Shown here one piece after another: positions 1 through 58,270 of a stretch of 58,270 nucleotides of DNA. Positions within the stretch are counted from its first letter, which is position 1; each line of letters opens with the position of its first letter. The notes beneath the pieces were generated by a model. The model made no database searches. It was not told the DNA's origin and saw only the letters and a list, made by a program, of their open reading frames with translations. A program made the position numbers and the translations under genes. Origin of the DNA: an uncultured Candidatus Saccharibacteria bacterium (GTDB lineage: Bacteria; Patescibacteriota; Minisyncoccia; UBA9983); contig CAYTKF010000003.1 of assembly GCA_964438405.1 (NCBI GenBank), positions 1 to 58,270 on the forward strand, written 5' to 3'.

Positions 1-40
1 GGGAAAATTTTGAGAAATTTTACCTTCATTATCAATCATT

Positions 41-127
41 CGGTGAGGGTGGGATTTGAACCCACGGACCCCTTTCAGGGTCGGCACGTTAGCACCGTGC
101 TGCACTAGACCACTATGCGACCTCACC
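41..127 (-). tRNA. tRNA-Ser(GCT)
   Basis: Reverse complement folds as a cloverleaf: acceptor GGTGAGG/CCTCACC, anticodon stem GCACG/CGTGC with loop GTGCTAA, long variable arm, TTCAAAT T-loop; no encoded CCA. Confidence 0.93.
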
Positions 128-151
128 AATTTTTTTAATATTTTACCACGT

Positions 152-763
152 CTATCCCCGCGCCACAACCAGGCCAATGACATTTTTGGCGCCCGCGTTT
201 TTTAAAATTTTTTTCGCCTCAGCCATTGTTGCGCCGGTTGTGGAAACGTCATCTATAAGAATTATATTTTTGTTGATTATCAATTCCGCGTTTTTTACGC
301 CAAAACTGCCCTTGATATTTTGCAGGCGTTTTCTTCTGTCTTTTAACGCCACCTGTGAGGGAGTTTCTTTCATTTTATAAAGGACATTGGTTATCACGTT
401 GTCCGATATATGTTTTGCGATTAATTCTGTCTGATTAAAACAGCGTTCCTTCATCCGTTTTGCAGAGAGGGGAATGGGAATAAAAGCAGTTTCTTTGTCT
501 TTAATTTTTTCCAGCAGCCTTATTTTTATTAATTCTGCCAACGGCTCAGCCGTCTCTCTTATACCCCTATATTTTAAAAGCCAAATTGCCTTTTTAACCA
601 AAATATCATTGTAATCGCTTGCGGCAAAAACGTTGTTTAACTCCAAAAATGTCGGTTTGTCTATTTTGTCAATGCACTTTCGGCACAAGATATCATTCTT
701 ATTGCCACAGCCTATGCACTTTTGCGGGAAAAAGAAACCCATGATACTTCTTAACAGTTCCAT
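152..763 (-). CDS. comF: ComF family competence protein (phosphoribosyltransferase-like)
   Basis: N-terminal CxxC...CxxC, RxFNQ motif (RCFNQ) and C-terminal IILIDDVSTTGAT PRTase motif. Confidence 0.92.
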   Translation of the reverse strand: MELLRSIMGFFFPQKCIGCGNKNDILCRKCIDKIDKPTFLELNNVFAASDYNDILVKKAIWLLKYRGIRETAEPLAELIKIRLLEKIKDKETAFIPIPLSAKRMKERCFNQTELIAKHISDNVITNVLYKMKETPSQVALKDRRKRLQNIKGSFGVKNAELIINKNIILIDDVSTTGATMAEAKKILKNAGAKNVIGLVVARG

Positions 764-782
764 AATTTTTATAATATAATTA

Positions 783-791
783 TGTTATAAT
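783..791 (+). promoter_or_regulatory. Extended -10 promoter (TGnTATAAT) for the pilM operon, probably leaderless
   Basis: TG-T-TATAAT at 783-791, 7 nt before the ATG at 799. Confidence 0.6.
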
Positions 792-798
792 AATAACA

Positions 799-1884
799 AT
801 GGATGTCACACTTTTTAAAAAAATCAGTTCGTTCTTTAAAAAAGAGAACCGTGTTTTGGGTATTGATATTGGCACCTCTTCTATAAAAATTGTCCAGCTA
901 ATAAAAGAGAAAGAAAGAGCAGTGCTTGAAACATACGGTGAGCTTGCAACCGGCCCCTATGCCAAGTTAGGGGTTGGACATGCGGTAAAACTTCAGGAGG
1001 ATGTTTTGGCCTCAGCCATAAAAGATCTTTTAAAAGAGGCGAATATAACAGCAAAAAAGGCAGTTGTTTCAATTCCGTTAAGTTCTTGTTTTGTGACAAC
1101 CATCAATCTTCCCTTCAACTCAGAATCAGGACTCGAAGAAATTATCCAGCTTGAGGCAAGGCGCTATATCCCGGTGCCGATATCTGAGGTGGTTCTTGAT
1201 TGGTGGGTGCTTCCCCAGGAAACAGCTAAGAATGAACAGCAAAAGAAAAGCGTAATACAAGTTTTGCTTGTCGCCATTCATAAAGACGTTATTGACAGTT
1301 ATAAAAAAATAATTTCCGAATCCGGTCTTGAGGCCGTGGCTTACGAAATAGAATCATTCAGCGCCATTCGTTCTTCTTTGGGCAGAGAAAATACAGCAAC
1401 GGCTCTTTTGGATTTTGGCGCCCTTACAACCAAGTTATCCATTGTTGACTATGGTGTTATGAAATCGTCTTATTCAATAAATCATGGCTCTCAGGAGCTG
1501 ACAACCGCCATTTCCCAATCTCTTGGTATTGATTTCTCCAGGGCCGAGGAAATGAAAAGAGAAATAGGCCTTTCCGACCTTCCTGAACACAGGGACGTGA
1601 ATGCAATTTTTGAGCCGGTTCTTAATTATATTTTTTCTGAGGTCAATAGATTTATAAAAGACTACCAAAATAAGAATAATCGCTCCGTGGGCAAGGTGGT
1701 CATGGCTGGAGGAGGTTCTTCACTTATGGGGTTGATTGATTTTTCCATTAAAAGTTTTACGATAGAAGTAGTACTCGCAGACCCGTTTATCAAGGTTGAT
1801 TATCCAGTTATTCTTTCCGAAGTCTTAAAAAAGGTCGGCGTAAATTTTTCTGTTGCCCTGGGATTGGCTCTTAGGAATTTATAA
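799..1884 (+). CDS. pilM: Type IV pilus assembly protein PilM
   Basis: Actin-like ATPase motif VLGIDIGTSSIKIVQL, IQLEARRYIPVP, LLDFGA and C-terminal AGGGS; first gene of the pil operon. Confidence 0.93.
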   Translation: MDVTLFKKISSFFKKENRVLGIDIGTSSIKIVQLIKEKERAVLETYGELATGPYAKLGVGHAVKLQEDVLASAIKDLLKEANITAKKAVVSIPLSSCFVTTINLPFNSESGLEEIIQLEARRYIPVPISEVVLDWWVLPQETAKNEQQKKSVIQVLLVAIHKDVIDSYKKIISESGLEAVAYEIESFSAIRSSLGRENTATALLDFGALTTKLSIVDYGVMKSSYSINHGSQELTTAISQSLGIDFSRAEEMKREIGLSDLPEHRDVNAIFEPVLNYIFSEVNRFIKDYQNKNNRSVGKVVMAGGGSSLMGLIDFSIKSFTIEVVLADPFIKVDYPVILSEVLKKVGVNFSVALGLALRNL

Positions 1885-1891
1885 ATTAAAT

Positions 1892-2461
1892 ATGCCTGAA
1901 AAAAATTTATCATTTATTCCCAAGAAGAATTTTAATCCGATAGTGTATAAAAATGCCGGAGCGGGCCTGTTTTTGTCTGCTTCATTTTTTTTGCTGATTT
2001 TATCCGGAGTATTATATGGAGGTTTATATTTTTATAAATATTCCATAAATAAAGAAATTTTCACCCTTAACGATTCTTTGAATAAAGTAAAATCCGCCTT
2101 TGAACTTTCAACCATAGATCGTATTGTCGCGGTTTCCAGTGAAATAGATACGGCAAAAAATATTTTAGGTCAGCACAAAACAGCCATTCCGGTCTTTGAT
2201 TTTTTACAGAAAGATACTGTTAAGGATTTGAGGTTTAAAATTTTCAGACTAAGTTTCGATGAAGACGGCGCCGCAACTGTTTCTATAGACGGAACTGCCA
2301 AAAGTTTTTTAGCCATCGCTGTCCAGGAAGATGTTTTTAAGAACGAAAGCACTGTCAGTAATGTTCTTTTTTCTGATTTTAAACTTGGAGACAAAGGAAC
2401 GGTTGATTTCAAAACCAATCTTATGTTTTATCCGTCAACTTTTGTTTATAAAAGTGAGTGA
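1892..2461 (+). CDS. PilN-like pilus alignment protein
   Basis: Single N-terminal TM helix then coiled-coil/periplasmic domain, located between pilM and pilO. Start moved to MPEKN (1892) to avoid overlap with pilM. Confidence 0.7.
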   Translation: MPEKNLSFIPKKNFNPIVYKNAGAGLFLSASFFLLILSGVLYGGLYFYKYSINKEIFTLNDSLNKVKSAFELSTIDRIVAVSSEIDTAKNILGQHKTAIPVFDFLQKDTVKDLRFKIFRLSFDEDGAATVSIDGTAKSFLAIAVQEDVFKNESTVSNVLFSDFKLGDKGTVDFKTNLMFYPSTFVYKSE

Positions 2462-3180
2462 TCTTTATGTTTAAGAACATACTTTCAATAATATTACTTG
2501 GAACAGCAGCTGCAGTTTTTTTTGTTTTTTCCAAACCCCTTTATCAAGAAATCCAGGATTTACGAGTGCATAGAGAGTCTTTAAACGATACTCTTTCCCA
2601 ATCAAAAAAAATTCAGGCAAAGAGAGATGAAATTTTGTCGCAATACAACAATATTTCCAATGATAATCTGGATCGTCTTAAAAAAATGCTTCCGAACAGT
2701 CCGGATTCAATAAAATTTATTTTGGGGCTTGATAATATTTCAAGAAAAAATGGCATTATCCTAAAAGATATAAATGTTAATAGTAGCGCAGTGCCATCTT
2801 CAGGTGGGCAGAAGATAGACGTTATTTCCATGCCGATTTCCATGAAGGTGAGCGCTTCATACGTTTCTTTTTATAATTTTCTAAAAGATATTGAAAACAA
2901 TTTACGTCTGACAGAAATAAAAGAAATTAATTTTACGGCCGGAGATGCTGATTTTTACGAATTTAATATTAGTGGATTAATTCGTTATAAAGAAAATTAT
3001 TCTATCGCTCCTACGGAACAAATATCTCAGACCCAAGAAATTATAATGATTCTTAATACTCTCAACAATATAAATCTTGATGTTACATTTTTTGATAACC
3101 CGGTTTTTAAGAATCTGAACGATTTTTCGGTTGAGTTGCCAATAATGGAAAAAGGGAAAATAAATCCATTTTCTCAATAA
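2458..3180 (+). CDS. pilO: PilO-like pilus alignment protein
   Basis: N-terminal TM, coiled coil, KMLP motif and SYxxFxxFLxxIExxxRL motif typical of PilO; start may be 2467. Confidence 0.75.
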   Translation: MIFMFKNILSIILLGTAAAVFFVFSKPLYQEIQDLRVHRESLNDTLSQSKKIQAKRDEILSQYNNISNDNLDRLKKMLPNSPDSIKFILGLDNISRKNGIILKDINVNSSAVPSSGGQKIDVISMPISMKVSASYVSFYNFLKDIENNLRLTEIKEINFTAGDADFYEFNISGLIRYKENYSIAPTEQISQTQEIIMILNTLNNINLDVTFFDNPVFKNLNDFSVELPIMEKGKINPFSQ

Positions 3181-3181
3181 C

Positions 3182-4888
3182 ATGCAGTTTTCTGACGTAT
3201 TAATCAAAAAGAAAATTATAGACGCGCGAAAACTCGCGAAACTCACCACGAGGTCAAAGGAGGAAAATTTGTCTCTGGAAAAACTTCTTTTGGATGAAGG
3301 TATTTCAGAAAAAGAAATTTTGGATGCCAAGGGAGAGGCCGGAGAAATTTTAACGCGGACCATTGTTAAAGATCAGATCTCCTTTGAAGTTTTAAAACAA
3401 ATTCCAGAAGAAGCCGCCAGGCATTATAAATTTGTTCCCCTTGAAATTAAAGACGGGGTTTTGGAAGTGGGAATGGTGAATCCAGAAAATGTAGAGGCAA
3501 GAGAGGCTTTACAATTTATTGTCTCAAAATTAAATATTCCATTCAGAATTTATTTGATTACCGATAAAGATTTGGAAATAGTGCTTGACTCTTATAAGGG
3601 CATTCGCGGAGAGGTGGGCAAGGTTTTGAATGAACTGGAATCAGCCCTGGCAGAAACCATACGCGAGGAATCTGTTGAAGATTTTTTAAAAACAGAGATT
3701 AAATTTATAGAAGATGCGCCAATTACCAAAATGGTTGCAGTGATATTAAAACACGCTATATCCGGCAATGCCTCTGATATTCATATCGAACCGACTTCCG
3801 AAAAAACAAAAGTGCGTTTTAGGGTTGATGGTATTTTATATACAAGCATAATGCTTCCTATCAGCGTTCATGATGCCATTGTCTCCAGAATAAAAATTTT
3901 AACCAACCTGAAAATTGATGAAAAACGTAAGCCTCAAGACGGCAGATTCGAAACAAAATTAGAAAATAGAAATATAGATTTTCGCGTTTCCACCTTCCCA
4001 ACTTTTTGGGGAGAAAAGGTTGTCATTCGTATTCTGGATAAAGTAAAAGGGGTTAGGAGTTTAAAAGAAATCGGTTTTTCCGAAGACCAGCTTGTGATTA
4101 CGAAAGAGGCGATAAAAAGACCTTACGGCATGATATTAATTACCGGTCCCACCGGTTCCGGCAAAACCACCACTCTTTATGCTATGCTCCAGGAACTGGA
4201 TAAAGAAAAATATAATGTTGTAAGTTTGGAGGATCCCATTGAATACAATATAGAGGGAGTAAGTCAGTCCCAAGTTCTTCCAGAAATAGGTTATGATTTT
4301 GCAAATGGTCTGCGTTCAATTTTACGTCAGGACCCGGACATGATAATGGTTGGTGAGATTCGCGACAAAGAAACTGCCGCTCTGGCCATACAGGCGGCCT
4401 TAACAGGACATCTTGTTTTTGCAACACTGCACACTAACAATGCTTCTGGCGTAATACCAAGGTTAGTGGATATGGGCGTTGACCCGTTTTTAATTGCCCC
4501 AACCATTCTTTTGGCCATAGGTCAAAGACTTGCCAGGACGCTTTGTCCTGATTCAAAAAAAGAAATACCCTTACTGGGAGCCGCAAGGGAAAAAATTGAA
4601 AAAGAGATAGCTGATATTCCGGAAAACATAAGAAAAAATATTAAAACTCCGGATAGAATATACCAGGGTGTGCCTTCGGCCACATGCCCTAAGGGGGCAA
4701 GGGGAAGAATAGGTATTTTTGAGATTTTGAGGAAATCTCCGGAACTGGAAAATATAATTTTAAATAAACCTATAGATGTCGAGATAATGAAAGAGGCCCG
4801 GCGCCAGGGCATGTATACAATGAGAGAGCAGGGCCTGATGAAATTATTTGAGGGGATAATTAGCTTTGAGGAATTTAATAAGTTATAA
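3182..4888 (+). CDS. pilB: Type IV pilus extension ATPase PilB (GspE/PulE family)
   Basis: ASDIHIEP, PQDGR, Walker A GPTGSGKTTT, EDPIEY, LRQDPD, VGEIRD, ALTGHLV. Confidence 0.96.
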   Translation: MQFSDVLIKKKIIDARKLAKLTTRSKEENLSLEKLLLDEGISEKEILDAKGEAGEILTRTIVKDQISFEVLKQIPEEAARHYKFVPLEIKDGVLEVGMVNPENVEAREALQFIVSKLNIPFRIYLITDKDLEIVLDSYKGIRGEVGKVLNELESALAETIREESVEDFLKTEIKFIEDAPITKMVAVILKHAISGNASDIHIEPTSEKTKVRFRVDGILYTSIMLPISVHDAIVSRIKILTNLKIDEKRKPQDGRFETKLENRNIDFRVSTFPTFWGEKVVIRILDKVKGVRSLKEIGFSEDQLVITKEAIKRPYGMILITGPTGSGKTTTLYAMLQELDKEKYNVVSLEDPIEYNIEGVSQSQVLPEIGYDFANGLRSILRQDPDMIMVGEIRDKETAALAIQAALTGHLVFATLHTNNASGVIPRLVDMGVDPFLIAPTILLAIGQRLARTLCPDSKKEIPLLGAAREKIEKEIADIPENIRKNIKTPDRIYQGVPSATCPKGARGRIGIFEILRKSPELENIILNKPIDVEIMKEARRQGMYTMREQGLMKLFEGIISFEEFNKL

Positions 4889-4899
4889 TTAATAAAAAT

Positions 4900-5280
4900 A
4901 TGAACGGAGAAAATAGTAAAAAAGTGTTGATTATTGATGATGATGAATTTTTGCTTGATATGTATTCAACAAAGTTTAAAGAGAGCGGTATAGGTGTTGA
5001 AATTTCTCTCAGCGCCCAAGAGGCCCTTGAAAAAATTAGAGCCGGCCTTAATCCGTCAGTAGTCCTTTTGGATATTATTATGCAGGGAATGGACGGTTTC
5101 GGTTTTTTAGAAACAGTTAAAAAGGAAAGTTTATTAAAAGACAGTAAAATAATAATTCTTTCCAATTTGGGGCAGAAAGGGGATATAGAAAAAGGGTTGG
5201 CTCTCGGTGCCTACAGTTATCTGGTAAAGGCATATTATACGCCGTCTGAAATTGTTAAAAAGGCAAAAGAATTATTATGA
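4900..5280 (+). CDS. Single-domain response regulator (receiver)
   Basis: VLIIDDD, phospho-Asp in LLDIIM, DGFGFL, conserved K in YLVKA; no output domain. Confidence 0.92.
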   Translation: MNGENSKKVLIIDDDEFLLDMYSTKFKESGIGVEISLSAQEALEKIRAGLNPSVVLLDIIMQGMDGFGFLETVKKESLLKDSKIIILSNLGQKGDIEKGLALGAYSYLVKAYYTPSEIVKKAKELL

Positions 5281-6344
5281 GTGACTATAAAAAAGAACTG
5301 GAAAAATTAATTCTTATCACTGTCAAAGAGGGCGCATCAGACCTTCATATTTCTGCCGGCAGACATCCAACCATAAGGGTTTCCGGTGCGCTCATTCCGC
5401 TTGTTAAAGAACAAATTCTTTCCTCAGAAGATACGGAGGGATTAGTTTTCGTAATGTTGGGAGAAGAAAAAATGAAGGAATTTATCAAGGAAAAAGAATT
5501 TGATTTTTCTTATGCCTTTGAAGATACTGCAAGATTTAGAGTAAACGCCTTTTATCAGAGAGGTCTTATCAGTGCATCTTTAAGGCTCATTCCGGTCAAT
5601 ATCAAAAATATAGCAGAACTTAATTTGCCAAATTCCCTTCAGGATTTTGCCAATATGGAGCAGGGATTTTTTTTGGTGGTTGGGCCGATTGGCCATGGCA
5701 AATCAACCACCCTTGCATCCATGATTGATTACATCAATCACAATCGTAGCGAGCACGTTCTTACGATAGAAGATCCGATTGAATATTTTTTTAATCAGGA
5801 TAAATCAATAATTGACCAAAGAGAGGTTAAAAACGACACAAAGGATTTTCGTTCAGCGCTCCGTTCCATGTTCAGAGAAGATGTTAATGTGGCCATGGTT
5901 GGCGAGATGAGGGATTTGGAAACAGTTTCTACAGCCATAACCGCTGCTGAAACCGGGCACTTGATTTTTTCTTCGCTTCACACCAACAATGCAGCCCAGA
6001 CAATAGACAGAATTATAGATTCTTTTCCGGCAGAACAGCAGAATCAGATACGGCTTCAGCTTTCCAGCGCTCTCATAGGAGTTTTTTCCCAGAGACTTGT
6101 GCCGCGAATATCAGGCGGGCTGATTCCGGCCTACGAGCTTTTAATATCCAATTCGGCAATAAAAAATTTGATACGCGAGGGAAAAACTCACGAGATAGAC
6201 ATTGTCATAGAAACGAGTTTTGAACAGGGGATGGTCAGTCTCAATCGTTCTCTGGCAAATTTAGTCCGTCAGGGAGAAGTGACAATTGATAATGCTCTTG
6301 TCAATTCTCTTAATCCAAAAGAGCTGAGAGGAATGATTGGATAA
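5277..6344 (+). CDS. pilT: Type IV pilus retraction ATPase PilT
   Basis: ASDLHI, RFRVNAF, Walker A GPIGHGKSTT, TIEDPIEY, GEMRD, AAETGHL, LHTNNA. Confidence 0.95.
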   Translation: MSDYKKELEKLILITVKEGASDLHISAGRHPTIRVSGALIPLVKEQILSSEDTEGLVFVMLGEEKMKEFIKEKEFDFSYAFEDTARFRVNAFYQRGLISASLRLIPVNIKNIAELNLPNSLQDFANMEQGFFLVVGPIGHGKSTTLASMIDYINHNRSEHVLTIEDPIEYFFNQDKSIIDQREVKNDTKDFRSALRSMFREDVNVAMVGEMRDLETVSTAITAAETGHLIFSSLHTNNAAQTIDRIIDSFPAEQQNQIRLQLSSALIGVFSQRLVPRISGGLIPAYELLISNSAIKNLIREGKTHEIDIVIETSFEQGMVSLNRSLANLVRQGEVTIDNALVNSLNPKELRGMIG

Positions 6345-7563
6345 TATGTTATATAAATATTCAGCGACAACGCCGGATGGGCAGAGAAGCAGCGGCACCA
6401 TTGAGGCGGCCAACATCGAACTGGCTGTTAATTCTTTACAAACCAAAAATCTGATTATCATGTCCATTGATCCGGCTGATAAGTCTCCTTTCTTGTCGTT
6501 AAAACTTTCAACGATTGTTTCTTTTTTTGAAAGAATAAAAAACAGGGATATTGTTATTTTTTCCAGGCAACTGGCCACATTTTTTGAGGCCAAGGTTTCA
6601 ACCATGGCTTCCTTTAAAATGCTTATTACTGAAACAGATAATCCGGTTCTGCGCAGGGTTGTTGCCTCTGTTTTGGACGATGTTCAGGGAGGTGTCTCTC
6701 TTTCTCAGGCCATGTCCAAACATCCGGATGCCTTTTCCCGTTTTTATGTAAGTATGGTTAAATCAGCAGAAGAATCAGGAAAGCTTGATGAAACATTTAC
6801 TTATCTGGCTGATTACATGGAGCGTTCATATGAATTGTCTTCAAAAGCCAAAAATGCCCTTATCTATCCGGCCTTTATTATATCAGCGCTCATTGTTGTT
6901 TTGATACTGATGATGGTTTATGTCATTCCCAACTTGAAGACAATTTTAACAGAATCCGGCCAGACACTTCCTTTTTACACACAAATTTTAATAGGGCTGA
7001 GCAATTTTTTTATAAATTTTGGCGTCTATCTTTTGATTCTTTTGGCAATAGGCGCGTATTTTTTATGGAGATATAAAAGGACGGAAAACGGTAAAGTTGC
7101 TGTTTCCAGATTTATTCTCTCCGTGCCGTTATTCGGGCCAATTTTCAAAAAATTTTATATTTCCCGCATTACGGATAATTTAGAGACATCTCTTTCAAGC
7201 GGCATATCAATGGTCAGGGCGCTTGAAATTGCCTCTGATGTTGCAGGAGATAGCGTTTACGGAAAAATATTAGTTGATTCTGTAAATGATGTGAAGGCCG
7301 GAGAATCGCTTTCTGTTTCTTTGGGCCGTTACAAGGAGGTTCCCTCTATTGTTTCTCAGATGATTAAAATAGGAGAAGAGACCGGCAAGCTAAATTTCAT
7401 TTTAAAAACTCTGAGCCGCTTTTACAGAAAAGAGGTTAATAACGCAGTGGATACTTTGGTGAGTTTAATAGAGCCGGTTATGATTATTGTTTTGGGAGGA
7501 TTTGTCGGCATTTTTATTTTGGCAATATTGGGACCGATTTATAGTTTGACTTCAGCCATGTAA
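6337..7563 (+). CDS. pilC: Type IV pilus inner-membrane platform protein PilC (GspF family)
   Basis: FSRQLAT, AEESGKLD, LIYPAF, MIKIGEETG, LIEPVMI. Confidence 0.95.
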   Translation: MDNMLYKYSATTPDGQRSSGTIEAANIELAVNSLQTKNLIIMSIDPADKSPFLSLKLSTIVSFFERIKNRDIVIFSRQLATFFEAKVSTMASFKMLITETDNPVLRRVVASVLDDVQGGVSLSQAMSKHPDAFSRFYVSMVKSAEESGKLDETFTYLADYMERSYELSSKAKNALIYPAFIISALIVVLILMMVYVIPNLKTILTESGQTLPFYTQILIGLSNFFINFGVYLLILLAIGAYFLWRYKRTENGKVAVSRFILSVPLFGPIFKKFYISRITDNLETSLSSGISMVRALEIASDVAGDSVYGKILVDSVNDVKAGESLSVSLGRYKEVPSIVSQMIKIGEETGKLNFILKTLSRFYRKEVNNAVDTLVSLIEPVMIIVLGGFVGIFILAILGPIYSLTSAM

Positions 7564-7597
7564 TTATTATTAATAATTTGTTAAAATTAAATAAATT

Positions 7598-8122
7598 ATG
7601 AATAAAAAAAGCAAAGGTTTCACTTTATTGGAGCTTTTGGTAGTCATTGCCGTTATTGGACTTTTTGCCGCAGTTATTCTTGCCTCGCTCAATAGCGCCA
7701 GAACAAAATCGCGGGATTCCAAAAGAGTTGTGGATTTAAAGAGTCTTCGAACAGCCCTGGAAATGTACTATGATACCTGCAGACAATATCCATCTACTCT
7801 GGCATTGGCCACTAATAATGGATGTCCTTCGGGAACTACGTTCGGGTCTTTTATCTCGGTTTTGCCAATAGACCCGCTCAGTGGCAGTTATAAATATACC
7901 GGGCTTGGCAACGCCTCTCCTCTTTCCTGCAACTCGTATCATTTGGGCGCTAATCTTGAAGATAAGACAAACCAATCTCTTAGCACTGATATTGATGCAT
8001 CTGCCGCCACCGCCTGCAGCGGCACAGATTTTAACGGCGTGGCCAATGAAAGCGCCTGCGTTAGTAATTGCGATTGTGCTGCGTCTGTTGCAACCAGATA
8101 TTGTTATGATATTAAGCCATAA
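7598..8122 (+). CDS. Type IV major pilin 1
   Basis: Class III signal KSKG|FTLLE, hydrophobic helix, ARTKSRDSKR motif, 8 Cys in the globular domain. Confidence 0.92.
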   Translation: MNKKSKGFTLLELLVVIAVIGLFAAVILASLNSARTKSRDSKRVVDLKSLRTALEMYYDTCRQYPSTLALATNNGCPSGTTFGSFISVLPIDPLSGSYKYTGLGNASPLSCNSYHLGANLEDKTNQSLSTDIDASAATACSGTDFNGVANESACVSNCDCAASVATRYCYDIKP

Positions 8123-8133
8123 ATAGTTTTCAT

Positions 8134-8142
8134 TTATCCACA
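8134..8142 (+). promoter_or_regulatory. DnaA-box consensus (TTATCCACA) upstream of the pilin 2 promoter
   Basis: Perfect 9-mer in the intergenic region between the pilins. Confidence 0.5.
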
Positions 8143-8196
8143 ACGGTCTTGTTTATAAAATAAGCTTTATTTATAATAGATACAGAAAACAAAGTG

Positions 8197-8234
8197 CCTG
8201 CCCGCAACGCTTGAGCGTAGCGATGGCGGGCGGG
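8197..8234 (+). repeat. REP-like GC-rich palindrome (CCTGCC family)
   Basis: CCTGCCCGC...GCGGGCGGG hairpin; near-identical inverted copy at 18233-18263. Confidence 0.8.
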
Positions 8235-8270
8235 GTCGATTTAAAAATTATTTCATTATTAAAATAAAAA

Positions 8271-8762
8271 ATGAATAAAAGAAACAAAGGTTTTACCTTA
8301 ATTGAACTTCTGGTAGTCATTGCCATTATCGGCTTATTGTCTTCTATTGTTTTGGCCTCGCTTAACAGCGCCAGAAAGAAAGCCAGAGACGCAAGAAGAG
8401 TGGCTGATTTAAAACAGCTTCAGATAGCATTAGAAATGTATTTTGACACTAATAAGCTTTATCCAACAGGCGCAAGCGCTACGGCCTTAGATCTGCTTAA
8501 AACCGGAGGATATATATCAGTAGTCCCTGTTGATCCTTTAGGCGGAACTTATGCATACGCAGGATTGGGTTCTGGCACTTCCTGCACTTCTTACCACCTC
8601 GGATCCAGTCTTGAAGACACTAACAGCCCGCTTCTTGGTAACGACGCTGATGCTGCATCTGGCACCGCCTGTACTGGCAGCACTGATTTTTCCGGCGTTG
8701 ATACAGCCAAATGCGCTGCCGCAGACTTGGGAGGCGCTGACTGCTATGACCTTAAGCCGTAA
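8271..8762 (+). CDS. Type IV major pilin 2 (paralog of pilin 1)
   Basis: RNKG|FTLIE signal; shares CxSYHLGxxLED and CYDxKP with pilin 1; 4 Cys. Confidence 0.92.
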
Positions 8763-8764
8763 TC

Positions 8765-8902
8765 GTGATTGATATTTTTGTTTTTATTTTCGGAACGATT
8801 ATAGGGAGCTTCCTCAATGTAATTATTTTACGCTTTAACACCGGCGAGTCGGCCCTAACGGGCGGCTCCCGGTGTTTTAGTTGTAGGCCAAACTATTATT
8901 AA
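8765..8902 (+). pseudogene. pilD: Truncated 5' fragment of a prepilin peptidase (pilD stub)
   Basis: Hand translation from GTG 8765: [45 protein letters not shown]. This aligns with the N-terminus of the intact PilD at 9667 ([26 protein letters not shown]...SKCFSCR). Not in the ORF track. Confidence 0.88.
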
Positions 8903-9597
8903 ATATCTACATCGAAGTCGGACTTCGACGCAAGTGGCCAATCACGAAGAAATTCTTCATATTCTTTTTTATTTTTAAATTGGTCAGTAATTATCTCTGA
9001 TCCGGATATTATCTGGTCTTTAAAGTTTTCTTCTAAAAACATCTTTAAACTTGACCAAGGATAGTTTAAAAGTTTATTTTTCGAAGAATTCCATTCTTTT
9101 AAGTTGTGCTGTCTCCAACCCTTACCGATTAAGAAATCCAAAGGATTAAGATGAATGTAAACAGAAAGATGAAGCAGATATTCATTTGAATTTACATGTT
9201 TAGATTTAAATTTGCTTTCAAAAAGGGGGCCGGTTCTGCCATTTTTTATATTTATGTATTTAGCAATTGATGTATTGCATTTACGTATAAATTCAGTAAT
9301 TCCTTTTTCTTTAACCTCTTTTAATAAAAGATGATAATGGTCTGGCATTATTGCATAACAGAGAACATCCACCAATTTTTCTCCTCGCCTTGCAATTTCT
9401 GTAGCTCTTTTAAATGTTGAATTTCTGTCGTTTCTTAAATAATCAAATGCTTGACCCGATTTTGTTGAATTGGCCAATAAAAATGTTTGGGCAAGTTTTG
9501 ATGCATTCTTGGTATCTTTAAACTCGGGAATATTAAAAATTGTTCTGCTGTATATATGATAGTATTCACCAGGAACAAATTTTTCTTTTCTCACCAT
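8899..9597 (-). mobile_element. REP-associated tyrosine transposase (RAYT, IS200/Y1 HUH superfamily)
   Basis: GEYYHIYSR, CYAIMPDHYHLLL (HUH), GPLFESKFKS, YIHLNP, YPWSS motifs. Confidence 0.9.
8908..8934. repeat. 27-bp hairpin direct repeat, copy 1 (overlaps the RAYT 3' end)
   Basis: TACATCGAAGTCGGACTTCGACGCAAG, containing the inverted repeat TCGAAGTC-G-GACTTCGA; identical to 9608-9634. Confidence 0.92.
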
Positions 9598-9607
9598 TAA
9601 TTTATTT

Positions 9608-9634
9608 TACATCGAAGTCGGACTTCGACGCAAG
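9608..9634. repeat. 27-bp hairpin direct repeat, copy 2 (RAYT promoter region)
   Basis: Identical to 8908-8934, 700 bp apart. On the minus strand it overlaps TTGCGT-18nt-TAAAAT, which ends 6 nt before the RAYT ATG. Confidence 0.92.
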
Positions 9635-9666
9635 ACAAATGGATATAATAATGTTAATATTAAAAT

Positions 9667-10404
9667 ATGGTAGTTAGTTTTTTTGTTTTTATTTTCGGAA
9701 CGATAGTTGGTAGTTTTTTGAATGTCGTTATTTTGCGTTACAATAGCGGTGAATCAATTATTAAAAATAGTTCTAAATGTTTTAGTTGTAGAGAAAGATT
9801 GAAATGGTATGAAATGATTCCGGTTTTAAGTTTTATATTCCAAAGGGGCAGATGCCGGCATTGCAAAAGTAAAATTTCATGGCAGTACCCGATTGTTGAA
9901 TTACTTACTGGTTTAGTTTTTTTATTAATATTTTTAAAATTCCAATTTACGCTCGTTACGAGTTACTACTTTGTAGTTTTCAGTATCTTAATAATTATTT
10001 CTGTTTATGATTTGCGCCACCAGATTATTCCCAATTTATTAGTTTATATTTTCGATATTTTGGCATTTTTAAATTTATTACTAATTACGAATTACGAATT
10101 ACGAATTACGAATTTTTTGGCTGGTTTATGTTTCTTCGCGTTTTTTGCTTTAATCTGGCTTTTGAGTAAGGGCAGGGCAATGGGCTTTGGTGATGCCAAA
10201 TTGGCATTGGGCATAGGCTGGTTTTTGGGTTTAAACAAGGGTATTTTTGCTCTCTTGTTGTCTTTTTGGCTTGGTGCCATTGTGGGTATTTTCCTTTTAA
10301 TTTTCTTTAATAAAAAGTATAATATAAAAAGTAGCATCCCCTTCGGTCCTTTTTTGGCCATGGGAGCTGCGGTTGCATTTTTATGGACAAAAAACTTTTT
10401 TTAA
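9667..10404 (+). CDS. pilD: Prepilin peptidase (A24) PilD
   Basis: GSFLNVVILR, CFSC/CRHC Zn sites, YDLRHQIIP and MGFGDAKL aspartyl motifs, IPFGPFLA. Confidence 0.95.
   Translation: MVVSFFVFIFGTIVGSFLNVVILRYNSGESIIKNSSKCFSCRERLKWYEMIPVLSFIFQRGRCRHCKSKISWQYPIVELLTGLVFLLIFLKFQFTLVTSYYFVVFSILIIISVYDLRHQIIPNLLVYIFDILAFLNLLLITNYELRITNFLAGLCFFAFFALIWLLSKGRAMGFGDAKLALGIGWFLGLNKGIFALLLSFWLGAIVGIFLLIFFNKKYNIKSSIPFGPFLAMGAAVAFLWTKNFF
10083..10114. repeat. Heptamer tandem repeat (AATTACG)x4.6 inside pilD
   Basis: AATTACG AATTACG AATTACG AATTACG AATT, encoding ITNYELRITN. Confidence 0.9.
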
Positions 10405-10760
10405 TATCAGTTATTATAGTTGCTGTTTTTACTGGTATTTATTATTCACCCCTTATAAAAAATAAACAAGGCGATAATACCATTGTTTTAATTTTGGATT
10501 ATGGCAATAATAAGAAACAATCTTTTAAACTATCCACAGAGGAACCATACCGAGTATGGAGTTTGCTTCAGCAGGTGGCAGCCGTCTCAAATACAATTTT
10601 GGTACCGGATAATAATTTTTATCCACAGAAAATAGATAGTCCTGACGGAGATATTGCAAACAAAAATTGGAATTTTTATGTTGATGGAATTAAACAAGAA
10701 AAATCACCGTTTGAAACGATGGTCAGTCCTCCGGCCGAAATTATATTTCGTCTGGAATAA
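10383..10760 (+). CDS. Membrane-anchored protein, DUF4430-like
   Basis: N-terminal TM helix; C-terminal WNFYVDG...SPFETMV resembles the W-x-F-x-VNG motif of DUF4430 (recognised from memory only). Confidence 0.5.
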   Translation: MDKKLFLISVIIVAVFTGIYYSPLIKNKQGDNTIVLILDYGNNKKQSFKLSTEEPYRVWSLLQQVAAVSNTILVPDNNFYPQKIDSPDGDIANKNWNFYVDGIKQEKSPFETMVSPPAEIIFRLE

Positions 10761-11322
10761 AAGGGATTCAAGAAATTCCGCCTTCACTGTTTTAGAACTT
10801 GTAGTCACAACTTCTATTTTAATTTTGATTATGGCTTTTCTCTTTAGTAATTACGCCAGTTTTAGGGAAAACTTATCTATCAAGAGAACCAGCCAGGAGA
10901 TTGCCTTGTCAATAAGACAGGCGCAGGTCTACAGTTTGAGCGTAAAGGAATCATCAGTTGGAAGCAATATTTTTCCCGGATATGGAATTCGTTTCGCGCT
11001 GTCTTCCCCGGATAGCTTTATTCTTTTTGCGGACAAAGCCAATTTAAATTATTATGATGTTGGAAACGGCTGCGGAAGCATGAATACAGAATGTGTTGAA
11101 AATAATAAAATAACAACAGGAGATAAAATTATTGCAATCTGCGGTGGCGCTGACTGCACACTTTCCAGTATGAACATTGTTTTTTTAAGGCCGATTCCAT
11201 TTGTAACTTTGATAACGGATGGAGGAACAATTTATTCTGATGTTTCCATAAGAGTCAGTTCTCCGGGCGGTAAAATAAAAACAATTAAGGTATTATCAAG
11301 CGGCCAAATATCAATAGAATGA
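10654..11322 (+). CDS. Minor pilin (FimT/PilE-like); start uncertain
   Basis: Class III-like signal RNSA|FTVLELVV with hydrophobic helix; all candidate starts overlap the upstream ORF. Confidence 0.75.
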   Translation: MQTKIGIFMLMELNKKNHRLKRWSVLRPKLYFVWNKRDSRNSAFTVLELVVTTSILILIMAFLFSNYASFRENLSIKRTSQEIALSIRQAQVYSLSVKESSVGSNIFPGYGIRFALSSPDSFILFADKANLNYYDVGNGCGSMNTECVENNKITTGDKIIAICGGADCTLSSMNIVFLRPIPFVTLITDGGTIYSDVSIRVSSPGGKIKTIKVLSSGQISIE

Positions 11323-11843
11323 AAAAGTTTTTTTCACAAAAAGGTTTTACTCTTCTTGAAACATTTGTGGCGGTGGCAATATTGGTCATGGTTGTTTCGG
11401 GTCCAGTTTCTTTGGCAATTACCAGTATGGGTCTTGCTTCTGTTTCTCAAAATCAGCTTGTTGCTTCATATTTGGGCCAGGAGGGAGTTGAGATTATAAG
11501 AAATATCCGCGATGGAAATTTTATTAATAATAGAAGCTGGCTTTCTGGATTAGGGCCGTGCTCTAATATTAATAACGGCTGTTATATAGATGTCAATTCT
11601 CTCAATTTCAATGCTATTTCTTGCGGTGTAAAGTGTCCTGTTTTAAAATATGATTCTAATCTAAATGTTCCTTATAACTATTCTTCAGGCCAAGACACGA
11701 TTTTTACAAGAATTATAACAGTAGACCCCGTGCCAGGTAAAACTGATGAGGCAGAGATTAAAGTTACTGTTTCCTGGTCGGAAAAATACCAGGATACTAA
11801 AAGTTTTGTTATTCAGGAAAATATTTTTGACTGGAAACCATGA
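11319..11843 (+). CDS. Minor pilin (PilV-like)
   Basis: QKG|FTLLE signal; ASYLGQEGVEIIRNIRD motif. Confidence 0.85.
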   Translation: MKKFFSQKGFTLLETFVAVAILVMVVSGPVSLAITSMGLASVSQNQLVASYLGQEGVEIIRNIRDGNFINNRSWLSGLGPCSNINNGCYIDVNSLNFNAISCGVKCPVLKYDSNLNVPYNYSSGQDTIFTRIITVDPVPGKTDEAEIKVTVSWSEKYQDTKSFVIQENIFDWKP

Positions 11844-12345
11844 TAAAAATTAAAAAATTAAGCAAGGGTTTTACATTACTGGAAATGATAGTGGCAGTAG
11901 GACTTTTTATTGTGGTGGCCATCATTTCTCTTGGTACTCTTTTGAACATAAGTGATGTTCAAAGAAAAACAGGAGCATTGAGGTCAATAAACGATAATAT
12001 AAATTTTTCTCTTGAGACCATGGTGCGGGAAATAAGATCCGGCAGTAATTACAGCAGTCCCAGCCAAAGCGTTTTCACTATGACCAATAATATAGGAGAA
12101 TCTGTGACATACCGGCTTAATAACAACAGAATAGAGAGGTCAGTCAGTGGCAATCCATATGTTGTCCTTACAGCCCAAGAAGTAACTATTAATAATTTAA
12201 AGTTTATAGTCAGTGGTCAATTGGCCGGAGATTCATTGCAGCCGTCGGTCACAATAAGCATCAATGGTATTGCCGGCTCTGAAAAGGAAAAAACAAAGGC
12301 GATTTTGAAATTACAAACCACTGTCACCCAAAGGAAATTAGATTC

Positions 12346-12349
<4 letters not shown>
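11840..12349 (+). CDS. Minor pilin (PilW/GspJ-like)
   Basis: SKG|FTLLE signal; MVREIRSG motif. Confidence 0.85.
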
Positions 12350-14780
<2,431 letters not shown>

Positions 14781-14790
14781 AATTAAAATC

Positions 14791-14830
14791 AACACTTATT
14801 TGCTATCGCTGATAAGTGTTGGTTTTTTGG
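14791..14830 (+). terminator. Probable intrinsic terminator after ligA
   Basis: AACACTTAT/ATAAGTGTT stem followed by a T-rich tract. Confidence 0.55.
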
Positions 14831-14886
14831 GTTGACTTTATTACTATTATTTGATAATTTTTTATCGGATCATCGGGAGGTGGCCA

Positions 14887-15261
14887 ATGCTTCTTATCTA
14901 TTGCGCAACACCAGCCAGATTGGCGCACAAGAAAAAAGAAATCATGGATTTTGTAACTAGACAAGGATTTGGCCCATTTCATCCTTTCCAGGCGTTTGAG
15001 CTGGAAAGGTTTGAAAACGGACCTATCGGTCGGCAGAAAACTATGGAGTTTTGTTTGCGTGCGATAGATATTTGCGATGAATTTTGGCTGTTCGGGGTTT
15101 CTCCTGGCACCATGATGGAATTGGATTATATTTGTGAAAAAAATTTCGTTTCTGAAAAACCAAAACCGATTAGAAAATTTTTAGACGAATTTGATCCCAA
15201 TTGGAGAAGTCTTATTTCAGTATCATGTGATGTCAATCGGCTCATTTCTTCTTTGAAATGA
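14887..15261 (+). CDS. Hypothetical protein, nucleoside 2-deoxyribosyltransferase-like (DUF4406-like) fold
   Basis: IYCATP, P-F-H-P, CLRAIDICDEFWLFGVSPGTMMEL resemble the NDT-like fold. GGAGG SD at 14876-14880 supports the 14887 start. Confidence 0.55.
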   Translation: MLLIYCATPARLAHKKKEIMDFVTRQGFGPFHPFQAFELERFENGPIGRQKTMEFCLRAIDICDEFWLFGVSPGTMMELDYICEKNFVSEKPKPIRKFLDEFDPNWRSLISVSCDVNRLISSLK

Positions 15262-15274
15262 GCTCTTTTCTTTT
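15240..15274 (+). terminator. Intrinsic terminator
   Basis: GCTCATTTC/GAAATGAGC stem followed by TCTTTTCTTTT. Confidence 0.7.
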
Positions 15275-15316
15275 GAAATTGTTAAATTAATATTTTTCTG
15301 CTAAAATTATAATATT

Positions 15317-15802
15317 ATGGATCTAAAGCAAAAAATACAAGCTGATTTTAAGACGGCATTTAAAGGGAAAGAAGAGGTGAAATTAGGCGTTTTAAAGATG
15401 CTCAATGCAGAAATTCATAATGCTGAAATTGCCAAAAGAACGAAAACTGCCCGCCTTGACTCGGCGAGGCAGGGCAAAGAAGAAACCCTAAATGATGATG
15501 AAATTTTAAGCGTTATTACCCGCGAGATTAAAAAAAGAAAAGACGCGGTTGAACTTTACGAAAAAGGCGGAAGGCAAGAACTTGCGGAAAAAGAAAAAAA
15601 AGAAATAGAAGTGCTTTCCCAATATCTTCCGGAGCAATTACCAGAAGAAGAAGTCAGAAATTTAGTGAAGAAGGCAATTGAGCAAACCGGAGCAAAAGAG
15701 ATAAAAGAAATGGGGAAAGTCATGGCAATAATTGCCCCGCAGGTAAAAGGCAGGGCTGATAATTCTGTTGTCAGTAATATTATAAAGGAATGGTTGACAT
15801 AG
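15317..15802 (+). CDS. yqeY: GatB/YqeY domain protein
   Basis: KKRKDAVELYEKGGR, YLPEQL, MGKVM, VKGRAD motifs; short in-frame insertion at about 15447-15475. Confidence 0.9.
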   Translation: MDLKQKIQADFKTAFKGKEEVKLGVLKMLNAEIHNAEIAKRTKTARLDSARQGKEETLNDDEILSVITREIKKRKDAVELYEKGGRQELAEKEKKEIEVLSQYLPEQLPEEEVRNLVKKAIEQTGAKEIKEMGKVMAIIAPQVKGRADNSVVSNIIKEWLT

Positions 15803-16077
15803 AAAATCTTGCCAATTTGGCAAGGATAAAATTAACTCCCAAATTCAAAGAAGAACTGGAAAAAGAATTCAGGGCGATTTTGGATTATTTTTCGAAATTA
15901 AATGAAGCCGACGTCAGCCAAATAAAAAACGAAGAAATCGGCAATATCACTGGACTTACAAATATCACAAGAGATGACGAACAGCAAAATGAACCTGGAG
16001 AATATTCAAAAATATTATTAAAAGAAGCGCCGGACACAGAAGACGGATATATTAAAGTAAAACATATATTAGAGTGA
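15790..16077 (+). CDS. gatC: Asp/Glu-tRNA amidotransferase subunit C
   Basis: LANLARI, TNITRDD, APDTEDGYIKV; immediately upstream of gatA. Confidence 0.88.
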   Translation: MVDIENLANLARIKLTPKFKEELEKEFRAILDYFSKLNEADVSQIKNEEIGNITGLTNITRDDEQQNEPGEYSKILLKEAPDTEDGYIKVKHILE

Positions 16078-16078
16078 C

Positions 16079-17491
16079 ATGGCTGTAATAAATTTGGGGG
16101 AATTAAATATAAAAAAGGCCAGGGAATTGATTGATAAAAAAGAAATTTCCTGCAGGGAACTGCTCGCGCTTTATCAAAAAAATATCAAAGACAAAAATGA
16201 AAATGTTAACGCATTTCTGGAAGTTTTTGATGATGCAGATGAATTTGCAGAAAGGACTGACAAGGAAATTTTATCAGGCAAAGAATTCAAAGAGCTTGCT
16301 GGTATTCCCATTGCCATTAAAGACAACATTTTAATAAAAGAAAAAATTTGCTCGGCTGGCTCAAAAATTTTGGAAAATTATCACGCAACATACGATGCAA
16401 CTGTCATAAAAAAACTTCGCGATGCAGGAGCAATTTTTATAGGCAGAACAAACATGGACGAATTTGCAATGGGTTGTTCCACTGAGAATTCTAGCTACGG
16501 CCCCACAAAAAATCCCTATGATTTGGAGCGAGTTCCTGGCGGTTCCTCTGGCGGTTCAGCAACGGCAGTTGCAATACAGGGCGCAATTGCTTCTCTTGGT
16601 TCTGATACGGGCGGTTCCATACGCCAGCCAGCAAGTTTCTGCGGAGTTGTGGGATTGAAACCGACTTACGGAACTGTTTCGCGCTATGGTCTCATTGCCA
16701 TGGCTTCGTCTTTTGACCAGATAGGGCCGATTACAAAAAGTGTTGAGGACGCGGAAATAATTTTTAATATTATACGCGGAAAAGATAAAATGGATTCAAC
16801 ATCTGTAGAAAGTCGTCAGTCATCAGTCGTCAGTCGTCAGCTTAAAATCGGTCTTTTAAAATACGATAGAAATGGCGTTGATAAAGAAATTAACGACGCC
16901 ATTGATTCTTCGGTAAAGATCTTAAGAAGACTGGGCTACGAAGTTGCAGAAATTGACATGCCCAATCTTGAGTACGCCCTTGCATGTTATTATATTCTTG
17001 TTCCCGCAGAAATTTCCGCAAACCTGGCTCGTTTTGACGGCGTCCGATACGGGCTTTCTATTAAGGGGGAAAATTTAATGGAAGATTATTTAAAGACAAG
17101 GGCTGAAGGTTTTGGCAAAGAGGTCAAAAGAAGAATAATGCTTGGCACCTATGTTCTTTCTGCCGGATATTACGATCAATATTACGCCAAGGCTCAGAAA
17201 GTCAGGGTTTTAATAAAAAAAGATTTTGAGCGTGCATTTAAAAATTTTGATTTAATCTTGTCGCCGGTTTCTCCGACTCTGCCGTTTAAAATAGGGGAGA
17301 AAGTTGATGACCCACTTAAAATGTATCTGTCAGATATTTTTACCGTTTCCGTAAACCTGGCAGGTTTGCCGGCAATATCAATTCCTTTCTCAAAAAATAT
17401 CGGCGTTCAATTCATTGCGCCGTGGTTTAGAGAAGATGTATTATTTAACATAGGCAAGCAATATGAACAATATAGCGGCGCAAGCGCCTGA
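16079..17491 (+). CDS. gatA: Asp/Glu-tRNA amidotransferase subunit A
   Basis: IAIKDN, RTNMDEFAMG, PGGSSGGSA, GSDTGGSIRQPA amidase signature, RRIMLGTY. Confidence 0.96.
   Translation: MAVINLGELNIKKARELIDKKEISCRELLALYQKNIKDKNENVNAFLEVFDDADEFAERTDKEILSGKEFKELAGIPIAIKDNILIKEKICSAGSKILENYHATYDATVIKKLRDAGAIFIGRTNMDEFAMGCSTENSSYGPTKNPYDLERVPGGSSGGSATAVAIQGAIASLGSDTGGSIRQPASFCGVVGLKPTYGTVSRYGLIAMASSFDQIGPITKSVEDAEIIFNIIRGKDKMDSTSVESRQSSVVSRQLKIGLLKYDRNGVDKEINDAIDSSVKILRRLGYEVAEIDMPNLEYALACYYILVPAEISANLARFDGVRYGLSIKGENLMEDYLKTRAEGFGKEVKRRIMLGTYVLSAGYYDQYYAKAQKVRVLIKKDFERAFKNFDLILSPVSPTLPFKIGEKVDDPLKMYLSDIFTVSVNLAGLPAISIPFSKNIGVQFIAPWFREDVLFNIGKQYEQYSGASA
16811..16840. repeat. Heptamer tandem repeat (AGTCGTC)x4.3 inside gatA
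   Basis: AGTCGTC AGTCATC AGTCGTC AGTCGTC AG, encoding SRQSSVVSRQ. Confidence 0.85.
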
Positions 17492-18047
17492 ACCAAGATT
17501 TCTTAATCTTGAATATATTTTCGCGCATTTTTTTGTGTTGCTATATTATTTAGCATTACAGATTCTTAAATTTGCAGAATGGCTTTCGCATCAAGCGTTG
17601 CTTTCCGTTGTTTTGTCAATAATATTTTTGATCTGCATAATTTTTGTCGTCATTAACATAATGCGCTTGAGGTCGCGAAAGATGACTCATCTTGCCAATT
17701 TTGTCATGCACGAAGATGTTCCCAAAATGCGCGTAAACAAATGGGATGATATTAATAAAAAAATCTCCAGCGAAAATCAGGCTGACTGGAAATCAGCAAT
17801 CATTGAGGTTGACGCGTTGATAGACAGCATAATCCAGAGAATCGGTTACAAAGAAGGGGAGAGCATGACAGAGAGATTGAGAAGTATTGAGCCGAGCGAT
17901 CTGGACAGTTTAAAAGATGTCTGGGAGGCGCACAGAATAAAAATCAAAATAAGTCACGAGGGCGAGGCATTTCAGCTCACGCAAGAAATTGCCAAAGAGA
18001 CAATGGGAAAATACAAAAAAGCACTCAAAGAATTGAAGTATATATAA
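17463..18047 (+). CDS. Membrane-anchored hypothetical protein with a helical HEPN-like C-terminal domain
   Basis: N-terminal TM segments; WKSAIIEVDALID...GESMTERL...WEAHRIKIKISHE. Confidence 0.6.
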   Translation: MNNIAAQAPEPRFLNLEYIFAHFFVLLYYLALQILKFAEWLSHQALLSVVLSIIFLICIIFVVINIMRLRSRKMTHLANFVMHEDVPKMRVNKWDDINKKISSENQADWKSAIIEVDALIDSIIQRIGYKEGESMTERLRSIEPSDLDSLKDVWEAHRIKIKISHEGEAFQLTQEIAKETMGKYKKALKELKYI

Positions 18048-18053
18048 TTTCTG

Positions 18054-18128
18054 CGCAGCCGATGGGATTTGAACCCACGATCTTCCCCGTGACAGGGGGA
18101 CGTGTTAACCGGGCTACACTACGGCTGC
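18054..18128 (-). tRNA. tRNA-Asp(GTC)
   Basis: Acceptor GCAGCCG/CGGCTGC, anticodon arm TCCCC-CTGTCAC-GGGGA, TTCAAAT T-loop. Confidence 0.95.
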
Positions 18129-18131
18129 ATA

Positions 18132-18205
18132 TGTCGGAGGTGGGAGTCGAACCCACGACCTTAGGTTTATGAATCCTACGCTCTAACCATCTGAGCTACT
18201 CCGAC
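18132..18205 (-). tRNA. tRNA with CAT anticodon (elongator Met or Ile2)
   Basis: Acceptor GTCGGAG/CTCCGAC, loop TTCATAA, TTCGACT T-loop. Met versus Ile2 cannot be decided by eye. Confidence 0.88.
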
Positions 18206-18210
18206 AAATT

Positions 18211-18284
18211 TTAAAAGTCCTTTGTTCCCCGTCCGCCATCGCTACGCGAAGCGTTGCGGGCAGATGCCGTTGAACTATACTGGC
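18211..18284 (-). pseudogene. 5'-half tRNA-Lys(TTT) pseudogene with a REP in the D-loop
   Basis: Minus strand: GCCAGTA TA GTTC AACGG [CA-REP-CGGG] GAAC A AAGGA CTTTTAA, then truncated. D-stem GTTC/GAAC and the Lys anticodon loop are intact. Confidence 0.75.
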
Positions 18285-18291
18285 GAACTTG

Positions 18292-18362
18292 TTGCGGGGG
18301 CGGGAATTGCACCCGCGCCTGGGGATTATGAGCCCCCCGACCTACTACTGGTCTACCCCGCT
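18292..18362 (-). tRNA. Initiator tRNA-fMet(CAT)
   Basis: Unpaired 1:72 (A/A), GCGGGG/CCCCGC acceptor, A11:U24, G-run anticodon stem with loop CTCATAA; T-loop TGCAATT. Confidence 0.85.
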
Positions 18363-18429
18363 AAAAAACAAATTAATTATATCAGTCTTGAAAAATAAAG
18401 CAAATAAGATAAAATAAGATAGAGAAATC

Positions 18430-18505
18430 GCCAACGTAGCTCAGGTAGCAGAGCACATTCTTGGTAAGAATGAGGTCCGCAGTGCAAATCTGCGCGTTGG
18501 CTCCA
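18430..18505 (+). tRNA. tRNA-Thr(GGT)
   Basis: Acceptor GCCAACG/CGTTGGC, CATTC-TTGGTAA-GAATG, encoded CCA; T-loop TGCAAAT. Confidence 0.93.
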
Positions 18506-18576
18506 GGGGTTGACTTTTTGGTTGACTTATGTTAATCTTATAAAAAAGGCCAATTTAGGGCTTTTTTGTTTAATTT

Positions 18577-18984
18577 ATGAAGACAAAATATTCGATTAAG
18601 ATTTTGGCCATTAATGTTTTGTTGTCATTAATGACATTGCCTATAATTACTTTTGCCAATGCAAAAGTCGTTCAGGCGCCGGATTTGGAGACAAAAGAAA
18701 TGGTTGTTCATGTCACTGGTTATTCTTCAACTATTGACCAGACCGATGACACGCCGTTTATTGCGGCCAATGGAACGCGTGTTCATGACGGAGTGGTTGC
18801 CGCAAACTTTTTGCCCTTTGGCACAAAAATAAAAATTCCCGAGGTTTATGGCGATAAAGTCTTTACGGTTGAAGACAGAATGAACAAAAGATATAAAGAT
18901 AGAGTTGATATTTGGTTTCCAAATAAAAAGAGTGCCACTTATTTTGGCCATCAGGTTTTAAAAATACAGATTTTAGAAATATAA
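18577..18984 (+). CDS. 3D (Asp-Asp-Asp) domain protein, putative peptidoglycan-active
   Basis: Signal peptide; VTGYSST..QTDDTP..ANG, VAANFLPFGTKI, VEDRM, VDIW. Confidence 0.88.
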   Translation: MKTKYSIKILAINVLLSLMTLPIITFANAKVVQAPDLETKEMVVHVTGYSSTIDQTDDTPFIAANGTRVHDGVVAANFLPFGTKIKIPEVYGDKVFTVEDRMNKRYKDRVDIWFPNKKSATYFGHQVLKIQILEI

Positions 18985-18999
18985 AAGAAAGGGTTCGAA

Positions 19000-19033
19000 A
19001 ACAAAAATCTTGCCCAAAGGCAAGATTTTTGTT
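19000..19033. terminator. Bidirectional intrinsic terminator
   Basis: AACAAAAATCTTGCC-CAAA-GGCAAGATTTTTGTT, a perfect 15-bp stem. Confidence 0.8.
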
Positions 19034-19048
19034 ATTTTATAGATAATT

Positions 19049-19122
19049 GCCGATGTAGCTCAGATGGCCAGAGCAACGCTTTCGTAAAGCGTGGGTCGTC
19101 GGTTCGACTCCGACCATCGGCT
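19049..19122 (+). tRNA. tRNA-Thr(CGT)
   Basis: Acceptor GCCGATG/CATCGGC, ACGCT-TTCGTAA-AGCGT, TTCGACT T-loop. Confidence 0.95.
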
Positions 19123-19125
19123 TTA

Positions 19126-19182
19126 TCCCAATTCCCTGCCCGCCATGCGAGCCGCAAGGCGAGGCAGGCGGGGAATCTGGGA
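19126..19182 (+). repeat. REP-like hairpin (CCTGCC family) extending over the prfB SD
   Basis: TCCCA ATTCCC TGCCCGCC...GGCAGGCGGG GAAT C TGGGA nested stem. Confidence 0.7.
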
Positions 19183-19190
19183 GGTGGCTT

Positions 19191-20060
19191 ATGGACGATA
19201 TAAAAAATAAAATTGCGGAATTGGAGGTAGAAATGCTGAAGCCGGATTTTTGGAAAGACAAAGAACGGGCGCAGAAAGTTATTAGGGAAATTAAAGAATT
19301 GAAAGAAGGGGCTCTTGGCGCGGGAAAATATGACAAAGGCGACGCAGTTTTAACGCTTTTTTCCGGAGCCGGAGGCGATGATGCCGAAGATTGGACGCGT
19401 ATGCTTTTTGAAATGTATGAAAAATACTCAACTAGACGCGGCTGGCCTGTAAAAATTCTCCACGGCCACAAAAGCGAATCAGATGGATATAAAAATATTA
19501 CTTTTGAAGTGCGGGGCAAAAATGTTTATGGCGCGCTTAAAAACGAATCAGGCGTTCATCGCCTGGTGCGTATCTCTCCGTTTTCTGCAAAAAAACTTAG
19601 ACATACCTCTTTTGCGCTTTTGGAAGTTGTGCCGAAATTTGTCGCGCCGGAAGAGGTTGAAATTTCCGATAAAGATATTAAAATAGAATTAAGCAGGTCA
19701 TCGGGCCCAGGCGGGCAGAATGTAAATAAAAGAGAGACTGCTGTGCGCATTGTGCATCTAGCGACAAATATCGCTGTTCATATAGATTCAGAACGTTCCC
19801 AGCAGCAAAATAAAGAAAGGGCCATGGAATTGTTAAAGTCAAAACTTTACAGACAAAAAGTTTTACAGGAAGAAGAAGAAAAAAATTTCATGCGCATCAG
19901 CAAGACCACAGAGGCAGAATGGGGAAGCCAAATACGTTCTTATGTTTTGCATCCTTACAAGATGGTCAAAGACCACAGGACAGAAGTTGAAACAGCGGAC
20001 GTGGAGGCCGTGCTCAACGGAGATTTGGATAAATTTATAGAAGCGGAAAAAACATTATAA
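19191..20060 (+). CDS. prfB: Peptide chain release factor 2 (short form, no frameshift)
   Basis: SPF anticodon mimic (RISPF), GGQ (SGPGGQNVNK), WGSQIRSYVLHPY. Confidence 0.93.
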   Translation: MDDIKNKIAELEVEMLKPDFWKDKERAQKVIREIKELKEGALGAGKYDKGDAVLTLFSGAGGDDAEDWTRMLFEMYEKYSTRRGWPVKILHGHKSESDGYKNITFEVRGKNVYGALKNESGVHRLVRISPFSAKKLRHTSFALLEVVPKFVAPEEVEISDKDIKIELSRSSGPGGQNVNKRETAVRIVHLATNIAVHIDSERSQQQNKERAMELLKSKLYRQKVLQEEEEKNFMRISKTTEAEWGSQIRSYVLHPYKMVKDHRTEVETADVEAVLNGDLDKFIEAEKTL

Positions 20061-20740
20061 TGATTTTTTTTGATAAAGTTTCAAAAATATATTCGCCGAC
20101 ATCAACCGCCCTAGACGATGTCAGTTTGGCAATTGAACCCAAAGAATTTATTTCTATTGTCGGACAATCGGGCGCGGGCAAAACCACGCTTTTAAAATTG
20201 CTTTTGGCGGAAGAACAGCCCACATCGGGCAAAGTTTTTTTTGAATCAGTTGATATCAATACCATTCCCCACAGAAAAATGTCTGAATTCAGAAGAAAAA
20301 TCGGCACGGTCTTTGAAGATTTTCGCCTTCTTTCCAATAAAACCGCCTATGAGAATATCGCCTTTGCCATGGAGGCAGCCGGCAGAACACCGGAAGAAAT
20401 AGAAACAGATGTGCCGCAGGTTTTGGAGCTTACAAATTTGGTGGAGAGAGGATGGCATTTCCCGGACGAGCTTTCAAGGGGAGAGCGCCAGCGCGTTGCA
20501 ATTGCGCGAGCAATTATCAACCAGCCTGACGTGATTATTGCTGACGAGCCCACAGGCAATCTTGACCCGTTAAATACCTGGGAAATCATAAATATTTTAA
20601 AAAAGATAAACGAGCTGGGCACAACAGTAATTTTGGCAACGCATAATAAATCAGTGATAGATTCTCTTGGCAAGCGAGTCGTAACCATGGAAAAGGGTAA
20701 GATTATACGCGATGACAAAGAAGGTCGTTATATTGTATAA
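20060..20740 (+). CDS. ftsE: Cell division ATP-binding protein FtsE
   Basis: GQSGAGKTT, IIADEPTGNLD, ATH; adjacent to ftsX. Q-loop and signature motifs are atypical. Confidence 0.9.
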   Translation: MIFFDKVSKIYSPTSTALDDVSLAIEPKEFISIVGQSGAGKTTLLKLLLAEEQPTSGKVFFESVDINTIPHRKMSEFRRKIGTVFEDFRLLSNKTAYENIAFAMEAAGRTPEEIETDVPQVLELTNLVERGWHFPDELSRGERQRVAIARAIINQPDVIIADEPTGNLDPLNTWEIINILKKINELGTTVILATHNKSVIDSLGKRVVTMEKGKIIRDDKEGRYIV

Positions 20741-20747
20741 TAAAAAG

Positions 20748-21668
20748 ATGGTTTGGATAAAAATAAAAAGAATTTTAAAATCAGGGTTCGTTAATTTTTG
20801 GAGAAACGGCTGGATTTCTCTGGCCACGATTTTGATAATGGTCATCACCCTTTTTACCATCGGTTCTCTCATCTTTTCCCGCGCCATTTTGGGCTCAATG
20901 ATTTCCCAGATACAGGACAAGGTTGATATCACTGTTTATTTTAAAACAAGCGCCCAGGAGCAGGATATTACAGCCTTTCAGAACCAGATTTCCAAACTGG
21001 GCGAGGTTAAAAGTGTAGAGTATATTTCTAGTGACCAGGCCCTGCAGGATTTTAAAGAACGGCACAAAGACAATGCCACAATAACCCAGTCGCTGGATGA
21101 GCTGGGAACTAATCCTCTTGGCGCCATGCTCAACATCAAAGCCAAAGAACCGTCTCAGTATGAGGCAGTGGCAAAATTTTTAGAGAATCAGACGAGTACT
21201 GGAAACGGTTCCATCATAGATAAAATAAATTATTTCCAGAACAAAATGGTCATTGACCGTTTAACAAAAATTTTGGACTCAGCCAAAAAGATGGGCGCTG
21301 TTTTGAGTATAGTTTTGATAATTATTTCTGTTCTCATCACATTCAACACTCTGCGTCTGGCGATTTATATTTCGCGCGAGGAAATAGGTGTGATGCGGCT
21401 GGTTGGCGCAAGTAGTAAATTTATCAGCGGGCCGTTTATGGTGGAGGGAATTATGTACGGAGTGATATCAGCCATCATTACTATGGTTTTGTTTTATCCC
21501 ATCTGCTACTGGCTTGGTTCAGTAACCGAGAGCTTTTTCTCCAGCGTTAATCTCTTTCATTATTACATTGCTAACTTTGGTCAGATATTTTTGGTTCTTC
21601 TTTTCACTGGTGTCGTCCTGGGCACTCTCTCAAGCTTCATAGCAATCAGAAGGTATTTGAAGATATAA
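20748..21668 (+). CDS. ftsX: Cell division permease FtsX
   Basis: NFWRNGW, four TM segments, NTLRLAIYISREEIGVMRLVGAS..FISGPF. Start MVWIK (20748) preferred over 20712. Confidence 0.92.
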   Translation: MVWIKIKRILKSGFVNFWRNGWISLATILIMVITLFTIGSLIFSRAILGSMISQIQDKVDITVYFKTSAQEQDITAFQNQISKLGEVKSVEYISSDQALQDFKERHKDNATITQSLDELGTNPLGAMLNIKAKEPSQYEAVAKFLENQTSTGNGSIIDKINYFQNKMVIDRLTKILDSAKKMGAVLSIVLIIISVLITFNTLRLAIYISREEIGVMRLVGASSKFISGPFMVEGIMYGVISAIITMVLFYPICYWLGSVTESFFSSVNLFHYYIANFGQIFLVLLFTGVVLGTLSSFIAIRRYLKI

Positions 21669-21670
21669 AA

Positions 21671-21828
21671 TTATAACCCTAGCAGTTTATAGGCAAGCAT
21701 TACTGGCCAGACAATGGTCTTGAGAATGCCCAATACACCGGCCCAAAAACCATCTGCCTACTGAATAAAATAAACCACCGCACCTATTAAACCTAAACTG
21801 TACACCGCACCGGAACCACACTTTTCAT
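21671..21828 (-). pseudogene. Decayed small two-TM membrane protein gene
   Basis: ATGAAAAG then TGT GGT...: a -1 frameshift in an A-run plus an in-frame TAG (21758-60). Reconstructed: M(K)KCGSGAVYSLGLIGAVVYFIQ*ADGFWAGVLGILKTIVWPVMLAYKLLGL*. Confidence 0.7.
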
Positions 21829-21861
21829 AAAAATTTTGTTAATTAATAATGTTTTAAAACA

Positions 21862-22470
21862 CTAAGAGATTTTTGTTTTTATATAATCTGTAATTTCTTG
21901 AATGGCTTGTTTTACATCTTTATTAAAAGCATCGTCATTATTTTCATCTCCATATCCTTTATCATAAATAATATCGTGAATTTCCATAATTTTTTTTGTT
22001 CTGAACTCTGGTGGTTGAAAATTTTGTTTTAAAGCTATATTAAGTTCAATAACTTTTTTATGTAATGGCTCTATTAAATTTGAAATATTTGGTCCCCAGA
22101 GTACTTCAGCTGCCAATAGATGTGATTCCATTTCAATATCAGCATCTCTAATTTCTTCCCATCTCATTTCGTATGTATATGCGTTTAAATCTTTTTTTAT
22201 TTCTTCTTCTGTTTTATCAGGATACTTGGTTTTGGAATATTGTGTTGCCTTATAAAATTCAGAAGGAAGAATAAAGGGGTCTCGAACATGTTTAATGGCA
22301 TTTCTGAGTTTAAGTATTGAATAATGAAGATTATAGGCAATATTAAATTCTTTTGTTCCCTTAATCTGTTTTTTCCATGTAGCAAGTCCCATGCCAGCAA
22401 TTATCAATCCGGCAGCCGCGAAGATAAACGTAAATATATCTTTAATAATAAGGTATGTAGGATTTTCCAT
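21862..22470 (-). CDS. Hypothetical protein with one N-terminal TM helix (tRNA-adjacent islet)
   Basis: 202-aa ORF, very AT-rich, TM then GLATWKKQ; directly downstream of tRNA-Gln. Confidence 0.75.
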   Translation of the reverse strand: MENPTYLIIKDIFTFIFAAAGLIIAGMGLATWKKQIKGTKEFNIAYNLHYSILKLRNAIKHVRDPFILPSEFYKATQYSKTKYPDKTEEEIKKDLNAYTYEMRWEEIRDADIEMESHLLAAEVLWGPNISNLIEPLHKKVIELNIALKQNFQPPEFRTKKIMEIHDIIYDKGYGDENNDDAFNKDVKQAIQEITDYIKTKIS

Positions 22471-22517
22471 AAATATTACTTAATGATAAATTTGATTTCA
22501 AAAATCGTATTCCTTTT

Positions 22518-22588
22518 CTGCGGGATAGGGATTCGGACCCCAATTTTTTGGTTCAGAGCCAAACGTCCTACCATTAGACGATCCCGCA
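22518..22588 (-). tRNA. tRNA-Gln(CTG)
   Basis: U1-A72 acceptor TGCGGGA/TCCCGCA, TTTGG-CTCTGAA-CCAAA; T-loop TCCGAAT. Confidence 0.93.
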
Positions 22589-22644
22589 ATAGTTTATTTC
22601 TATCACAAAAATTTTTATTTTTCAAACCCTCTTTTGGCTAAAAA

Positions 22645-22673
22645 TTGTCAATGCCAGATAATTTTGGTATAAT
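22645..22673 (+). promoter_or_regulatory. Sigma70 promoter for the methyltransferase-kinase operon
   Basis: TTGTCA-17nt-TATAAT, 7 nt before ATG 22681. Confidence 0.72.
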
Positions 22674-22680
22674 AAATCCA

Positions 22681-23574
22681 ATGACCATTGATTCTAATCC
22701 AGCATTAAAATACGAATATCAAGGAAAATGGAAATTTTTTTTGATGCCGGTTTTGGAGTATCCAATTACTTTTTGGGTGGCATTTAAAAAATTGTTTAAC
22801 GGCGGAAAATTAAAAACAAATTGTTTTTGGATTGACGGAATAAGTCCGATTTGTAGAAACATAAAAGAAAATGCCACTAATTGGCGTGCACTGGACACAA
22901 TTTACAATTATGAGCCCAAAAACGGAAATTTTGTTGATTCCATAACAAGATTTTGGATGGAAAATGTAGTAAACGTAAAAGCCGTTCGCAATCGCTTAAA
23001 ACTGATAAAAGAAAAATTACATCAAGCGATTGAGGAAATTTTATCAAAAAATAAAGAGGTTAAAATACTTTCAATAGCTAGCGGTTCAGCACAGGGTTTA
23101 ATAGAAATTATATCGGAATTTAAACAAAAAAATATTTTTATTAAAGCTCTTCTTATTGATTTAGATCCAACGGCAATAGAAAATAGTAGAAAGTTGGCGC
23201 AGGAAAATGGAGTTTTGGGACAAATAAGTTTTGCGAACAAAAACGCACATAATCTTGAAGAGGCGGTTGGAAATTTTAAACCAAATATAATTGAAATGGT
23301 TGGTTTTTTAGAATACAGGTCAAAAGAAAAAGCGATAAAATTAATTCAAAGAATTCATAATATCCTTGAAACAGATGGGATTTTTCTAACCAGTAATTTG
23401 AAAAACAATCTTGAGCGATCATTTCTAAATTTTGTTATTGATTGGCCGATGGTTTACCGTTCGCCAGAGGAATTTGCTAAGGTTTTAGAAAATGGGGATT
23501 TTTCTCCAGAAAATTTTGAAATTATTTACGAGCCATTAAAAATTCACGGCGTAGCAATTTGTAAAAAGTTATAA
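22681..23574 (+). CDS. Class I SAM-dependent methyltransferase (PhcB-like)
   Basis: ILSIASGSA motif I, LLIDLD motif II, VGFLEY, LTSN, IDWPMVYRS. Start set by the promoter. Confidence 0.75.
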   Translation: MTIDSNPALKYEYQGKWKFFLMPVLEYPITFWVAFKKLFNGGKLKTNCFWIDGISPICRNIKENATNWRALDTIYNYEPKNGNFVDSITRFWMENVVNVKAVRNRLKLIKEKLHQAIEEILSKNKEVKILSIASGSAQGLIEIISEFKQKNIFIKALLIDLDPTAIENSRKLAQENGVLGQISFANKNAHNLEEAVGNFKPNIIEMVGFLEYRSKEKAIKLIQRIHNILETDGIFLTSNLKNNLERSFLNFVIDWPMVYRSPEEFAKVLENGDFSPENFEIIYEPLKIHGVAICKKL

Positions 23575-23585
23575 AATAAATAATT

Positions 23586-25214
23586 ATGTTATCTTATGCG
23601 TTTTCGGGATTAATTAATGGAATAGTAAGCCTTCTTTTTGGTATTCTTGTTTACTTCGGGAATAAAAAGGCAGAATTAAATAAAAAGTTTGTTATTTTGT
23701 GCTCCGTGGTTTTTGTGTGGAGTTTTGGTTATTTTTTCTGGCAGATTTCGGATAATACGGGATCGGCGCTATTTTGGTCAAGGGTTTTAATGATAGGAGC
23801 GATTTTTATACCGGTTACATATTTTCATTTTGTCTTGGTTTTTCTGAATAAACTGAAAGAAAATAGAAAACTTTTAACTTTTATATATATTCTTTCTTTT
23901 GTTTTTTTAATTCTAAATTTTACTCCGTTGTTTGTTAAAAATGTAGAACCAATTTTATCGTTTCCTTATTGGCCCAAAGCAGGGCTTGCCTACGGCCCAT
24001 TTGTTTTTATGTTTGTCGCTCTTGGAATTTACTGTTGGTATTTAATGCTTCGGGCGCTTAAGAAATCAACGGGCGTAGAAAAATTACAGATAAAATATGT
24101 TTTTTGGGGAACATTAATAGGTTACAGCGCCGGAATTACAAATTATTTTTTGTGGTACAATATTCCGATTCCGCCGCTTGGCAATTGGATTTGTTCAATT
24201 TACATAATATCAATGGCTTATGCTGTTTTGAAACATCACCTAATGAATATTAAAGTTATTGCTACTGAACTATTTGGCGGAGCGCTGATTCTTGTTTTCT
24301 TGTTTAATCTTTTTCTTTCCCAAAACAGTAGTGATTTTTGGGTAAAACTTATATTGCTTATTTTTGTTTCTGTTTCTGGCATTCTTTTTATCCGTTCCGT
24401 TTGGCAGGAAGTGCGAACGCGCGAGGAGAAAGAAAAGCTGGCAGAGGATTTGGCTGTTGCCAATACAGAGTTGGCCAAGGCCAATGAGCGGTTGAAGGAA
24501 CTGGATAAGGCCAAGTCGGAATTTGTGACCATTGCCTCGCACCAGTTGCGCACGCCCATTACTGCCATTAAAGGTTATTCCTCTATGCTTCTTGAGGAAA
24601 CATACGGAAAATTTTCAGAACAGATGAAAAAACCGCTGGAAAATATTTTTGAATCAGCCAACCGCATGGTCCATATGATTGGCAATTATCTCACCTTGAG
24701 CAGGATAGAAAGGGGTAAAATAGAATATATGTTTCAGAAAGCCGACCTCAAAGAAATAGTAGATTCAGTTTTTGATGAATTTAAAGTTGTGAACGAAAAA
24801 CAGAAAAACGGCAAGAATCTTGATTTGAGTTTGGACATTGCTGAAGGCGAAGATTTTAATTTGAACATTGACGCGGAAAAAATAAGAGAGGTTGTTTACA
24901 ATATCATGGATAACGCCATGAAGTACACTCATCAGGGCTTTATCAAGATTTTTCTTTCCAAAAGCGCTGACAAGAGTAAGACTGTTTTGAAAATTCAGGA
25001 TTCTGGTATTGGCATGAACAAAGAGGCAATGGCCAAGCTTTTCCAGAAATTCAGCCAGGCCGGGCAGGGCAACGGCAACGGCGGTGCCGCGCCTGGCATG
25101 GGACTGGGGCTTTACGTGGCGCAGGAAATAATAAAGGCGCACAACGGCAGAATCTGGGCAGAGTCCGAAGGCGATGGCAAGGGAAGCACGTTTTTAATAG
25201 AACTGCCGGTATGA
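23586..25214 (+). CDS. Sensor histidine kinase with an N-terminal multi-pass (about 7 TM) domain
   Basis: H-box ASHQLRTP, N-box NIMDNAMKYT, G1 DSGIG, G2 GMGLGL; hydrophobic N-terminal half. Confidence 0.94.
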   Translation: MLSYAFSGLINGIVSLLFGILVYFGNKKAELNKKFVILCSVVFVWSFGYFFWQISDNTGSALFWSRVLMIGAIFIPVTYFHFVLVFLNKLKENRKLLTFIYILSFVFLILNFTPLFVKNVEPILSFPYWPKAGLAYGPFVFMFVALGIYCWYLMLRALKKSTGVEKLQIKYVFWGTLIGYSAGITNYFLWYNIPIPPLGNWICSIYIISMAYAVLKHHLMNIKVIATELFGGALILVFLFNLFLSQNSSDFWVKLILLIFVSVSGILFIRSVWQEVRTREEKEKLAEDLAVANTELAKANERLKELDKAKSEFVTIASHQLRTPITAIKGYSSMLLEETYGKFSEQMKKPLENIFESANRMVHMIGNYLTLSRIERGKIEYMFQKADLKEIVDSVFDEFKVVNEKQKNGKNLDLSLDIAEGEDFNLNIDAEKIREVVYNIMDNAMKYTHQGFIKIFLSKSADKSKTVLKIQDSGIGMNKEAMAKLFQKFSQAGQGNGNGGAAPGMGLGLYVAQEIIKAHNGRIWAESEGDGKGSTFLIELPV

Positions 25215-25843
25215 ACAAACAGGATTATTTTGTCGGGCTTAGCGAGCGCGAGTTGAAAATTTTTAAAAAACTTTCCACCCCGGGAAAAATACAGGATTTT
25301 CTGGAAAAAATTCCCATTAATTTTGATTACGAAAAAGACACTCTTATTTCGCCCCTAATGATTCTTCGCAAAAACAAGGCCTATTGCATAGGAGGCGCGA
25401 TTTTTGCCGCAGCCGTTCTTTTTTTCCACGGTCACAAGCCTTTGCTTCTTGATTTAAAATCAACGAGCAATGATTCCGACCACGTTTTGGCTCTTTTCAA
25501 AAAAAACAAAAAATGGGGCGCCATAAGCAAGACCAATCATGCTGTTCTCCGCTATCGCGAGCCGATTTACAAAAGTGTCCGCGAACTGGCCATGTCATTC
25601 TTTCACGAATATTTTGATGATAAAGGAAAGAAAAATCTAAGAAGCTTTTCCAAACCTCTCAATATTTTAAGTTTAAAAAGAAAAGATTGGATTACATCTG
25701 GAAAAGATATTTGGGAAATTGCCGAGGCTCTTGATAAACAGCCCCACTGCAATATTCTTACAAAAGAAGAAATTGCCCTCTTACGGAGGGCCGACCCGAT
25801 TGAGATTGAGGCAGGGAAGATAACGCGCTGGAAGAAAATTTAA
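25211..25843 (+). CDS. Conserved hypothetical protein, transglutaminase/papain-like fold
   Basis: TPGKIQDFL, AYCIGGA (Cys), DHVLALF (His), WGAISKTNH; ATGA overlap with the kinase. Confidence 0.6.
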   Translation: MNKQDYFVGLSERELKIFKKLSTPGKIQDFLEKIPINFDYEKDTLISPLMILRKNKAYCIGGAIFAAAVLFFHGHKPLLLDLKSTSNDSDHVLALFKKNKKWGAISKTNHAVLRYREPIYKSVRELAMSFFHEYFDDKGKKNLRSFSKPLNILSLKRKDWITSGKDIWEIAEALDKQPHCNILTKEEIALLRRADPIEIEAGKITRWKKI

Positions 25844-27681
25844 AATAATTTTTTTGCCTCGTTCCAATAGGTCGGGTCATTATTTTTTTCTTTCATCCAA
25901 TACCACCATTCAGCGCCCCAGAGATAAAATTCGTTTAACCCAGTTTTTTTTGCAAACTCAATATTTTCTTTAAAAATTTCCAAAGACATTGTTTTTTTCT
26001 CCTCTTCCAACGGCAAATCGTATAACAGCACCCGGCCCCATGGCTCAGCCTGCAATTCTATGCAGATAACATTTTTATGGAAAAATTTTTCTATAATCCA
26101 GGTTTTAAATCTGTAAAAAAATGGGGGAAAGGGATATCTTATATAGATTTTAAGCGGTTTGAACCATGTTCTTGTATACATTGTTATGCCCACAATATCA
26201 GCGATTTTTGCAGTTTTAAACCAGCTTGACCACTCACCTGAGTCGGAAATAATCACCGGCCGTTTATACGGGTCAAGTTGACGTACAAGATTCGCCTCTT
26301 TTTTTAAAAAATTTTCATCATACCACGGGCATTCGCCGAATTGGAAAAGTGGTTCGTTTTCAACCTGCCATGCCAATATTGTATTTTTGTAATTTTCTCC
26401 GGAGTATCTATTTATAATTTTTGCCAGCTCCGCCAAAATTTCTTTTTGCTGTTCTTCTTTGGATAAATTTTTTGCCCAGTCCGGTATGTGACATTCTGGC
26501 CAACGGCTTGTCTTCATGCCTATAACTGGTATGATTTCTGCTCCGCGCTTTTGCGCTTCGTTGAGCTGCCAGTCGGTGTCGTCAAAAACAAATTTATCTT
26601 TTTCCGGCTCTGTCATATCCCAGTCAACAGCTGTTTTTATTTTTTTAACATTCATATCGTCAAGAAGGCTAAGATAGTTTGCCCTCCAGTCAAGGCCGAA
26701 GTTTTGAGAATGTTTCTGGGAAAAATTGACTCCCCATGAAATTTTTTGCGAATTATTTGTATTTGGCATAAACAAAAAAATAAGGCCGATAATTATTAAT
26801 ATTATGGAAATTATTTTTTGTATTATTATTTTACCAGAAATCTTTTCTTTCAGCCCATGCTCTTTTGACCAGAGCGGGAATATTAGAGATATTAAACCGG
26901 TAATGATTAAAAGAAAGACATATTGCGTTCCCTGCAGGGCGTTAATTATCGCAACAAAAGAGAGCGGAGCTATGGCTACAGCCCAGTTCTGCAAAAGATT
27001 AGCTCCAGCCCCGCCAGCCTGATTGATAAAAAATATTACAACATTTCCCTTTTTAGCCCGAAAAGAATCCCTAAGCACCGAATTTCTTATTTTCCCGGAG
27101 AGGACAAACAAAAACAGCGCTGTCAGCCCGCTGCCTATTTTAATCCAAAAAAGTGCATTCCAAAGGCCCTGGCCTAAAAATGCGTATTTGCTAAAAACAA
27201 AAGAAAGCGCAAAGAAAAATGCCGCAACACCAGCCAGCCAAAAACTTTTTAAACTAATTTTTTTCTCTAAAGTTATTAATATACTGCCGATGACAAGAAG
27301 TATAAATGCCAATCCCGCGGAAAAAGATAAAGTCTCTTTTCCTCTGGAAAATATAAAAACAAAAAGAAAAGTAAAAATCGGCACGAGCCCGCCAATGGCC
27401 GGAATGATACGCGACGCTTCAAATTTCTTCAGCCCCGTGAACAGCCACAAAGTTCCCAAAACAAAACTTGCCCCAGAGGCAAAACTAAAAAATATCTGCT
27501 GGTTGCTTGGCAGATAAATGCCGAAAACAGGTATGAGTAAAAGTATAAGCAAACTCAAAATGCTGATATAAAAAGCATAAGCTCCCGGCTCAGGCACAGC
27601 CTTGGCAAGCAAATATTTGTCTATCAAAAAGACGACTGCAAGAATAAAATATGAAGATATGGCGATAATCAACCAGAGCAT
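25840..27681 (-). CDS. Fusion of an EamA/DMT transporter domain and a clan GH-A glycoside hydrolase-like domain
   Basis: About 10 TM helices in the N-terminal 300 aa; then WGVNFS, WQVENEP (acid/base), IELQAEPW (nucleophile), YLWGAEWW. Confidence 0.75.
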   Translation of the reverse strand: MLWLIIAISSYFILAVVFLIDKYLLAKAVPEPGAYAFYISILSLLILLLIPVFGIYLPSNQQIFFSFASGASFVLGTLWLFTGLKKFEASRIIPAIGGLVPIFTFLFVFIFSRGKETLSFSAGLAFILLVIGSILITLEKKISLKSFWLAGVAAFFFALSFVFSKYAFLGQGLWNALFWIKIGSGLTALFLFVLSGKIRNSVLRDSFRAKKGNVVIFFINQAGGAGANLLQNWAVAIAPLSFVAIINALQGTQYVFLLIITGLISLIFPLWSKEHGLKEKISGKIIIQKIISIILIIIGLIFLFMPNTNNSQKISWGVNFSQKHSQNFGLDWRANYLSLLDDMNVKKIKTAVDWDMTEPEKDKFVFDDTDWQLNEAQKRGAEIIPVIGMKTSRWPECHIPDWAKNLSKEEQQKEILAELAKIINRYSGENYKNTILAWQVENEPLFQFGECPWYDENFLKKEANLVRQLDPYKRPVIISDSGEWSSWFKTAKIADIVGITMYTRTWFKPLKIYIRYPFPPFFYRFKTWIIEKFFHKNVICIELQAEPWGRVLLYDLPLEEEKKTMSLEIFKENIEFAKKTGLNEFYLWGAEWWYWMKEKNNDPTYWNEAKKLF

Positions 27682-28904
27682 TGCGATATTATTTTTTCAA
27701 TATTATATACGCCCATTTTTTCCGCCTCAATAAAACCCTGCATGGCTGCCTCGCTGAACCAGCCGGAATTAATCCCGTCAAAAAGCCATTCAGACGTATA
27801 ATCGGGATTTTCCTGGTCTCTGCCGGAACCCAAATTAAGCAGCCATTTTCTGTTAAAATCTTCTTGCGAGCCTATTGTTGGGGCAATTATAATGGGCAGG
27901 CCAATTGCCGTATAAAAAGACAATTCGCTTGGCTTAGTCCATAGAATATCGGTTTTTCTCAGGGCAGAGTTAAAGTTTTTAAAATAGTCATTAATATTAT
28001 CTCCGGAAATTATTTCTACATCACCATCAAAATATTTTTTTAGGCCAGTTTTTACACCGATAGAAATAATTATTTTTATTTCGTTGTTTTTAATTTTCTT
28101 TCTTAAGTTTTTAATTATTTTTAATGCAATATCTTTTTGGGCGCCGGCTCCGCCGATGGCAAACATCAGGGTCAGGGGATGGTCGGATTTTTCCGGCAGA
28201 TCGCCCAGGTAATTTTTTACCAAATCGTTGTATTTGCTTAGATATTTTTTCTGAGGGTCGAGATTTAAAATGCGATTCTTGAGATCATCTTTGTTTATAT
28301 TTTCTTTGGGCAAGGGATAGCCAGTGAGAAAAATATTTTCAGACCTGACGCCATATAGTTCTAATCTTTCCACTACTCTTTGGTTTGGTGCAAAATATTT
28401 TATTCTGCTTTTTTGCGGTTCCAGCGGAGCCCAGGTGCGGGAGACATCAGCGTCGCAGACAATGCAGAAAATTTCTCCGGGATAATTAAAAAATTCCGCC
28501 ATAAAGGCCGGAGTAAAAAAAGTACTGATAATGGGCAGGGGATTATTTTTTAATTTTTCTATTAAATCTTTGCCCCAGCCCTTTTTAATAAGAGCAAAAT
28601 TGTTTTTGAGAATAAAATTGGGTTCAGATAAGTCTCTTCTTGGATAAAAATTTAAAATTTTCTGGAAATAATCAAAGGCAAAAAAAACAGTGTTTCCAAT
28701 AATAGGCATCCTCTTGAACCTTGAAATAAATTCGTAAAATTTTTGATTGGACTGCCAGATTTTTTTATCTTTTAAGGGAATGCTTTCATAATCGTTGGCA
28801 TTGATAACTTTTTCATCCGGCGCCAAATACCGCAGGGGATAGGCAGTACGCTGGTGGCCATAGCCCATATTCACATCTATTATCCACGCTCTTGTTTTAT
28901 CCAT
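27669..28904 (-). CDS. GT-B glycosyltransferase-like protein (MGDG synthase-like)
   Basis: MGYGHQRTA, IGGAGAQ, TKPSELSF, PTIGSQEDFN motifs. Confidence 0.65.
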   Translation of the reverse strand: MDKTRAWIIDVNMGYGHQRTAYPLRYLAPDEKVINANDYESIPLKDKKIWQSNQKFYEFISRFKRMPIIGNTVFFAFDYFQKILNFYPRRDLSEPNFILKNNFALIKKGWGKDLIEKLKNNPLPIISTFFTPAFMAEFFNYPGEIFCIVCDADVSRTWAPLEPQKSRIKYFAPNQRVVERLELYGVRSENIFLTGYPLPKENINKDDLKNRILNLDPQKKYLSKYNDLVKNYLGDLPEKSDHPLTLMFAIGGAGAQKDIALKIIKNLRKKIKNNEIKIIISIGVKTGLKKYFDGDVEIISGDNINDYFKNFNSALRKTDILWTKPSELSFYTAIGLPIIIAPTIGSQEDFNRKWLLNLGSGRDQENPDYTSEWLFDGINSGWFSEAAMQGFIEAEKMGVYNIEKIISQCSG

Positions 28905-28940
28905 AGCTTTATTTTATCAGATGTGCTACAATAATTACAG

Positions 28941-28995
28941 GTTAGGCAGAGTTAGTCGTTCGCCTAACGTTTATTAAAAGTTTAAGTTAGGCGAA
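28941..28995 (+). promoter_or_regulatory. Putative two-state 5' UTR
   Basis: TTCGCCTAAC (28959-68) is complementary to both GTTAGGC (28941-47) and GTTAGGCGAA (28986-95, next to the ATG). Extended -10 TGCTACAAT at 28924-32. Confidence 0.5.
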
Positions 28996-28998
28996 TAA

Positions 28999-29193
28999 AT
29001 GGATTTTCAAAACAATCGCCCAAGACCGGACCTTATCGATGTTACCGCATTGGACATAAAATGTGCCAAATGCGCAAACCCCATTGATAAGCTTCCCTTC
29101 AATCCTACCAAAAAGGAGGATGGCACTTTTGGCACAATTTACTGCTATCAGTGCAACAAAGAGAGAAGGAGAGAAACCGGCAGGAGATTCTAA
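28999..29193 (+). CDS. Small Zn-ribbon protein (CxxC-x17-CxxC-like)
   Basis: CAKC...LPFNP...IYCYQC. Confidence 0.8.
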   Translation: MDFQNNRPRPDLIDVTALDIKCAKCANPIDKLPFNPTKKEDGTFGTIYCYQCNKERRRETGRRF

Positions 29194-29196
29194 ATT

Positions 29197-29229
29197 AAAA
29201 CAAAACCGCCGAAGAGGCGGTTTTGTTTT
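29197..29229. terminator. Bidirectional terminator
   Basis: AAAACAAAACCGCC-GAAGA-GGCGGTTTTGTTTT between convergent genes. Confidence 0.85.
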
Positions 29230-29233
29230 GGGA

Positions 29234-30952
29234 TTAAACTTCAATAAGCACCGGCAATACCATTGGTCTTCGTTTTGTTTTCTGGAACAGGAATTTGCCG
29301 ATTTTTTCGCGAAGCTGGTCTTTTATATAGGTCGTGTTGAGCGGATGCATTTTGGCTGATGCGTCTTCAACAGTTTTTCTTATCAAATATCTTGTGTGGC
29401 GCAATAATTCTTGAGATTCGCGCAGATAAATGAAACCGCGGGAAATTATATCCGGCGAGTTATTCACCTTGCCTGTCTGCGAATTAATGACCGTGATAAT
29501 CACGAAAATTCCGTCCTGGGCCAGCATCTGTCTGTCGCGCAGAACAACCTCTTTGACATCTCCCACGCCCAGGCCGTCAACCATCACATAATTGGAAGGC
29601 ACGCTTTCTTTGAGCACGTGAATTTTTTCTTTGGTTGCCTCTATGATTGCTCCGTTGTTAAAGGGAATGGCAATATTTTCCTTTGGCATGCCCATGGATT
29701 CCATCAGGTCCGCGTTTGTCTTGAGCATGAAATAATAGCCGTGAATGGGAATTAAAAATTTTGGCCTTAACAGCTTAACCATCAATTTAAGTTCTTCTTG
29801 ATAGGCGTGTCCTGAGGCGTGAACTTCAGCCACCTTATAATGAACAATGTGCGCGCCCTGCCGGGCAAGATTGTCTTTTAAATTTTGGATGCTTCTTTCA
29901 TTGCCGGGAATGACAGATGAAGACAAAATTACTGTATCGTCTTTTTGAATTTTTATATATTTGTGTTTGCGGTTGGCAATACGCATCAGGGCTGCGTTTT
30001 CCTCGCCCTGGGCTCCGGTGCAGATAACCAGAATTTTTTCAGACGGGTAATCATTGATGCGGTCGCTGGAAATGATAGCATCTTTTTTTGCTTTAAAATA
30101 TCCGAGTTCAGCCGCAATCTCCACGTTAGCTTTCATACTAAAACCATCAATTGCCACCTTTCTACCCAAGCGGTCTGCTATTTTTATAAGCTCAATAATT
30201 CTTTCCAGTTGGGAAGAAAAAGTTCCGGTAATGACACGACCTTTTGCCTCGCTGATTATTTTTTCTAGATTTCTATGCACTGATTTTTCTGATATGGAAA
30301 TACCCGGCGCCTCTGAATTGGTGCTTTCCATAAGAAGAACCAGGTTTTTTTCTCTGCCAAGCTGAGCATAGCCCTCAATGCGAAGGGGATTACCCTTGGC
30401 GTCATGTTCTATTTTAAAGTCGCCGGGGTAAATGACATTGCCTAATGGAGTTTCTATAATTGTGCCGATTGCGTCCGGAATGGTGTGTGTGATGTCAAAA
30501 AATCTCGCCCTTAATCTGCCGAGCTGGACTTTATCCGTTGATTTAATTTCATCAATATGCAAAGTCGGCGCATGGGGAAATTCTTCCTGTCTCTTTAAAA
30601 TCATGGCCTTTGTGAGCTTAGTAGTATAAATGGGCGGATAACCAAGCTTGTCCATTAAATAGGGAATGGCGCCAACATGATCCATATGCCCGTGGCTTAT
30701 AATAAGGCCGCGGATTTTGTTTTTTTTGGCCTCAAGATATTTGGTGTTGGGAATAATATAATCAATGCCCGGGGTTTCCTCAATGGGAAATTGCAAACCA
30801 GCGTCAATGACAACAATGTCATTGCCGTATTCTATAACCGTCATATTTCTGCCGATTTCCTCAACTCCGCCGAGCGGAATGATGCGAATCGGCTCTTCTC
30901 TTTTAGCGTGGACCGTGTGGATTGCATGCAATCCGTGTGTTTTTTCTGGCAT
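29234..30952 (-). CDS. rnj: Ribonuclease J
   Basis: IPLGGVEEIGRNM, SHGHMDH, HTIPD, GDFK, TGAQGE, HASGHA, RRPMVLP. Confidence 0.96.
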   Translation of the reverse strand: MPEKTHGLHAIHTVHAKREEPIRIIPLGGVEEIGRNMTVIEYGNDIVVIDAGLQFPIEETPGIDYIIPNTKYLEAKKNKIRGLIISHGHMDHVGAIPYLMDKLGYPPIYTTKLTKAMILKRQEEFPHAPTLHIDEIKSTDKVQLGRLRARFFDITHTIPDAIGTIIETPLGNVIYPGDFKIEHDAKGNPLRIEGYAQLGREKNLVLLMESTNSEAPGISISEKSVHRNLEKIISEAKGRVITGTFSSQLERIIELIKIADRLGRKVAIDGFSMKANVEIAAELGYFKAKKDAIISSDRINDYPSEKILVICTGAQGEENAALMRIANRKHKYIKIQKDDTVILSSSVIPGNERSIQNLKDNLARQGAHIVHYKVAEVHASGHAYQEELKLMVKLLRPKFLIPIHGYYFMLKTNADLMESMGMPKENIAIPFNNGAIIEATKEKIHVLKESVPSNYVMVDGLGVGDVKEVVLRDRQMLAQDGIFVIITVINSQTGKVNNSPDIISRGFIYLRESQELLRHTRYLIRKTVEDASAKMHPLNTTYIKDQLREKIGKFLFQKTKRRPMVLPVLIEV

Positions 30953-31007
30953 TAGAGATTAATAATGATAATTCAATTATATACTATTAAAAATAAAAAA
31001 GCAAGGT

Positions 31008-31862
31008 CTATTCATTATAATAAGATCTTCGTAATTGACCGCAGCCGGCGCCAACATCGGTCCCAGCCGAATAAAATCTGCAGGTTTTTATTCCGTTGGA
31101 ATTCAGTATTTTTTCAAACATTTTGAATTTTTCTTCGCCGGAAGGTTTTAGATTTTTAATTTCGTTTAAATTCGACAATTTTACCGTAAATGGATATTTT
31201 TTTAATAATTTTACCAGTTGGAGGGCACATTTTTTTGAATCATTGATATTTTTAATCAAGACATAAACTACTTTTGCGGGGATTTTTCTTATTAAAGAAA
31301 AATATTTTAAGGCGTCAAGCGCAGGTTTTATTTTGCCGGCGTTTGGCAGGATTTTTTTGCGCAGGGCGTCGGTCGGCGCCTGAAACGATAATTGCAATTT
31401 TAACAAGGTGTTAATTTTTTCGCGGGCCAATTTTTTTATTAAATCAGGTTTTATGCCAGTTGTGCAAAGGGTTGTTCTTGAGTTTGGAAACAGTCTAGTT
31501 AAAGTTTTTACACTCTTTATTACATTTTTGTAATTTAAAAACGGCTCGCCCATACCAAAATAAGAAAACAATATTCTTTTAGATTTTAATCTATTTTTGC
31601 TTATAAAATTCAAAACATTTTTAACCTCAGCAACTATTTCATTGTATGTTAAATTGCGGATAAAACCTTTTTTACTCGTACCAACCGGCAGAGTTGTTGC
31701 ACAACAAATACAGCCCATACAGCATCCTATCTGTGTAGAGATACAAAGAATATTTTCATCAAGATTATAATATCCAGTTTCAATAATGTGTCCGTCTATG
31801 GTTTGTTGAAGAAACTTGACTGTGTGTCCGTCTTTAGATTTTAATTGTTTTATTATTTTCAT
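31008..31862 (-). CDS. RlmN/Cfr-family radical SAM RNA methyltransferase, N-terminally short
   Basis: IETG, CISTQIGCxxGCxxC, GMGEPFLN, AGCGQL. Confidence 0.8.
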   Translation of the reverse strand: MKIIKQLKSKDGHTVKFLQQTIDGHIIETGYYNLDENILCISTQIGCCMGCICCATTLPVGTSKKGFIRNLTYNEIVAEVKNVLNFISKNRLKSKRILFSYFGMGEPFLNYKNVIKSVKTLTRLFPNSRTTLCTTGIKPDLIKKLAREKINTLLKLQLSFQAPTDALRKKILPNAGKIKPALDALKYFSLIRKIPAKVVYVLIKNINDSKKCALQLVKLLKKYPFTVKLSNLNEIKNLKPSGEEKFKMFEKILNSNGIKTCRFYSAGTDVGAGCGQLRRSYYNE

Positions 31863-31869
31863 TATCAAA

Positions 31870-31953
31870 TGGGCGCGAGAGGATTTGAACCTCCACTAGA
31901 TTGCTCTAACTGGCTCCTGAAGCCAGCGCGTCTGCCAGTTCCGCCACGCGCCC
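31870..31953 (-). tRNA. tRNA-Leu(CAG)
   Basis: Acceptor GGGCGCG/CGCGCCC, CTGGC-TTCAGGA-GCCAG, long variable arm. Confidence 0.95.
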
Positions 31954-31957
31954 GTTG

Positions 31958-32449
31958 CTATATTCTTTCGTATAACCTTTCTATTGTCAAAAGGTCGCTG
32001 TATTGCTCTGGTTTTGTTAAAAATTCCAGATTTTCTAATTCTTTTGGCACTTGTTTGGGTTTTAGTTTTATCGGCTCCTGCAAATTTTTAAAAGCGTCGT
32101 AATTATTTTTTACTTCATCGCTAATCCAGTTAGAAATAATTAATTCTTTATCGCCGGACGGATTTATTGTTCTCATGCTGAAACCGGGCGGAAAAACTAT
32201 TTTGTCTTTTTCTTTTGCCTCTATTATATATGTTTTTGAAGCATCGGGATTTTGCGTTAAAAATTGTGCCTCTCCGGATTGCACTTCATAAATCTCCGGT
32301 TCGTTGCCAATGTGATAATGTCCTGCTGTTTGGCGGCCAGGGAAAAGCAGTGTTAAATCATAGCGTAAGCCGCCCTGACGATTCACGTCTCTGCATACAT
32401 CATAACCGTTTTTATGTTCTAATTTTCCTTTGGCGCAAAAATTTTCCAT
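31958..32449 (-). CDS. Cupin-type glucose-6-phosphate isomerase-like protein
   Basis: RYDLTLLFPG, TAGHYH, EIYEVQSGEA cupin metal motif. Confidence 0.7.
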   Translation of the reverse strand: MENFCAKGKLEHKNGYDVCRDVNRQGGLRYDLTLLFPGRQTAGHYHIGNEPEIYEVQSGEAQFLTQNPDASKTYIIEAKEKDKIVFPPGFSMRTINPSGDKELIISNWISDEVKNNYDAFKNLQEPIKLKPKQVPKELENLEFLTKPEQYSDLLTIERLYERI

Positions 32450-34137
32450 ACTTTATCTGTTTTAATATACCATTTATAGACCTGGGAAAAACGTTCCGAG
32501 GAGACGGTGATGGCCTTCAAATTTTCCGTGCCCATGATTGAATTTGATATTAAATATAAAAAGTTAGGAGAAAACAAAAAGACAGCAGGAATATCTTTTA
32601 CAAGTTCTTGCTGAAATTGTTCATATTTTTGCTTTCTTAATTTTTCATCTGTTGTTGTCCGCGCATCCTCTAAAAGTTTGTCAACATTCGTATTGGTGTA
32701 AAGCGCGATGTTCAGGCCCGGGTCGTTTCTTTGCGATGAATGCCAGAAGGCAAACGGGTCTGGATCTCGTCCCACCACCTCGCCGAAAAGCAGGGCATCA
32801 TATTTTCTGGGCCGGATGATATTCTGGTTAAGATCGCCGATTTCAAAAACATTAACGGTAACTTTTGCCCCAAGGCTAGTCCAATTATTTTTGACTATTT
32901 CTGCAGCTGCCTTAAGGTCTGAGGCGTCTGAAGTGGCAAGGGAAAATTCCAGACGCATTGTTTCTTTTTTAAGCCTTTTTTCCCAGACGCTATCTTTATC
33001 ATTAAATGTCCAGCCGTTGTTTTGCAGAATTTTTTTGGCATTATCTATGGAGAAATTATCAGTGGAAGTGGAATTTATGGCGCCGAATGAACCCGGTGGA
33101 ATGGGAAAGTCAAGTTCCGCACCATAACCAAGAAGAACATCGTTAATTATTTTTTTCTTGTCCGTTGCCATATTCAATGCCTCTCTGACTTCTTTTTGGG
33201 CAAATATTTTATTGTTGTTTTGGTTAAAGAAGACTGCAAAAATTCTGGGAAGAAAAAGAGTCTTTAGGTCTTTGTTTCCTCTTTTTATGTCTTTAACAAG
33301 AGAAGGGGAAAGAGCGCTTATGTTGTCTATATCACCTTTTTGATAGGCGGATAAAAGATCTTTTTCTGAAACGTAAAAATTCATTATTATATTCGAGATG
33401 TAAGGTTCTTTTAAACTAAAATCGCTGTTTGATGAAAGCTCATAAGAGGTTACGATGCCTGAGGAATTCCTGTTGATTTTATTTACCTTATAAAGTCCGG
33501 AGCCGATGGGGTCAGTATTAAATTCACTGAAAACCATTTGGTCAGACGTTGCTCCCTGCCAGATATGTTTGGGTAAAATACCCATAATTGTATTTTCCAA
33601 AAATGGCGTGTAAGGTTTTTTAAGAGTAAATTTTATTGTCCGGTCGTCTATTTTTTCTGCATCAACTCCTTCCCAGTTGGGCCGTTTCGGGCTTTTTAGA
33701 TTAGGGTCTGTTACTTGTTGAATAGTAAAAATAATATCGTCGCTGGTCAATGGTTTGCCGTCGTTCCACTTAAGATTATCTTTCAGTATAAAAGTATATG
33801 TTAGGCCGTCTTTGGAAACATCAACTTTTTCCGCAAGGTCGGGAATAAGTCCGCCGTCCCCATCAGGACGCATCAGGCCAGAATAGATCAGGGCTGTCAT
33901 GTCTCTGTCCGCGTCTGATATGGCCAAAAGGGGATTGATGAACCGCGGAGTGCCGATTACGCCTTCGGATATTGTGCCCCCATGGCTAGGAACTTCCTTC
34001 AGAAAAAGATTTTCCAGTTTCCACACGCCAATAATTATGCTGATTACAAAAATAATAAATAAAACAAAAAAAATAACTTTTTCTTTTAAGGAAAAGCTTC
34101 TTAGAGCATAAACAAATCTAAAGAGATTTTTATTCAT
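32419..34137 (-). CDS. ABC transporter peptide-binding protein (family 5)
   Basis: N-terminal TM, GTPRFINP, IYSGL, PDLAEK, W-DGKPLTSDD, PIGSG, DPDPFAFWHSSQ. Confidence 0.92.
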   Translation of the reverse strand: MNKNLFRFVYALRSFSLKEKVIFFVLFIIFVISIIIGVWKLENLFLKEVPSHGGTISEGVIGTPRFINPLLAISDADRDMTALIYSGLMRPDGDGGLIPDLAEKVDVSKDGLTYTFILKDNLKWNDGKPLTSDDIIFTIQQVTDPNLKSPKRPNWEGVDAEKIDDRTIKFTLKKPYTPFLENTIMGILPKHIWQGATSDQMVFSEFNTDPIGSGLYKVNKINRNSSGIVTSYELSSNSDFSLKEPYISNIIMNFYVSEKDLLSAYQKGDIDNISALSPSLVKDIKRGNKDLKTLFLPRIFAVFFNQNNNKIFAQKEVREALNMATDKKKIINDVLLGYGAELDFPIPPGSFGAINSTSTDNFSIDNAKKILQNNGWTFNDKDSVWEKRLKKETMRLEFSLATSDASDLKAAAEIVKNNWTSLGAKVTVNVFEIGDLNQNIIRPRKYDALLFGEVVGRDPDPFAFWHSSQRNDPGLNIALYTNTNVDKLLEDARTTTDEKLRKQKYEQFQQELVKDIPAVFLFSPNFLYLISNSIMGTENLKAITVSSERFSQVYKWYIKTDKVWKIFAPKEN

Positions 34138-34145
34138 TTATAATT

Positions 34146-34370
34146 TTATTTTATAAGAAGGGCTATGATAGTCAAACCAGCGAAGAGAATACTCAAAACA
34201 ATGGTGGCAATGAATAAAATTTTTTCAAAACCTCGGCGGACAAAATAAGAGGCTCCGCCTCCGCCGAATGAACCGCCCAAACTGCTTCCCCTTTGCTGGA
34301 GCAGAATTACCGTAATCAAAAGTCCGCAGACAACAATCTGGGAAACGGAAATAATAAAAGAAATAGACAT
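34146..34370 (-). CDS. secG: Preprotein translocase subunit SecG
   Basis: ILLQQRGSSLGGSFGG...RRGFEKILF with two TM helices. Confidence 0.93.
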   Translation of the reverse strand: MSISFIISVSQIVVCGLLITVILLQQRGSSLGGSFGGGGASYFVRRGFEKILFIATIVLSILFAGLTIIALLIK

Positions 34371-34467
34371 TAATTAGTATTATAAACCCCCGCGCCCCCC
34401 TTATCAAGGGGACAAAAGAAAAAGCCCTCCTCCTTGCGGATTCGGGTAATATGGAATTCTCTAAAGA

Positions 34468-34644
34468 TTAATCCTCTCCGCCCTGATAAGTTGTAGGCGG
34501 CATTCCATGTGCAACGCAAAAATAAGATAATCGTGGCAAACCCTTTTTTTCTCGTTCTTGATTCACACGATCAAGAGTTTCTTGGGGTGTTTCTTTTTTG
34601 GGGGGTTCGTAAGGAACCCCGCCATGCTCACTGAAATGTCCCAT
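34468..34644 (-). CDS. Small hypothetical protein
   Basis: ORF MGHFSEHGG...YFCVAHG; SD-like GGAGG upstream of 34644. No family recognised. Confidence 0.4.
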   Translation of the reverse strand: MGHFSEHGGVPYEPPKKETPQETLDRVNQEREKKGLPRLSYFCVAHGMPPTTYQGGED

Positions 34645-34682
34645 GTTAACCTCCAATTTGAAACTAGCATATGCATGCGTTC

Positions 34683-34710
34683 TTGACAAGGGTTTAATTT
34701 TTCTTAAAAT
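34683..34710 (+). promoter_or_regulatory. Sigma70 promoter of groES-groEL
   Basis: TTGACA-16nt-TAAAAT, 8 nt before the ATG; no CIRCE element seen. Confidence 0.65.
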
Positions 34711-34718
34711 ATCTTTGT

Positions 34719-35027
34719 ATGACTAAAATAAAACCTTTACATAATAATGTTCTTATTGAACTTCTTTCTGATGAGGAGCGAGGCGCTGGCTCGAAAACCA
34801 AGAGCGGGATTTTGATTCCCGAAACTATTAATAAAGAAAAACCAGACCAGGGCAAGATTGTGGAAATCGGTCCGGGTAAGAGCGATGCCAACGGGAAAAT
34901 TATTCCCATGTCAGTTAAAAAGGGTCAGAGAATTATTTTTTCAAAGTATAGTCCCGACGAGATAAAATTGAATAATAAGAAGTATTGTATTATTAGTGAG
35001 GAAAATATATTAGCAATTATTGAATAA
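34719..35027 (+). CDS. groES: Co-chaperonin GroES
   Basis: IKPLHNNV, KSGILIPET, GKIVEIGPG, SVKKG, FSKY. Confidence 0.94.
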   Translation: MTKIKPLHNNVLIELLSDEERGAGSKTKSGILIPETINKEKPDQGKIVEIGPGKSDANGKIIPMSVKKGQRIIFSKYSPDEIKLNNKKYCIISEENILAIIE

Positions 35028-35088
35028 TACAAATCAACGAATGATTTACGAATGCAACAAATATTCGTGTCATTCGTCAAAATTTGTA
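35028..35088. repeat. Palindromic heptamer array between groES and groEL
   Basis: Direct units TACAAAT, AACGAAT, TACGAAT, AACAAAT followed by inverted units ATTCGT, ATTCGT, ATTTGTA. Confidence 0.7.
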
Positions 35089-35098
35089 GATTAGCATT

Positions 35099-36736
35099 AT
35101 GTCCAAACAAATTGTTTTTAATGAAAAAGCTCGTCAGGCCTTGAAGGCCGGCATTGACGCTGTCAGCGAGGCGGTAAAAATCACGCTCGGCCCAAAAGGC
35201 AGAAATGTTGTTTTGGAAAAGGGTTATGGCGCACCGACAATCACCAACGACGGCGTTACCATTGCCAAGGAAATTGAGCTGGAAGACAAAATTGAAAACA
35301 TGGGAGCCGAAATTGCAAAAGAAGTCGCCTCTAAGACCAATGATATTGCCGGTGACGGCACAACAACTGCCGTTGTTTTAACTCAGGCCATCGTGGCACA
35401 AGGGCTTAAGGCTGCTGTCTTGGGTACAAATCCCATGGCTATCCGTCATGGCATAGACAAGGCAAAAGATAATGTTGTTGATGCACTCAAAAAAATGGCC
35501 AAACCAATTAAGAGTAAAGAAGAAGTTGGACAGGTTGCCACTATTGCTGCAGAATCAGAAGAAATCGGCGCAATTATTGCCGAGGCCATAGACAAGGTAA
35601 GCAAAGACGGAGTTATAACCGTTGAGGAGTCGCAGTCTTTCGGCGTTGAAAGCGAGGTGGTTAAGGGTTTGCAGTTTGATAAGGGTTATGTTTCGCACTA
35701 TATGATAACCAGCGCTGATACAATGGAAGCTGTTTACGAAGATATTTTAATTTTAATCACTGACAAGAAGATTTCTTCTATAAATGAAATTTTGCCTCTC
35801 ATAGAAAAATTGGCCAAAACAGGCAAAAAAGAATTGATGATTATTGCGGAAGATGTTGATGGTGATGCATTGGCCACCCTTGTTGTAAATAAAATCAGGG
35901 GAATTTTTAATACGCTGGCTGTAAAGGCGCCGGGTTATGGCGACAGAAAAAAAGAAATGCTTCAGGATATTGCTGTTGTCACCGGCGGGAAAATTGTTTC
36001 CGAAGAACTTGGCATAAAATTGGAAAATGCGGATTTGAATATGCTGGGCAGGGCGAGAAAAATTATTGCCACAAAAGACAACACCACCATTGTCGGCGGA
36101 AAGGGTAAAAAACAGGAAATTGACGAACGCGTGGCTCAGGTTAGAAAACAAATTGAAAAAAGCGATTCTGAATTTGATAAAGAAAAACTGCAGGAGCGTC
36201 TCGCCAAGCTCATCGGCGGAGTGGCTGTTATAAAAGTTGGCGCTGCCACGGAAACAGAGATGAAATATTTAAAGATGAAAATTGAAGACGCTGTTAATGC
36301 GACAAAGGCAGCTGTTGATGAAGGAATTGTTGCTGGCGGAGGCACTGCGCTTATAAAGGCGGGAGAAATTGCCAAAAGTAAAAAGGTTGCAGGTGAGAGC
36401 AGCGAGTTTAATGTAGGTTATGAAATATTACTGAAATCACTTGAGGAACCATTAAGGCAAATTGTGATGAACGCGGGCAAAAGCGATCCTGGAGTGATTG
36501 TCAATAATATCAGGGCATCCAAAAACACCAATCCCGGCTATGATGCTTTGGCTGACAAAGAAATTGATGATATGATAAAGGCAGGCATTATTGACCCGGT
36601 TAAGGTGACGCGCACTGCTCTTGAGAACGCCGCATCAGCGGCAGCCATGCTTTTAACCACAGAAGTGGCAGTGGCAGAAATTCCCAAACCAGCCCAGGGC
36701 GGGCCAATGCCGCCCAACCCAGGAATGGATTATTAG
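35099..36736 (+). CDS. groEL: Chaperonin GroEL
   Basis: [45 protein letters not shown]. Confidence 0.98.
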
Positions 36737-36752
36737 TAAAAAATTATAATTT

Positions 36753-37310
36753 ATGATATCTATTTCTTTCGTAACTATTGCGATTATCGCAGTTATAGCC
36801 CTTTGGTTTGTTTTTGTTTATAACAGTTTTGTTCGTCTTGTTAACCGTGCCAAAGAGGCGTGGTCAGACATTGAGGTACAGTTAAAGAGGCGATACGATT
36901 TAATTCCCAATTTAGTGGAAACAGTCAAGGGTTACGCGGCTCATGAGTCCGGGGTTTTTCAAAAAGTTACAGAAGCCAGAACTCGGGCCATGGGAGCGAG
37001 CGGAATGGCGGACAAGGCAGCGGCGGAAAATCAGCTTGCAGGAGCGCTCAAAACTTTGTTTGCTGTTTCAGAAAATTATCCGCAATTGAGAGCTTCGGAA
37101 AATTTTAAGGCCCTGCAGGATGAATTAACTGATACGGAAGATAAAATTCAGGCAGCGCGGAGATTTTACAATGGCAATGTCCGCGACCTCAACATAATGA
37201 TAGAATCTTTTCCAGCCAATATCATTGCCGGAATGTTTAACGTTTCCAAAATGGAATTTTTTGAAACAGAAGGCGGAGCCGAGCGCGAACCGGTGGCAGT
37301 AAAATTTTAA
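36753..37310 (+). CDS. lemA: LemA family protein
   Basis: YNSFV, WSDIEVQLKRRYDLIPNLV, ENYPQLRAS, ARRFYN. Confidence 0.95.
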   Translation: MISISFVTIAIIAVIALWFVFVYNSFVRLVNRAKEAWSDIEVQLKRRYDLIPNLVETVKGYAAHESGVFQKVTEARTRAMGASGMADKAAAENQLAGALKTLFAVSENYPQLRASENFKALQDELTDTEDKIQAARRFYNGNVRDLNIMIESFPANIIAGMFNVSKMEFFETEGGAEREPVAVKF

Positions 37311-37319
37311 TCTAAAAAT

Positions 37320-37454
37320 ATGTTTGATAAGATCGTTGAAAAGATAAGAAAAATTTTTATTTACTGCTTTTATGTTTTTTTAATTTTATTAGGGGCGACA
37401 ATTTTCTTTTTGGGTGTTCAAGAATTATTATCTTTATGCTGGTGGTCTTGTTAG
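37320..37454 (+). CDS. Putative 44-aa single-TM peptide (below the ORF-track cutoff)
   Basis: MFDKIVEKIRKIFIYCFYVFLILLGATIFFLGVQELLSLCWWSC*; ATG 9 nt after the lemA stop. Confidence 0.4.
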   Translation: MFDKIVEKIRKIFIYCFYVFLILLGATIFFLGVQELLSLCWWSC

Positions 37455-37489
37455 ATTGTTTTTTAGAAAATTTGTGATATTATATAATT

Positions 37490-37696
37490 ATGTCAACAGC
37501 AGAAGCACAAATATTACAAAAAGAAATAAAACTTTTGAGACAAGAAGTTTTTGAAATAAAAGAGGCTTTTTGCGGCTGTTTGAAAGACAAAGAAGGAATT
37601 TATAAAAAAGGTTTTGTAAAAGAAATTTTGTCTCTTGCGAGAAGAAAACCTGTTTACCGTTACAACAAAAAAGATTTTTTAAAAAGAATCAGTTAA
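37490..37696 (+). CDS. Putative antitoxin of the downstream RelE-like toxin
   Basis: 68-aa charged protein 3 nt upstream of the toxin, with its own TGnTATTAT promoter. Confidence 0.6.
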   Translation: MSTAEAQILQKEIKLLRQEVFEIKEAFCGCLKDKEGIYKKGFVKEILSLARRKPVYRYNKKDFLKRIS

Positions 37697-37699
37697 TTT

Positions 37700-37969
37700 A
37701 TGAAATGGGTTGTTTTTTACGGTTCAGGATTTGAATCTTCTGCAAGAAAACTGGAAAAGAAATTAAAAAACCAGCTCGTAAAACAAATTGATTTTTTAGA
37801 ATCAGACCCGTTTCATTCCAAACTGCACACAAAACCATTAACAGGTGAATTGAGTGGATTTTATTCTTTTCGTATCGGCAGAGATTATCGCGTAATTTTC
37901 TTTTTTAAAGAAAAAGCTGAAATTCATCTTGTTAAAGTTGCCAAAAGAGATGAAATTTATAATAGATAA
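37700..37969 (+). CDS. RelE/ParE-family type II toxin
   Basis: DPFHSKLHTKPLTGELSGFYSFRIGRDYRVIF motif. Confidence 0.85.
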   Translation: MKWVVFYGSGFESSARKLEKKLKNQLVKQIDFLESDPFHSKLHTKPLTGELSGFYSFRIGRDYRVIFFFKEKAEIHLVKVAKRDEIYNR

Positions 37970-37972
37970 AAT

Positions 37973-38869
37973 ATGACCTTATATACGCAACAAGGAAAAA
38001 ATATTCGCCGAACCTGGCTCTTGATGAGCTTGTTTTTGATTATCATTATCGGCGTGGGCTGGGTCTTTTCGCAGGCCTATGGCAATCCGGCAATTTTGTA
38101 TTTTGCAATTATTTTTAGTTTGATTATGAATTTTGCAAGCTATTGGTATTCTGATAAAATTGCGCTTTCAATGGCCGGCGCAAAACCAGTTGAACATAAC
38201 GAAATGCCGGAGCTTTATCATGTTGTGGAAAATCTTTGCATCACAGCCGGTTTAAAAACGCCAAGAATTTATGTCATCAACGACCCCTCGCCCAATGCTT
38301 TTGCAACAGGCAGAAATCAGGATAATGCGGTTGTGGCTGTTACAACAGGCCTACTTGAAAGATTAAACAAAACAGAACTTGAAGGCGTGATTAGCCACGA
38401 ACTTTCGCATATCGGCAACCGCGACATTTTGATTTCCACTATTGTAGTTATTTTGGTTGGTTTCATTGCCATGCTTTCTGATTTATTTTTGAGAATGTCG
38501 TTTTTTGGAGGCAGAAGCAGAGATAATGACAGCCGTGCTGGTGCGATTATGATGATTTTGGGTATTGTAACAGCCATTCTTGCGCCCATTGCCGCAACGC
38601 TTATTCAGTTGGCTGTTTCAAGAAAGCGCGAATTTTTAGCTGACACAGATGGCGCGCTTTTAACGCGCTATCCCGAAGGCCTTGCCTCTGCATTGGAAAA
38701 AATTTCAAGTTATCCTGTTTCTGTTAAACGAGCAAACAATTCAACATCACATCTTTATATAGACAATCCGTTTAAGGGCAAACACGCAACATCGTGGATA
38801 GTAAAATTATTTTCCACTCATCCGCCAATTGAGGAGAGAATTAAGGCCCTAAGAGAAACGCATATTTGA
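37973..38869 (+). CDS. htpX: Zinc metalloprotease HtpX
   Basis: PNAFATGR, VISHELSH, SRKREFLAD, FSTHPP..ERI. Confidence 0.95.
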   Translation: MTLYTQQGKNIRRTWLLMSLFLIIIIGVGWVFSQAYGNPAILYFAIIFSLIMNFASYWYSDKIALSMAGAKPVEHNEMPELYHVVENLCITAGLKTPRIYVINDPSPNAFATGRNQDNAVVAVTTGLLERLNKTELEGVISHELSHIGNRDILISTIVVILVGFIAMLSDLFLRMSFFGGRSRDNDSRAGAIMMILGIVTAILAPIAATLIQLAVSRKREFLADTDGALLTRYPEGLASALEKISSYPVSVKRANNSTSHLYIDNPFKGKHATSWIVKLFSTHPPIEERIKALRETHI

Positions 38870-38936
38870 TTTATTTATTTGTATATTTATTTAGAGAAAG
38901 AGTTAAATTAAAAATTATAAGGAAGTAAACATATAG

Positions 38937-39869
38937 ATGCCTAGAAATTTTAACCCAGAAAATCTACCATCTCCCGAACTTACTCATGAAGGAATTATGC
39001 TCACCAGCGGCCGTGTCCGCCGAGCTAAAGAGGGCAGAGAACATCGTTGCGAAGACGATATATTAGCTTTTGATTCTGGTGACGTAGTCCAAGCAGTTTA
39101 CGGTGTGTTTGATGGCGTGGGGGGCCACTTTTATGGACAGGAGGCTGCTGAAACCGCAAAAAAGATTTTAAAGTTATATCTTGAACAACATCATCGCGGG
39201 ACTACTAAAAATATCTCCCAAAGGGACCCTAAGAAAATCGGGGCTGATCTTAGAGACTGTTTACTTGAAGCAAATGATAGACTTTTTAGATGGGGCGAAA
39301 AACTCCAAATAGAAAAAGCCGGGCCTAGCACCACTGCTACTGTTTTGATGTTTACCCAAAGTAAGGAAAAGGGATTAGTTGCTGTGATCGCCCATGTTGG
39401 GGATAGCCGGGTTTACCTTTTTCGCGGAGGCAAACTGGAATGTTTAACTCTCGATGATAACCCGCTCATCAAACAAAGTGCTAACCCCAAAGAAACACAG
39501 ATCCAATTAAGCAATACCCACGATCACGCTCTACTATACAGACGAAATGAATTAAGTAAGGCACTTGGATTTGGAAAATATCTTGAACCCCAGATTCTTG
39601 AAACCCTGGCGCAAAAAGGCGATTTATTTCTGATTACTACCGATGGAATTACTGATAATCTAACGGACGAAGAAATCGAGAGGACATTAGAAGAGGCTTT
39701 TGGAACCATGGCCGCCCCCCAAGAAAAAGATTTAGATTTCAAAGACCTTATTAGTAGTAGTGCTAAATTGTTGTATGAGAAGGCTTTGGAAATCAGCCGC
39801 AAAAATCGAGAGGAAGAGGCCCGCGTTCACCCAGACGATATGACTGCGATTATCGTAAAAGTAGAATAA
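38937..39869 (+). CDS. PP2C/PPM-family Ser/Thr phosphatase
   Basis: CEDD, VFDGVGGH, STTAT, HVGDSRVY, TTDGITD, DDMTAI. Confidence 0.9.
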   Translation: MPRNFNPENLPSPELTHEGIMLTSGRVRRAKEGREHRCEDDILAFDSGDVVQAVYGVFDGVGGHFYGQEAAETAKKILKLYLEQHHRGTTKNISQRDPKKIGADLRDCLLEANDRLFRWGEKLQIEKAGPSTTATVLMFTQSKEKGLVAVIAHVGDSRVYLFRGGKLECLTLDDNPLIKQSANPKETQIQLSNTHDHALLYRRNELSKALGFGKYLEPQILETLAQKGDLFLITTDGITDNLTDEEIERTLEEAFGTMAAPQEKDLDFKDLISSSAKLLYEKALEISRKNREEEARVHPDDMTAIIVKVE

Positions 39870-39902
39870 AGATATTAAGGGGAACGAGTTTGTAAATTTA
39901 AT

Positions 39903-40517
39903 ATGACTGCTTTACAAAAAATTAAAAAACTGGAAAAAGAGATTAAAAAACTGCGCGAGCTGGCATATAAAGACGAGCTGACCAAGCTTTACAATAGGCA
40001 TGGCTTTAAAGAAGAGTCAGAAAAGATTATTTCTCAGGTGTCGGCCTTTTTAAAACACGGCGATAAAAGAAAATCTTTGATAATAAAAGATTTTAGTTTG
40101 ATAATTTTTGACATAGACAATTTTAAAAAACTTAACGATACTTACGGCCATCAGGCGGGCGACGAGGCCTTAAAATTTTTTAGCGGATTAATATTGGACC
40201 GTGTAAGAGGCATTGATGCTGTGGCCCGTTGGGGCGGGGAAGAAATTGTAGTGGGTCTGGCCGGAGCCAACGAAGATGACGCATATAAAATCGCCGATGA
40301 TATCCGCGGAAAGCTGGAAAGAAACAGTTTTGTTTATAAAAATAAAAAAATAAATTTTACAGTTAGCGGTGGCGTGACAAGTTTAAATAAGACAAAAGAT
40401 TTTGAGAATATGTTTCGTTGCGCTGACAAAGCCTTGTATAAAGCCAAAAAAACAGGTAAAAATAAGATAGTAAAAGGAAGCGTCGCATTGCGCCTCAACG
40501 GCGCACTTGTGCGGTAA
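39903..40517 (+). CDS. GGDEF diguanylate cyclase
   Basis: DELTKLYNR, FDIDNFKKLNDTYGH, RxxD I-site, RWGGEE, ADKALYKAK. Confidence 0.92.
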   Translation: MTALQKIKKLEKEIKKLRELAYKDELTKLYNRHGFKEESEKIISQVSAFLKHGDKRKSLIIKDFSLIIFDIDNFKKLNDTYGHQAGDEALKFFSGLILDRVRGIDAVARWGGEEIVVGLAGANEDDAYKIADDIRGKLERNSFVYKNKKINFTVSGGVTSLNKTKDFENMFRCADKALYKAKKTGKNKIVKGSVALRLNGALVR

Positions 40518-40818
40518 TGAGGTGCATCCGCCGATGAGGCGGAAGTAATAATATAATTAATGTTTTACTTTTATGTGTTAAAATTTAAAAAGAATGGTAA
40601 ATTATATTATGGTTTTACAAATAATTTGAAACGTAGAATTAGAGACCATAATAGTGGTCAGTCTGATTTTTCTTCAAGAAACGGTAAATTTGATTTGATA
40701 TTTTATGAAGCTTATATCAATAAAAATGATGCAATGGCCGCAGAAAAATATTTTAAAAGTGGACACGGGAGAGAAGTATTAAGAGGAAAATTGAAAAATT
40801 ATTTTGGAAGCGTCGCAT
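40476..40818 (+). mobile_element. GIY-YIG insertion unit that duplicated the 5' end of tRNA-Ser
   Basis: GGAAGCGTCGCAT at 40476-88 and 40806-18 (330 bp apart); REP hairpins at 40489-505 and 40526-44; nuclease gene in between. Confidence 0.75.
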
Positions 40819-40820
40819 AG
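40560..40820 (+). CDS. GIY-YIG nuclease family protein
   Basis: FYFYVL...LYYGFT..LKRRIRDHN...YEAY...AEKYFK; stop codon lies in the tRNA D-arm. Confidence 0.9.
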   Translation: MFYFYVLKFKKNGKLYYGFTNNLKRRIRDHNSGQSDFSSRNGKFDLIFYEAYINKNDAMAAEKYFKSGHGREVLRGKLKNYFGSVA

Positions 40821-40890
40821 TGGCCTAGTGCGCCCGCTTGGAAAGCGGGTATGCCGAAAGGCATCGTGAGTTCGAATCTCACCGCTTCCG
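40806..40890 (+). tRNA. tRNA-Ser(GGA)
   Basis: Acceptor GGAAGCG/CGCTTCC, CCCGC-TTGGAAA-GCGGG, long variable arm, TTCGAAT T-loop. Confidence 0.95.
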
Positions 40891-40894
40891 ATTG

Positions 40895-41488
40895 ATGCAA
40901 TTTCTTGTTAATTTTTTTGTAGGGATTATTGATAAGGTTGGCTATGCCGGCGTTTGTTTTTTAATGGTTCTGGAGAGTATGATTTTTCCTGTACCATCTG
41001 AGGCGGTTATGCCCTTTGCCGGATTTTTGTGGCAGGCCGGACGTTTTTCTTTTTGGCCTGTTTTAATTTGGAGTTTGGTCGGCGCCTTAATTGGTTCCCT
41101 TATTTCTTACTTTGTTGGTTTTTACGGAGGCCGTCCGTTTGTGGCAAGATTCGGCAAGTATTTTCTGCTTAACGAACATCATTTGGAAATGACGGAAAAT
41201 TTTTTCAATAAGCATGGTGAAGTGAGCGTTTTTTTATGTCGTTTGATTCCAGTTGTCAGGCATTTTATTTCTATTCCTGCCGGAGCAGGCAGAATGAAAT
41301 TATGGAAGTTTATTTTTTATACTTTAATTGGCGCGGCATTATGGCACACCATTTTAATTTTTACTGGCTATTATCTTGGCCAGAATTGGGAGTTAATCCA
41401 AAAATATTTTGACATAATAAACATCGCAGTGGTGATTGCAATTGTCTGTGTTATAATATTTTTATATGGCAGAAGAAATAAAGTTTAA
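40895..41488 (+). CDS. DedA family membrane protein
   Basis: LESMIFPVPSE, FFNKHG, CRLIPVVRHFISIPAG. Start reset to MQFL, after the tRNA. Confidence 0.92.
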   Translation: MQFLVNFFVGIIDKVGYAGVCFLMVLESMIFPVPSEAVMPFAGFLWQAGRFSFWPVLIWSLVGALIGSLISYFVGFYGGRPFVARFGKYFLLNEHHLEMTENFFNKHGEVSVFLCRLIPVVRHFISIPAGAGRMKLWKFIFYTLIGAALWHTILIFTGYYLGQNWELIQKYFDIINIAVVIAIVCVIIFLYGRRNKV

Positions 41489-41837
41489 TTCAACACAGGA
41501 AGAAATTGATGCCTTGAGGCGGATGATTAACGAAAGGCCTGATTTTGCCAGAGAGATTTTAAAAGAGCACATCCAGAAAAGGCCGGAGGAAGTTTTGGGC
41601 GAAGAACATAAGTTGTCTTCTGAGGAGATAAAGGCAAACGCAGAAAAAATTTCTGAATTGTCTTTGGAAAAAGCAGAAGAGCCGCATCAGAGACAAGTTT
41701 TACAGCTTTTACAATTGGTAGAAGATAAGGGAGTTTTAAACGCTGTCTCCGTGGTCAAAAAAATAGATGACCCGCATTTGGAAGACGATTTTCACGACGC
41801 CTTAATAAAATTTTTACAAGGCATTAAAAATACTTGA
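41466..41837 (+). CDS. Hypothetical protein
   Basis: 123-aa acidic helical ORF overlapping both neighbours; ends DPHLEDDFHDAL. Confidence 0.7.
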   Translation: MAEEIKFNSTQEEIDALRRMINERPDFAREILKEHIQKRPEEVLGEEHKLSSEEIKANAEKISELSLEKAEEPHQRQVLQLLQLVEDKGVLNAVSVVKKIDDPHLEDDFHDALIKFLQGIKNT

Positions 41838-44242
41838 TGTATCAATTTTTCTTTTATTTCTATTTTGTTCTGATTATTTTGGTTATAGCTCTGCCGGCCG
41901 GAATAGTTTTTTATTTTATCCACAGAAATCAGAAAAGAGTTCGGGCGGCCCTCAATCTTGTTTTATATGAAATAACCCTGCCTCTTGAAAAACCCAAAGA
42001 GGCGGAAAAAGAACTTAAACAGATTATCGCGCCCATGGAGCAGTTTTATCAGAGCATGGTTGCAAAAAATTCTTATTTTGTTCTGGAGGTGGGTTTGCCG
42101 GCCAGGGGTGATGAGGTGGTCTTTTATTCCGCGGTGGACAAAAAGCAGGCGCATATTTTTGAAAAAACTATTCAGGGACTTTTTCCTTATGCCCACGTTA
42201 AAATTAAAGAAGATGATTATAATATTTTTAAACCCCAGGGCTATTCTTTGGGCTCAACGGCCAAGCTGAAAAAACAGGAAATTCTTCCCATAAAAACATA
42301 CGACAAATTTCAGTCAGACCCGCTTCAGGTGATTATAAATATTTTTTCTAAACTGCAGGAGGATGGCGAGGGCGCTGCTTTGCAGATAGTAGTTTCTTCT
42401 GCCGGCAACGAAGTAAATAATATGGCAAAAGCCACGGCCTCGGGAGTTAAGCAGGGAAAATCTTTGGGTTCGGCCCTGAAAAAAGACAGCAGTTTGTCCG
42501 GAGAATTTGCGAAAGAAATGGGATTTTTGATTACCGGAGGCACTGACCAAAAAAAGAAAGATGATATTAAACCCAAACCGGCTGATGAAAACTTGGTTAA
42601 TCTTCTGGAAATGAAAGCTTCCCGCCAGATGATGAATATTAATCTGCGCCTCGTTGCCTCTTCGGAAACAAAAGAAAAAGCAAAGTCAATATTAAGGGAA
42701 TTGGAAAGCGCCTTTTTGCAGTTTGAAGACAGCCAAGGGAACGGATTCCAGTTTTTAAAATTAAATGACAAAAAACTTAAAGATTTATTTTATAAATTTT
42801 CTTTTAGAATGCCTGATAAAAATTACAGTATGCTTCTAAATACAGCTGAACTGGCAACACTTTTTCATCTGCCAATGGGAATTGCCCCGTCTGCCGCGCC
42901 CCAGCTTAAATATCTCAAAACCAAGGAAGCGCCGCCGCCGTTGAATTTGCCGAAATCAGGCCTCTTAATCGGTAAAAATTCCTATCGAGGAGAATTAACG
43001 AATATTTTTATAAAAGAAGAAGACCGGCGCAGACATTTTTATGTTATTGGTCAGACAGGCACAGGCAAAACAAATCTTTTAAAAAATATGATTGTGCAGG
43101 ACATTGAGGCAGGCAAGGGAGTTTGTTTTATTGACCCGCATGGTTCTGATGTTCAGGAAATTTTGGCAAGAATTCCTCAAAACCGCGCCGAAGATGTAAT
43201 TTATTTTAATCCCGGAGATGTCGCAAGACCAATGGGTTTGAATATGCTTGAGTATGACCCGCGATACCCGGAGCAAAAAACTTTTATTGTCAACGAACTG
43301 CTTGGAATTTTCAACAAACTTTTTGACATGAAAGTTGCCGGCGGTCCGATGTTTGAGCAGTATTTTAGAAACGCCACCATGCTGGTTATGGACGATCCCT
43401 CTTCCGGCAACACGCTTTTTGAAGTCAGCCGAGTCTTCAGCGACAAGACTTTCCGCGATTTAAAACTTTCTAAGTCAAACAATCCAATAGTCCGAAGTTT
43501 CTGGCGTGATGTGGCAGAAAAGGCGGGCGGTGAGGCGGCTCTGGCAAATATGGTGCCTTACATCACCAGCAAGTTTGATAATTTTTTAAGCAATGACATC
43601 ATGCGCCCCATTATCGGCCAGGAAAAATCTTCGTTTAATTTTCGCCAGGCAATGGACGAGCAGAAAATTCTTCTCATAAATTTGAGCAAGGGACGGCTGG
43701 GCGATATCAATTCCAGTCTGCTCGGTTTAATTTTGGTCGGCAAACTTCTTATGGCAGCGCTTTCGCGCGTAGATATGCTGGAGCAGGACAGAAAAGATTT
43801 TTATTTGTACATTGATGAGTTTCAAAATGTAACCACTGATTCTATTTCCACAATTCTATCTGAGGCGCGCAAATACAAACTTGATTTGATAATAGCGCAC
43901 CAATACATTGGCCAGCTTGAAGAGGGGATTAAAAAAGCAGTCTTTGGCAATGCCGGCTCTATTGCCAGCTTCAGAATTGGTTCTGAAGATGGGGAGTTTT
44001 TGGAAAAGCAGTTTGAACCAGTTTTTAATTCCTATGATCTCATAAATATTGATAACTTCAACGCCTGTTTGAAATTGCTTATTGACGGTCAGCCTGCAAG
44101 GCCGTTTAGTGTAAAAATTATAGCGTTTACAAGGGGCAATCCGCAGATCGGCGATGATATTGCCAAGATTTCTTCATTTAAATACGGCCGTGTTCGTGAA
44201 GAAGTGGAAGCGGAAATCTCCAAAAAGTACGGAGTTTCATAG
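41834..44242 (+). CDS. VirD4/TraD/HerA-like coupling ATPase (DUF87-type)
   Basis: N-terminal TM, DRRRHFYVIGQTGTGKT, FIDPHG, YLYIDEFQN, LSEARKY, IAHQY. Confidence 0.88.
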   Translation: MMYQFFFYFYFVLIILVIALPAGIVFYFIHRNQKRVRAALNLVLYEITLPLEKPKEAEKELKQIIAPMEQFYQSMVAKNSYFVLEVGLPARGDEVVFYSAVDKKQAHIFEKTIQGLFPYAHVKIKEDDYNIFKPQGYSLGSTAKLKKQEILPIKTYDKFQSDPLQVIINIFSKLQEDGEGAALQIVVSSAGNEVNNMAKATASGVKQGKSLGSALKKDSSLSGEFAKEMGFLITGGTDQKKKDDIKPKPADENLVNLLEMKASRQMMNINLRLVASSETKEKAKSILRELESAFLQFEDSQGNGFQFLKLNDKKLKDLFYKFSFRMPDKNYSMLLNTAELATLFHLPMGIAPSAAPQLKYLKTKEAPPPLNLPKSGLLIGKNSYRGELTNIFIKEEDRRRHFYVIGQTGTGKTNLLKNMIVQDIEAGKGVCFIDPHGSDVQEILARIPQNRAEDVIYFNPGDVARPMGLNMLEYDPRYPEQKTFIVNELLGIFNKLFDMKVAGGPMFEQYFRNATMLVMDDPSSGNTLFEVSRVFSDKTFRDLKLSKSNNPIVRSFWRDVAEKAGGEAALANMVPYITSKFDNFLSNDIMRPIIGQEKSSFNFRQAMDEQKILLINLSKGRLGDINSSLLGLILVGKLLMAALSRVDMLEQDRKDFYLYIDEFQNVTTDSISTILSEARKYKLDLIIAHQYIGQLEEGIKKAVFGNAGSIASFRIGSEDGEFLEKQFEPVFNSYDLINIDNFNACLKLLIDGQPARPFSVKIIAFTRGNPQIGDDIAKISSFKYGRVREEVEAEISKKYGVS

Positions 44243-44252
44243 AATTTTTTAC

Positions 44253-44261
44253 TTATCCACA
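44253..44261 (+). promoter_or_regulatory. DnaA-box consensus upstream of nrdD
   Basis: TTATCCACA in the short intergenic region. Confidence 0.5.
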
Positions 44262-44318
44262 AAAAATTTCTCGTTTTTTAAAACGTAAGGTATCATTAAG
44301 TTGTTTTAATATTTACTT

Positions 44319-46460
44319 ATGCCAAAGATAAGGTCAAAATCAATAAAGATTGTAAAAAAAGTAGAAAAAAGAGACGGGAGGATAGCAGATTTTGACCAGC
44401 AGAAGGTCTATTCTGCCATTCACAAGGCTTTAACTGCCTCTAATCAGGGTAACGGCAAACATTCCAAAATTTTAACCGAAAGGGTAAAAAATCTTATAAA
44501 TAAACGCTTTCGCAGGGAAGAGGTTATTAAGGTTGAAGATATACAGGACATTGTAGAAGAGGTTTTGATTCTTGAGGGTTATGTGGAAACAGCCAAGTCC
44601 TATATTCTTTACCGTGAACAGCACCGCAGGATTCGCGAGGCCAAGACATCCATTGACGAGAGCCTGGAAATGGTGGACAAATACATCGACGATTCTGACT
44701 GGCAAATTAGGGAAAACGCCAATATGGGTTATTCTTTGCAGGGTTTGCATCAGTACATTGTTTCCGCGGTCAGTAAAAAATATTGGCTGAATAAAATCTA
44801 TTCCAAAGAAATTAGAGAGGTGGTCAATACCGGCGCCTTCCATATTCACGACTTGGATTTTCTCGGCCCTTATTGTTGCGGCTGGGATTTATTTGATTTA
44901 TTGGTCAGGGGATTCGGCGGAGTAAGGGGAAAGGTGGAATCAAAACCAGCCAAGCATTTTCAGTCCGCCCTAAGCCAGCTGGTAAATTTTTTTTATACCT
45001 TGCAGGGCGAAGTGGCAGGAGCCAATGCCATTTCCAATTTTGACACGCTCTTGGCGCCGTTCATACGATATGACAATCTTACTTACCAGCAGATTAAACA
45101 GGCAATGCAGCAATTTATTTTTAACTGCGCCATTCCCACACGCGTGGGCTTCCAGACGCCGTTTTTAAATGTCACTTTGGACATCAAACCTCCTAAACAT
45201 CTGGCAACACAGTCGGTTATTCTCGGCGGACAGCCGCAGAAAGAAACCTATGGCGAATTTCAGGAAGAAATGAATCTTTTTAACCGCGCCTTTACAGAGG
45301 TGATGACAGAGGGAGATGCCAAGGGCAGAGTATTCACTTTTCCCATCCCGACCATTAACATCACGGAAGATTTTGAATGGGATAATCCGTCCCTGCATGG
45401 TATCTGGGAAATGACAGCCAAATACGGAGTGCCGTATTTTGCCAATTTTATCAATTCCGAGATGAGTCCGGACGACGCCCGTTCCATGTGCTGCCGTCTG
45501 CGTCTGGACAACCGCGAACTTTACAAGCGCGGAGGCGGATTATTCGGTTCAGCGCCGTTAACCGGCTCCATCGGCGTTGTCACCATCAATTTGCCCCAGA
45601 TCGGCTATCTTTCCAAAACAAAAAAAGATTTCTTTGACCGGCTCGGCCGTCTCATGGATTTGGCAAAAGAAAGTCTGGAGATAAAAAGAAACACAGTGGA
45701 GATTTTTACGGAAAAAGGGCTTTATCCTTATTCCAAGTATTATCTTGAGGCGGTAAAAAGAATGCGCAACGCCTATTGGGGAAATCATTTTTCCACCATC
45801 GGCCTGGTGGGAATGAACGAGGCCCTGCTGAATTTTATAGATAAAAATATTACCGCGTCGGCCGGCCAGAAATTTGCCAAAGAGATTTTGGATTTTATGC
45901 GCCAGCGCCTAATTAAATATCAGGAAGAAACCGGCAGTCTCTATAATCTTGAAGCAACGCCGGCAGAGGGAACCGCATATCGTCTAGCCAAAAAAGACAA
46001 GGAGAATTATCCGGATATCATCACTGCGGGAGATAAAGAGCCGTATTACACCAATTCCACTCATTTGCCCGTTGGCCATACAGATGATTTGTTTGAGGCC
46101 TTAGAGCTTCAGGATGACTTGCAGACAATGTATACAGGCGGGACAGTGCTTCACGGATTTTTGGGAGAAAAAATCAGCGATCCGGAAATGATAAAATTGC
46201 TCCTGAAGAAAATTTTTACCAACTACGAGCTTCCGTATTTTACTTTTACTCCCACTTTCAGTATCTGTCCCAACCATGGATACATTTCAGGCGAGCATTT
46301 TAACTGTCCGCATTGCCTCATACCCCAGCCATGCGAGGTCTACTCGCGCATAGTCGGTTATATCAGACCTGTTCAGCAGTGGCACGTCGGCAAACAGGAA
46401 GAATTTAAAGACAGAAAAACTTATGTTATTGGGGGGACTTCAAAAACTGACTCTCATTGA
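44319..46460 (+). CDS. nrdD: Anaerobic (class III) ribonucleoside-triphosphate reductase
   Basis: N-terminal ATP cone (KRDGR..FD), HIHDL, YCCG, SMCCRL, CPNHG/CPHC, glycyl-radical motif YSRIVGY. Confidence 0.95.
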   Translation: MPKIRSKSIKIVKKVEKRDGRIADFDQQKVYSAIHKALTASNQGNGKHSKILTERVKNLINKRFRREEVIKVEDIQDIVEEVLILEGYVETAKSYILYREQHRRIREAKTSIDESLEMVDKYIDDSDWQIRENANMGYSLQGLHQYIVSAVSKKYWLNKIYSKEIREVVNTGAFHIHDLDFLGPYCCGWDLFDLLVRGFGGVRGKVESKPAKHFQSALSQLVNFFYTLQGEVAGANAISNFDTLLAPFIRYDNLTYQQIKQAMQQFIFNCAIPTRVGFQTPFLNVTLDIKPPKHLATQSVILGGQPQKETYGEFQEEMNLFNRAFTEVMTEGDAKGRVFTFPIPTINITEDFEWDNPSLHGIWEMTAKYGVPYFANFINSEMSPDDARSMCCRLRLDNRELYKRGGGLFGSAPLTGSIGVVTINLPQIGYLSKTKKDFFDRLGRLMDLAKESLEIKRNTVEIFTEKGLYPYSKYYLEAVKRMRNAYWGNHFSTIGLVGMNEALLNFIDKNITASAGQKFAKEILDFMRQRLIKYQEETGSLYNLEATPAEGTAYRLAKKDKENYPDIITAGDKEPYYTNSTHLPVGHTDDLFEALELQDDLQTMYTGGTVLHGFLGEKISDPEMIKLLLKKIFTNYELPYFTFTPTFSICPNHGYISGEHFNCPHCLIPQPCEVYSRIVGYIRPVQQWHVGKQEEFKDRKTYVIGGTSKTDSH

Positions 46461-47127
46461 TTATCCAGGAGAAATGGCAGCCACGGTTTTTACCATTGGC
46501 TGTAATTTTTTGTGCGGTTTTTGTCATAATTCCGAACTGGTTGATGCGGAAAAAATAAAGGTTCAACCAAGAATAAAAGAAGAAGATTTTTTTAAATTTT
46601 TGAAAGGCAGAGTTGGCATTTTAGAAGGTGTGTGCATAACGGGCGGGGAGCCGACATTACAGCCGGATTTAGCCGATTTTTTATTAAAAATAAAAAATCT
46701 AGGCTTTGATACAAAATTGGACACAAACGGCACAAGACCGGAAGTTATAGAAGAGCTGCTCAAAAAAGATGTTCTGGATTATATTGCCATGGATATCAAA
46801 GCCCCGCTCACCCAAGAAAAATACGAAAAAATTACCGGTGTAAAAATAGATATAGAAAAAATAAAACAAAGTGTTGAAATTATAAAAAAATCCGGCCTGC
46901 GATATGAATTTCGGACAACTGTTTTACCAACGCTTCATAGCAAAGAAAATATAATAGAAATCGCCAAGGCGCTGGCGCCGGCAAATTATTATTTTCTACA
47001 GCAATTCCGGCAGGGTAAAACATTATCACCTGCGTTTGAAAAAGAAAAATCATATTCCAAAAAAGAGCTGGAAGAAATCCAGCAAGCTGTTTCAGAATAT
47101 TTTGTAAAGTGTATAATTAGAGAATGA
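46423..47127 (+). CDS. nrdG: Anaerobic RNR activating enzyme (radical SAM)
   Basis: LIDYPG, GCNFLCGFCHN, TGGEPT, KLDTNG, EFRTT. Confidence 0.93.
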   Translation: MLLGGLQKLTLIDYPGEMAATVFTIGCNFLCGFCHNSELVDAEKIKVQPRIKEEDFFKFLKGRVGILEGVCITGGEPTLQPDLADFLLKIKNLGFDTKLDTNGTRPEVIEELLKKDVLDYIAMDIKAPLTQEKYEKITGVKIDIEKIKQSVEIIKKSGLRYEFRTTVLPTLHSKENIIEIAKALAPANYYFLQQFRQGKTLSPAFEKEKSYSKKELEEIQQAVSEYFVKCIIRE

Positions 47128-47549
47128 TTTCTTTTAAGACGGTTTTAATTATTTTATTTCTTATTCTTTTTGTGGAAACTTTATCTTCCATCGGCAGCTG
47201 GCAGTGGATAGTTCCGTGGCTTGATATGCCAATGCACTTTGCGGGCGGAATATGGGTGGCGCTTTTGTTTTTTTATCTGGACGAAAATTATTTTAAGATC
47301 AGCAATAAAATCGCGCGTTATTTATCTACAATTTCTTTTACAATGCTCACCGGCGTTTTGTGGGAATTTGCCGAATATATTTACAGCGTATTTTTCCCGT
47401 CATCTGTTTTTTCTCTTTTTAAATTCCCGATGAATTTATACCGCGACACTTTGGGAGATTTATTTTTTGACCTTGCGGGAGCGCTGTTTTTTTGCCTGCT
47501 ATATTTTATAGTTGACAAATTTGGAAAGGCGAATAGAATGGGAGTATAA
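47124..47549 (+). CDS. Membrane protein (VanZ/DUF2238-like)
   Basis: Four TM helices, WLDMPMHFAGG, GVLWEFAE, DTLGDL. Confidence 0.7.
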   Translation: MISFKTVLIILFLILFVETLSSIGSWQWIVPWLDMPMHFAGGIWVALLFFYLDENYFKISNKIARYLSTISFTMLTGVLWEFAEYIYSVFFPSSVFSLFKFPMNLYRDTLGDLFFDLAGALFFCLLYFIVDKFGKANRMGV

Positions 47550-47618
47550 GTCGTAGACAGCAGGCATTTATAATGTAAGTCCTGTTCAGATATATTTGCG
47601 GCTTTTGCCGTATTTTTT
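47549..47618 (+). ncRNA. Ribosomal protein L10 leader (cis-regulatory)
   Basis: GTAGACAGCAGG...TAA...CCTG kink-turn-like motif followed by a hairpin and T-tract, directly upstream of rplJ. Confidence 0.65.
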
Positions 47619-48128
47619 ATGATAACGAAAGACCAAAAACAGGAAATATTAAAAGATTTGGAAGCTGGATTTAAAAAGGCCAAGGTTATTATTTTTGTAA
47701 ATTTCCACGGTCTTAGCGTTTCCGCGTCAACAAAATTAAGAAAATTATTAAGAGAGATCGACGTTAAATATACTGTTGCCAAAAAGACGCTTATCAAAAG
47801 GGCGCTTGGAGCGATCAATCCATCTGGCGAAATGCCGAAACTTGACGGAGAAATTGCAATTGCCTTTTCTGAAAATGATCCCATTGCTCCGGCAAAAGCT
47901 CTGGACAAATTCGCAAAAGAAAACAAAATGGTGACTTTTGCCGGTGGAATATACGAAAACGGCTATATCGGCCCCGGCTTAGTGACCGAGCTTGCCAGCA
48001 TTCCCTCAAGAGAAATTTTGCTCGGTAAATTAATTTATGTTATCAGTTCGTCGCAAAGAGGTTTGGTCGTGACTCTAAATGGCGTTATTAGAAATTTAGT
48101 GGGAGTATTATCCCAGATTAAGAAATAA
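47619..48128 (+). CDS. rplJ: 50S ribosomal protein L10
   Basis: FVNFHGLSV, VAKKTL, LASIPSRE. Confidence 0.95.
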   Translation: MITKDQKQEILKDLEAGFKKAKVIIFVNFHGLSVSASTKLRKLLREIDVKYTVAKKTLIKRALGAINPSGEMPKLDGEIAIAFSENDPIAPAKALDKFAKENKMVTFAGGIYENGYIGPGLVTELASIPSREILLGKLIYVISSSQRGLVVTLNGVIRNLVGVLSQIKK

Positions 48129-48132
48129 AAAC

Positions 48133-48516
48133 ATGAGCGACAAGTTTAACGATATTATAGAAAAAATAGAGAAACTTAGCGTTTTGGAATTGTCAGAATT
48201 AGTGAAGACATTGGAAGAAAAGTTTGGCGTATCAGCACAGGCAATGATGGTTGCTGCTTCGGTAAATGGGGCGGGTAATGCGACAACGGAAGAGGTTGAA
48301 GAAAAGTCAGCCTTTAATGTTGAAATTAAAAGTACTGGAGAAAAGAAAATTGAAGTGATTAAAGTTCTCCGCGACACACTTGGTCTCGGCCTTAAGGAGG
48401 CAAAAGATATGGCTGACAAGGCTCCTATTGTTGTCAAAGAGGGAATGGACAAAAAATCAGCAGACGAGCTCAAAGCCAAACTGGTTGCCGCAGGCTGCAC
48501 AGTGGAACTTAAGTAG
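48133..48516 (+). CDS. rplL: 50S ribosomal protein L7/L12
   Basis: LSVLELSELVK..EEKFGV, KKIEVIK, GLGLKEAK. Confidence 0.97.
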   Translation: MSDKFNDIIEKIEKLSVLELSELVKTLEEKFGVSAQAMMVAASVNGAGNATTEEVEEKSAFNVEIKSTGEKKIEVIKVLRDTLGLGLKEAKDMADKAPIVVKEGMDKKSADELKAKLVAAGCTVELK

Positions 48517-48554
48517 TTGCCAAAAATTATTGCTGGTGCTAGAGTGAAATTGTT

Positions 48555-49178
48555 ATGCAGAGCATCCTAGAAAAGATTTTTGGTTCAGCGGCAAGGGTTA
48601 AAATAATCCGTCTTTTCCTGTTAAATCAAGAAAACCTATTTAATGCAAAAGATATCTCCCGCAGGGCCAAGGTCAGTATTGCCTCGGTTCGCCGGGAGAT
48701 TTTTCTTTTAAACGGAATTGACTTCATAAAACAAAAACGGGAAAAAATAGACGATGTTATAAAACTCAAAAACGGCGAAATAAAAAACAAAAAGAAAATA
48801 ATCCAGGGTTTTAAACTTAATCCGCTTTTCCCATTTTTGCATCAGCTGAGAGGTTTGGTTGTAACGGCCGCGCCAATTAATAAAGAAAAATTAATAAAAT
48901 CACTTAATTCAACGGGCAAAATAAAATTAATAATTTTATCGGGAATTTTTATTCAGTCAGATGAAAGCAGGATTGATTTATTTATCGTCGGCGATTCCAT
49001 CAGACGCGGGGCATTGGACAGAATTTTAAAAAACATTGAGGCAGAAATCGGCAAGGAATTAAATTACGCAATTTTCACTACAGAAGAATTTCTCTACCGC
49101 TTCGGCATGTACGACCGTTTCATACGCGACATCCTTGACTACCCGCACGAGAAACTGGTGAATAAATTAAATATCTAG
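48555..49178 (+). CDS. HTH plus nucleotidyltransferase-like domain protein
   Basis: LEKIFGSAARVKIIRLF winged-HTH-like N-terminus; LSGIF...RIDLFIVGD, EIGKELNY. Confidence 0.6.
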   Translation: MQSILEKIFGSAARVKIIRLFLLNQENLFNAKDISRRAKVSIASVRREIFLLNGIDFIKQKREKIDDVIKLKNGEIKNKKKIIQGFKLNPLFPFLHQLRGLVVTAAPINKEKLIKSLNSTGKIKLIILSGIFIQSDESRIDLFIVGDSIRRGALDRILKNIEAEIGKELNYAIFTTEEFLYRFGMYDRFIRDILDYPHEKLVNKLNI

Positions 49179-49249
49179 CGCCCTTAGCTCAGTGGTAGAG
49201 CGTTCGATTCACATTCGAAAGGCCGTAGGTCCAATCCCTACAGGGCGCA
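49178..49249 (+). tRNA. tRNA-Val(CAC)
   Basis: Acceptor GCGCCCT/AGGGCGC, TTCGA-TTCACAT-TCGAA; T-loop TCCAATC. Confidence 0.92.
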
Positions 49250-49316
49250 ATTAATAAAGTTTAAAATTCTATAAATTGGCCTATTTTAGCCATATATTTT
49301 AAGCCTAATTTTGTGC

Positions 49317-49346
49317 TTGACAAATTGATGGCTTTTGGTATATAAT
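49317..49346 (+). promoter_or_regulatory. Sigma70 promoter
   Basis: TTGACA-18nt-TATAAT. Confidence 0.7.
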
Positions 49347-49474
49347 ATAAGTAGAAATTTACGATCTGTTCGGGCTATCAGGGTCGTAAAAGTGCCTCTC
49401 AACCCTTGCCCCTTCCCACAAGGAAGAAAGCGGATGAGCTCCAATTTGCTGGTTTCTAAACCACAAAAAGGAGA

Positions 49475-49795
49475 ATGGCTATGACGAACGAATGCACTTG
49501 CAAAAATTGCGGAAAGAAATTTCAATCACAGAAGAAAGACAGCACTATCTGCTACGCCTGTGCTCTCGCGGAGCTCATTGGGAAAGGTGGTCCAGAGGAG
49601 GGCGACATCAACAGTGCCCTACTCATTTCTGGCGAGATGTCTGACCAAAAGACTCGGTGGCTCCAAGAAGATTTGGAGTCAATCGATCATTCGAGCGCAG
49701 AGTCCCGATGGAGGCAGATGGTTGAAGATTACGACCGCGGCGATTTCGAAGACCATCGCTGGGATTACCTCGAAGAGCGAGACGAAGAAGAGTAG
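49475..49795 (+). CDS. Hypothetical Zn-finger protein with an acidic C-terminus
   Basis: CTCKNC...CYAC then a D/E-rich tail; AAGGAG SD; followed by a terminator. Confidence 0.7.
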   Translation: MAMTNECTCKNCGKKFQSQKKDSTICYACALAELIGKGGPEEGDINSALLISGEMSDQKTRWLQEDLESIDHSSAESRWRQMVEDYDRGDFEDHRWDYLEERDEEE

Positions 49796-49805
49796 TACTT
49801 TCGGT

Positions 49806-49834
49806 AAGAGCGACCTTCGGGCCGCTCTTTTTTA
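49806..49834 (+). terminator. Intrinsic terminator
   Basis: AAGAGCG-ACC-TTCG-GGC-CGCTCTT then a T run. Confidence 0.8.
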
Positions 49835-49924
49835 TTTATTTCTTTTTTGTATCACCATAAACAACATTATCATCGCGAATGCTGTGAAGGCCATTAGAGG
49901 TATCGTGATGTAGCCGAAGGTCAT
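49832..49924 (-). pseudogene. C-terminal remnant resembling DsbB
   Basis: MTFGYITIPLMAFTAFAMIMLFMVIQKRNK*. FGYITIP followed by a TM helix resembles the last helix of DsbB/BdbC proteins (recognised from memory). Confidence 0.45.
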
Positions 49925-49963
49925 GAAAAATTTCTCTGCTTGACTTTTTATTTTGATAATGAT

Positions 49964-49987
49964 AACCTACTACCTAGGTGGTAGGTT
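49964..49987. promoter_or_regulatory. Palindromic operator, putative CsoR site
   Basis: AACCTACTACCT/AGGTGGTAGGTT, a 24-bp inverted repeat with one mismatch, just upstream of the repressor gene. Confidence 0.7.
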
Positions 49988-50009
49988 TATTAGTTATATT
50001 AAACATAAC

Positions 50010-50279
50010 ATGAAAAAGCATATTTTTGCAAACAGGGAAAAATCCCTTAAGTATTCCAAGCAGGCCCAGGGCACGCTTTTAAAAGTAATAGAAATGATAG
50101 AAAAAAATAGATATTGTCCGGAAATTATACAACAGGTGGACAGTGTTATCGGTCTTTTGACTGCTGCCAAGCGAGAGCTCCTTTCCGGACATCTTGACAC
50201 CTGCCTGGTCCATCAGATGATAGAAAATAAGAAAAAGGCAATAGAAGAATTATTAAAAATATATAATTTGTCAAATTAA
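50010..50279 (+). CDS. csoR: CsoR/RcnR-family metal-sensing repressor
   Basis: MIEKNRYCPEIIQQV...GHLDTC (Cys...His-x3-Cys); heads the copper locus. Confidence 0.85.
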   Translation: MKKHIFANREKSLKYSKQAQGTLLKVIEMIEKNRYCPEIIQQVDSVIGLLTAAKRELLSGHLDTCLVHQMIENKKKAIEELLKIYNLSN

Positions 50280-50282
50280 TTT

Positions 50283-50528
50283 ATGATGGGTTATTATTAC
50301 GACAATAATTATATGATGGGTTTCGGCGGAGGTTTTATCTTTATGATTTTTTGGTGGGTATTGATTATCGTTGGAATTGTTTTACTGGTGAAATGGGTTG
50401 CAAATCCGCAAAAAGATAACTCTGGCAATAAAGAGAAAACGCCTTTGGATATTCTTAAAGAACGCTATGCAAAAGGAGAGATAGACAAAAAAGAATTTGA
50501 AGAAAAGAAAAAAGATATAGGAGCATGA
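50283..50528 (+). CDS. SHOCT domain membrane protein
   Basis: [10 protein letters not shown] helix, [23 protein letters not shown]. Confidence 0.9.
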
Positions 50529-52894
50529 AAAAAGAAACATATAAAATTCACGGAATACATTGTGCCAGCTGCGTTGCCACCATTGAACGAGCGCTTTCAA
50601 AGACGTCCGGCGTGCATTCTGCTTCGGTTAATTTCGCTTCGGAATCAGCTTTGATTGAGTTTGATGAAAATATTGTTTCTGAATCTGGTCTGGCAAAAGC
50701 AGTTGAACTTGCTGGTTATAATCTCAATATCGGTTTCCAAACAAAAAAAGAAAAAATAGATATGGGCTCTTCTGGACACAATCACGCGGATATGGAACGA
50801 GAGAATCAGATAAAAAATATGAAGCGTAAGCTTGTCGTCGGCGGCATTATTTCTGTTCTTATATTCTTGGGCAGTTTCCCGGAATGGTTCTCTTTTGTGC
50901 CAAAAATTTTAAATAATAACTGGATTCTTCTTGTCCTAACAGCTCCTGTGCAATTTTGGGTTGGCTGGCAATTCTACAGCGGACTTAAGCTTCTTGTAAA
51001 ATACCGCACGGCTGACATGAATACGTTAATCGCCATTGGAACTTTAGCGGCATATTTCTACAGCGTGGCGGTTACTGTTTTCCCTATCTTTTTCACAAAA
51101 GGAGGGATAACACCGGCGATCTATTTCGATACTTCGGCGATAATTATTGTTTTAATCCTTTTGGGAAAGTATTTTGAGGTTTTAATGAAGGGAAGGGCAA
51201 GCGAAGCGATTAAAAAATTGATAGGGCTTCAGCCAAAGACGGCAAAAGTTTTAAGGGACGGAAAAGCCGCCGAAGGCGAGCCTCGCCAATGGCGGGAAAT
51301 TGAAATGCTGATTGCTGATGTTATTGTTGGCGATTTAATAATTGTTCGGCCCGGAGAAAGAATTCCGGTTGACGGGAAGATAACCGAGGGAGATTCGGAA
51401 ATTGACGAATCAATGATTACCGGGGAATCAATGCCAATTCATAAAAAAGTTGACAGCGTAGTTATAGGCAGCACCATAAATAAATTCGGAACTTTCACTT
51501 TCCGCGCGACCAAGGTTGGAAAGGACACGGTGCTCTCGCAAATTATTAAAATGGTAGAGGAAGCCCAGGGTTCCAAGGCTCCGATTCAACGACTGGCTGA
51601 CCTGGTTTCTTCCTATTTTGTTCCCGCGGTATTTATCATCGCTGTTCTGACTTTTGTTGTTTGGTTTTTCTTCGGGCCTGCCTCGCCGGCAGGCGGGCCG
51701 GCTCCCGCTTTTACTTTTGCTCTTATTAATTTTGTGGCTGTTTTGATCATCGCCTGTCCCTGCGCTCTTGGTCTTGCCACGCCAATGGCCATTATGGTTT
51801 CTTCCGGCAGTGCGGCGGGCAGAGGAATTTTAATAAAAGACGCCGCTTCGCTCGAAATTGCCAATAAGATAAACACGGTGATTTTAGATAAAACAGGTAC
51901 CCTCACCCAAGGGAAACCGCAATTGACTGATATTGTTGCGTTCAATAATAACCACCAAGTTGAAATTCTTAATCTTGCCGCTTCATTGGAGCAGAGATCA
52001 GAACATCCCTTGGCGCAGGCCATATTGCAATATGCCGCAAGCATTGATCAAAAATCCTCGCACCCGCTTGATAGGGCAATTATAGATGAGGTGACGAAAG
52101 AAAAAATCGAACTTTATAGATTAGAAGATTTTAAGGCTATCTCTGGAAAGGGATTGCGAGGATTTTTACAAATCCAATCTCAAAAAATTGAGGCATATTT
52201 AGGAAACCGAGCCTTGATGGCTGATATTGGTCTCGATGCATCTTTATACGAAAATGCTATCACCAAGCTTGAAAATGAAGGAAAGACAATAATGATTCTT
52301 GCTGTTGATAAAAAGATTAAGGGCGCGCTTGCTGTTGCCGATGTGTTAAAAAAGGAATCAATTGAAGCAATACAGATCCTCAAAAAGAACAGCATAGATG
52401 TTTGGATGCTGACCGGAGATAACGACCGTACTGCTAGAGCTATTGCAGCGGAGGTGGGCATAGATAATGTAATGAGCGAAGTTTTGCCAGAAAAAAAATC
52501 AGAGAAAGTTCGTGCGCTTCAAGAACAAGGGAAAATTGTGGCAATGATCGGTGACGGCATAAACGACGCGCCCGCACTCACCCAAGCCAATGTAGGTATT
52601 GCCATGGGTGAAGGCACGGATATTGCCATGGAGTCAGCCAATATTACGCTGATGAGAGGAGATTTGATGCTTATTCTTGAAGTAATAAAAATTTCAAAAC
52701 GTACTATGAGAATAATAAAACAAAATCTTTTCTGGGCGTTTTTCTACAATATTGCTTTTATCCCCGTGGCAGCGGGGGCACTCTATCCGTTTTTCGGAAT
52801 TCTCCTCAATCCGATTTTTGCCGGGCTTGCCATGGCGTTTTCAAGCGTTTCTGTTGTTTCCAATTCACTTCGGCTTAAGGCTAAAAATTTATAA
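50525..52894 (+). CDS. copA: Cu(I)-translocating P1B-type ATPase
   Basis: HMA domain [42 protein letters not shown] and MAFSS. Confidence 0.96.
51267..51296 (+). repeat. In-frame REP-like insertion in copA (10 codons)
   Basis: CCGCCGAAGGCGAGCCTCGCCAATGGCGGG, giving [10 protein letters not shown] within VLRDGK|EIE. Confidence 0.7.
51677..51697 (+). repeat. In-frame REP-like insertion in copA (7 codons)
   Basis: CCTGCCTCGCCGGCAGGCGGG with GGGCC repeated 21 bp apart; encodes PASPAGG. Confidence 0.75.
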
Positions 52895-52900
52895 AATATT

Positions 52901-53920
52901 ATGGAGCAAAAAATACACATATTTCATATCCATGGCATGCATTGCAAGGCCTGCGAGGTGCTTACGGAAAGTGAGCTCAAAGAACATCCGAAAGTTTTTT
53001 TTGTAAAATCAAGCTTAAAGACATCTTCGGTAGAAATTTTAGGGGATTTTGGAGATTTATCACAAGAAGATGTTATTAAGGAATTGGCTAATCTTCTTTC
53101 TCAACATTCGCTTTCGACGGAAAAACAGAAAAAAGAAATAAAATGGAAAGAATTTTTAACGGCAATTCCTATTGCCCTTAGTTTTATACTTTTGTTTATA
53201 CTTTTGCAGAAATTTGGGATTGTAAATTTGGTGAATTCCACAAAACTCAATTACGGCACTGCGTTTGTTGTTGGTATCATTGCCTCTCTCTCAACCTGTC
53301 TGGCAGTTGTGGGTGGATTACTTCTTTCCATTTCCGTCACGTTCGCGCAGAAGAACGATAAAGTACGGCCGCAGATTCTTTTTCATATTGCTAGAATTAT
53401 TTCTTTTTTTCTGCTTGGAGGGGCTGTCGGCGCAATCGGTTCCGCATTCCAATTTGGCGCCATCGGAACATTTGTCCTTAGCATTCTTGTCGGTCTTGTG
53501 ATGTTCGTGCTGGGTATTAATCTTCTTGATATTTTTCACTGGACAAAAAGACTTCAGCCGGCAATGCCGAAATTCTTTTCCAAGAGAGTTTTAAACGTTA
53601 CAAAAATAAATCACACAATCACTCCTGCGCTGGCCGGTATTGCGACATTCTTTTTACCCTGTGGTTTTACCCAATCAATGCAAATATACGCGTTGTCAAC
53701 GGGCAGTTTTTTGAGCGGAGCTCTGACAATGCTTTTTTTTGCGCTAGGCACGTTACCGGTGCTGGCCTTGATAAGCTTTAGTTCATTTAGCATTAAAGAT
53801 AGTTCCAAGTCCGGCATTTTTTTTAAGAGTGTTGGATTGATTTTGATTCTTTTCGCGGTTTTTAACATTATCAACGGTCTGGCGGCAATGGGATTGATTG
53901 CTCCGGTGTTTAATTTTTAA
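52901..53920 (+). CDS. HMA domain plus TauE/SafE (DsbD_2)-like membrane protein
   Basis: GMHCKAC, ASLSTCLAVVGG, FFLPCGFTQ, FALGTLP. Confidence 0.88.
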   Translation: MEQKIHIFHIHGMHCKACEVLTESELKEHPKVFFVKSSLKTSSVEILGDFGDLSQEDVIKELANLLSQHSLSTEKQKKEIKWKEFLTAIPIALSFILLFILLQKFGIVNLVNSTKLNYGTAFVVGIIASLSTCLAVVGGLLLSISVTFAQKNDKVRPQILFHIARIISFFLLGGAVGAIGSAFQFGAIGTFVLSILVGLVMFVLGINLLDIFHWTKRLQPAMPKFFSKRVLNVTKINHTITPALAGIATFFLPCGFTQSMQIYALSTGSFLSGALTMLFFALGTLPVLALISFSSFSIKDSSKSGIFFKSVGLILILFAVFNIINGLAAMGLIAPVFNF

Positions 53921-53926
53921 AAAATT

Positions 53927-54316
53927 ATGAAAGCAACAATAATTTCAATTATCTTTTCTGTTGCGCTTATTGCTGGGGTGATAATATTTTTTGGCAGTGG
54001 TTCCGGTGCCTCGTCATCTCCTGAACAAAACAACGTTTCAATAGTAGACGGGAAACAGATTATTGAAATAAGCGCCAAGGGTGGATATTCGCCGCGAAAC
54101 ACTACTGCAAAAGCGAACATACCTACAGTTCTTAGAATAAAGACGCAAGGAACCTTTGATTGTTCTTCTGCCCTTGTCATCCCGTCAATAGGATACAGAA
54201 AGAATCTTCCCTCTTCCGGAGAGACTGATATTGAGCTTCCCTTACAAAAAACAGGTTCAATCATAAAGGGTTTTTGCACCATGGGTATGTACAGTTTTAA
54301 GATTAATTTTAATTAA
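53927..54316 (+). CDS. Cupredoxin-domain protein
   Basis: TM anchor, GGYSP, FDCS, FCTMGMY. Confidence 0.85.
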   Translation: MKATIISIIFSVALIAGVIIFFGSGSGASSSPEQNNVSIVDGKQIIEISAKGGYSPRNTTAKANIPTVLRIKTQGTFDCSSALVIPSIGYRKNLPSSGETDIELPLQKTGSIIKGFCTMGMYSFKINFN

Positions 54317-54322
54317 AAAAGC

Positions 54323-54331
54323 TTATCCACA
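54323..54331 (+). promoter_or_regulatory. DnaA-box consensus
   Basis: Intergenic TTATCCACA upstream of the 54411 gene promoter. Confidence 0.45.
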
Positions 54332-54410
54332 CGTTAATATTTAAAGGCAATCGGCTGTGATATTATATAAAGAGGTCGGAATTATTAGTTTTAATAATTA
54401 AATATCACAT

Positions 54411-55097
54411 ATGTTGCAAACTTGGAGCGACGTTTTGGCTTACACATTCCAGGAACTTTGGGCAGGGACGATTTTGTTTATTCCAAAATTGCTCGTGGCA
54501 GTCATAATTTTTATTGTTGGCTGGGTGATTGCGGTTGCCTTGGGCAAATTGGTTAATCAAGTTGTCCGTGCCATAAGAGTTGATAAACTTTTTCAGGCAC
54601 TGGGAGCTGAGGAGCCGTTGGCCAAGGCTGGATTCCGCTTGGATACAGGTGCTTTTATTGGCGGTTTGGTACGATGGTTTTTGATCATCGTTTTCATGGT
54701 TGCGTCTATTGACGTTCTTGGTCTGAGTCAGGTCAATCTCTTTTTGAGAGAGGTTGTTCTTGGTTATCTGCCTAATGTCATCGTGGCTGCTCTTATCTTG
54801 GTTGTGGCCGCATTTGTGGCTGAGACAATGCAGAGGATTGTTGTTGGTACTGCAAAGGCGGCAGGCGTTCCCTCCACTCATCTTATGGGCGGAGTGACAA
54901 AGTGGTCCATCTGGACATTTGCCATTTTGGCTGCTTTGTACCAATTGGGAATTGCCGGAGTTTTTGCTCAGACGCTTTTCACGGGACTTGTTGCTATGCT
55001 GGCAATTGCCGGCGGAGTGGCCTTTGGTCTTGGTGGAAAAGATGCGGCAGCCAGATACGTTGAAAAGATGCGAAGAGATATCGGAGGAAAAGAATAA
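54411..55097 (+). CDS. CmpX/MscS-TM-helix-like membrane protein
   Basis: FIPKLLVAVIIFIVGW, YLPNVIVAALIL, AFGLGGKDAA. Confidence 0.8.
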   Translation: MLQTWSDVLAYTFQELWAGTILFIPKLLVAVIIFIVGWVIAVALGKLVNQVVRAIRVDKLFQALGAEEPLAKAGFRLDTGAFIGGLVRWFLIIVFMVASIDVLGLSQVNLFLREVVLGYLPNVIVAALILVVAAFVAETMQRIVVGTAKAAGVPSTHLMGGVTKWSIWTFAILAALYQLGIAGVFAQTLFTGLVAMLAIAGGVAFGLGGKDAAARYVEKMRRDIGGKE

Positions 55098-55176
55098 AAA
55101 ATACTGATATTCAAAAAAGTCCGGCTCTCAAAGCCGGGCTTTTGATTTTTAATGTAGATTTTATATAGTATATAAC

Positions 55177-55800
55177 ATGGTGCACAAACGCAAAACTAAG
55201 AAGTCAGTTATTGTGGCTATTGTTGGTCTTGTCGGTTCCGGTAAAAGTTCTGTGACTAAAGAACTTGCTAGGCATATCGGTGCCACCGTTATTAAAGGCG
55301 ATGATATTCGTATCGAGCTTCGCAAGCAGGGTGAACGGTATGAACAAGCTCGAGTTATTGCTGAAAATGTTGCGCTTGAAGTTGTAAAGCGAGGCAGTAA
55401 CGTTATTCTTGATTCTGATTTTATTGAAGCGAATAAACGAGCAAGTGTTCGTGAGAAAGCGCGGAAAGCTGGTGTGCGTCTCGTCTTCGTTCGTACACAC
55501 TGCGATCTCGATGTGGCAGTTGGCCGTGTTCTAACTGCAACCTATCATAATCGTGTGGACGACTTTTTCGGAGGTGCGTCTTCGAAATGGACAGGAGGCG
55601 AGCAGACAAAAGGTGCGGTAGTAAAAATCCGCGAGATGTGGCGTCGCACGCCTCATCACTATCGCTGGGTCAATCAAGGCGGCGGTAAGTGGATTCTCAA
55701 AAAATTTCCGTTTCCCCTTTTTGCCGAAATTGACACCACAACTGATTCCTGGAAAAAGGAAGTGAAGAAATGCGCTAAAAAACTTTTAGCGCAAAAATAA
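55177..55800 (+). CDS. P-loop kinase (AAA_33-like)
   Basis: Walker A GLVGSGKS, GDDIRIEL, VILDSDF. Confidence 0.75.
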   Translation: MVHKRKTKKSVIVAIVGLVGSGKSSVTKELARHIGATVIKGDDIRIELRKQGERYEQARVIAENVALEVVKRGSNVILDSDFIEANKRASVREKARKAGVRLVFVRTHCDLDVAVGRVLTATYHNRVDDFFGGASSKWTGGEQTKGAVVKIREMWRRTPHHYRWVNQGGGKWILKKFPFPLFAEIDTTTDSWKKEVKKCAKKLLAQK

Positions 55801-55868
55801 AATTGTTATTTTTTGTAATTTGGTCCGTGCTTGAAAAAGCCGGACTTTTTGTTTTTTATCCACAGCGC

Positions 55869-55898
55869 TTGCCTTTTTGTCTTTGGAAGTGTTATACT
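55869..55898 (+). promoter_or_regulatory. Sigma70 promoter of a small RNA
   Basis: TTGCCT-18nt-TATACT with extended TG; no plus-strand ORF follows before the terminator. Confidence 0.65.
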
Positions 55899-55903
55899 TA
55901 TAA

Positions 55904-55993
55904 AGTGCTTGTGGGGCGTCAGCCCTATTCGGCTAATACATAAGCTGAAGGCAGGCACTACAAAGATACCCCTTGCGGGGTGTTTTTGTTTTT
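55904..55993 (+). ncRNA. Putative structured small RNA (three-way junction plus terminator)
   Basis: P1 AGTGCTTGT/GCAGGCACT, P2 GGGC-GTCA-GCCC, P3 TTCGGCT/AGCTGAA, then ATACCCC-TTGC-GGGGTGT and a T-tract. Confidence 0.7.
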
Positions 55994-56471
55994 AGTCTTC
56001 TTCGGGATTACCATTCATTGTTGTAAAAAATCTTATATCTCTATATTTATTTGTAGTCCAGTCGGGAATAATGCTTAAAAAATGCATTGTCCCGTTGTCT
56101 CCTATTTTTCTGATTATTACTTTAATTTTTCTGCCGTCAATTATTGCGATTATACCCCAATATTTGACTGGCTTAGTTTTTCTAATTTTTTTCTTGAAAC
56201 TTTTAACTTCAAATTCTTTTATTGTTTCTTCAAATTCTTGATAAGTTGTTGATGTTTTTATAAGTTTGACTGCCAATGGAAGCAATTTAAATCTCAATAT
56301 TTGAGAAGATTTTTCTCTTTCCGAATGCGCCCGCTTAAAAATAATATGATTAAATGATTCAGAGGGAAAATATATATCTTGATTAAAAACAGGAGAAAAA
56401 ACCTTACCAATTCCATTATAAAAATTTTGTGCATTCTCTTTTAGTTTTTCGTAGTTAGAAATATCTTCCAT
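55992..56471 (-). CDS. BECR-fold (PBECR/RelE-like) putative ribonuclease
   Basis: IYFPSESFNHIIFK...RFKLL...YWGIIAII..KIKVIIRK...HFLSIIP pattern. Fold assignment is an inference. Confidence 0.6.
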   Translation of the reverse strand: MEDISNYEKLKENAQNFYNGIGKVFSPVFNQDIYFPSESFNHIIFKRAHSEREKSSQILRFKLLPLAVKLIKTSTTYQEFEETIKEFEVKSFKKKIRKTKPVKYWGIIAIIDGRKIKVIIRKIGDNGTMHFLSIIPDWTTNKYRDIRFFTTMNGNPEED

Positions 56472-56512
56472 AATGAAACTTTATCATTTTTGGTTTAATT
56501 TATCCACAGCGC

Positions 56513-56540
56513 TTGACAGGAAAAATTAGGAGAGTAGAAT
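56513..56540 (+). promoter_or_regulatory. Sigma70 promoter upstream of the SAM riboswitch
   Basis: TTGACA-16nt-TAGAAT, preceded by TTATCCACA (56500-08). Confidence 0.7.
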
Positions 56541-56566
56541 GTAATTAGACAATTAAATAAGTGGTT

Positions 56567-56667
56567 TTATCAAGAGAGGCACGAGGGTTCTGGCCCGATG
56601 ACTGCCCGACAACCTGCCAATAAGTCCTTTGGCAAGGTGCCAAATCCAGCCCGCAAGGGAAAGATAA
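56567..56667 (+). ncRNA. SAM-I (S-box) riboswitch
   Basis: TTATCAAGAGAGG..GAGGG..TGGCCCGATGA..CCCG.CAACC...GGTGCCAAATCC...AAAGATAA matches the SAM-I consensus, with P1 TTATC/GATAA. Confidence 0.9.
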
Positions 56668-56757
56668 TTTGGCGATTTTTGTTTGCCAAGAATTAAAGAA
56701 CTCTTTCCCAGCGGAAGAGCTCTTTTACAATTGAAGAAAGTAGAAAGGAGAAAAGAA

Positions 56758-57336
56758 ATGAGCGAAAACTGGAAAGACATTCTTGAAGCAGTTCAAGGTT
56801 TTAAAGACAACAGAAAGGACCATTTTCCTCAGGCGGATAAAATGGTTGAATTTTTTAACCAAGTGTCTACGGAGAATTTAGTGGTTCATCTTGAGGAAAT
56901 TTTCCAACTTTTCAAGCAGTGGCCGTATAATCAACATGATGACGAGGCTCAGAACGCAATACAAATTGCCATGAGCAGATTGATTTGTCATTTGACACCG
57001 GACCGTCAGTTTGTATTAGTTAAGTTGGGGTTAAGGCATTTGGCTGAGGAGTTGGATTTTTCAGAATCCGACCTGAACGAAAGCGGAGTGCCGATTCCCA
57101 AATGGCTTCACCTGTGGAATATTTTTGCCACTTACAAATCATTGTTTAAGAATTATGTCCAAGTGAGACAATTGCGCTCTTTAGCAAAAAAACTCTGCGC
57201 AACGCACCCGTTTTTTAAAAACTACTATTTTATCTTTGACCAGTTGATTCTTGTTCCAGAAAGAATGAGGATGTCTCGACTGGAAAGAATCAAGTGGTTT
57301 CGTGAAATTAAGAAACCCAAATGGCTCATTTCTTGA
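56758..57336 (+). CDS. Hypothetical helical protein under the SAM riboswitch
   Basis: AAGGAG SD before ATG 56758; no family recognised. Confidence 0.7.
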   Translation: MSENWKDILEAVQGFKDNRKDHFPQADKMVEFFNQVSTENLVVHLEEIFQLFKQWPYNQHDDEAQNAIQIAMSRLICHLTPDRQFVLVKLGLRHLAEELDFSESDLNESGVPIPKWLHLWNIFATYKSLFKNYVQVRQLRSLAKKLCATHPFFKNYYFIFDQLILVPERMRMSRLERIKWFREIKKPKWLIS

Positions 57337-57354
57337 TATATTTTGTTCTTTTGT

Positions 57355-57380
57355 GGCACTCGAAAGGGTGCCTTTTTATT
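57355..57380 (+). terminator. Intrinsic terminator
   Basis: GGCACTC-GAAA-GGGTGCC followed by TTTTT. Confidence 0.82.
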
Positions 57381-57412
57381 TTTATCCACAGAACGATTTA
57401 TTGCCAAGCGGC

Positions 57413-57440
57413 TTGACAGGAATTTTTATAAGAATATAAT
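57413..57440 (+). promoter_or_regulatory. Promoter of the unlinked 23S rRNA gene
   Basis: TTGACA-16nt-TATAAT; DnaA box at 57382-90; boxA-like GAACTTTAACAA at 57565-76. Confidence 0.72.
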
Positions 57441-57764
57441 TGGAATTACAGTATGAGTAACATTATAAAAACCCAATATTTGAAGCGGAAAATCTAGCTG
57501 TCTTTTTTTGCGATGTGTCAGAATGTCCGCTTCTAAAAGGCGGATTTTTTAATCAGAATGAATAGAACTTTAACAATTTAGCAGGTAAAAAAGTAGAATA
57601 AGTATATAAATTTCCTAATAGGAAATTAAGGGCGTATGGTGGATGCCTAGACATCAAAGGGCGATGAAGGACGTGGCGTGGCTGCGATAATCTTCGGGGA
57701 GCTGCCAAGCGAGCTTTGATCCGGAGGTTTCCGAATGGGGCAACCCATCGTGATTTAATCACGA

Positions 57765-57848
57765 TACGCAGATTTGCGCAGATTTCTACGCAGATTCTCG
57801 CGGATTTTATCCGCGTTTATCCGCGCAGGCATCTGCGTTTATCTGCGA
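57765..57848 (+). repeat. Repeat-built intervening sequence in 23S (helix 10 region)
   Basis: Four CGCRGAT units followed by four inverted ATCYGCG units. Confidence 0.8.
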
Positions 57849-58102
57849 GTGAACCCGCTGAAGTGAAACATCTCAGTAAGCGGTGGAAAAGAGAATAAAA
57901 ATTTATTCCCCCAGTAGCGGCGAGTGAAAAGGGAAGAGCCCAAACCCCGATACTTTAGTATCGCGGGGGTTGTAAGATAATAACATCTATTTAATTAGGA
58001 GAGTCTATAAAATAAAACTTCGTTAGTTGAATCTTGCTGGAAAGCAGAGCCAGAGAGGGTAATAGCCCTGTAAGCGAAAACGGTTTTATGCTCTCAGTTA
58101 TT

Positions 58103-58139
58103 TGCGCCTCAACGGCGCATCTGCCGACGAGGCAGAATT
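58103..58139 (+). repeat. REP-derived insertion in 23S rRNA
   Basis: TGCGCCTCAACGGCGCA plus TCTGCCGACGAGGCAGA; matches the element at 40489-40544; flanked by ATT on both sides. Confidence 0.8.
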
Positions 58140-58215
58140 CTTGAGTACTTCGAAACATGATTGGTTCGGAGGAATCCGGGAGAACTAACTCCCAAGGCTA
58201 AATACCTTTGATGAT

Positions 58216-58252
<37 letters not shown>

Positions 58253-58270
58253 CAGCCCGGTGAGGGCGAT

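Follow-up and report, generated by a model that had tools for sequence, protein, structure and literature searches.

A truncated pilD start and a RAYT-like transposase gene ahead of an intact pilD in a Paceibacteria type IV pilus operon, most likely a recombination scar

Why should a type IV pilus operon carry the beginning of the prepilin peptidase gene pilD twice, with a transposase gene in between? The question is raised by a stretch of 58,270 nt (here called the window) from an uncultured bacterium of the class Paceibacteria (Patescibacteria), in which the genes follow each other in the order pilin1, pilin2, pilD stub, RAYT, intact pilD. A preliminary description had reported a stub with the PilD N-terminus, a transposase and a diverged intact pilD. 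Gene coordinates and family profiles confirm this anatomy, and the peptide strings quoted at the time agree with the translations. The locus is real and most likely the scar of a recombination event, a fairly ordinary one.

The stub is best understood from the genes in front of it. The two type IV pilin genes, pilin1 (7598–8122, + strand, 174 aa, PF07963 and PF08334) and pilin2 (8271–8762, +, 163 aa, PF07963), are separated by a GC-rich hairpin predicted to be terminator- or attenuator-like (8197–8236, +; DNA fold −13.6 kcal/mol, z = −2.35). The nearest database relative of pilin2 is 70 % identical. The closest syntenic relative of the locus, L173, has the same operon order as the window (pilB, response regulator, pilT, pilC, pilin, pilD, orf124, minor pilins, ligA) and lacks RAYT. 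In L173 pilD begins with GTG 3 nt past the stop of a pilin gene whose product is 74 % identical to pilin2, compared to 56 % for pilin1, which is an extra gene relative to both L173 and L010. Pilin2 is the positional orthologue of the L173 pilin directly ahead of pilD. L173 is also the closest relative of the window for PilC, the PilD body and pilin2 alike. The stub starts with GTG 2 nt past the pilin2 stop, the same type of junction as in L173, L012 and L028, in which pilin is followed directly by pilD, as the preliminary description had proposed to look for in relatives. The stub thus occupies the ancestral position of pilD.

The stub itself (8765–8902, +) has 45 codons and a TAA stop at 8900–8902. 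Codons 1–41 (8765–8887) correspond to the N-terminus of PilD as far as the first CxxC, as had been described (PF06750, E 9e-8), and the tail (8888–8902; PNYY and the stop) is not derived from pilD. It was also correctly seen that the stub ends where RAYT ends: its stop overlaps that of the convergent RAYT reading frame. Since only positions 1–34 of the 84 of the PF06750 (A24_N_bact) profile and only the first CxxC are covered, the stub is a fragment and not a member of the family. An N-terminal HMM made from 119 homologues rates the stub at 82.4 bits, next to 82.2 bits for the intact N-terminus, so the homology of the stub is far beyond chance. It contains no frameshift or internal stop, and its score gives no sign of sequence decay. 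It is a dead remnant.

Stub and intact copy share 27 of 41 residues and 83 of 126 nt, in agreement with the earlier view that the two N-termini are homologous but clearly different. Outside two exactly identical tracts of 25 and 14 nt the nucleotide identity is 59 %. The stub is nearer to the pilD 5′ ends of L173 (94/126 nt) and L175 (92/126 nt) than to the resident copy, the 5′ end of which is closer to L010 (72 %). Third-position GC (GC3) of the stub is 0.49, the same value as in codons 1–41 of L173 and L175. Where both copies encode the same amino acid, a G/C-ending codon in the stub faces an A/T-ending one in the intact gene 11 times, and the reverse occurs twice. The nearest relative of the stub in the collections searched has 33 of 41 residues identical. 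An exhaustive search of representatives gave no near-identical relative (best about 70–80 % over 36–41 aa), and no pilD stubs were found in 68 other loci.

The gene between the two pilD starts (8899–9597, −) encodes a RAYT-like Y1 HUH transposase of 232 aa. PF01797 is matched at 26.3 bits, above its cutoff of 23. As in the Y1_Tnp (IS200-like) family, both MPDHYHLLL, the HUH motif, and YIHLNP, the region of the catalytic Tyr, are intact, and residues H87, H89 and Y147 are invariant in an alignment of 8 sequences. It is not a RAYT in the strict sense, as it reaches 41.8 bits with NCBIfam NF047646, for which the cutoff is 80. GC3 of the gene is 0.25 (z = −4.1).

The RAYT gene is flanked by an exact 27-nt direct repeat bearing a hairpin, which the preliminary description had not mentioned. 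The REP-like left copy lies at 8908–8934 (+, palindrome 8912–8928) and the right one at 9608–9634 (+, palindrome 9612–9628), between the RAYT start and pilD. These are the two sites of the repeat in 58 kb, against 0.11 expected, and the fold z is −2.9 to −3.7. The left hairpin extends over the final codons of RAYT, has a T-run after it on the minus strand and was scored as terminator-like. Cognate palindromes flank the gene in the same layout in most of 88 relatives; they are lineage-specific, mostly with the same palindrome on both sides. From this layout RAYT would appear to be a discrete unit. On the minus strand the left copy reads ...GATGTAG, with the GTAG tag 3′ of the palindrome, and the right copy has GTAA. 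Across the palindromes of the relatives there was no consistent 5′ GTAG tag, and a search for a shared cleavage motif at constant spacing to the hairpins showed no pattern. The near-identical pairs of RAYT units that we compared still share at least one flank, so the ends of the unit are not delimited from them, and an empty site was not found in the collections searched. One metagenome contig (L123) carries two different RAYT units 5 kb apart.

The intact pilD (9667–10404, +) encodes 245 aa with both the A24_N_bact domain (PF06750, 119 bits, profile positions 1–84) and the Peptidase_A24 domain (PF01478, 54 bits). Its translation contains the predicted catalytic-aspartate motifs YDLRHQ and GFGDAKL (GxGD). 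The nearest PilD in the collections searched is 68 % identical. GC3 of the gene changes along its length, with 0.17–0.20 in codons 1–41, 0.30 in codons 42–139 and 0.42 from codon 150 to the end, compared to 0.49, 0.28 and 0.40–0.42 over the same segments in L173. The difference between N-terminus and body, −0.19, is the second lowest among 62 pilD genes (mean −0.01, sd 0.08). Codons 1–41 are AT-rich at third positions and transposase-like in this respect, and the remainder of the gene matches the relatives. In front of the gene lies a spacer (9635–9666, +) with a perfect TATAAT at 9644–9649, read from the sequence, which we presume to be a new pilD promoter. Similar tataat boxes occur upstream of pilD in many relatives. 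A consensus promoter scan was not above chance, so the promoter is counted as putative.

Two tracts connect the copies exactly. The 25-nt tract at 8775–8799 (+) is identical to 9680–9704 in the intact pilD; the longest in-register exact run among 458 inter-species pairs of pilD 5′ ends is 19 nt. The 14-nt tract TGTTTTAGTTGTAG at 8873–8886 (+) is identical to 9778–9791, and none of 31 other species matches it at more than 11 of the 14 positions. As pilD homology stops right after this 14-nt tract, we take the tract to be the joint.

We give about an even chance to the explanation that the native pilD took up, in register, a cassette of ~905 nt made up of the RAYT unit, the spacer and the 5′ end of a foreign pilD. 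In the original state pilD would have followed directly after pilin2, with GTG 2 nt past the pilin stop, as in L173. The segment (8887–9791) would then have been joined after codon 41 of this gene, and it would consist of the compact hairpin-RAYT-hairpin unit, the short TATAAT spacer and the first ~41 codons of a foreign pilD, its lineage being unsampled and more AT-rich. What had been codons 1–41 of the native gene would have become the 45-codon dead stub, which reaches into the end of RAYT. The pilD now at work would be chimeric, with foreign start and promoter and native body, and with such a start having its own promoter, pilD expression would be uncoupled from the pilin gene. At the right joint the molecules probably paired at the shared TGTTTTAGTTGTAG. 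The left joint would lie 24 nt outside the hairpin and within ~11 nt of the RAYT stop, approximately at the expected end of the RAYT unit. Exactly this structure would result if the native gene and a molecule of RAYT unit plus flank, whether circular or linear, underwent a single crossover. For the 25-nt tract the best reading would be a patch left by gene conversion or heteroduplex repair between the copies; the tract is not predicted by the favoured explanation, which here requires a secondary conversion event.

The anatomy, its presence in five assemblies, the deep divergence of the two 5′ ends, the ancestral place of the stub and the break in composition are shown; the direction of the event and the formation of the joints are what we infer here. 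Four points make us lean to an incoming RAYT with a foreign 5′ segment: the stub retains the ancestral junction, GC3 breaks at codons 1–41 of the intact gene, the similarity profile of the stub over the 119 homologues tracks the gene body better than that of the present N-terminus (rho 0.58 compared to 0.39), and the new start with its TATAAT spacer takes the place of the coupling to the pilin gene. A donor, an empty site or a close relative was not found among 5.8 billion proteins, 1.84 billion representatives, GTDB species genomes and JGI metagenomes, and direction is thus read from composition and synteny only. Several observations count against the favoured explanation. GC3 of background genes in the window varies widely (sd about 2 z-units). 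The stub is GC3-rich compared to the gene body (95th percentile), although L173 shows an equal offset. The profile correlation of the present N-terminus is at the 20th percentile of the null and is no outlier. An unconstrained max-chi-square mosaic test was not significant (p = 0.14); its best breakpoint, at alignment position 97 just ahead of the stub boundary, counts in favour of a chimeric gene. If uptake of foreign DNA needs the pilus, the route by which donor DNA entered is not obvious. The earlier proposal that RAYT and a pilD 5′ segment from another lineage recombined in thus has composition and synteny leaning its way, and the mosaic test and the missing donor against it. To speak of allele replacement of pilD was an overstatement, as only ~41 codons look replaced.

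We consider it unlikely that the event ran in the opposite direction. The recipient would already have had pilin1, the RAYT unit and pilD, the order found in L175 and in Giovannonibacteria, and pilin2 of an L173-like donor, together with the first 125 nt of the adjoining pilD, would have integrated upstream of the RAYT unit, so that the stub would be hitch-hiking donor DNA. An order of pilin, RAYT (−) and pilD is present in at least 10 related loci and could therefore be native here too. Compared with L173 and L010, pilin1 is additional; within these loci the pilin genes vary most, and the stub still scores like a fresh PilD N-terminus. However, the native pilD would then carry an N-terminus with outlying GC3 compared to both its own body and its relatives. 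The codon composition of pilin2 is typical of the host (z = −0.5), a joint only 11 nt from the RAYT stop would be a coincidence, and the common affinity of PilC, PilD body and pilin2 is to L173, a relative with the tight junction of pilin, GTG and pilD.

It is rather improbable that the RAYT unit arrived with a complete foreign pilD, possibly also with downstream genes, so that the stub would be the sole native remnant and the intact pilD not chimeric. The non-significant mosaic test would fit this, as would the fairly even identity of the intact pilD to L173 along its length (0.6–0.78) and the low GC3 of orf125 and one minor-pilin gene (z = −3.3). On the other hand, codons 42–245 reproduce the GC3 profile of L173 and codons 1–41 do not, the exact 14-nt identity is located precisely at the end of the stub, and the similarity profile of the stub fits the gene body.

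We are doubtful about a more far-reaching form of the favoured explanation, in which RAYT itself made the cassette. RAYT would have made one cut at its own left end and a second, ectopic one in the neighbouring pilD just after ...GTTGTAG, and the circle released (unit, promoter and first 41 codons) would have inserted into a different pilD allele at the homologous position; RAYT units would then be broadly active diversifiers of the pilin–pilD interval in Patescibacteria.

It is very improbable that the pilD 5′ end was duplicated locally, for example when the RAYT unit inserted, and that the dead copy diverged later. The copies are direct and in register with a period of 905 nt and share the two exactly identical tracts. 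However, outside these tracts they are as diverged as different genera, the stub is nearer to other species than to the resident copy, and the dead copy is undecayed and the GC-richer one in an AT-rich genome. IS200/IS605-type elements, moreover, do not make target duplications. Divergence, the comparison of identical tracts and the affinity of the stub to other species effectively refute a duplication; the preliminary description had already argued from divergence against a target-site duplication, and the stub is not a recent copy of the intact gene.

The preliminary description had also raised the concern of a chimeric assembly. The sequence of two pilins, stub, RAYT and pilD is also present in the ENA assemblies ERZ27284377 and ERZ27284381 and in the Logan assemblies SRR8863431, SRR8863436 and SRR8863440, which differ by one SNP each and a 7-nt difference in repeat copies. 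One 1,133-nt Logan contig crosses both junctions, and the region contains no repeats long enough to mislead an assembly with k=31 or larger. Exact-protein look-ups with pilin1, pilin2, orf125 and pilD returned the identical arrangement only and no variant allele; the look-up with PilC had no match. The related lineage L175, which has the RAYT-pilD arrangement, co-occurs in the assembly with the neighbouring ENA accession ERZ27284379, but a chimera of two co-occurring strains is scarcely credible, since the same junctions appear at 100 % identity in five independent assemblies from two assemblers and the k-mers used exceed the shared tracts (25, 27 and 14 nt) in length.

The 7-nt difference lies in pilD itself. 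The top-scoring tandem repeat of the window is a heptanucleotide repeat in this gene (10077–10114, +), with (ATTACGA)x4 at 10084–10111 and a degenerate ATTACTA copy before it. The window and the two ENA assemblies have four copies and are in frame (ON), whereas the three Logan assemblies have three copies and are frameshifted (OFF), which cuts PilD to 159 aa and removes the second catalytic motif (GFGDAKL). Being located in the reading frame, having a unit that is not a multiple of three and occurring in frame-switching copy-number variants, the repeat is a candidate contingency locus.

RAYT in the pilin–pilD interval recurs in related lineages, an observation absent from the preliminary description. 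All eight RAYT units at pilus loci were in this interval, which makes up 8 % of the sequence surveyed, and the units immediately upstream of pilD belong to at least two different hairpin families. We rejected a RAYT family dedicated to pilus loci, because among 80 RAYT-ascertained loci 76 were in non-pilus contexts and four adjoin pilus genes. A common type of 5′ end among RAYT-linked pilD genes was likewise rejected, the RAYT-linked loci compared being 49–61 % identical to the 5′ end in the window; the nearest RAYT-linked 5′ end is that of L175 (88/126 nt). A literature search for RAYT together with pilin or Patescibacteria gave nothing relevant.

RAYT genes are known to be bracketed by short palindrome copies (PMC3116915, PMC8266576), and in RAYT/REP systems a conserved GTAG tetranucleotide is located 5′ of the palindrome (PMC8266576, PMC3733652). 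The gene in the window resembles the RAYT / TnpA-REP REPtrons of Proteobacteria in being a Y1 HUH homologue with the HUH motif and the catalytic-Tyr region, and in its bracketing palindromes. Unlike Proteobacteria RAYTs, the protein is below the NCBIfam cutoff and has a C-terminal extension of ~80 aa with a conserved Y..WSS motif. Also unlike REPtrons, its family has no consistent 5′ GTAG tag on the palindromes, the two copies are direct and not inverted, and they are the only ones in 58 kb, with no dispersed REP/REPIN population within the window. The unit is small (~0.73 kb) like IS200/IS605 elements (IS608, ISDra2), and like them it has one Y1 transposase gene with a subterminal hairpin near each end, both on the same strand, and neither terminal inverted repeats nor a target duplication. 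A PDB sequence search with the single RAYT sequence had no match, and with a RAYT profile the best match was the ISDra2 transposase (TnpA), a weak one (E = 0.13). However, the transposase is ~230 aa compared to ~140–150 aa, an identical 27-nt sequence is found at both ends in place of distinct left and right ends, and mobility is putative, with the related units compared sharing at least one flank.

Homology-facilitated illegitimate recombination and single-crossover (Campbell-type) integration are known in naturally transformable bacteria. As in such integrations, a short tract (14 nt), identical or homeologous, holds one joint, and the second joint lacks homology; the shared segment is present on either side of the inserted DNA, truncated on one side and complete on the other. 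Unlike in these, the homology is very short and 40 % diverged, and the process is deduced from the end product. The locus is also similar to promoter or 5′-end replacements by insertion sequences, with a mobile-element-like unit right upstream of pilD and a new TATAAT leader in place of the upstream coupling. The difference is that the unit would have brought a replacement coding start fused in frame, and that the promoter is a predicted one.

PilD matures every pilin, and the type IV pili of Patescibacteria presumably have a key role in attachment and in the uptake of DNA. As there is a single scar and the donor is unsampled, the finding is of value mainly as a lead; the recurrent placement of RAYT and the repeat-driven ON/OFF alleles of pilD provide more testable ones. 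If a foreign pilD start was indeed joined into the native gene, this lineage would have swapped the start and the regulation of PilD, from pilin-coupled expression to a promoter of its own, through an event linked to a hairpin-flanked Y1 transposase. It would provide an example of RAYT-like units carrying pieces of host genes, and the pilin–pilD interval would be a recombination hot spot in these reduced genomes.

The type IV pilus operon of this uncultured Patescibacteria (Paceibacteria/Parcubacteria) bacterium contains pilB (3182-4888), a response regulator gene, pilT, pilC (6337-7563) and two pilin genes, pilin1 (7598-8122) and pilin2 (8271-8762), and the pilD region is followed by orf125, four minor-pilin-like genes and ligA. 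The lineage is poorly sampled: the best match of PilC among GTDB species representatives is only 57 % identical, and the nearest relative of PilD among 5.8 billion proteins searched is 68 % identical. Between the two pilin genes lies a GC-rich hairpin (8197-8236, −13.6 kcal/mol), possibly a terminator or attenuator downstream of pilin1.

Two nucleotides past the pilin2 stop codon, a GTG opens a pilD stub of 45 codons (8765-8902), which encodes the PilD N-terminus up to and including the first CxxC motif (PF06750, E 9e-8). Its stop codon overlaps that of a convergent gene for a 232-residue Y1 HUH transposase (8899-9597, minus strand; PF01797, 26.3 bits, above the cutoff), and an intact pilD (9667-10404) lies downstream. 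On either side of the transposase gene stands an exact 27-nt direct repeat (8908-8934 and 9608-9634) that includes the hairpin TCGAAGTCGGACTTCGA and has no further copies in the 58 kb. The 32-nt spacer 5′ of the intact pilD carries a perfect TATAAT (9644-9649).

The preliminary description proposed that a RAYT transposase gene and a foreign pilD 5′ segment had recombined in, and this is the best-supported reading on composition and on synteny in distant relatives, the donor being unsampled. We favour a native gene made up of the stub and the present pilD body, with the present codons 1-41 having arrived, along with the transposase, from a lineage richer in AT, based on synteny, a break in third-position GC, similarity profiles and a non-significant breakpoint taken together. 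The most informative relative, locus L173 (GCA_041643235.1; PilC 65 % and PilD 68 % identical), shares the operon order from pilB to ligA and lacks a transposase. Its single pilin is 74 % identical to pilin2 and 56 % to pilin1, and the GTG start codon of its pilD follows the pilin stop by 3 nt. The same tight junction occurs in loci L012 and L028; the stub thus holds the ancestral pilD position and retains the ancestral start. No comparable stub was found in 68 other loci.

Third-position GC over codons 1-41, 42-139 and 150 to the end is 0.49, 0.28 and 0.40-0.42 in L173 pilD and 0.49, 0.28 and 0.56-0.61 in that of a further comparison locus, L175. The stub has 0.49 over codons 1-41, and the intact pilD 0.17-0.20, 0.30 and 0.42; its difference between N-terminus and body (−0.19) is the second lowest among 62 pilD genes (mean −0.01, sd 0.08). 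The transposase gene is likewise low (0.25, z = −4.1). In similarity profiles over 119 homologues, the stub correlated with residues 43-245 at rho 0.58 and the present N-terminus at 0.39 (null median 0.67). The best breakpoint of a max-chi-square scan against L173 and L175, alignment position 97, lies just 5′ of the stub boundary and was not significant (p = 0.14). An import of pilin2 and the stub into a genome already having the transposase and pilD is a possible but less likely reading, and so is a replacement of the whole pilD gene.

A local duplication of the pilD 5′ end followed by decay can be effectively excluded, and the stub is no recent duplicate of the intact pilD. The two N-termini share 27 of 41 residues, while the stub is closer to PilD of other lineages (33 of 41 with P0033, a homologue from one of these). 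At the DNA level the stub matches the intact copy at 83 of 126 nt, L173 at 94 and L175 at 92; outside one 25-nt block, identity to the intact copy is 59 %, no more than in random species pairs. Where both copies encode the same amino acid, the stub codon ends in G/C and that of the intact copy in A/T 11 times, and the reverse is seen twice. The N-terminal profile scores are 82.4 bits for the stub and 82.2 bits for the intact N-terminus. The reading frame of the stub is free of frameshifts and internal stops, and the stub is therefore a recent truncation of an older, distinct allele. A strain chimera is very unlikely and an artefact of assembly effectively excluded, since the arrangement of stub, transposase and intact pilD, already recognised in the preliminary description, was confirmed on spanning contigs of two ENA and three Logan assemblies, which differ only by one SNP each and in the copy number of a 7-nt repeat, and the assemblers' k-mers exceed the length of every local repeat (27, 25 and 14 nt).

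Two tracts are identical in the stub and the intact pilD: 25 nt (8775-8799 and 9680-9704) and the last 14 nt of homology (8873-8886 and 9778-9791). Among 458 inter-species pairs of pilD 5′ ends below 75 % identity, the longest in-register exact run was 19 nt (95th percentile 14), and other species match at most 11 of the terminal 14 positions. The tracts resemble recombination joints or patches of conversion between the copies. In the event we propose, 905 nt (8887-9791), consisting of the transposase unit, the 32-nt TATAAT spacer and foreign pilD codons 1-41, would have been inserted in register into the native pilD. The left joint would lie 24 nt outside the hairpin and 11 nt past the transposase stop, approximately at the expected unit end, and the right joint inside the 14 nt common to both copies. 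Exactly this product would result if the native gene underwent a single crossover with a molecule bearing the unit and the flank downstream of it, or from a homology-anchored illegitimate event; the 25-nt tract would have arisen by later conversion. The transposase itself may have generated such a molecule. The sequence directly 5′ of the joint is GTAG, which is of interest, although only as a lead, since REP recognition involves this tetranucleotide (PMC8266576). The insertion would have uncoupled pilD from pilin2, and pilD probably has its own, predicted promoter; a promoter scan 5′ of the intact pilD gave nothing above chance.

The window transposase has an intact HUH motif and tyrosine region, and its unit resembles REP-RAYT modules and IS200/IS605 elements in layout (PMC3116915, PMC8266576). 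Membership of RAYT sensu stricto is however not established, as the NCBIfam RAYT model gives 41.8 bits (cutoff 80), the GTAG tag is inconsistent and dispersed repeat copies are absent within the 58-kb window. Of 80 species loci ascertained through PilC, 8 have a homologue (27-38 % identical) between pilC and pilD, as does L175, and most of these genes lie on the opposite strand directly 5′ of pilD. This interval makes up 8.1 % of the 1.31 Mb surveyed and has all eight transposase matches; the four Giovannonibacteria loci are probably one event. RAYT-like units were seen there in L014, L016, L022, L070, L026, L045, L067, L025, L120, L129, L133/L134 and L175. Each unit has a lineage-specific palindrome on both sides, and 5′ of pilD the hairpins are of at least two types, GAAGTCSGACTTC and AAACACYSAGTGTT. 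A transposase family dedicated to pilus loci was rejected, only 4 of 80 transposase-ascertained loci (JGI metagenomes) adjoining pilus genes; the pilin-pilD interval is a local RAYT hot spot with no dedicated association. In the Giovannonibacteria units, a third palindrome copy lies in frame within the RAYT coding sequence (encoding, for example, TEVGLRY), in the variable segment that separates the first strand from the HUH motif (L014 13070-13092; L016 12395-12417; L022 13225-13245; L070 2599-2618). L014 also has a RAYT C-terminus fragment (12353-12580, HMM positions 175-226) adjoining the intact RAYT. A solitary hairpin, ctatcgaggtcggatctcgatat, 5′ of pilD in L018 (about 10400-10440), which has no RAYT gene, appears to be left over from a lost unit.

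The intact pilD contains (ATTACGA)x4 in frame (10077-10114). A three-copy allele in Logan assemblies SRR8863431, SRR8863436 and SRR8863440 shifts the frame and cuts PilD to 159 residues, ending ahead of the GFGD motif. Repeats of 7 nt with at least three copies and different unit sequences occur in 8 of 65 related pilD genes, at one or the other of two conserved sites (about nt 270-305 and 413-441), and number 12 in 54.6 kb vs 35 in 1,081 kb of flanking DNA. Besides the window, pilD repeats were noted in L173, L175, L010, L029, L033, L035 and L049. In three other loci pilD seems split or truncated (L023 11978-12975, L075 10747-11485, L088 5409-6116), the ORFs with the N-terminal domain having 126, 157 and 116 residues; these could be frameshifts, possibly repeat-driven. 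A second heptanucleotide repeat of the window, AGTCGTC x4.3 (16811-16840), lies in a 470-residue amidase-family gene (PF01425), in frame in this assembly, and 22-nt tandem repeats with 10-nt sub-periods, TACGCAGATTCGCGCAGATTTC twice and then TTTATCCGCG twice, are found near the window end (57765-57825).

The event at pilD is of an ordinary kind, a recombination scar beside a mobile-element-like unit, and the gene it affects is of functional importance. Two side findings are of greater interest: RAYT units turn up repeatedly in the pilin-pilD interval, and the heptanucleotide repeat in pilD resembles an ON/OFF switch for the prepilin peptidase, driven by the repeat.

Follow-up and report, generated by a model that had tools for sequence, protein, structure and literature searches.

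The window analysed here, the whole stretch of DNA of 58,270 nucleotides, carries on its minus strand a cluster of tRNA genes in which an intact tRNA-fMet is followed by a second tRNA with a CAT anticodon, here called type 'W', and then by tRNA-Asp. The tRNA-fMet heads the cluster with a perfect TATAAT upstream; its positions 1 and 72 are mismatched and its anticodon stem is GGGG/CCCC; 'W' has a 9-nt D-loop and the acceptor stem GUCGGAG/CUCCGAC. An 84-nt spacer separates the two genes and holds the remains of a further tRNA gene with a palindrome lodged in its D-loop. For comparison we use chiefly the syntenic tRNA(CAT) of L005, a related, Parcubacteria-like genome. The features of the cluster are as follows.

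18291–18362, minus strand: tRNA-fMet(CAT), intact, initiator-type (ARAGORN; Rfam RF00005, 56.5 bits)
18284–18216, minus strand: tRNA relic overall, tRNA positions 1–33, with the palindrome (18264–18228) inside the D-loop
18265–18284, minus strand: 5′ piece of the relic, tRNA positions 1–21, 19 of 20 bases identical to the syntenic L005 tRNA(CAT)
18228–18264, minus strand: copy of a palindromic element, TCTGCCCGCAACGCTTCGCGTAGCGATGGCGGACGGG, divided as TCTGC-CCGCAACGCTTCGCGTAGCGATGGCGG-ACGGG, a 37-nt palindrome
18216–18227, minus strand: 3′ piece of the relic, tRNA positions 22–33, 11 of 12 bases identical to the L005 tRNA(CAT)
18206–18215, minus strand: AT-rich junction TTTAAAATTT, where likeness to the old gene stops; L005 has CATAAGCCCT there
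18132–18205, minus strand: tRNA(CAT) type 'W', intact (ARAGORN; Rfam, 70.5 bits)
18053–18128, minus strand: tRNA-Asp(GTC), the right-hand neighbour of the slot, conserved in the window, L005 and L012

The initial annotation had described a tRNA half-gene hidden on the minus strand between two CAT tRNAs, and all the parts that it listed are present. From 18284 to 18265 the minus strand reads GCCAGTA-TA-GTTC-AACGGCA, comprising the acceptor 5′ strand, U8 and A9, the D-stem 5′ strand and the D-loop, while the 3′ piece (18216–18227) reads GAAC A AAGGA CT and supplies the D-stem 3′ strand, position 26, the anticodon-stem 5′ strand and C32 U33. Followed further, the minus strand runs GAAC-A-AAGGA-CTTTTAA from 18227 to 18211 and AATTT from 18210 to 18206; at 18205, ten bases past the end of the relic, the next tRNA begins. 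C32 and U33 are therefore followed by TTTAAAATTT, leading directly into 'W'; this junction, initially taken for anticodon TTT plus loop, is more likely either the leader of the next tRNA or a residue of an inserted cassette. The palindrome does lie in the D-loop, at a length of 37 nt and not the 33 nt first given. By the boundaries of its family the element ends at 18227, whose G is also G22 of the tRNA, and comparison with the intact L005 gene places the insertion point between A21 of the D-loop and G22, with no target-site duplication.

The anticodon 3′ strand, the T arm and the acceptor 3′ strand are missing from the sequence of the spacer. ARAGORN calls no tRNA in 18207–18290, the Rfam tRNA model gives none there at E ≤ 10, and an Rfam scan of 17000–19500 at the same threshold places no family over the spacer or the palindrome. 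The expectation that a tRNA would reappear once the insert was deleted in silico was not borne out, ARAGORN gaining no call in the window. A functional bacterial tRNA gene was rejected on these missing calls and missing 3′ parts, and a split tRNA gene of the Nanoarchaeum type on the failure to find a 3′ half with a complementary leader within the 58-kb window, from which a partner 3′ half (the acceptor 3′ strand TACTGGC beside a T arm) is absent. As an intact and different tRNA(CAT) follows it, the relic is without tRNA function. An assembly artefact is excluded, because the focal locus is identical in four independent assemblies (L001–L004). The sole open reading frame of at least 50 aa that touches the spacer encodes 58 aa on the plus strand (18222–18398) and runs antisense over the relic and tRNA-fMet.

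The relic and its slot in related lineages

Relatives were sought via the flanking 194-aa protein, which gave five homologues, two of them informative; the contig of P0004 stops short of the tRNAs. The slot comparison thus covers two related lineages, in one of which the flanking protein is 67% identical and in the other (a 2.4-kb contig) 84%. A 135-aa 3D-domain protein returned 2,428 homologues, none near enough to inform on the slot. In L005 the slot order is fMet-X-Asp, X being an intact tRNA(CAT) on the minus strand (10752–10680), and in L012, a third lineage, the slot is filled by a tRNA(CAT) of still another type.

A MAFFT alignment of the three loci set 'W' against the intact genes of the relatives, as tRNAs always align, and the relic was hidden; because of this masking we based the identity of the relic on pairwise scores. 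Freed of the palindrome, the relic is a 32-mer that is identical to the syntenic L005 tRNA(CAT) at 30 of 32 positions, with a blastn E-value of 2.8e-8. Its pairwise score against that gene is 28, where the runner-up among 96 distinct tRNAs reaches 18 and the background over the same set averages 4.9 ± 4.2, giving the L005 gene a z of about 5.5. 'W' differs from the relic in both halves; blastn finds no close match between the two and, against all fetched loci, no close relative of 'W'. Nevertheless 'W' stands 3 nt upstream of tRNA-Asp, as the L005-type gene does in the relative (A-TAT-G in the window, A-AAT-G in L005). The relic in the spacer is the non-functional front part, 33 nucleotides, of the elongator-type tRNA(CAT) that formerly occupied the slot, and should be annotated as a pseudogene fragment rather than as a hidden tRNA-Lys.

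Element copies inside tRNA-derived sequence

The palindrome has a second copy in the window.

8197–8235, plus strand: element copy CCTGC-CCGCAACGCTTGAGCGTAGCGATGGCGG-GCGGGG, between a promoter-like TATAAT and a pilin gene starting at 8272

The two copies match at 35 of 39 aligned positions, where shuffled sequence expects 0 matches, which confirms the near-identity first noticed with the palindrome between the pilins; the 8197–8235 copy folds into a hairpin of -24.7 kcal/mol (z = -2.7). We collected 129 distinct copies, from 45 loci of species-representative genomes and 112 metagenome stretches, in hosts that span many CPR phyla and include a few other MAGs. The element measures 38–39 bp and has abrupt edges, with five conserved bases on the left and five to six on the right; it contains GTAG. 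A target-motif logo shows no conserved bases beyond these edges, target-site duplication is absent at the two reconstructable insertion sites (window, L052), and a parent copy with an ORF between separated arms was looked for and not found, the search yielding only diverged hairpin variants. The element pattern has 0 matches in IMG/VR viral contigs; blastn gives no match among GenBank phages and, against PLSDB plasmids, just partial chance matches of 20–25 nt (E = 0.5). We found no account of this element in the literature. Judged from these sequences, with neither target motif nor duplication, insertion appears to depend on structure.

At least 10 of the 129 distinct copies occupy a D- or T-loop in sequence derived from tRNA, against a share of about 0.8% for tRNA genes in the fetched DNA (P ~ 1.6e-7); 15 are no farther than 100 nt from a called tRNA. 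The D-loop or D-arm is occupied in the window, L098, L118, L046, L017, L074, L103 and L039, the T-loop in L052 and L096, and 10 of 11 tRNA-embedded copies are in the tRNA sense orientation (P = 0.006). The bias of the family toward tRNA loops that the initial annotation had proposed is thus supported. Its companion claim, that these palindromes can inactivate tRNA genes, found no support: when all 129 copies were excised, with 16 boundary variants each, and ARAGORN was rerun, no copy proved to interrupt a complete tRNA, the calls gained being confined to L051 and to tRNA-Gly genes that merely abut the element. Instead, every tRNA-embedded copy sits in a truncated duplicate adjoining an intact gene.

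Unrelated genomes show this layout of remnant plus intact gene again, at Met, Val, Phe and Lys tRNAs; in L098, L118, L046 and L052 the remnant matches the adjoining intact gene, which points to duplication or displacement and not to the decay of a paralogue. L098 reproduces the arrangement of the window at a locus of the same kind: fMet comes first, next a Met 5′ half that has the element after G19 and breaks off in the anticodon loop, and last an intact Met. The remnants in L098 and L118 end at the same anticodon-loop place as the focal relic.

GIY-YIG genes and the history of the slot

A related system lies elsewhere in the window.

40468–40891, plus strand: 13-nt duplicate of the tRNA-Ser(GGA) 5′ end (40468–40480), other palindromes, GIY-YIG ORF and tRNA-Ser
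40560–40820, plus strand: GIY-YIG ORF, 86 aa (Pfam PF01541, E = 7e-17)
40805–40891, plus strand: intact tRNA-Ser(GGA), at the downstream end of the GIY-YIG cassette

Here, at 40476, a second insertion of the palindrome into a D-loop had been annotated; the partial duplicate of tRNA-Ser is real, but its palindromes are other ones and are accompanied by a GIY-YIG gene. Genomes with the element also have small GIY-YIG nuclease genes placed at the 5′ ends of tRNAs. Ten of 15 GIY-YIG ORFs abut the 5′ end of a same-strand tRNA, behind a duplicated 5′ tRNA piece, and such pieces often carry a CCYGCC..GGCRGG hairpin in the D-loop (L049, L143, L103). In L071 a GIY-YIG cassette stands between fMet and Met, and the junction TTCACCCCGTTARATTT[ATG] of L098 and L118 matches the left-hand inverted repeat that GIY-YIG elements carry in L032 and L028. 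The focal locus has, like the ten GIY-YIG loci, a partial tRNA duplicate on one side and an intact tRNA on the other; its 84-nt spacer holds no GIY-YIG ORF and no recognisable cassette end. We link it to a nuclease by analogy, because the junction TTTAAAATTT resembles that of L098 just loosely. GIY-YIG genes in CPR have been reported solely within rRNA insertions (PMC11270868), and we found no account in the literature of such genes at CPR tRNA genes.

The reading that we favour, with a probability of roughly 70%, is that the 5′ half of an old elongator-type tRNA(CAT) was left as a relic after displacement of the gene, involving the element and GIY-YIG-associated break-repair. A break and its repair at the tRNA gene would have caused the downstream gene to be rebuilt or replaced and the old 5′ half to be left behind. 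Such a process would accompany the small GIY-YIG cassettes that lodge upstream of tRNA genes behind a duplicated 5′ piece, and the nuclease ORF of the focal locus, if ever present, would since have been lost. The palindrome may enter exposed loops of hairpin-forming DNA or may mark the nuclease cut site, and within a displaced tRNA piece it would come at no cost to the cell.

It is also conceivable, but in our judgement unlikely, that the slot once held a tandem pair of tRNA(CAT) genes (for example elongator Met and Ile2-lysidine), one of which was killed by the palindrome, its function moving to a copy elsewhere and its 3′ half being deleted later with no nuclease cassette involved. Three CAT tRNAs are required in bacteria, the relic has a sequence very unlike that of 'W', and a W-like 77-nt tRNA(CAT) stands between fMet and Asp in the Saccharibacteria genome L033, all of which would suit such an ancestor. 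However, the relic-type gene of L005 lies 3 nt from tRNA-Asp, precisely where the window has 'W', and a tandem ancestor therefore requires a precise loss in L005; the recurrence of remnants beside matching intact genes in the unrelated genomes named above likewise speaks for duplication or displacement.

We regard it as very improbable that the spacer is a functional RNA of the tRNA operon, whether a processing hairpin, a stabiliser or a decoy, whose likeness to a tRNA would be incidental or exapted. The spacer does lie within a probable co-transcript of fMet, Met and Asp, both window copies of the element have a slightly better fold on the transcribed strand, and the 8197 copy is in the likely 5′ UTR of the pilin gene, at a spot where L005 has a different hairpin. 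Yet the match of the relic to the tRNA gene of a neighbouring lineage is too specific for a chance likeness, the spacer is not conserved (105 nt, AT-rich and with its own promoter-like site in L005; 24 nt in L012), and the fold of the whole 84 nt, at -25.7 kcal/mol, has a z-score of just -2.1, with no Rfam family match.

The identity given by the initial annotation, a tRNA-Lys(UUU) inactivated by a REP in its D-loop and later deprived of its 3′ half, is largely refuted. It drew on the minus-strand letters AAGGA-CTTTTAA, which resemble an anticodon stem strand and a 7-nt loop with TTT, and on a palindrome that is indeed within the D-loop. Against it, the Lys tRNAs of the comparison set score at most 11 on the relic, where the tRNA(CAT) matching it at 30 of 32 positions scores 28, and the slot in the relatives (L005–L011 and L012) holds a tRNA(CAT) in both lineages and never a tRNA-Lys. 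The TTT lies at or past the break point, where similarity ends and L005 has CAT; that loop position is also where the remnants in L098 and L118 break off, and no element copy splits a complete tRNA. A tRNA-Lys(UUU) beginning GCCAGTATAGTTCAACGGCAGAAC in the slot of a closer relative would be needed to revive this identity.

Protein-coding copies, known systems and significance

Beyond tRNA-derived sequence, open frames of at least 200 aa contain 54 of the 129 copies (about 40%), in the sense orientation 41 times and antisense 13 times (P = 9e-5), and 31 of the 41 sense copies are in the frame that gives PPATPERSDGGRG. Coding copies are 39 nt long, and all seven copies with a one-base-shorter core fall outside frames of at least 200 aa. 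The Pfam domains that contain the checked copies are FtsK, TopA, GyrB, Fmt, TatD and BipA. To go by frame and length, in-frame copies are apparently translated into a loop of 13 residues, and the sense bias in open frames could reflect selection on the peptide rather than the mechanism of insertion. A miniature intron, its hairpin cut from RNA by an endonuclease and the ends resealed by RtcB/archease, would account for the tolerance of the element in essential genes and tRNA sequence, for the sense-strand bias in both, and for its sharp edges and cross-phylum conservation, and an archease gene is present in L005; but the 39-nt coding length, the favoured frame and the non-coding position of every one-base-shorter copy fit translation and not removal from RNA, and intact tRNA genes with the element, which it predicts, are not found, so that we give it next to no credence.

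RPEs and the PARCELs of Mollicutes are palindromic repeats of roughly 100–150 bp that sit in-frame in protein genes. Ogata et al. in 2000 (Science 290:347) and Claverie & Ogata in 2003 reportedly described such in-frame insertions into protein genes for the Rickettsia palindromic elements. The CPR element is likewise a short palindromic selfish repeat, in-frame in conserved housekeeping proteins and apparently translated as a hydrophilic loop, and it too occurs in non-coding DNA and in small, reduced genomes. It differs in its length of 38–39 bp, in being nearly identical over many CPR phyla and not confined to one genus, where RPEs and PARCELs are restricted to Rickettsia or Mollicutes, and in strongly favouring D- and T-loops within sequence derived from tRNA; we know of no description of such a preference for RPEs or PARCELs. 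Of the label 'REP', the short multi-copy palindrome holds. With REP/REPIN the element shares an imperfect palindrome of about 35–40 nt, dispersal and the lack of target-site duplication. The REP/REPIN of Proteobacteria are extragenic, species-specific and tied to a RAYT (Y1) transposase gene, whereas the CPR element is neither extragenic nor private, lying in-frame within ORFs as well as in tRNA pieces and spanning phyla. A MITE was rejected on the lack of a target-site duplication (window, L052), of a flanking motif and of a parent copy.

Islands and prophages whose integrases target tRNA genes also leave a partial tRNA direct repeat beside an intact copy, with breaks in loops. In integrase islands the att site duplicates the 3′ end of the tRNA, with crossover in the anticodon or T loop; in the CPR loci it is usually the 5′ piece that is duplicated, and the intervening DNA measures tens to a few hundred bases. 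No integrase is found among the annotated neighbours of the focal locus. Comparable with the GIY-YIG loci is SegB, a free-standing GIY-YIG homing endonuclease of the phage T4/T6 tRNA gene cluster that likewise adjoins tRNA genes; it cuts inside tRNA genes, at the motif RAWTSGAAC, and repair of the break drives duplication of segments with tRNA sequence (PMC13096335). In reverse complement this motif can be taken for the canonical T-loop sequence. Phage SegB comprises about 220 aa and includes a DNA-binding part, whereas the putative CPR nucleases are chromosomally encoded and have 80–110 aa with the catalytic domain only, and their ORFs directly adjoin a tRNA 5′ end and follow a duplicated 5′ piece; the focal locus, unlike that of SegB, has no GIY-YIG ORF.

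Returning to displacement by break and repair, we advance tentatively, as a possibility rather than an expectation, a two-part mobile system aimed at the tRNA genes of CPR. Small GIY-YIG nucleases would settle at the 5′ ends of tRNA genes and restore each gene through partial duplication, while a 39-bp hairpin, nearly invariant across phyla, would integrate by structure rather than sequence, its targets being the exposed D- and T-loops of tRNA-gene hairpins and the loops of protein genes. The nucleases may mobilise the element in trans, and the element may shield a displaced piece from recutting or from recombination with the intact copy. The relic at 18216–18284 would then be one footprint of the system, which would drive the turnover of tRNA(CAT) genes among close lineages.

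What the locus brings to light is a small palindromic element that different phyla of CPR/Patescibacteria share, is tolerated inside the essential enzymes FtsK, GyrB, TopA, Fmt and BipA, and repeatedly marks leftover tRNA halves. Taken together with the GIY-YIG genes at tRNA 5′ ends, the element suggests that tRNA genes are especially prone to break, repair and replacement in tiny CPR genomes. If true, this would account for the differing tRNA(CAT) genes found in one slot among close relatives, would represent a chromosomal counterpart of the SegB-driven amplification of phage tRNAs, and would provide a sequence marker with which to follow DNA exchange among uncultured CPR lineages.

A split tRNA(CAT) relic between tRNA-fMet and tRNA(CAT)

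On the minus strand of the window, ARAGORN and Rfam both call a tight tRNA cluster in which the spacer between the first two genes holds the 5′ half of a further tRNA gene (the relic), split by a palindrome.

Features of the focal cluster, in transcript order
18362-18291, minus strand: initiator-type tRNA-fMet (ARAGORN, Rfam)
18290-18207, minus strand: 84-nt spacer between tRNA-fMet and tRNA(CAT), starting with AAGTTC, which precedes the relic at 18284
18284-18265, minus strand: relic 5′ piece, GCCAGTA-TA-GTTC-AACGGCA
18264-18228, minus strand: palindrome, TCTGCCCGCAACGCTTCGCGTAGCGATGGCGGACGGG
18227-18216, minus strand: relic second piece, GAAC-A-AAGGA-CT
18215-18206, minus strand: junction, TTTAAAATTT
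18205-18132, minus strand: tRNA(CAT) (ARAGORN, Rfam)
18128-18053, minus strand: tRNA-Asp (ARAGORN, Rfam)

As the initial annotation had proposed, this hidden half-gene retains an acceptor 5′ strand, U8 A9, a GTTC/GAAC D stem and an anticodon-stem 5′ strand and has no 3′ half. The spacer gives no tRNA call with ARAGORN or with the Rfam tRNA model, even at E ≤ 10, and ARAGORN still makes none there once the palindrome is removed in silico. The locus is identical in four independent assemblies (L001-L004; L numbers denote fetched loci from relatives, other genomes or metagenomes) and is therefore real DNA; the spacer's folding energy is -25.7 kcal/mol (z = -2.1). The relic is without any function as a tRNA and, if the cluster is co-transcribed, is spacer RNA lost in processing. 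Nearby, at 18430-18505, ARAGORN calls a tRNA-Thr(GGT) with an odd T-loop (GTGCAAATC) that is absent from the Rfam scan at E ≤ 10.

The relic had been taken for a tRNA-Lys, an identity that the relatives do not bear out. The 194-aa protein flanking the cluster has few homologues, and contigs with a 67%-identical homologue (L005-L011) share the order GatA, 194-aa protein, tRNA-Asp, tRNA(CAT), tRNA-fMet, tRNA-Thr. In L005 the tRNA(CAT) in the slot adjoining tRNA-Asp starts GCCAGCATAGTTCAACGGCAGAACAAGGGACTCATAAGCC, and the palindrome-free relic is identical to it at 30/32 positions to U33 and at 33/37 to position 38; the relic has TTT at the position of L005's CAT, where the likeness ends. Against the 96 distinct tRNAs of all fetched loci, the relic scores 28 with this gene, 18 with the next best and at most 11 with any tRNA-Lys; the mean over the whole set is 4.9 ± 4.2. 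An 84%-identical relative, L012, has in the slot, after a 24-nt spacer, a tRNA(CAT) of another sequence type. Because of the L005 match and the presence of tRNA(CAT), rather than tRNA-Lys, in the slot of the relatives, we identify the relic by sequence comparison as the 5′ half of an elongator-type tRNA(CAT) gene. The same comparison confirms that the palindrome sits in the D-loop, placing it between A21 and G22 with no duplication of target bases.

The intact tRNA(CAT) downstream, type ‘W’, is unlike the relic in both halves (acceptor GUCGGAG/CUCCGAC, 9-nt D-loop) and has no close relative among all fetched loci; its gap to tRNA-Asp is 3 nt (A-TAT-G), as is that of the L005 gene (A-AAT-G). 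Since three related lineages have three different tRNA(CAT) genes in this one slot, and one of them retains the stump of the previous occupant, we read ‘W’ as having arisen by replacement. The alternative, that an old tandem pair of tRNA(CAT) genes lost one member by decay, keeps some weight, because ‘W’ could be Met or Ile2.

The palindromic element and its preference for tRNA loops

A second, plus-strand copy of the palindrome (8197-8235) separates a promoter-like TATAAT from a pilin gene and is identical to the focal copy at 35/39 aligned positions. The orthologous site in L005 (~1940-1975) has conserved flanks around a different hairpin (CTGTCCGCGCTAATTTGTCGTAGGCGCGGCAGA); hairpins seem to have been swapped at this fixed site upstream of the pilin gene.

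Searching with the core pattern CCGCAACGC-N(3-9)-GCGTAGCGATGGCGG yielded 45 loci in species-representative genomes, 112 metagenome stretches and no match in viral contigs, leaving 129 distinct copies after duplicates were dropped. By blastn the element has no match in cultured phages and only partial chance matches in plasmids. The genome hosts are MAGs labelled Kuenen-, Roizman-, Woese-, Gottesman-, Komeili-, Levy- and Saccharibacteria, Paceibacterota and unnamed Patescibacteria, several labelled Gammaproteobacteria and one labelled Margulisiibacteriota. Eight contigs (L017, L021, L030, L037, L044, L046, L047, L057) come from MAGs labelled ‘uncultured Gammaproteobacteria’ and have 38-44% GC; either the element reached non-CPR bacteria or these labels are unreliable. 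The high-GC matches L025, L038 and L048, whose conserved flanks are partly or wholly missing, are probably due to chance. Conservation stops sharply on the left at CCCGC, 5 nt beyond the core, and on the right at GCRNGG, 5-6 nt beyond it, with no conserved motif outside; these limits define a unit of 38-39 bp, CCCGC-CCGCAACGCCTGAGCGTAGCGATGGCGG-GCRNGG. In diverged variants, paired changes maintain the hairpin (e.g., AACGC..GCGTA to AATGC..GCATA). Some 20 copies lie between short tandem repeats of ~7 nt, whose unit varies by locus (acctaca, aatctaa, aattact, aagctaa, ataccac; L020, L022, L043, L050, L058, L069, L082, L092, L109, L116, L127, L147, L149, L155, L157, L161).

Of the 129 copies, 54 fall in open frames of 200 aa or longer, 41 in sense and 13 in antisense (P = 9e-5), and 31 of the 41 sense copies use the frame encoding PPATPERSDGGRG; all seven copies with a one-base-shorter core lie outside such frames. 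The hosts checked are conserved enzymes with the insert inside a Pfam domain (FtsK, topoisomerase I zinc ribbon, GyrB, Fmt, TatD, BipA). Rickettsia palindromic elements behave in the same in-frame manner in protein genes, but the CPR element is much smaller.

Fifteen of the 129 copies have a called tRNA within 100 nt, against ~3.5% expected even in loci as biased as these (P = 5e-5), and at least 10 are inside tRNA sequence itself, against the ~0.8% of DNA that is tRNA gene (P ~ 1.6e-7), in keeping with the tRNA-loop preference suggested at the outset. They occupy the D-loop or D-arm, mostly right after G19 (window, L098, L118, L046, L017, L074, L103, L039), or positions 55-57 of the T-loop (L052, L096), and 10 of 11 tRNA-embedded copies are in tRNA-sense orientation (P = 0.006). 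Every element-bearing tRNA piece is a truncated duplicate adjoining an intact gene: an 18-nt Phe 5′ piece in L046 is the same as the intact gene 93 nt off, a 39-nt Lys 3′ piece in L052 lies 49 nt past the intact gene, and L098 resembles the window in its layout of fMet, Met 5′ half with the element after G19, anticodon-loop break and intact Met. In-silico removal of the element never restores a complete tRNA and thus gives no evidence that it disables working genes, so the proposed inactivation is unproven; insertions in working tRNA genes may be lethal and hence unseen.

Several further arrangements accompany tRNA genes in this set. Partial 3′ duplicates beginning in the anticodon loop or T-loop lie 50-130 nt past the intact gene, and a small hairpin marks the junction (L125 ~9490-9560; L123 and L153, downstream of tRNA-Gly), and the tRNA break points of the whole set fall in the three tRNA loops. 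A longer-loop subfamily (CTTAGAGCG; L089, L090, L153, L123, L143) directly adjoins tRNA-Gly(TCC) at its 5′ end or precedes it by 43-145 nt; the element's GCGGG end is also the acceptor-stem start of that tRNA, and the upstream ORF enters the element and stops inside.

GIY-YIG cassettes at tRNA genes

In L103 a small GIY-YIG gene directly follows the element-bearing tRNA stump. Screening every ORF of the fetched DNA with a profile gave 15 GIY-YIG ORFs (the three checked against Pfam are PF01541), 10 of which, of 80-110 aa, lie 0-11 nt upstream of a same-strand tRNA gene (window 40468-40891, L103, L071, L083, L143, L049/L133, L125, L036, L155). Each tRNA-abutting ORF is preceded by a duplicated 5′ piece of its tRNA, often with a CCYGCC..GGCRGG hairpin in the D-loop. 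The window ORF (40560-40820) precedes tRNA-Ser(GGA), whose start it overlaps at 40805 and whose GGAAGCGTCGCAT is duplicated at 40468.

Duplicated 5′ part of the tRNA at GIY-YIG loci
L143 and L155: positions 1-36
L049: positions 1-30
L103: positions 1-20
L083: positions 1-14
Window: positions 1-13

Inverted repeats CCCCGTTAGA../..TCTAACGGGG enclose some of the ORFs (L032 ~6470-6880, L028 ~1740-2020), and L028 also has ORF-less hairpin versions near 1073 and 2481. The left repeat CCCCGTTAGA plus ATG forms the junction after the ORF-less tRNA remnants of L098 (~450-470) and L118 (2369, 2537), which break in the anticodon loop. In L087 (13183-13794) the unit of a tandem array comprises a tRNA 5′ half reaching the anticodon loop, a pair of long hairpins and a GIY-YIG ORF.

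In L071 the genes on either side of a cassette are fMet and Met, which makes the site comparable in kind to the focal locus. The focal locus has the 5′ stump, short junction and intact tRNA of the cassettes and neither an ORF nor a recognisable repeat; its link to a cassette is accordingly one of analogy. SegB, a phage GIY-YIG nuclease, offers a tested precedent: it cleaves within tRNA genes and promotes recombination by which tRNA segments are duplicated (PMC13096335).

Known systems and a possible course of events

The closest systems are RPE/PARCEL-type coding palindromes, REP/REPIN elements, SegB-type nucleases and tRNA-targeting islands, each of which has at least one defining feature that is missing here. 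In the literature searched we found no description of the element, nor of GIY-YIG genes located at tRNA genes in CPR; GIY-YIG genes in CPR have been reported only in rRNA insertions (PMC11270868).

We propose that a nuclease would make breaks in the loop-coding DNA of tRNA genes in these genomes, and that repair would restore or replace the gene, leaving a partial copy stranded. The hairpin element may enter exposed loops, or become fixed at the cut site, and would last in the stranded piece because it has no cost there.

Follow-up and report, generated by a model that had tools for sequence, protein, structure and literature searches.

In Ralstonia, the phcBSRQ operon carries a methyltransferase gene, phcB, immediately upstream of the gene for a membrane-embedded kinase, PhcS. 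PhcB (RSc2735) makes a fatty-acid methyl ester that is sensed by PhcS, while the receivers encoded downstream have no DNA-binding domains; phcB itself is chromosomal in both Ralstonia and Cupriavidus. In the CqsA–CqsS pair of Vibrio and the LqsA–LqsS pair of Legionella, the gene for the signal enzyme likewise lies beside that for a multi-pass kinase without a periplasmic domain, and CqsS and LqsS sense a hydrophobic, fatty-acid-derived signal in the membrane. CqsA and LqsA are PLP-dependent acyl-CoA transferases, not methyltransferases, and their kinases have about six transmembrane (TM) helices and are not members of the HisKA_7TM family.

CPR bacteria account for a large fraction of bacterial diversity; they live attached to host cells and are expected to lack fatty-acid synthesis. 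To our knowledge, hardly anything has been learned about their sensing of hosts or of each other. Here we analyse a methyltransferase–kinase locus in 58,270 nt of DNA from a CPR bacterium (the whole stretch is referred to below as the window), for which an initial annotation had proposed a signal synthase and receptor of the PhcB/PhcS kind. We explain the locus best as a signalling cassette of two genes that is conserved in CPR/Patescibacteria, accompanied by one unrelated passenger gene, and the results suggest that the cassette encodes a hitherto undescribed pair, an enzyme making a membrane signal and a kinase sensing it.

Results

Layout of the locus

The features of the locus are collected in Table 1. 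The layout given in the initial annotation stands: a promoter-like site precedes the methyltransferase gene, the kinase gene begins after a gap of 11 bp, and a third gene, of Cys–His hydrolase type, is translationally overlapped with the kinase through a shared ATGA at 25211–25214 that contains the kinase stop. It was also correct that no response regulator adjoins the kinase, the sole receiver of the window being flanked by T2SSE ATPases (PilB/PilT).

Table 1. Positions of the features discussed in the text, numbered from the first letter of the window.
Feature	Position	Strand	Basis or remark
Sigma-70-like promoter (TTGTCA, 17 nt, TG-TATAAT)	22645–22673	+	Consensus match only
Methyltransferase gene	22681–23574	+	PF12147 match; start codon inferred from homologue N-termini
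Methyltransferase–kinase spacer, 11 bp (methyltransferase stop to kinase ATG)	23575–23585	+	
Sensor histidine kinase gene, 542 aa	23586–25214	+	Pfam, hydropathy, catalytic boxes
CPR-C4 family cysteine protease gene (transglutaminase-like, vasohibin-like)	25211–25843	+	AlphaFold and Foldseek
CheY-like stand-alone receiver gene, flanked by PilB and PilT	4900–5280	+	Pfam Response_reg, E 4.9e-18
tRNA-Gln(CTG), upstream boundary of the operon	22517–22589	-	ARAGORN

The best sigma-70-like site between 21600 and 26200 (TTGTCA at 22645, TATAAT at 22668–22673) matches the consensus at 11 of 12 positions, and a TG upstream of its -10 box makes it an extended -10 site. It is important to note that the scan of this interval gave 20 such sites against 14.8 expected from shuffled sequences, and that the promoter call is a consensus match, not proof. 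The site falls inside the longest methyltransferase open reading frame, which opens with TTG at 22645 and encodes 309 residues. Given that homologues begin about 12 residues into this frame (alignment A1), the start is probably the ATG at 22681, yielding a protein of 297 residues (P0002). The -10 box ends 7 nt before this ATG, which suggests that the transcript of the methyltransferase–kinase operon is nearly leaderless.

The methyltransferase

By Pfam and profile comparison, the methyltransferase is a divergent member of PF12147 (Methyltransf_20), the family of E. coli YnbC. It is a class I enzyme that matches PF12147 at 44.4 bits (cut-off 21) over profile positions 77–241 of 309, and it also matches generic class I methyltransferase models. 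A homologue search gave 277 relatives, and nearly all of those listed were already annotated as PF12147; alignment with E. coli YnbC by hhalign gave a probability of 96.5% (E 9e-10) over 215 columns, with motifs in common. The Rossmann core carries SIASGSAQG, D172, EMVGFLEYR and DWPMVYR; the family alignments show no variation at G147 and little or none at D172. GFLEY (220–224) and DWPMVYR (266–272), two of the motifs that had originally been cited for their resemblance to PhcB-type enzymes, are both present and occupy the best-conserved alignment columns of the family. They are motifs of the YnbC family, the counterpart of DWPMVYR in E. coli YnbC being PWVMRVR. We know of no characterised reaction for YnbC itself, and our literature search found nothing on PF12147 or Methyltransf_20.

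The protein differs from YnbC in its architecture. The fused N-terminal alpha/beta-hydrolase domain of YnbC is absent from our methyltransferase, a stand-alone protein of about 300 residues with an N-terminal helix; a Moraxella PF12147 protein likewise lacks this domain, which is YnbC's own and not a feature of PF12147 as a whole. The hydrophobic helix (residues 28–51 of the long open reading frame) has a mean hydropathy of 1.11 and is thus only moderately hydrophobic. A TM-grade hydrophobic segment lies ahead of the catalytic core in 51 of 79 family members, and the N-terminal helix probably tethers most of the family to the membrane. Pfam detected no CheR-like domain in the methyltransferase.

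The AlphaFold model of the methyltransferase (pLDDT 94.6) has alternating strands and helices, and the predicted structure is the class I Rossmann SAM-binding fold that characterises PF12147. A Foldseek search with this model returned 918 PDB matches at E <= 0.001; of the 50 listed, every one is a class I methyltransferase except for the uncharacterised top match, 3ocj. Small-molecule O- and C-methyltransferases come closest to the predicted fold: its nearest neighbours of known structure are family-2 O-methyltransferases, SibL, MppJ, SgvM, a PKS C-methyltransferase domain and ChlM, and the 50 listed matches include no methyltransferase acting on RNA or protein. Sequence searches of the PDB with the methyltransferase and with its profile gave only weak, generic class I matches.

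The sensor kinase

The kinase combines a HisKA_7TM domain (PF16927; residues 11–222, 23616–24251; 62.4 bits against a threshold of 28.6), two further TM helices reaching to approximately 24392, a HisKA domain (PF00512; 24510–24716; 65.7 bits) in which H319 is the H-box histidine, and a HATPase_c domain (PF02518; 24870–25208; 86 bits). The N, G1 and G2 boxes are all found. The initial annotation had described about seven TM helices and no large extracellular domain. The second part of this description holds, as no loop long enough for an extracytoplasmic domain was seen in the hydropathy scan, while the first is roughly right: about seven segments exceed the threshold before residue 270, and two weaker segments (at about 170–215), read by eye, bring the total to about nine.

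In alignment A5, the 7TM domain has a mean column identity of 46% and contains the conserved motifs WS.GYFFWQ, F/YWP..G and GGSTNYxLWY.IPIPP.GN. This well-conserved multi-pass membrane domain is the sole sensory part of the kinase; we found no published ligand for the HisKA_7TM sensor domain.

Conservation of the methyltransferase–kinase pair

The methyltransferase and kinase genes form a conserved cassette, with an adjacency far beyond chance. We sampled 72 species-level genome loci found via the methyltransferase, 69 of them with downstream sequence, and a HisKA_7TM kinase is the next same-strand gene in 54 of the 69. Methyltransferase identity in these loci ranges from about 25% to 80%, with adjacency persisting even at about 25%, and the gap between the two genes has a median of 25 bp, with overlap in 13 of 51 pairs. 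For the reverse comparison we used 73 metagenome loci, chosen only via the 7TM domain of the kinase and having at least 300 bp upstream. A PF12147-type methyltransferase lies upstream of the kinase in 61 of these (59 directly, one overlapping and one a gene away), and after collapsing at 90% identity some methyltransferase is found there in 59 of 63 informative clusters. The open reading frames of the related loci come from a simple script, and taxon labels of metagenome-assembled genomes (MAGs) are unreliable. The neighbourhood that the initial annotation had singled out for scoring is thus strongly conserved both ways; neither of the outcomes named there as refuting the proposal, RNA or protein methyltransferases as the closest structural homologues or an unconserved adjacency, was observed. 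Such adjacency demonstrates that the two genes are functionally linked, without telling in which direction. We found no published description of the association.

Outside the cassette, the kinase is missing next to PF12147-type homologues from MAGs that carry the labels Smithella, other Deltaproteobacteria, Rhodocyclales, Nitrosomonadales and Salinibacter, from which we conclude that the enzyme can work without it. No clear common partner of the non-CPR homologues emerged in the contexts examined. Homologues labelled Smithella lie with CrtC-lipocalin and acetyl-CoA hydrolase genes; betaproteobacterial ones lie with a small protein and what appears, from its sequence, to be an XRE-type regulator. 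On the kinase side, four records of distant HisKA_7TM kinases (Manganitrophus, Burkholderia, Paraburkholderia and Leptospira) list no methyltransferase directly upstream. Searching plasmids with the 7TM domain (tblastn) gave weak matches in Burkholderia and Paraburkholderia, which we inspected as candidate PhcS homologues and which are paired with a thioesterase and have no adjacent methyltransferase, and matches in Manganitrophus that are paired with sigma-54 regulators.

Replacement of the methyltransferase

In seven further kinase loci (L109, L113, L122, L145, L149, L150 and L152), an unrelated class I methyltransferase lies upstream of the kinase, whose orthologues there share 45–53% identity in the 7TM domain. 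The replacement is non-orthologous and occupies the same position upstream of orthologous kinases. In the six complete loci, the replacing methyltransferase forms one protein with a LuxD-like acyl thioesterase (PF02273), the thioesterase part matching PDB 1tht at E 4e-24, and a START lipid-binding domain is present in three and a PilZ domain in four of these six fusions; the L122 gene ends at a contig edge, leaving the methyltransferase part alone visible. Such an architecture suggests an order of events in which a fatty acid is released and then methylated.

Receivers and the third gene

Of 38 related loci, 12 have a stand-alone receiver directly 3' of the kinase, and none of the loci examined showed a DNA-binding regulator next to the cassette. 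In the 58 kb of incomplete genome available to us, our guess is that the receiver between PilB and PilT is a candidate phosphorylation partner of the kinase.

The third gene is an already described CPR-C4 cysteine protease. Its AlphaFold model (pLDDT 91.3) matches 7ob6, 7ob7 and 7pjo by Foldseek at TM scores of 0.90–0.92 and 47–49% identity, and the gene has more than 7340 homologues. Alignment A6 shows no variation at residues C59, H91 or L113, which probably correspond to C61, H93 and L115, the Cys–His–Leu triad of the published CPR-C4 protease, which was reported to have no informative gene neighbourhood (PMC9108980). The initial annotation had listed this gene in the same operon. It does overlap the kinase stop here, yet a CPR-C4 gene follows the kinase in none of the 38 related loci, and we have rejected it as part of the cassette.

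Discussion

Proposed mechanism

We favour, with a probability of roughly 45%, a reading in which the methyltransferase makes a methylated lipid-like cue, the 7TM kinase senses this cue, and output passes via stand-alone receivers. We infer the substrate of the enzyme, its product as the ligand of the kinase, which receiver takes part and what the output is as follows. From a lipid precursor, the methyltransferase would make a methylated product that partitions into the membrane; since a CPR cell without fatty-acid synthesis would need to scavenge any lipid precursor, the precursor would probably be host-derived. The 7TM domain would bind the methylated product inside the bilayer and switch autophosphorylation at H319, and the phosphoryl group would then move to a stand-alone receiver protein, so that the output would be post-translational (control of type IV pili, for example) rather than transcriptional. 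The logic would be that of signal synthase and sensor pairs of the PhcB/PhcS type. Quorum sensing and a host-derived lipid, both of which were raised in the initial annotation, would likewise be conjectural readings of the cassette.

Lipid signal or lipid remodelling

Judging from the gene context of its family, the most likely substrate of the methyltransferase is a fatty-acyl or glycerolipid-type molecule. The ynbABCD genes of E. coli, ynbC among them, also encode a CDP-alcohol phosphatidyltransferase, a paralogue of CdsA and a phosphatase of the PAP2 type. In Moraxella, the PF12147 gene overlaps one for a patatin phospholipase, with CdsA and PAP2 genes nearby. The acyltransferase PlsC is fused to the methyltransferase in L039, P0211 and P0416, its gene is the next one upstream in 6 of 46 loci, and it turns up somewhere in the flanking sequence retrieved (8 kb at most) in 16 of 72; PlsC–methyltransferase fusions came to light when a homologue from a Rhodocyclales-labelled MAG was used as query. 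Among more distant relatives, FeeM/LuxI-like N-acyl synthases flank L071, PlsC adjoins L059, and L057 is fused to an MMPL transporter. This context, together with the LuxD-type thioesterase–methyltransferase fusions upstream of kinase orthologues, supports the lipid or fatty-acyl substrate suggested at the outset. The frequent association with PlsC fits bulk lipid remodelling and signal synthesis equally well.

A less likely alternative to the signalling reading is that the cassette serves membrane-lipid homeostasis or remodelling. The methyltransferase would then modify bulk lipids (the head group or acyl chain of a scavenged host lipid, for instance), no diffusible or autoinducer-like signal would be made, and the 7TM kinase would monitor the state of the bilayer or form a complex with the methyltransferase as co-sensor. 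The PlsC genes, fused, adjoining or nearby, and the phospholipid-biosynthetic contexts of YnbC and the Moraxella gene all agree with this explanation, as do the membrane anchor on the methyltransferase and the tight or overlapping spacing of the two genes, which suggests stoichiometric co-production. However, the thioesterase–START–methyltransferase fusions upstream of orthologous kinases look like makers of free fatty-acid derivatives and not like enzymes of bulk lipids. Furthermore, a kinase with stand-alone receivers only, and with no adjoining DNA-binding regulator in the loci surveyed, cannot easily control the transcription of lipid genes.

Other explanations

A narrower form of the signalling explanation, which we think improbable, is that the two proteins are true orthologues of PhcB and PhcS, the methyltransferase making a 3-hydroxy fatty-acid methyl ester and the kinase being a PhcS homologue. 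The operon order is the same, a methyltransferase followed by a multi-pass kinase, and the downstream receivers are without DNA-binding domains, as in phcBSRQ. We are sceptical, however, given that no protein named PhcB is found among the 120 best matches listed in each of two methyltransferase homologue searches, and that the Burkholderia and Paraburkholderia kinases with weak 7TM matches are paired with a thioesterase, not a methyltransferase. In RefSeq, members of PF12147 bear the name 'class I SAM-dependent methyltransferase family protein', and a published table gives PhcB without 'family protein', a difference that weakly hints that PhcB belongs to another methyltransferase family, outside PF12147.

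Alternatively, the methyltransferase might act in the manner of CheR, methylating the kinase or its receiver to tune signalling. The two genes are tightly coupled and inherited together, which speaks for such a pair, but we rejected this role as very unlikely on grounds of fold and context: the fold is nearest to small-molecule methyltransferases, the context of the family is lipid metabolism, no CheR-like domain is present, and the replacing enzymes bear an acyl thioesterase and often a lipid-binding domain. Finally, while co-transcription does not in general equal a shared pathway, functionless adjacency (a chance operon or hitch-hiking genes) is effectively refuted, as the pairing is conserved both ways (54/69 forward, 59/63 non-redundant clusters in reverse), holds over the whole range of methyltransferase identities and survives the swap to an unrelated methyltransferase.

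Significance

The cassette occurs in dozens of species-level CPR lineages and makes CPR sensing experimentally testable. It also puts forward a ligand class for the HisKA_7TM domain and offers a clue to what the uncharacterised YnbC/PF12147 methyltransferases do. In other bacteria, the thioesterase–methyltransferase fusions upstream of orthologous kinases mirror the cassette. We tentatively raise the broader idea, which we would not yet back, that CPR/Patescibacteria and some other bacteria, those with the non-orthologous fusions, have one widespread and hitherto undescribed chemical signalling system: a dedicated methyltransferase would make a methylated membrane-active signal from a fatty-acyl or lipid precursor (taken from the host in CPR cells), HisKA_7TM would be its receptor, and stand-alone receivers would control surface machinery such as type IV pili. 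In that case HisKA_7TM would gain a ligand class, and CPR episymbionts a first candidate circuit for sensing kin or host.

Comparison with known systems

For the third gene, we see no difference of substance from the described CPR-C4 proteases (7ob6, 7ob7 and 7pjo); in this window the gene happens to overlap a kinase stop. With the Phc system, the likeness is one of gene order, in that a methyltransferase gene lies directly upstream of a multi-pass kinase gene. A stand-alone receiver is found downstream in about a third of related loci, and the context of the methyltransferase is lipid-linked. In contrast to phcBSRQ, the kinase gene in the window is followed by CPR-C4 instead of the receivers PhcR and PhcQ, the methyltransferase is of PF12147/YnbC type, and neither a PhcR-like kinase–receiver hybrid nor a PhcA-like LysR regulator was seen for the cassette. 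With respect to YnbC, the CPR methyltransferase stands beside a kinase and has no alpha/beta-hydrolase domain, whereas YnbC stands beside phospholipid-synthesis genes and has no kinase neighbour; what the two enzymes have in common is their membership of PF12147 and a context of lipid metabolism.

Conserved pairing of the methyltransferase and the kinase

Scanning with the methyltransferase alignment, one genome per GTDB species, returned 72 related loci, whose called ORFs were compared with the window's proteins by phmmer. Sequence downstream of the methyltransferase was present in 69, and in 54 of these, as classified by single-sequence phmmer thresholds on ORFs from a simple longest-ORF script, the next same-strand gene encodes a HisKA_7TM kinase. 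The 54 comprise 51 automatic assignments and three loci (L063, L065 and L067) in which a spurious short ORF intervenes. The kinase lies ∼1.6 kb and ∼2.8 kb further downstream in L013 and L023. Most of the 13 exceptions come from higher-GC contigs whose labels, unreliable for MAGs, read Smithella, Deltaproteobacteria, Rhodocyclales, Nitrosomonadales or Salinibacter; the remaining exceptions, L058 and L071, are divergent low-GC cases. The gap between the two genes has a median of 25 bp; among 51 pairs, 13 show overlapping genes. Loci obtained by pattern scan are biased towards sequences bearing the conserved peptides.

The reverse search, a metagenome scan using the 7TM-domain alignment alone, yielded 80 loci. 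Of these, 73 have 300 bp or more of sequence before the kinase; 59 of the 73 carry a PF12147-type methyltransferase directly upstream, and a profile HMM adds L106, where the methyltransferase overlaps the kinase, and L089, where one gene lies between. Collapsed at 90% identity, the kinases form 53 clusters with this methyltransferase, six with another, four with none and six with no room for one. The adjacency on which the initial annotation staked its signal synthase and receptor proposal is thus clearly conserved in both directions.

Replacement of the methyltransferase

In seven loci (L109, L113, L122, L145, L149, L150 and L152) the kinase has 45-53% identity to the window's 7TM domain, yet the PF12147 enzyme is absent and a different gene occupies its position. 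In the six complete cases this gene encodes a fusion of 670-860 aa, which always combines a LuxD-type acyl transferase/thioesterase (PF02273) with a Methyltransf_11/31-type class I methyltransferase; a PilZ domain is present in 4/6 and a START/Bet v 1 lipid-binding domain (Polyketide_cyc) in 3/6. In L122 the contig ends within the gene, of which only the methyltransferase part is visible. The L150 fusion matches 1tht, the structure of the Vibrio harveyi myristoyl-ACP thioesterase, at E 4e-24. Our profile of the methyltransferase family did not detect the fusion methyltransferase domains, which are therefore not simply divergent copies of the PF12147-type enzyme. That the latter has been replaced, ahead of an orthologous sensor, by an unrelated methyltransferase fused to a fatty-acid-releasing enzyme strongly suggests that a methylated fatty-acyl product is what matters to the kinase. 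The fusions look like c-di-GMP-regulated fatty-acid methyl-ester synthases, and such combinations of a LuxD-like thioesterase and a methyltransferase appear to be undescribed. In L148, FabA-like and FabD-like genes lie upstream of the kinase.

Burkholderia gladioli and Paraburkholderia replicons (L155 and L156) encode a kinase whose N-terminus is weakly HisKA_7TM-like, and a small convergent gene is its partner. In B. gladioli the annotation of this gene is thioesterase; the Paraburkholderia gene in the corresponding position is labelled hypothetical. This is another pairing of a 7TM kinase with an acyl enzyme.

Family, fold and lipid context of the methyltransferase

The methyltransferase, the kinase and the third protein belong to PF12147 (Methyltransf_20), PF16927 and CPR-C4, respectively. 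The methyltransferase scores 44.4 bits against a Pfam cut-off of 21 and also matches generic class I models more weakly; its NCBIfam hits all fall far below threshold. Within 5.8 billion proteins 277 relatives are detectable; nearly all among the matches listed are annotated PF12147, and the few bearing names are CPR/Parcubacteria. Against 1.84 billion cluster representatives the profile found 456, 2152 and 4637 clusters at E ≤ 1e-30, 1e-10 and 1e-3. In the AlphaFold model, which is confident (pLDDT 94.6), residues 28-51 form a long N-terminal helix, and a helical cap and Rossmann core are also seen; Y87, N88, R117, R225, W267 and R272 are among the conserved residues. The model's first Foldseek match in the PDB is an uncharacterised Bordetella protein (3ocj, TM ∼0.6), and the rest of the 50 listed are only small-molecule methyltransferases, including family-2 O-methyltransferases, SibL, MppJ, SgvM, the citrinin PKS C-methyltransferase domain and ChlM.

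Using hhalign, the CPR family aligned with E. coli YnbC over 215 columns (probability 96.5%, E 9e-10). The DWPMVYR motif, previously read as resembling PhcB-type enzymes, is real, and it aligns with PWVMRVR of YnbC. A Moraxella plasmid protein is a bona fide PF12147 member (E 3e-92), and tblastn with it identifies the family core as the C-terminal domain of YnbC, annotated 'bifunctional alpha/beta hydrolase/class I SAM-dependent methyltransferase', whose ynbABCD neighbours are a CDP-alcohol phosphatidyltransferase, a CdsA paralogue and a PAP2 phosphatase. In Moraxella, the PF12147 gene and one for a patatin-like phospholipase overlap, with CdsA and PAP2 genes nearby. In CPR loci the commonest extra neighbour is a PlsC-type acyltransferase. 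Its gene adjoins the methyltransferase on the upstream side in 6 of 46 loci, and 16 of 72 loci have it on the same strand somewhere in the flanking sequence retrieved (up to 8 kb); in L039 and in the homologous proteins P0211 and P0416 the acyltransferase and the methyltransferase are fused. A TM-grade hydrophobic segment precedes the catalytic core in 51 of 79 family members. The YnbC and Moraxella contexts, the PlsC links, the neighbours of distant relatives (see table) and these segments point the same way, and the inference they best support is that the substrate is a lipid or fatty-acyl molecule; we found no biochemically characterised member of the family.

The kinase, the third protein and the operon

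Pfam assigns the kinase HisKA_7TM (residues 11-222), HisKA and HATPase_c domains. A hydropathy scan gives ∼7 segments above threshold ahead of residue 270, to which two weaker ones read by eye may be added (∼9 in total), and no extracytoplasmic domain. H319 is intact, as are the N, G1 and G2 boxes, and the most conserved 7TM-domain motifs are WS.GYFFWQ, F/YWP..G and GGSTNYxLWY.IPIPP.GN. Longer variants carry a GAF domain between the 7TM and HisKA domains, and some loci have, just before the pair, a gene for a stand-alone 7TM protein that lacks a kinase domain.

Pfam gives nothing above threshold for the third protein, which has more than 7340 homologues at ∼60% identity, those named being from CPR bacteria and DPANN archaea (Pacearchaeota, Nanoarchaeota). 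Its model (pLDDT 91.3) superposes on CPR-C4 (7ob6, 7ob7 and 7pjo; TM 0.90-0.92, 47-49% identity), and C59, H91 and L113 are invariant; we take these to be the counterparts of C61, H93 and L115 in the published triad (PMC9108980). Given the superposition, the identity and the Cys-His-Leu residues, the protein is a member of this known protease family, and the initial description of a Cys-His hydrolase-like gene was correct. CPR-C4 is a very large family, and that it should be so well conserved in ultra-small symbionts of both domains is striking.

The arrangement first described, a promoter-like site followed by the methyltransferase, the kinase and a coupled third gene, is borne out by the ORFs, which are co-directional, and the promoter scan. 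The kinase ATG lies 11 bp past the methyltransferase stop, and the kinase stop overlaps the third start as ATGA. The sigma-70-like site is the strongest within 21600-26200 and falls inside the longest methyltransferase ORF. As homologues begin ∼12 residues after the start of that ORF, the true start is probably ATG 22681, 7 nt past the -10 box; with no Shine-Dalgarno visible before it (22645-22684), this points to an mRNA that is leaderless or nearly so. A divergent 202-aa ORF also lies upstream. The two genes converging on the operon encode a 613-aa protein in which an EamA-like membrane domain is fused to a glycoside-hydrolase-like domain, and a 411-aa DUF6938 protein with weak MGDG/diglucosyl-DAG-synthase-like matches that is possibly glycolipid-related.

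Coordinates of features in the window and, where named, in related loci of other genomes or metagenomes
Feature	Position	Strand	Remarks
ORF 1, methyltransferase (longest form)	22645-23574	+	ORF listing
ORF 2, kinase	23586-25214	+	ORF listing
ORF 3	25211-25843	+	ORF listing
Sigma-70-like site	22645-22673		TTGTCA-17-TATAAT, TG extension; 11/12 positions
tRNA-Gln gene	22517-22589	minus	upstream of operon
Convergent gene	25840-27681		downstream of operon
Two convergent genes	25840-28904	minus	
Type IV pilus cluster	799-12780		PilM, PilB, receiver, PilT, PilC, prepilin peptidase by Pfam
Receiver	4900-5280		stop overlaps pilT start
PP2C phosphatase	38937-39869		
GGDEF diguanylate cyclase	39903-40517		stand-alone
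TraG/VirD4-like coupling-protein homologue	41834-44242		802 aa
Stand-alone HisKA_7TM genes	L043 1222-2592; L060 6761-7525; L064 679-1422		loci labelled Kerfeldbacteria, Peregrinibacteria
Distant PF12147-like methyltransferase	L071 6567-8944		flanked by two FeeM/LuxI-like N-acyl amino-acid synthases
Distant PF12147-like methyltransferase	L059 6263-8789		adjoins PlsC acyltransferase
Distant PF12147-like methyltransferase	L057 5316-8813		fused to MMPL transporter, beside hybrid kinase
Weakly HisKA_7TM-like kinase and small gene	L155 4962-6917; L156 4956-6907		

Candidate output

In 12 of 38 loci the gene next after the kinase encodes a stand-alone receiver; elsewhere the genes that follow are unrelated housekeeping genes, and CPR-C4 occurs after the kinase in none of the 38. 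The only receiver in the window, which covers only 58 kb of an incomplete genome, sits between PilB and PilT, in a cluster where several ORFs have pilin-like N-termini. Lying between the extension and retraction ATPases, it is a candidate output of the orphan kinase; because of this position, pilus control through a CheY-like protein is a plausible inferred output. The window also encodes a PP2C phosphatase, a diguanylate cyclase and a TraG/VirD4-like homologue.

Interpretation and known systems

Our preferred reading, to which we assign a probability of roughly 0.45, is that the methyltransferase would make a methylated, membrane-partitioning molecule derived from lipid, that the 7TM domain of the kinase would sense it, and that the signal would be passed on through single-domain receivers. 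Counting against it, PF12147-type homologues occur without a kinase in MAGs with non-CPR labels (L028, Rhodocyclales; L030, Deltaproteobacteria; L034, Nitrosomonadales), and distant HisKA_7TM kinases have no methyltransferase listed directly upstream in the records examined. In L030 and L034 a divergent upstream gene is XRE-type-regulator-like by sequence, and a ∼160-aa protein is encoded downstream in L028 and L030, without a Pfam match where checked (L028).

The main alternative is that the cassette is a module for lipid remodelling or homeostasis, with the kinase monitoring the bilayer or complexing with the enzyme. The PlsC linkage suits bulk-lipid chemistry and signal synthesis equally, and so also counts against the sensed-product reading; we consider the module somewhat less likely than that reading. 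True PhcBS orthology, a subset of the sensed-product reading, is improbable: in RefSeq, PF12147 proteins go by the name 'class I SAM-dependent methyltransferase family protein', and since a published table names PhcB 'Class I SAM-dependent methyltransferase', the difference hints weakly at separate families. CheR-like protein methylation is very improbable, no RNA or protein methyltransferase being among the 50 PDB matches listed, and chance adjacency is scarcely credible.

We found no publication on the association of this methyltransferase with HisKA_7TM, which published work treats only as an entry in catalogues of sensor domains. We rate the general type, a signal synthase paired with a sensor kinase, as already known. 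CqsA-CqsS and LqsA-LqsS work in like manner, and it is by its proposed logic, a methyltransferase that makes and a 7TM kinase that senses, that we liken the cassette to PhcB-PhcS.

Follow-up and report, generated by a model that had tools for sequence, protein, structure and literature searches.

Organization of the locus

How does a small GIY-YIG nuclease gene come to lie between two copies of the 5′ end of a tRNA gene, with its stop codon inside the tRNA itself? The question is raised by a locus in a 58,270-nucleotide stretch of DNA from an uncultured, ultra-small member of the Patescibacteria (the window, meaning that whole stretch), which contains the following features:

39903-40517, plus strand: GGDEF (diguanylate-cyclase-type) gene, the host gene 5′ of the insertion (ORF list; Pfam PF00990, 1.2e-36)
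40476-40488, plus strand: left direct repeat, which copies nt 1-13 of tRNA-Ser (5′ strand of the acceptor stem, U8, N9 and 5′ strand of the D-stem)
40489-40505, plus strand: hairpin 1, TGCGCC-TCAAC-GGCGCA, the left end of the inserted DNA, abutting tRNA nt 13
40506-40526, plus strand: decayed third hairpin unit, the spacer CTTG followed by TGCGGTAATGAGGTGCA, in which hairpin 1 recurs inverted and in degenerate form
40527-40543, plus strand: hairpin 2, TCCGCC-GATGA-GGCGGA, roughly the reverse complement of hairpin 1
40544-40559, plus strand: A+T-rich spacer from hairpin 2 to the ATG (sequence)
40560-40820, plus strand: 86-aa GIY-YIG nuclease gene, UPF0213/Slx1-like, catalytic domain only (ORF list; Pfam)
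40806-40818, plus strand: right direct repeat, the first 13 nt of the functional tRNA, pairing 7/7 with the 3′ acceptor strand
40806-40890, plus strand: intact tRNA-Ser(GGA), 3′ of the insertion (ARAGORN; Rfam tRNA, 55.8 bits)
58103-58136, plus strand: solo hairpin pair without an ORF, inside domain I of the 23S rRNA gene (hairpin sequence; Rfam LSU alignment)
40-128, minus strand: tRNA-Ser(GCT) without an insertion, with the same GGTCGCAT/AGTGGTCTAGTGC sequence, an unoccupied potential target

The first-pass annotation of this DNA had reported that the first 13 nt of tRNA-Ser occur twice, 330 bp apart, and a sequence search confirmed it: the 13-mer GGAAGCGTCGCAT is found at 40476-40488 and 40806-40818, spaced by 330 nt, with no third match in the window when one mismatch is allowed. 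Chance would supply 0.06 matches, and two or more matches occurred in none of 100 shuffles. The second hairpin and the nuclease gene that follows it were likewise recovered as described (ORF list, Pfam, ARAGORN, Rfam); the gene ends GSVA-TAG inside the intact tRNA, its last four codons and TAG being tRNA nt 1-15 and the TAG alone nt 13-15. The G+C content of the nuclease gene is 25%, against 39% for the window.

On the left, the GGDEF ORF reads ...KGSVA through the tRNA fragment and then acquires nine residues (LRLNGALVR) from the element hairpins before it stops at a TAA (40515-40517), in agreement with the nine-residue prolongation noted earlier. It had also been supposed that this gene formerly ended at the tRNA-embedded TAG, and a relative without the insertion (L168) bears this out: its GGDEF gene ends ...IVKGGFA at a TAG that lies within a complete tRNA-Ser(GGA). 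The window's left repeat and this empty allele have the junction ATAGTAAAA/GGA in common. The left 13-nt copy adjoins the GGDEF gene just as the tRNA does in the empty allele, which identifies it as the resident (recipient) copy.

The sole ORF in the 330-nt insert is the 86-aa GIY-YIG gene, and no tyrosine or serine recombinase was found there (ORF list, Pfam). Rfam returned no meaningful match to a ribozyme or other known RNA family in the leader or insert, beyond the tRNA, at E <= 10. The intact tRNA lies downstream and needs no splicing, which sets the insert apart from group I or II introns and from RNase III-type intervening sequences. Features of IS200/IS605 elements are absent from it as well: there is no HUH TnpA ORF, the hairpins stand at the left end only, and a 13-nt direct repeat is present.

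The nuclease

The 86-aa protein matches Pfam PF01541 (GIY-YIG) over residues 1-70 (7e-17, 61.9 bits, cut-off 22.6). It has no further Pfam match, and neither Pfam nor a structure search revealed a DNA-binding domain. Y3, Y5, Y16, G18, R26 and E62, and also E50, are invariant across 62 homologues, and H30 is at least 90% conserved; by comparison with I-TevI and UvrC, residues Y3/Y5, Y16/G18, R26 and E62 would make up the GIY-YIG catalytic motif. An AlphaFold2 model (pLDDT 90.7) has the alpha/beta GIY-YIG fold, and its top Foldseek matches are UPF0213, then Slx1 (TM 0.65, rmsd 2.2 A), the UvrC N-domain and the I-TevI catalytic domain. Profile matches include BH0048 (1zg2, 4.4e-8) and EF2693 (1ywl, 8.9e-7). 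The protein is nearest to the UPF0213 / YhbQ-Slx1 clade by profile, has a single domain and is shorter than 100 aa, and both the profiles and the model indicate that it is a bare UPF0213/Slx1-like catalytic domain. UPF0213/YhbQ proteins and the Slx1 nuclease domain are thus its best matches in sequence and fold, with the same size and the same catalytic residues. Slx1 requires Slx4 and cuts branched DNA in repair. Bacterial UPF0213 proteins are, to our knowledge, encoded by ordinary single-copy genes of unknown role, and we know of no report that links them to tRNA genes.

Other collections added little to this picture. An NCBIfam search with the nuclease gave nothing above cut-off, a PHROGs search gave generic homing-endonuclease families only (4e-5 or weaker), and the sole sign of a defence system was a weak partial PADLOC match to UzuA (6e-4 over 34 residues).

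The hairpin pair

The two hairpins are approximate reverse complements of each other and together form a quasi-palindrome. The leader is more stable than its shuffles (z = -3.3 as RNA, -4.1 as DNA). Across 34 sequences the hairpins are conserved with compensatory changes: 99.5% of cells are paired and 6 of 12 pairs have changed on both sides, a level of covariation reached by none of 500 shuffles. The changes in the stems are full Watson-Crick compensations only, with no G-U or G-T pairs. The spacer between hairpin 2 and the ATG varies in sequence among relatives and is about 10-25 nt long.

One part of the first-pass annotation does not hold. It had the upstream hairpin replacing the D-loop, with CTTGTGCG as the remnant of a D-arm, and tRNA homology of the left copy stops at nt 13 in all relatives. 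The candidate remnant is actually a decayed third hairpin unit, missing in most relatives, in which hairpins 1 and 2 are directly adjacent without the 40506-40526 segment. Its intact counterpart is found in L031, where CCTG plus TGCGCCGTAGAGGCGCA stands at the equivalent position and repeats that locus's own hairpin 1 exactly, in inverted orientation; in the window, fold prediction pairs the third unit with the 5′ arm of hairpin 1. Kissing of the two loops and base pairing of one hairpin with the other were considered and rejected, since the variable loop bases are not complementary across loci.

Hairpin pairs also occur without an ORF. In the solo pair of the 23S rRNA gene, hairpin 1 is identical to the copy at 40489, and one compensated change, C-G to T-A, separates the two versions of hairpin 2; the Rfam LSU alignment has 61 nt there against 19 in the consensus. 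Others lie upstream in L012 and L025, and arrays are present in L039 and L047. By analogy, the solo 23S pair may be an ORF-less version of the GIY-YIG insertions known from rRNA genes of the CPR. A high-copy REP-like family was rejected, as the window holds only two copies of the pair.

Linkage to tRNA genes across the family

The locus had been interpreted as a minimal integrase-free, tRNA-targeting element. This interpretation was exposed on three points set in advance (the duplication might be an assembly artefact, homologous nucleases might show no association with tRNA genes, and empty-site relatives might not exist), and it is supported on all three. First, an assembly artefact is ruled out: the same gene order was found in three other assemblies, on contigs from other samples (L083-L085), and the architecture recurs in about 30 other genomes. 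Second, the homologous nucleases surveyed are overwhelmingly tRNA-linked. About 120 homologues were found at 64-84% identity, most of them ending G[GSE][VF]A before the stop. Among the 33 closest loci in the GTDB species genomes, 23 have a tRNA-Ser (GGA, TGA or GCT) whose start lies 14 nt upstream of the ORF end. Of 24 close loci, 20 repeat nt 1-13 of their own tRNA exactly on the left, and TGCGCC... always follows; in 20 of 24 the left copy agrees with the right and both agree with the type of the host, including the GGAAGCG type of the window, which is specific to its lineage.

More distant subfamilies show comparable arrangements at other tRNAs. Repeats of 21-22 nt are found at tRNA-Gln and tRNA-Pro, tRNA-Gly loci have repeats and hairpins too, and there are also a 35-nt repeat in the anticodon loop and repeats of the 3′ end. 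In each subfamily the repeat (13, 21-22 or 35 nt) is as long as the stretch that reaches from the tRNA 5′ end up to the insertion point. Insertion takes place where a stem meets a loop or within a loop: at the start or the end of the D-loop, in the anticodon loop and in a 23S hairpin loop. Hairpins remain with the ORF across subfamilies of only 40-55% protein identity. Six loci (L008, L013, L014, L010, L032, L081) have an intact ORF and hairpins without an adjoining tRNA fragment, and in several others that keep an intact ORF the left fragment has decayed.

The genomic surroundings vary. The 33 loci have 17 different upstream contexts, the window's closest nuclease relatives (84%) have different neighbours, and the nuclease tree, with its weak resolution, follows neither context nor anticodon. 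The order GGDEF-element-tRNA-Ser(GGA) is common to seven genomes, so part of the distribution is vertical. No cross-species pair of elements exceeds 85% nucleotide identity, and thus no recent transfer was caught. No relative was present in the viral contigs searched for phage carriage.

Empty sites, decay and nesting

Third, the empty-site relatives were found: the orthologous target is filled in the window and empty in L168 and in L080, where the GGDEF gene is 84% identical, synteny is as in the window and the GGDEF stop abuts the tRNA. The GGDEF orthologues end K[AS]S[DE]L, or else KGGFA or KGSVA inside the tRNA. Decay is also evident, with interrupted nuclease ORFs at five or more loci (L029, L033, L044, L055, L062) and, in L079, a relative of 92% identity, the remnant of a different, decayed GIY gene at the very site that the element occupies in the window. 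These, with the few close loci (about 40 among 185,579 GTDB species genomes), make up a patchy distribution with a cycle of gain, decay and loss. A metagenome scan with a GGDEF alignment used over-general peptide patterns, and 5 of its 80 loci were orthologous; L087 is empty on the 5′ side.

L016 holds a nested copy, and L012, L025 and P0105 have traces of tandem copies; nested and tandem copies suggest that occupied sites are open to renewed invasion. In the occupied allele a complete tRNA gene is re-formed, and the only difference lies upstream of +1. The middle 13-mer of L016 is another natural acceptor type, with native nt 14-35, and the left copy of L001 is also another natural acceptor type; such mosaic repeats suggest recombination between different tRNA-Ser alleles. 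A variable-length target duplication was considered for L012, L017 and L015, where the repeats extend 15, 9 and 5 nt leftward, and rejected: the additional matches either fall on sequence of the ORF tail or come after a solo hairpin, and so look like remnants of tandem copies.

A proposed homing model

Our best reading is that of a minimal integrase-free homing-type element that targets tRNA-gene loops and whose target is regenerated by duplication rather than splicing. Its status as an element is well supported, and a selfish insertion of this design is very probable; spread by repair of a nuclease-triggered break (homing) could go either way. To the statement as a whole, a selfish insertion in tRNA-Ser(GGA) that spreads by homing, we assign a probability of roughly 0.55.

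The insertion comprises the 330 nt at 40489-40818, placed at the D-stem/D-loop boundary (nt 13/14) of tRNA-Ser(GGA). It consists of a G+C-rich hairpin pair that defines the left end, an 82-codon GIY-YIG frame without its own stop, and a second copy of tRNA nt 1-13. This second copy and the resident nt 14-85 together make a complete tRNA, so that the essential gene survives without splicing; the nuclease frame runs through G-S-V-A and stops at tRNA U13-A14-G15; and the displaced resident 13 nt remain on the left, fused to the GGDEF gene that formerly ended at that TAG. We infer that the GIY-YIG nuclease mobilizes the element. It would break naive tRNA-Ser genes at or near the D-loop, the predicted site of cleavage, and the break would be repaired by copying from the occupied allele, with tens of bases of conserved tRNA (nt 14-85) as homology on the right and the 13-mer on the left. 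This would amount to homing of a free-standing endonuclease gene with a target duplication in place of an intron. The hairpins might mark the end of the copied tract, or form a structure recognised by the Slx1-like nuclease. The element is probably transcribed as a tRNA 5′ leader, in which case RNase P processing would remove the stop codon of the message, and nuclease levels should therefore stay low.

Several observations count against homing. The 86-aa protein lacks a DNA-binding domain such as underlies the long recognition sites of known GIY-YIG homing enzymes. There is no obvious self-immunity, since the occupied allele keeps a complete tRNA gene and a target wholly inside the tRNA would survive insertion; the second tRNA-Ser of the window has the same D-arm sequence and is unoccupied. 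The right 13-mer would be expected to come from the donor, yet both copies in the window are of the GGAAGCG type peculiar to its lineage, at every locus the right copy makes 7/7 pairs with the native 3′ strand, and the body of the tRNA agrees with the lineage of the host. Sequences of this kind fit a true duplication of the native target better, unless the donors were conspecific. The ceiling of 85% nucleotide identity across species and the gene order shared by seven genomes also speak against homing.

Alternative explanations

The lineage-matched 13-mers lead to the first alternative, site-specific transposition with a true target-site duplication. Here the nuclease or a host factor would make staggered cuts at about tRNA -1/+1 and 13/14, the hairpin-ORF unit would be ligated in, and fill-in would duplicate the native 13 bp. 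In its favour, 20 of 24 loci (the window's GGAAGCG included) have the same 13-mer on the left as on the right, and it is that of the host itself; the right copy always fits the native 3′ acceptor strand, the tRNA body tracks the host lineage, and the hairpins stand exactly at one end of the element, as in many transposons. We nevertheless consider transposition unlikely. The repeat length varies by subfamily (13, 21-22 or 35 nt), and since in each it corresponds to how far the insertion lies from the tRNA 5′ end, a stagger defined by the enzyme fails as an explanation. The mosaic repeats of L016 and L001 match other natural acceptor types, the right end has no terminal inverted repeat, and GIY-YIG enzymes are hydrolytic nucleases for which we know of no strand-transfer chemistry.

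Insertion always takes place at the 3′ end of the tRNA fragment, whatever the fragment's length, and the fragment always abuts the covarying hairpins. This could mean that targeting is guided or directed by structure: the tRNA 5′ fragment and the hairpin pair, as RNA or as extruded DNA, would program the nuclease to cut where homology to the fragment ends, comparable to the transposon-end guide RNAs of TnpB/IscB or to Slx1 at branch points. A protein without a DNA-binding domain whose nearest characterised fold relative is the structure-specific Slx1, insertion points at stem-loop boundaries or in loops, and stems that vary solely by full Watson-Crick compensation without G-U or G-T pairs would all be in keeping with this. 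One form of the idea, a doubtful and tentative proposal, lets the hairpin pair confer specificity whether or not the retained tRNA fragment takes part: a domain-only Slx1-like nuclease would recognise extruded stem-loops or R-loop branch points in structured-RNA genes (the D-loop and anticodon loop of tRNAs, hairpin loops of rRNA) and cut at stem-loop boundaries. The fully programmed form is improbable. At 86 aa the protein is far below the size of any known guided nuclease, and intact ORFs with hairpins persist both without a neighbouring tRNA fragment (L008, L013, L014, L010, L032, L081) and beside a decayed one.

It is very improbable that the element is not mobile at all. The small GIY-YIG gene would then be a conserved host gene co-transcribed with tRNA-Ser, and the repeats and hairpins an old local duplication, inherited vertically and sometimes lost. 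The shared gene order of seven genomes, a cross-species nucleotide identity of at most 85% and strong purifying selection on the protein would suit such a history. Against it stand the empty sites in close relatives, the 17 upstream contexts and three tRNA-Ser isoacceptors, the matching repeats of sister subfamilies located at other tRNAs, the existence of nested, tandem and decayed copies, the patchy distribution (about 40 close loci in 185,579 species genomes), the different decayed GIY gene at the same site in L079, and a nuclease tree that, as far as its weak resolution goes, is independent of context and anticodon.

The hairpin pair could scarcely be the true mobile unit, a miniature palindromic element moved by another factor with the GIY-YIG gene as a passenger: the ORF-less pairs at 58103-58136 and in L012/L025 and L039/L047 would fit, but the window has only two copies, the hairpins stay with the ORF at 40-55% protein identity, and solo copies are equally explained as ORF-deleted remnants.

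Comparison with known systems

Multi-domain homing enzymes of the SegB class have a separate DNA-binding region. SegB of phage T4 is a free-standing GIY-YIG homing endonuclease whose gene lies in the T4 tRNA gene cluster; it recognises a conserved tRNA motif, and its recognition site is 27 bp (PMC2330249). Like SegB among the free-standing GIY-YIG genes of T-even phages, the nuclease described here is encoded outside any intron, in or near tRNA genes, and would have a conserved tRNA-gene target. SegB spreads with its flanks into genomes that lack it, and we propose that the present element spreads likewise. The two differ in that SegB is multi-domain, phage-borne and located between genes, without a target duplication, whereas the element encodes an 86-aa catalytic domain only, and belongs to Patescibacteria chromosomes, where it sits inside a tRNA gene with a duplicated 5′ segment, has a conserved pair of hairpins and uses the stop codon of the tRNA.

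Tyrosine-integrase islands and prophages also insert within tRNA genes, leave a direct repeat of part of the tRNA and regenerate an intact one. Such tRNA-targeting islands and prophages are kilobases long, encode an integrase and mostly use the 3′ half of the tRNA; the element, in contrast, is 330 bp long, has no integrase and duplicates the 5′ end, with its junction at nt 13/14. Group I introns with a homing endonuclease in bacterial tRNA genes are similar in that a selfish nuclease resides in a tRNA gene whose function is kept. The tRNA is restored by RNA splicing in those introns, whereas here it is restored at the DNA level by the duplicated 5′ segment, with no ribozyme (Rfam). With IS200/IS605 elements and the guide RNAs of TnpB/IscB the element shares end hairpins that abut a specific flank, which could act as a specificity determinant, but it has no HUH transposase, TnpB or IscB, its hairpins are at one end, and there is a target direct repeat.

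In rRNA genes of the CPR, GIY-YIG ORFs have been described in insertions that are neither group I nor group II introns, at the tops or bases of stem-loops (Tsurumaki et al., 2024, PMC11270868); the authors regarded them as sporadic cases that fall ‘outside the context of homing’. These share with the element the host group and a location in structured-RNA genes. The study dealt with rRNA genes only and describes neither tRNA targeting nor target duplication, and its main text uses neither the word ‘hairpin’ nor the term ‘tRNA gene’.

Significance

A full-text literature search, of incomplete coverage, found no published account of tRNA-linked GIY-YIG mini-elements; an earlier description is possible. 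If the reading is right, a selfish nuclease gene in an essential gene would have a third lifestyle besides the self-splicing intron or intein and a place beside the gene, carrying along a duplicate of the gene's 5′ end and rebuilding the gene at the DNA level. The lower size limit of mobile elements that look self-contained would also fall, to about 320 bp; the frame has 82 codons, and its stop is supplied by U13-A14-R15 of the target, which is universally conserved. This raises the question of how a bare 86-aa GIY-YIG domain finds one position in a tRNA gene. Were the structure-guided reading true, it would represent a new kind of structure- or nucleic-acid-guided DNA movement and, at about 320 bp, the smallest autonomous mobile element known in bacteria. 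A compact nuclease specific for tRNA genes could be of interest as a tool.

The element would offer a family-wide explanation for the many small ‘GIY-YIG nuclease family protein’ genes in Patescibacteria, and the same explanation would cover tRNA 5′/3′ fragments and short hairpin insertions at rRNA and tRNA loci of this group. The ORF/tRNA overlap and the pseudo-tRNA fragments also affect gene calling, and ORFs are prolonged through the hairpins into peptides such as RLYGASAEEAEV or EGSHCASSAHPP.

Anatomy of the inserted locus

The element in tRNA-Ser(GGA) and the host gene that it abuts are arranged as follows.

39903-40517: GGDEF gene just upstream, reading K-G-S-V-A over the left 13-mer and a further nine residues within the hairpins
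40476-40488: left 13-mer, GGAAGCGTCGCAT, the first of two copies
40489-40505: hairpin 1, TGCGCC-TCAAC-GGCGCA, between the 13-mer copies
Between hairpins 1 and 2: 21 extra nt, CTTG followed by TGCGGTAATGAGGTGCA
40527-40543: hairpin 2, TCCGCC-GATGA-GGCGGA, between the 13-mer copies
Between hairpin 2 and the ORF: A+T-rich spacer, 16 nt
40560-40820: 86-aa ORF (Pfam GIY-YIG, 7e-17), C-terminus G-S-V-A-TAG
40806-40818: right 13-mer, GGAAGCGTCGCAT, the second copy and the 5′ end of tRNA-Ser(GGA)
40806-40890: tRNA-Ser(GGA) (ARAGORN; Rfam, 55.8 bits)

Given its G-S-V-A-TAG end, the final 15 nt of the ORF are tRNA nt 1-15. With up to one mismatch allowed, GGAAGCGTCGCAT matches only twice in 58 kb (0.06 matches expected by chance). 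G+C content falls from 52% in the leader to 25% in the ORF, against 39% for the whole window. The first-pass annotation had reported this duplication and named an assembly artefact as what would overturn it; contigs of three other samples show the identical arrangement, which rules out an artefact. A PP2C phosphatase gene (38937-39869) and a VTT/DedA-family gene (40898-41488) flank the locus and are missing from the otherwise syntenic L080, a homologous locus from another genome: the neighbourhood carries indels other than the element.

Empty and re-invaded sites

K[AS]S[DE]L* is the usual end of the GGDEF gene among its orthologues; a few end within tRNA-like sequence. An empty allele had been predicted, and homologous locus L168 (GGDEF 68% identical) supplies it: ...AATAGAATAGTAAAA|GGAGGGTTCGCATAG... 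encodes ...IVKGGFA*, its TAG lies within an intact tRNA-Ser(GGA), and neither hairpins nor a nuclease gene are present at the site. Because this junction matches the window's ...GATAGTAAAA|GGAAGCG, the left 13-mer is identified as the resident one. In L080 (GGDEF 84% identical) the GGDEF stop immediately adjoins the tRNA, and the gene order is that of the window (Cpn60-LemA-M48-GGDEF-tRNA-Ser-123aa-ATPase-NrdD). Locus L087 is empty on the 5′ side and has a different GIY-YIG gene 3′ of the tRNA. In L079 (GGDEF 92% identical, ending KGSVA*), 17 nt of tRNA are joined to the last 37 codons of a different GIY-YIG gene, so the same site has been invaded more than once.

The window's tRNA-Ser(GCT) (40-128, minus strand) shares GGTCGCAT|AGTGGTCTAGTGC with the occupied tRNA and has no insertion; D-arm sequence alone is therefore insufficient to explain target choice.

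A family of tRNA-Ser-linked GIY-YIG genes

As a query, the 86-aa protein hit about 120 clusters (64-84% identity); with few exceptions these are about 86 aa long and come from metagenome-assembled genomes of Patescibacteria (Parcubacteria). Loci from species genomes (78 in all) were then scanned for tRNAs. Of the 33 loci that share at least 66% identity, 23 have a same-strand tRNA-Ser (GGA, TGA or GCT) whose start lies exactly 14 nt before the ORF end; the 33 lie in 17 unrelated upstream contexts. Almost all share one layout upstream of the ATG: [own-genome tRNA nt 1-13][TGCGCC TCNNC GGCGCA][TCCGCC GNNGA GGCGGA]. The left 13-mer always ends in ...GCAT with the hairpin next, equals the right 13-mer in 20 of 24 scorable loci, and covaries with the tRNA acceptor stem from genome to genome. 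Most homologues end in G-[GSE]-[VF]-A because the tRNA 5′ end reads so in that frame, with U13-A14-R15 as the stop. Gene-caller starts placed too early yield the N-termini RL[YHN]GASA[DE]EAEV or EGSHCASSAHPP[MLK]RRKW, which are one hairpin pair in two reading frames. The ORF is interrupted in at least five loci.

When 1.8 billion representative proteins were searched by profile, 3 clusters matched at 1e-30 or better, 1,388 at 1e-10 or better and 10,559 at 1e-3 or better. The small GIY-YIG proteins are thus a very large set, in which the tRNA-Ser subfamily forms a small, tight branch. Two loci (L008, L013) hold hairpin-plus-ORF units with no tRNA nearby, a Gly-rich gene on one side and a GGDEF gene on the other; there the first bases of hairpin 1 supply the upstream gene's stop (TGA or TAG), and the nuclease ORF has its own.

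The hairpin pair

Across 34 aligned copies, chosen by a pattern that itself demanded at least 5/6 complementary positions per stem, 99.5% of cells are paired and 6 of 12 pairs changed on both sides (20 cells), a level reached in 0 of 500 shuffles. Stems in these copies change by complete Watson-Crick replacement throughout, G-U and G-T pairs being absent, and hairpin 2, including its loop, nearly matches hairpin 1 read as the reverse complement. RNA structure fits these features no better than a cruciform or palindrome acting as DNA, or a site bound by a protein, would.

The extra 21 nt had been taken to hold a D-arm remnant, CTTGTGCG resembling CTAGTGCG. That reading was dropped: tRNA homology stops at nt 13, and the counterpart in homologous locus L031 (CCTG followed by TGCGCCGTAGAGGCGCA) repeats that locus's own hairpin 1 exactly, in inverted orientation, so the likeness is coincidental.

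Loci L039 and L047 carry tandem arrays of 3-5 same-consensus hairpin units 5′ of the GIY ORF, which suggests local multiplication of the units themselves. At 29205-29221 in the window, ACCGCCGAAGAGGCGGT lies between AAAACAAA and TTTGTTTT; this stem-loop is almost the family's hairpin 2 (CCGCC GAAGA GGCGG), and looks like a bidirectional terminator.

Other tRNA targets and nested insertions

Distant subfamilies (40-59% identity) have the same design at different tRNAs. Repeats in the tRNA-Gln and tRNA-Pro subfamilies are 21-22 nt long and stop at the D-loop's 3′ side, tRNA-Gly loci likewise have direct repeats and hairpins adjoining the tRNA, and some elements sit 3′ of tRNAs with the 3′ ends duplicated. 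In every case the insertion point marks one end of the repeat and, approximately, the tRNA 5′ end the other, with a same-consensus hairpin pair adjoining. Locus L016 holds a nested pair: a second-subfamily element, with a repeat of 35 nt, has entered tRNA-Ser(TGA) at its anticodon loop, and a first-subfamily element lies at nt 13|14 of the 5′ fragment that this insertion left.

L016, 2447-3170: 13-mer, hairpins, subfamily A GIY gene, tRNA nt 1-35, other hairpins, second-subfamily GIY gene, intact tRNA-Ser(TGA)

The middle 13-mer belongs to a natural acceptor type found in neither outer copy.

L081 (~1290-1385), L082 (~4320-4490) and L024 each have a second copy of the tRNA-Ser 3′ end 45-130 nt further downstream, separated from the tRNA by an insert that lacks an ORF; such copies are scars that other insertions left at the 3′ ends of these tRNA genes. 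In L166 (2098-2290) the GGDEF frame continues into nt 1-35 of a tRNA-Ser, a fragment that breaks off in the anticodon loop, and closes with ...FINGEVA*; a tRNA-Ser(GGA) of quite different sequence follows the fragment after about 65 nt. This looks like the remnant of an anticodon-loop insertion.

Nuclease and mode of movement

The AlphaFold2 model of the 86-aa protein is confident (pLDDT 90.7), and Y3, Y5, Y16, G18, R26, E50 and E62 are invariant among homologues. By profile the closest solved proteins are UPF0213 BH0048 and EF2693; by fold they are the same two, then Slx1, the UvrC N-domain and the I-TevI catalytic domain. The protein has no second domain, and the source of specificity is not a classical DNA-binding module.

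That the element is selfish is well supported; how it moves is unproven, with homing favoured. The nuclease would cut uninvaded tRNA-Ser genes close to the D-loop; an occupied allele would then serve as the repair template for the hairpin-ORF-13-mer tract, pairing on either side through tRNA sequence. What splicing does for intron-borne endonuclease genes would here fall to the duplicated 5′ segment. Homing draws support from the occurrence of empty and filled alleles, the conserved target, the decay and turnover of copies, a repeat that always spans tRNA start to insertion point, and the mosaic repeats of L016 and L001, which match other natural acceptor types. The precedent of SegB counts for it as well. 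Against homing stand the bare domain and a self-immunity that is not evident. The window's two 13-mers are also both of the lineage's own type and its tRNA body is host-like, as a true duplication of native sequence would leave them, and transposition with target duplication is therefore kept as the main rival. A structure- or guide-directed variant is a further option.

Since the ORF stop lies beyond the RNase P site, tRNA processing should yield a non-stop ORF message, which, if true, would account for tight self-limitation of the nuclease.

A literature search found SegB and a study of CPR rRNA insertions, and no tRNA-embedded GIY-YIG mini-elements, 5′ duplication of this kind or such hairpins. 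We place the element among free-standing homing endonuclease genes or tRNA-targeting insertion elements.

Insertions in the 23S rRNA gene

GIY-YIG ORFs have been reported from non-intron insertions of CPR rRNA genes (Tsurumaki et al., PMC11270868). The window's 23S rRNA gene, which starts near 57616, has two expansions.

~57775-57841, plus strand: expansion near helix 9, 67 nt against 13 in the consensus
58103-58136, plus strand: solo hairpin pair in domain I, no ORF

In the solo pair, hairpin 1 is identical to that of the element and hairpin 2 differs by one compensated change; the Rfam alignment there has 61 nt against 19 in the bacterial consensus. The pair may derive from this element family, as a remnant that has no ORF or as a miniature version. 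The expansion near helix 9 is built of repeated hairpins of the GCAGATTT and GCGGATTTTATCCGC types, unlike those of the element, and is probably of the intervening-sequence type.
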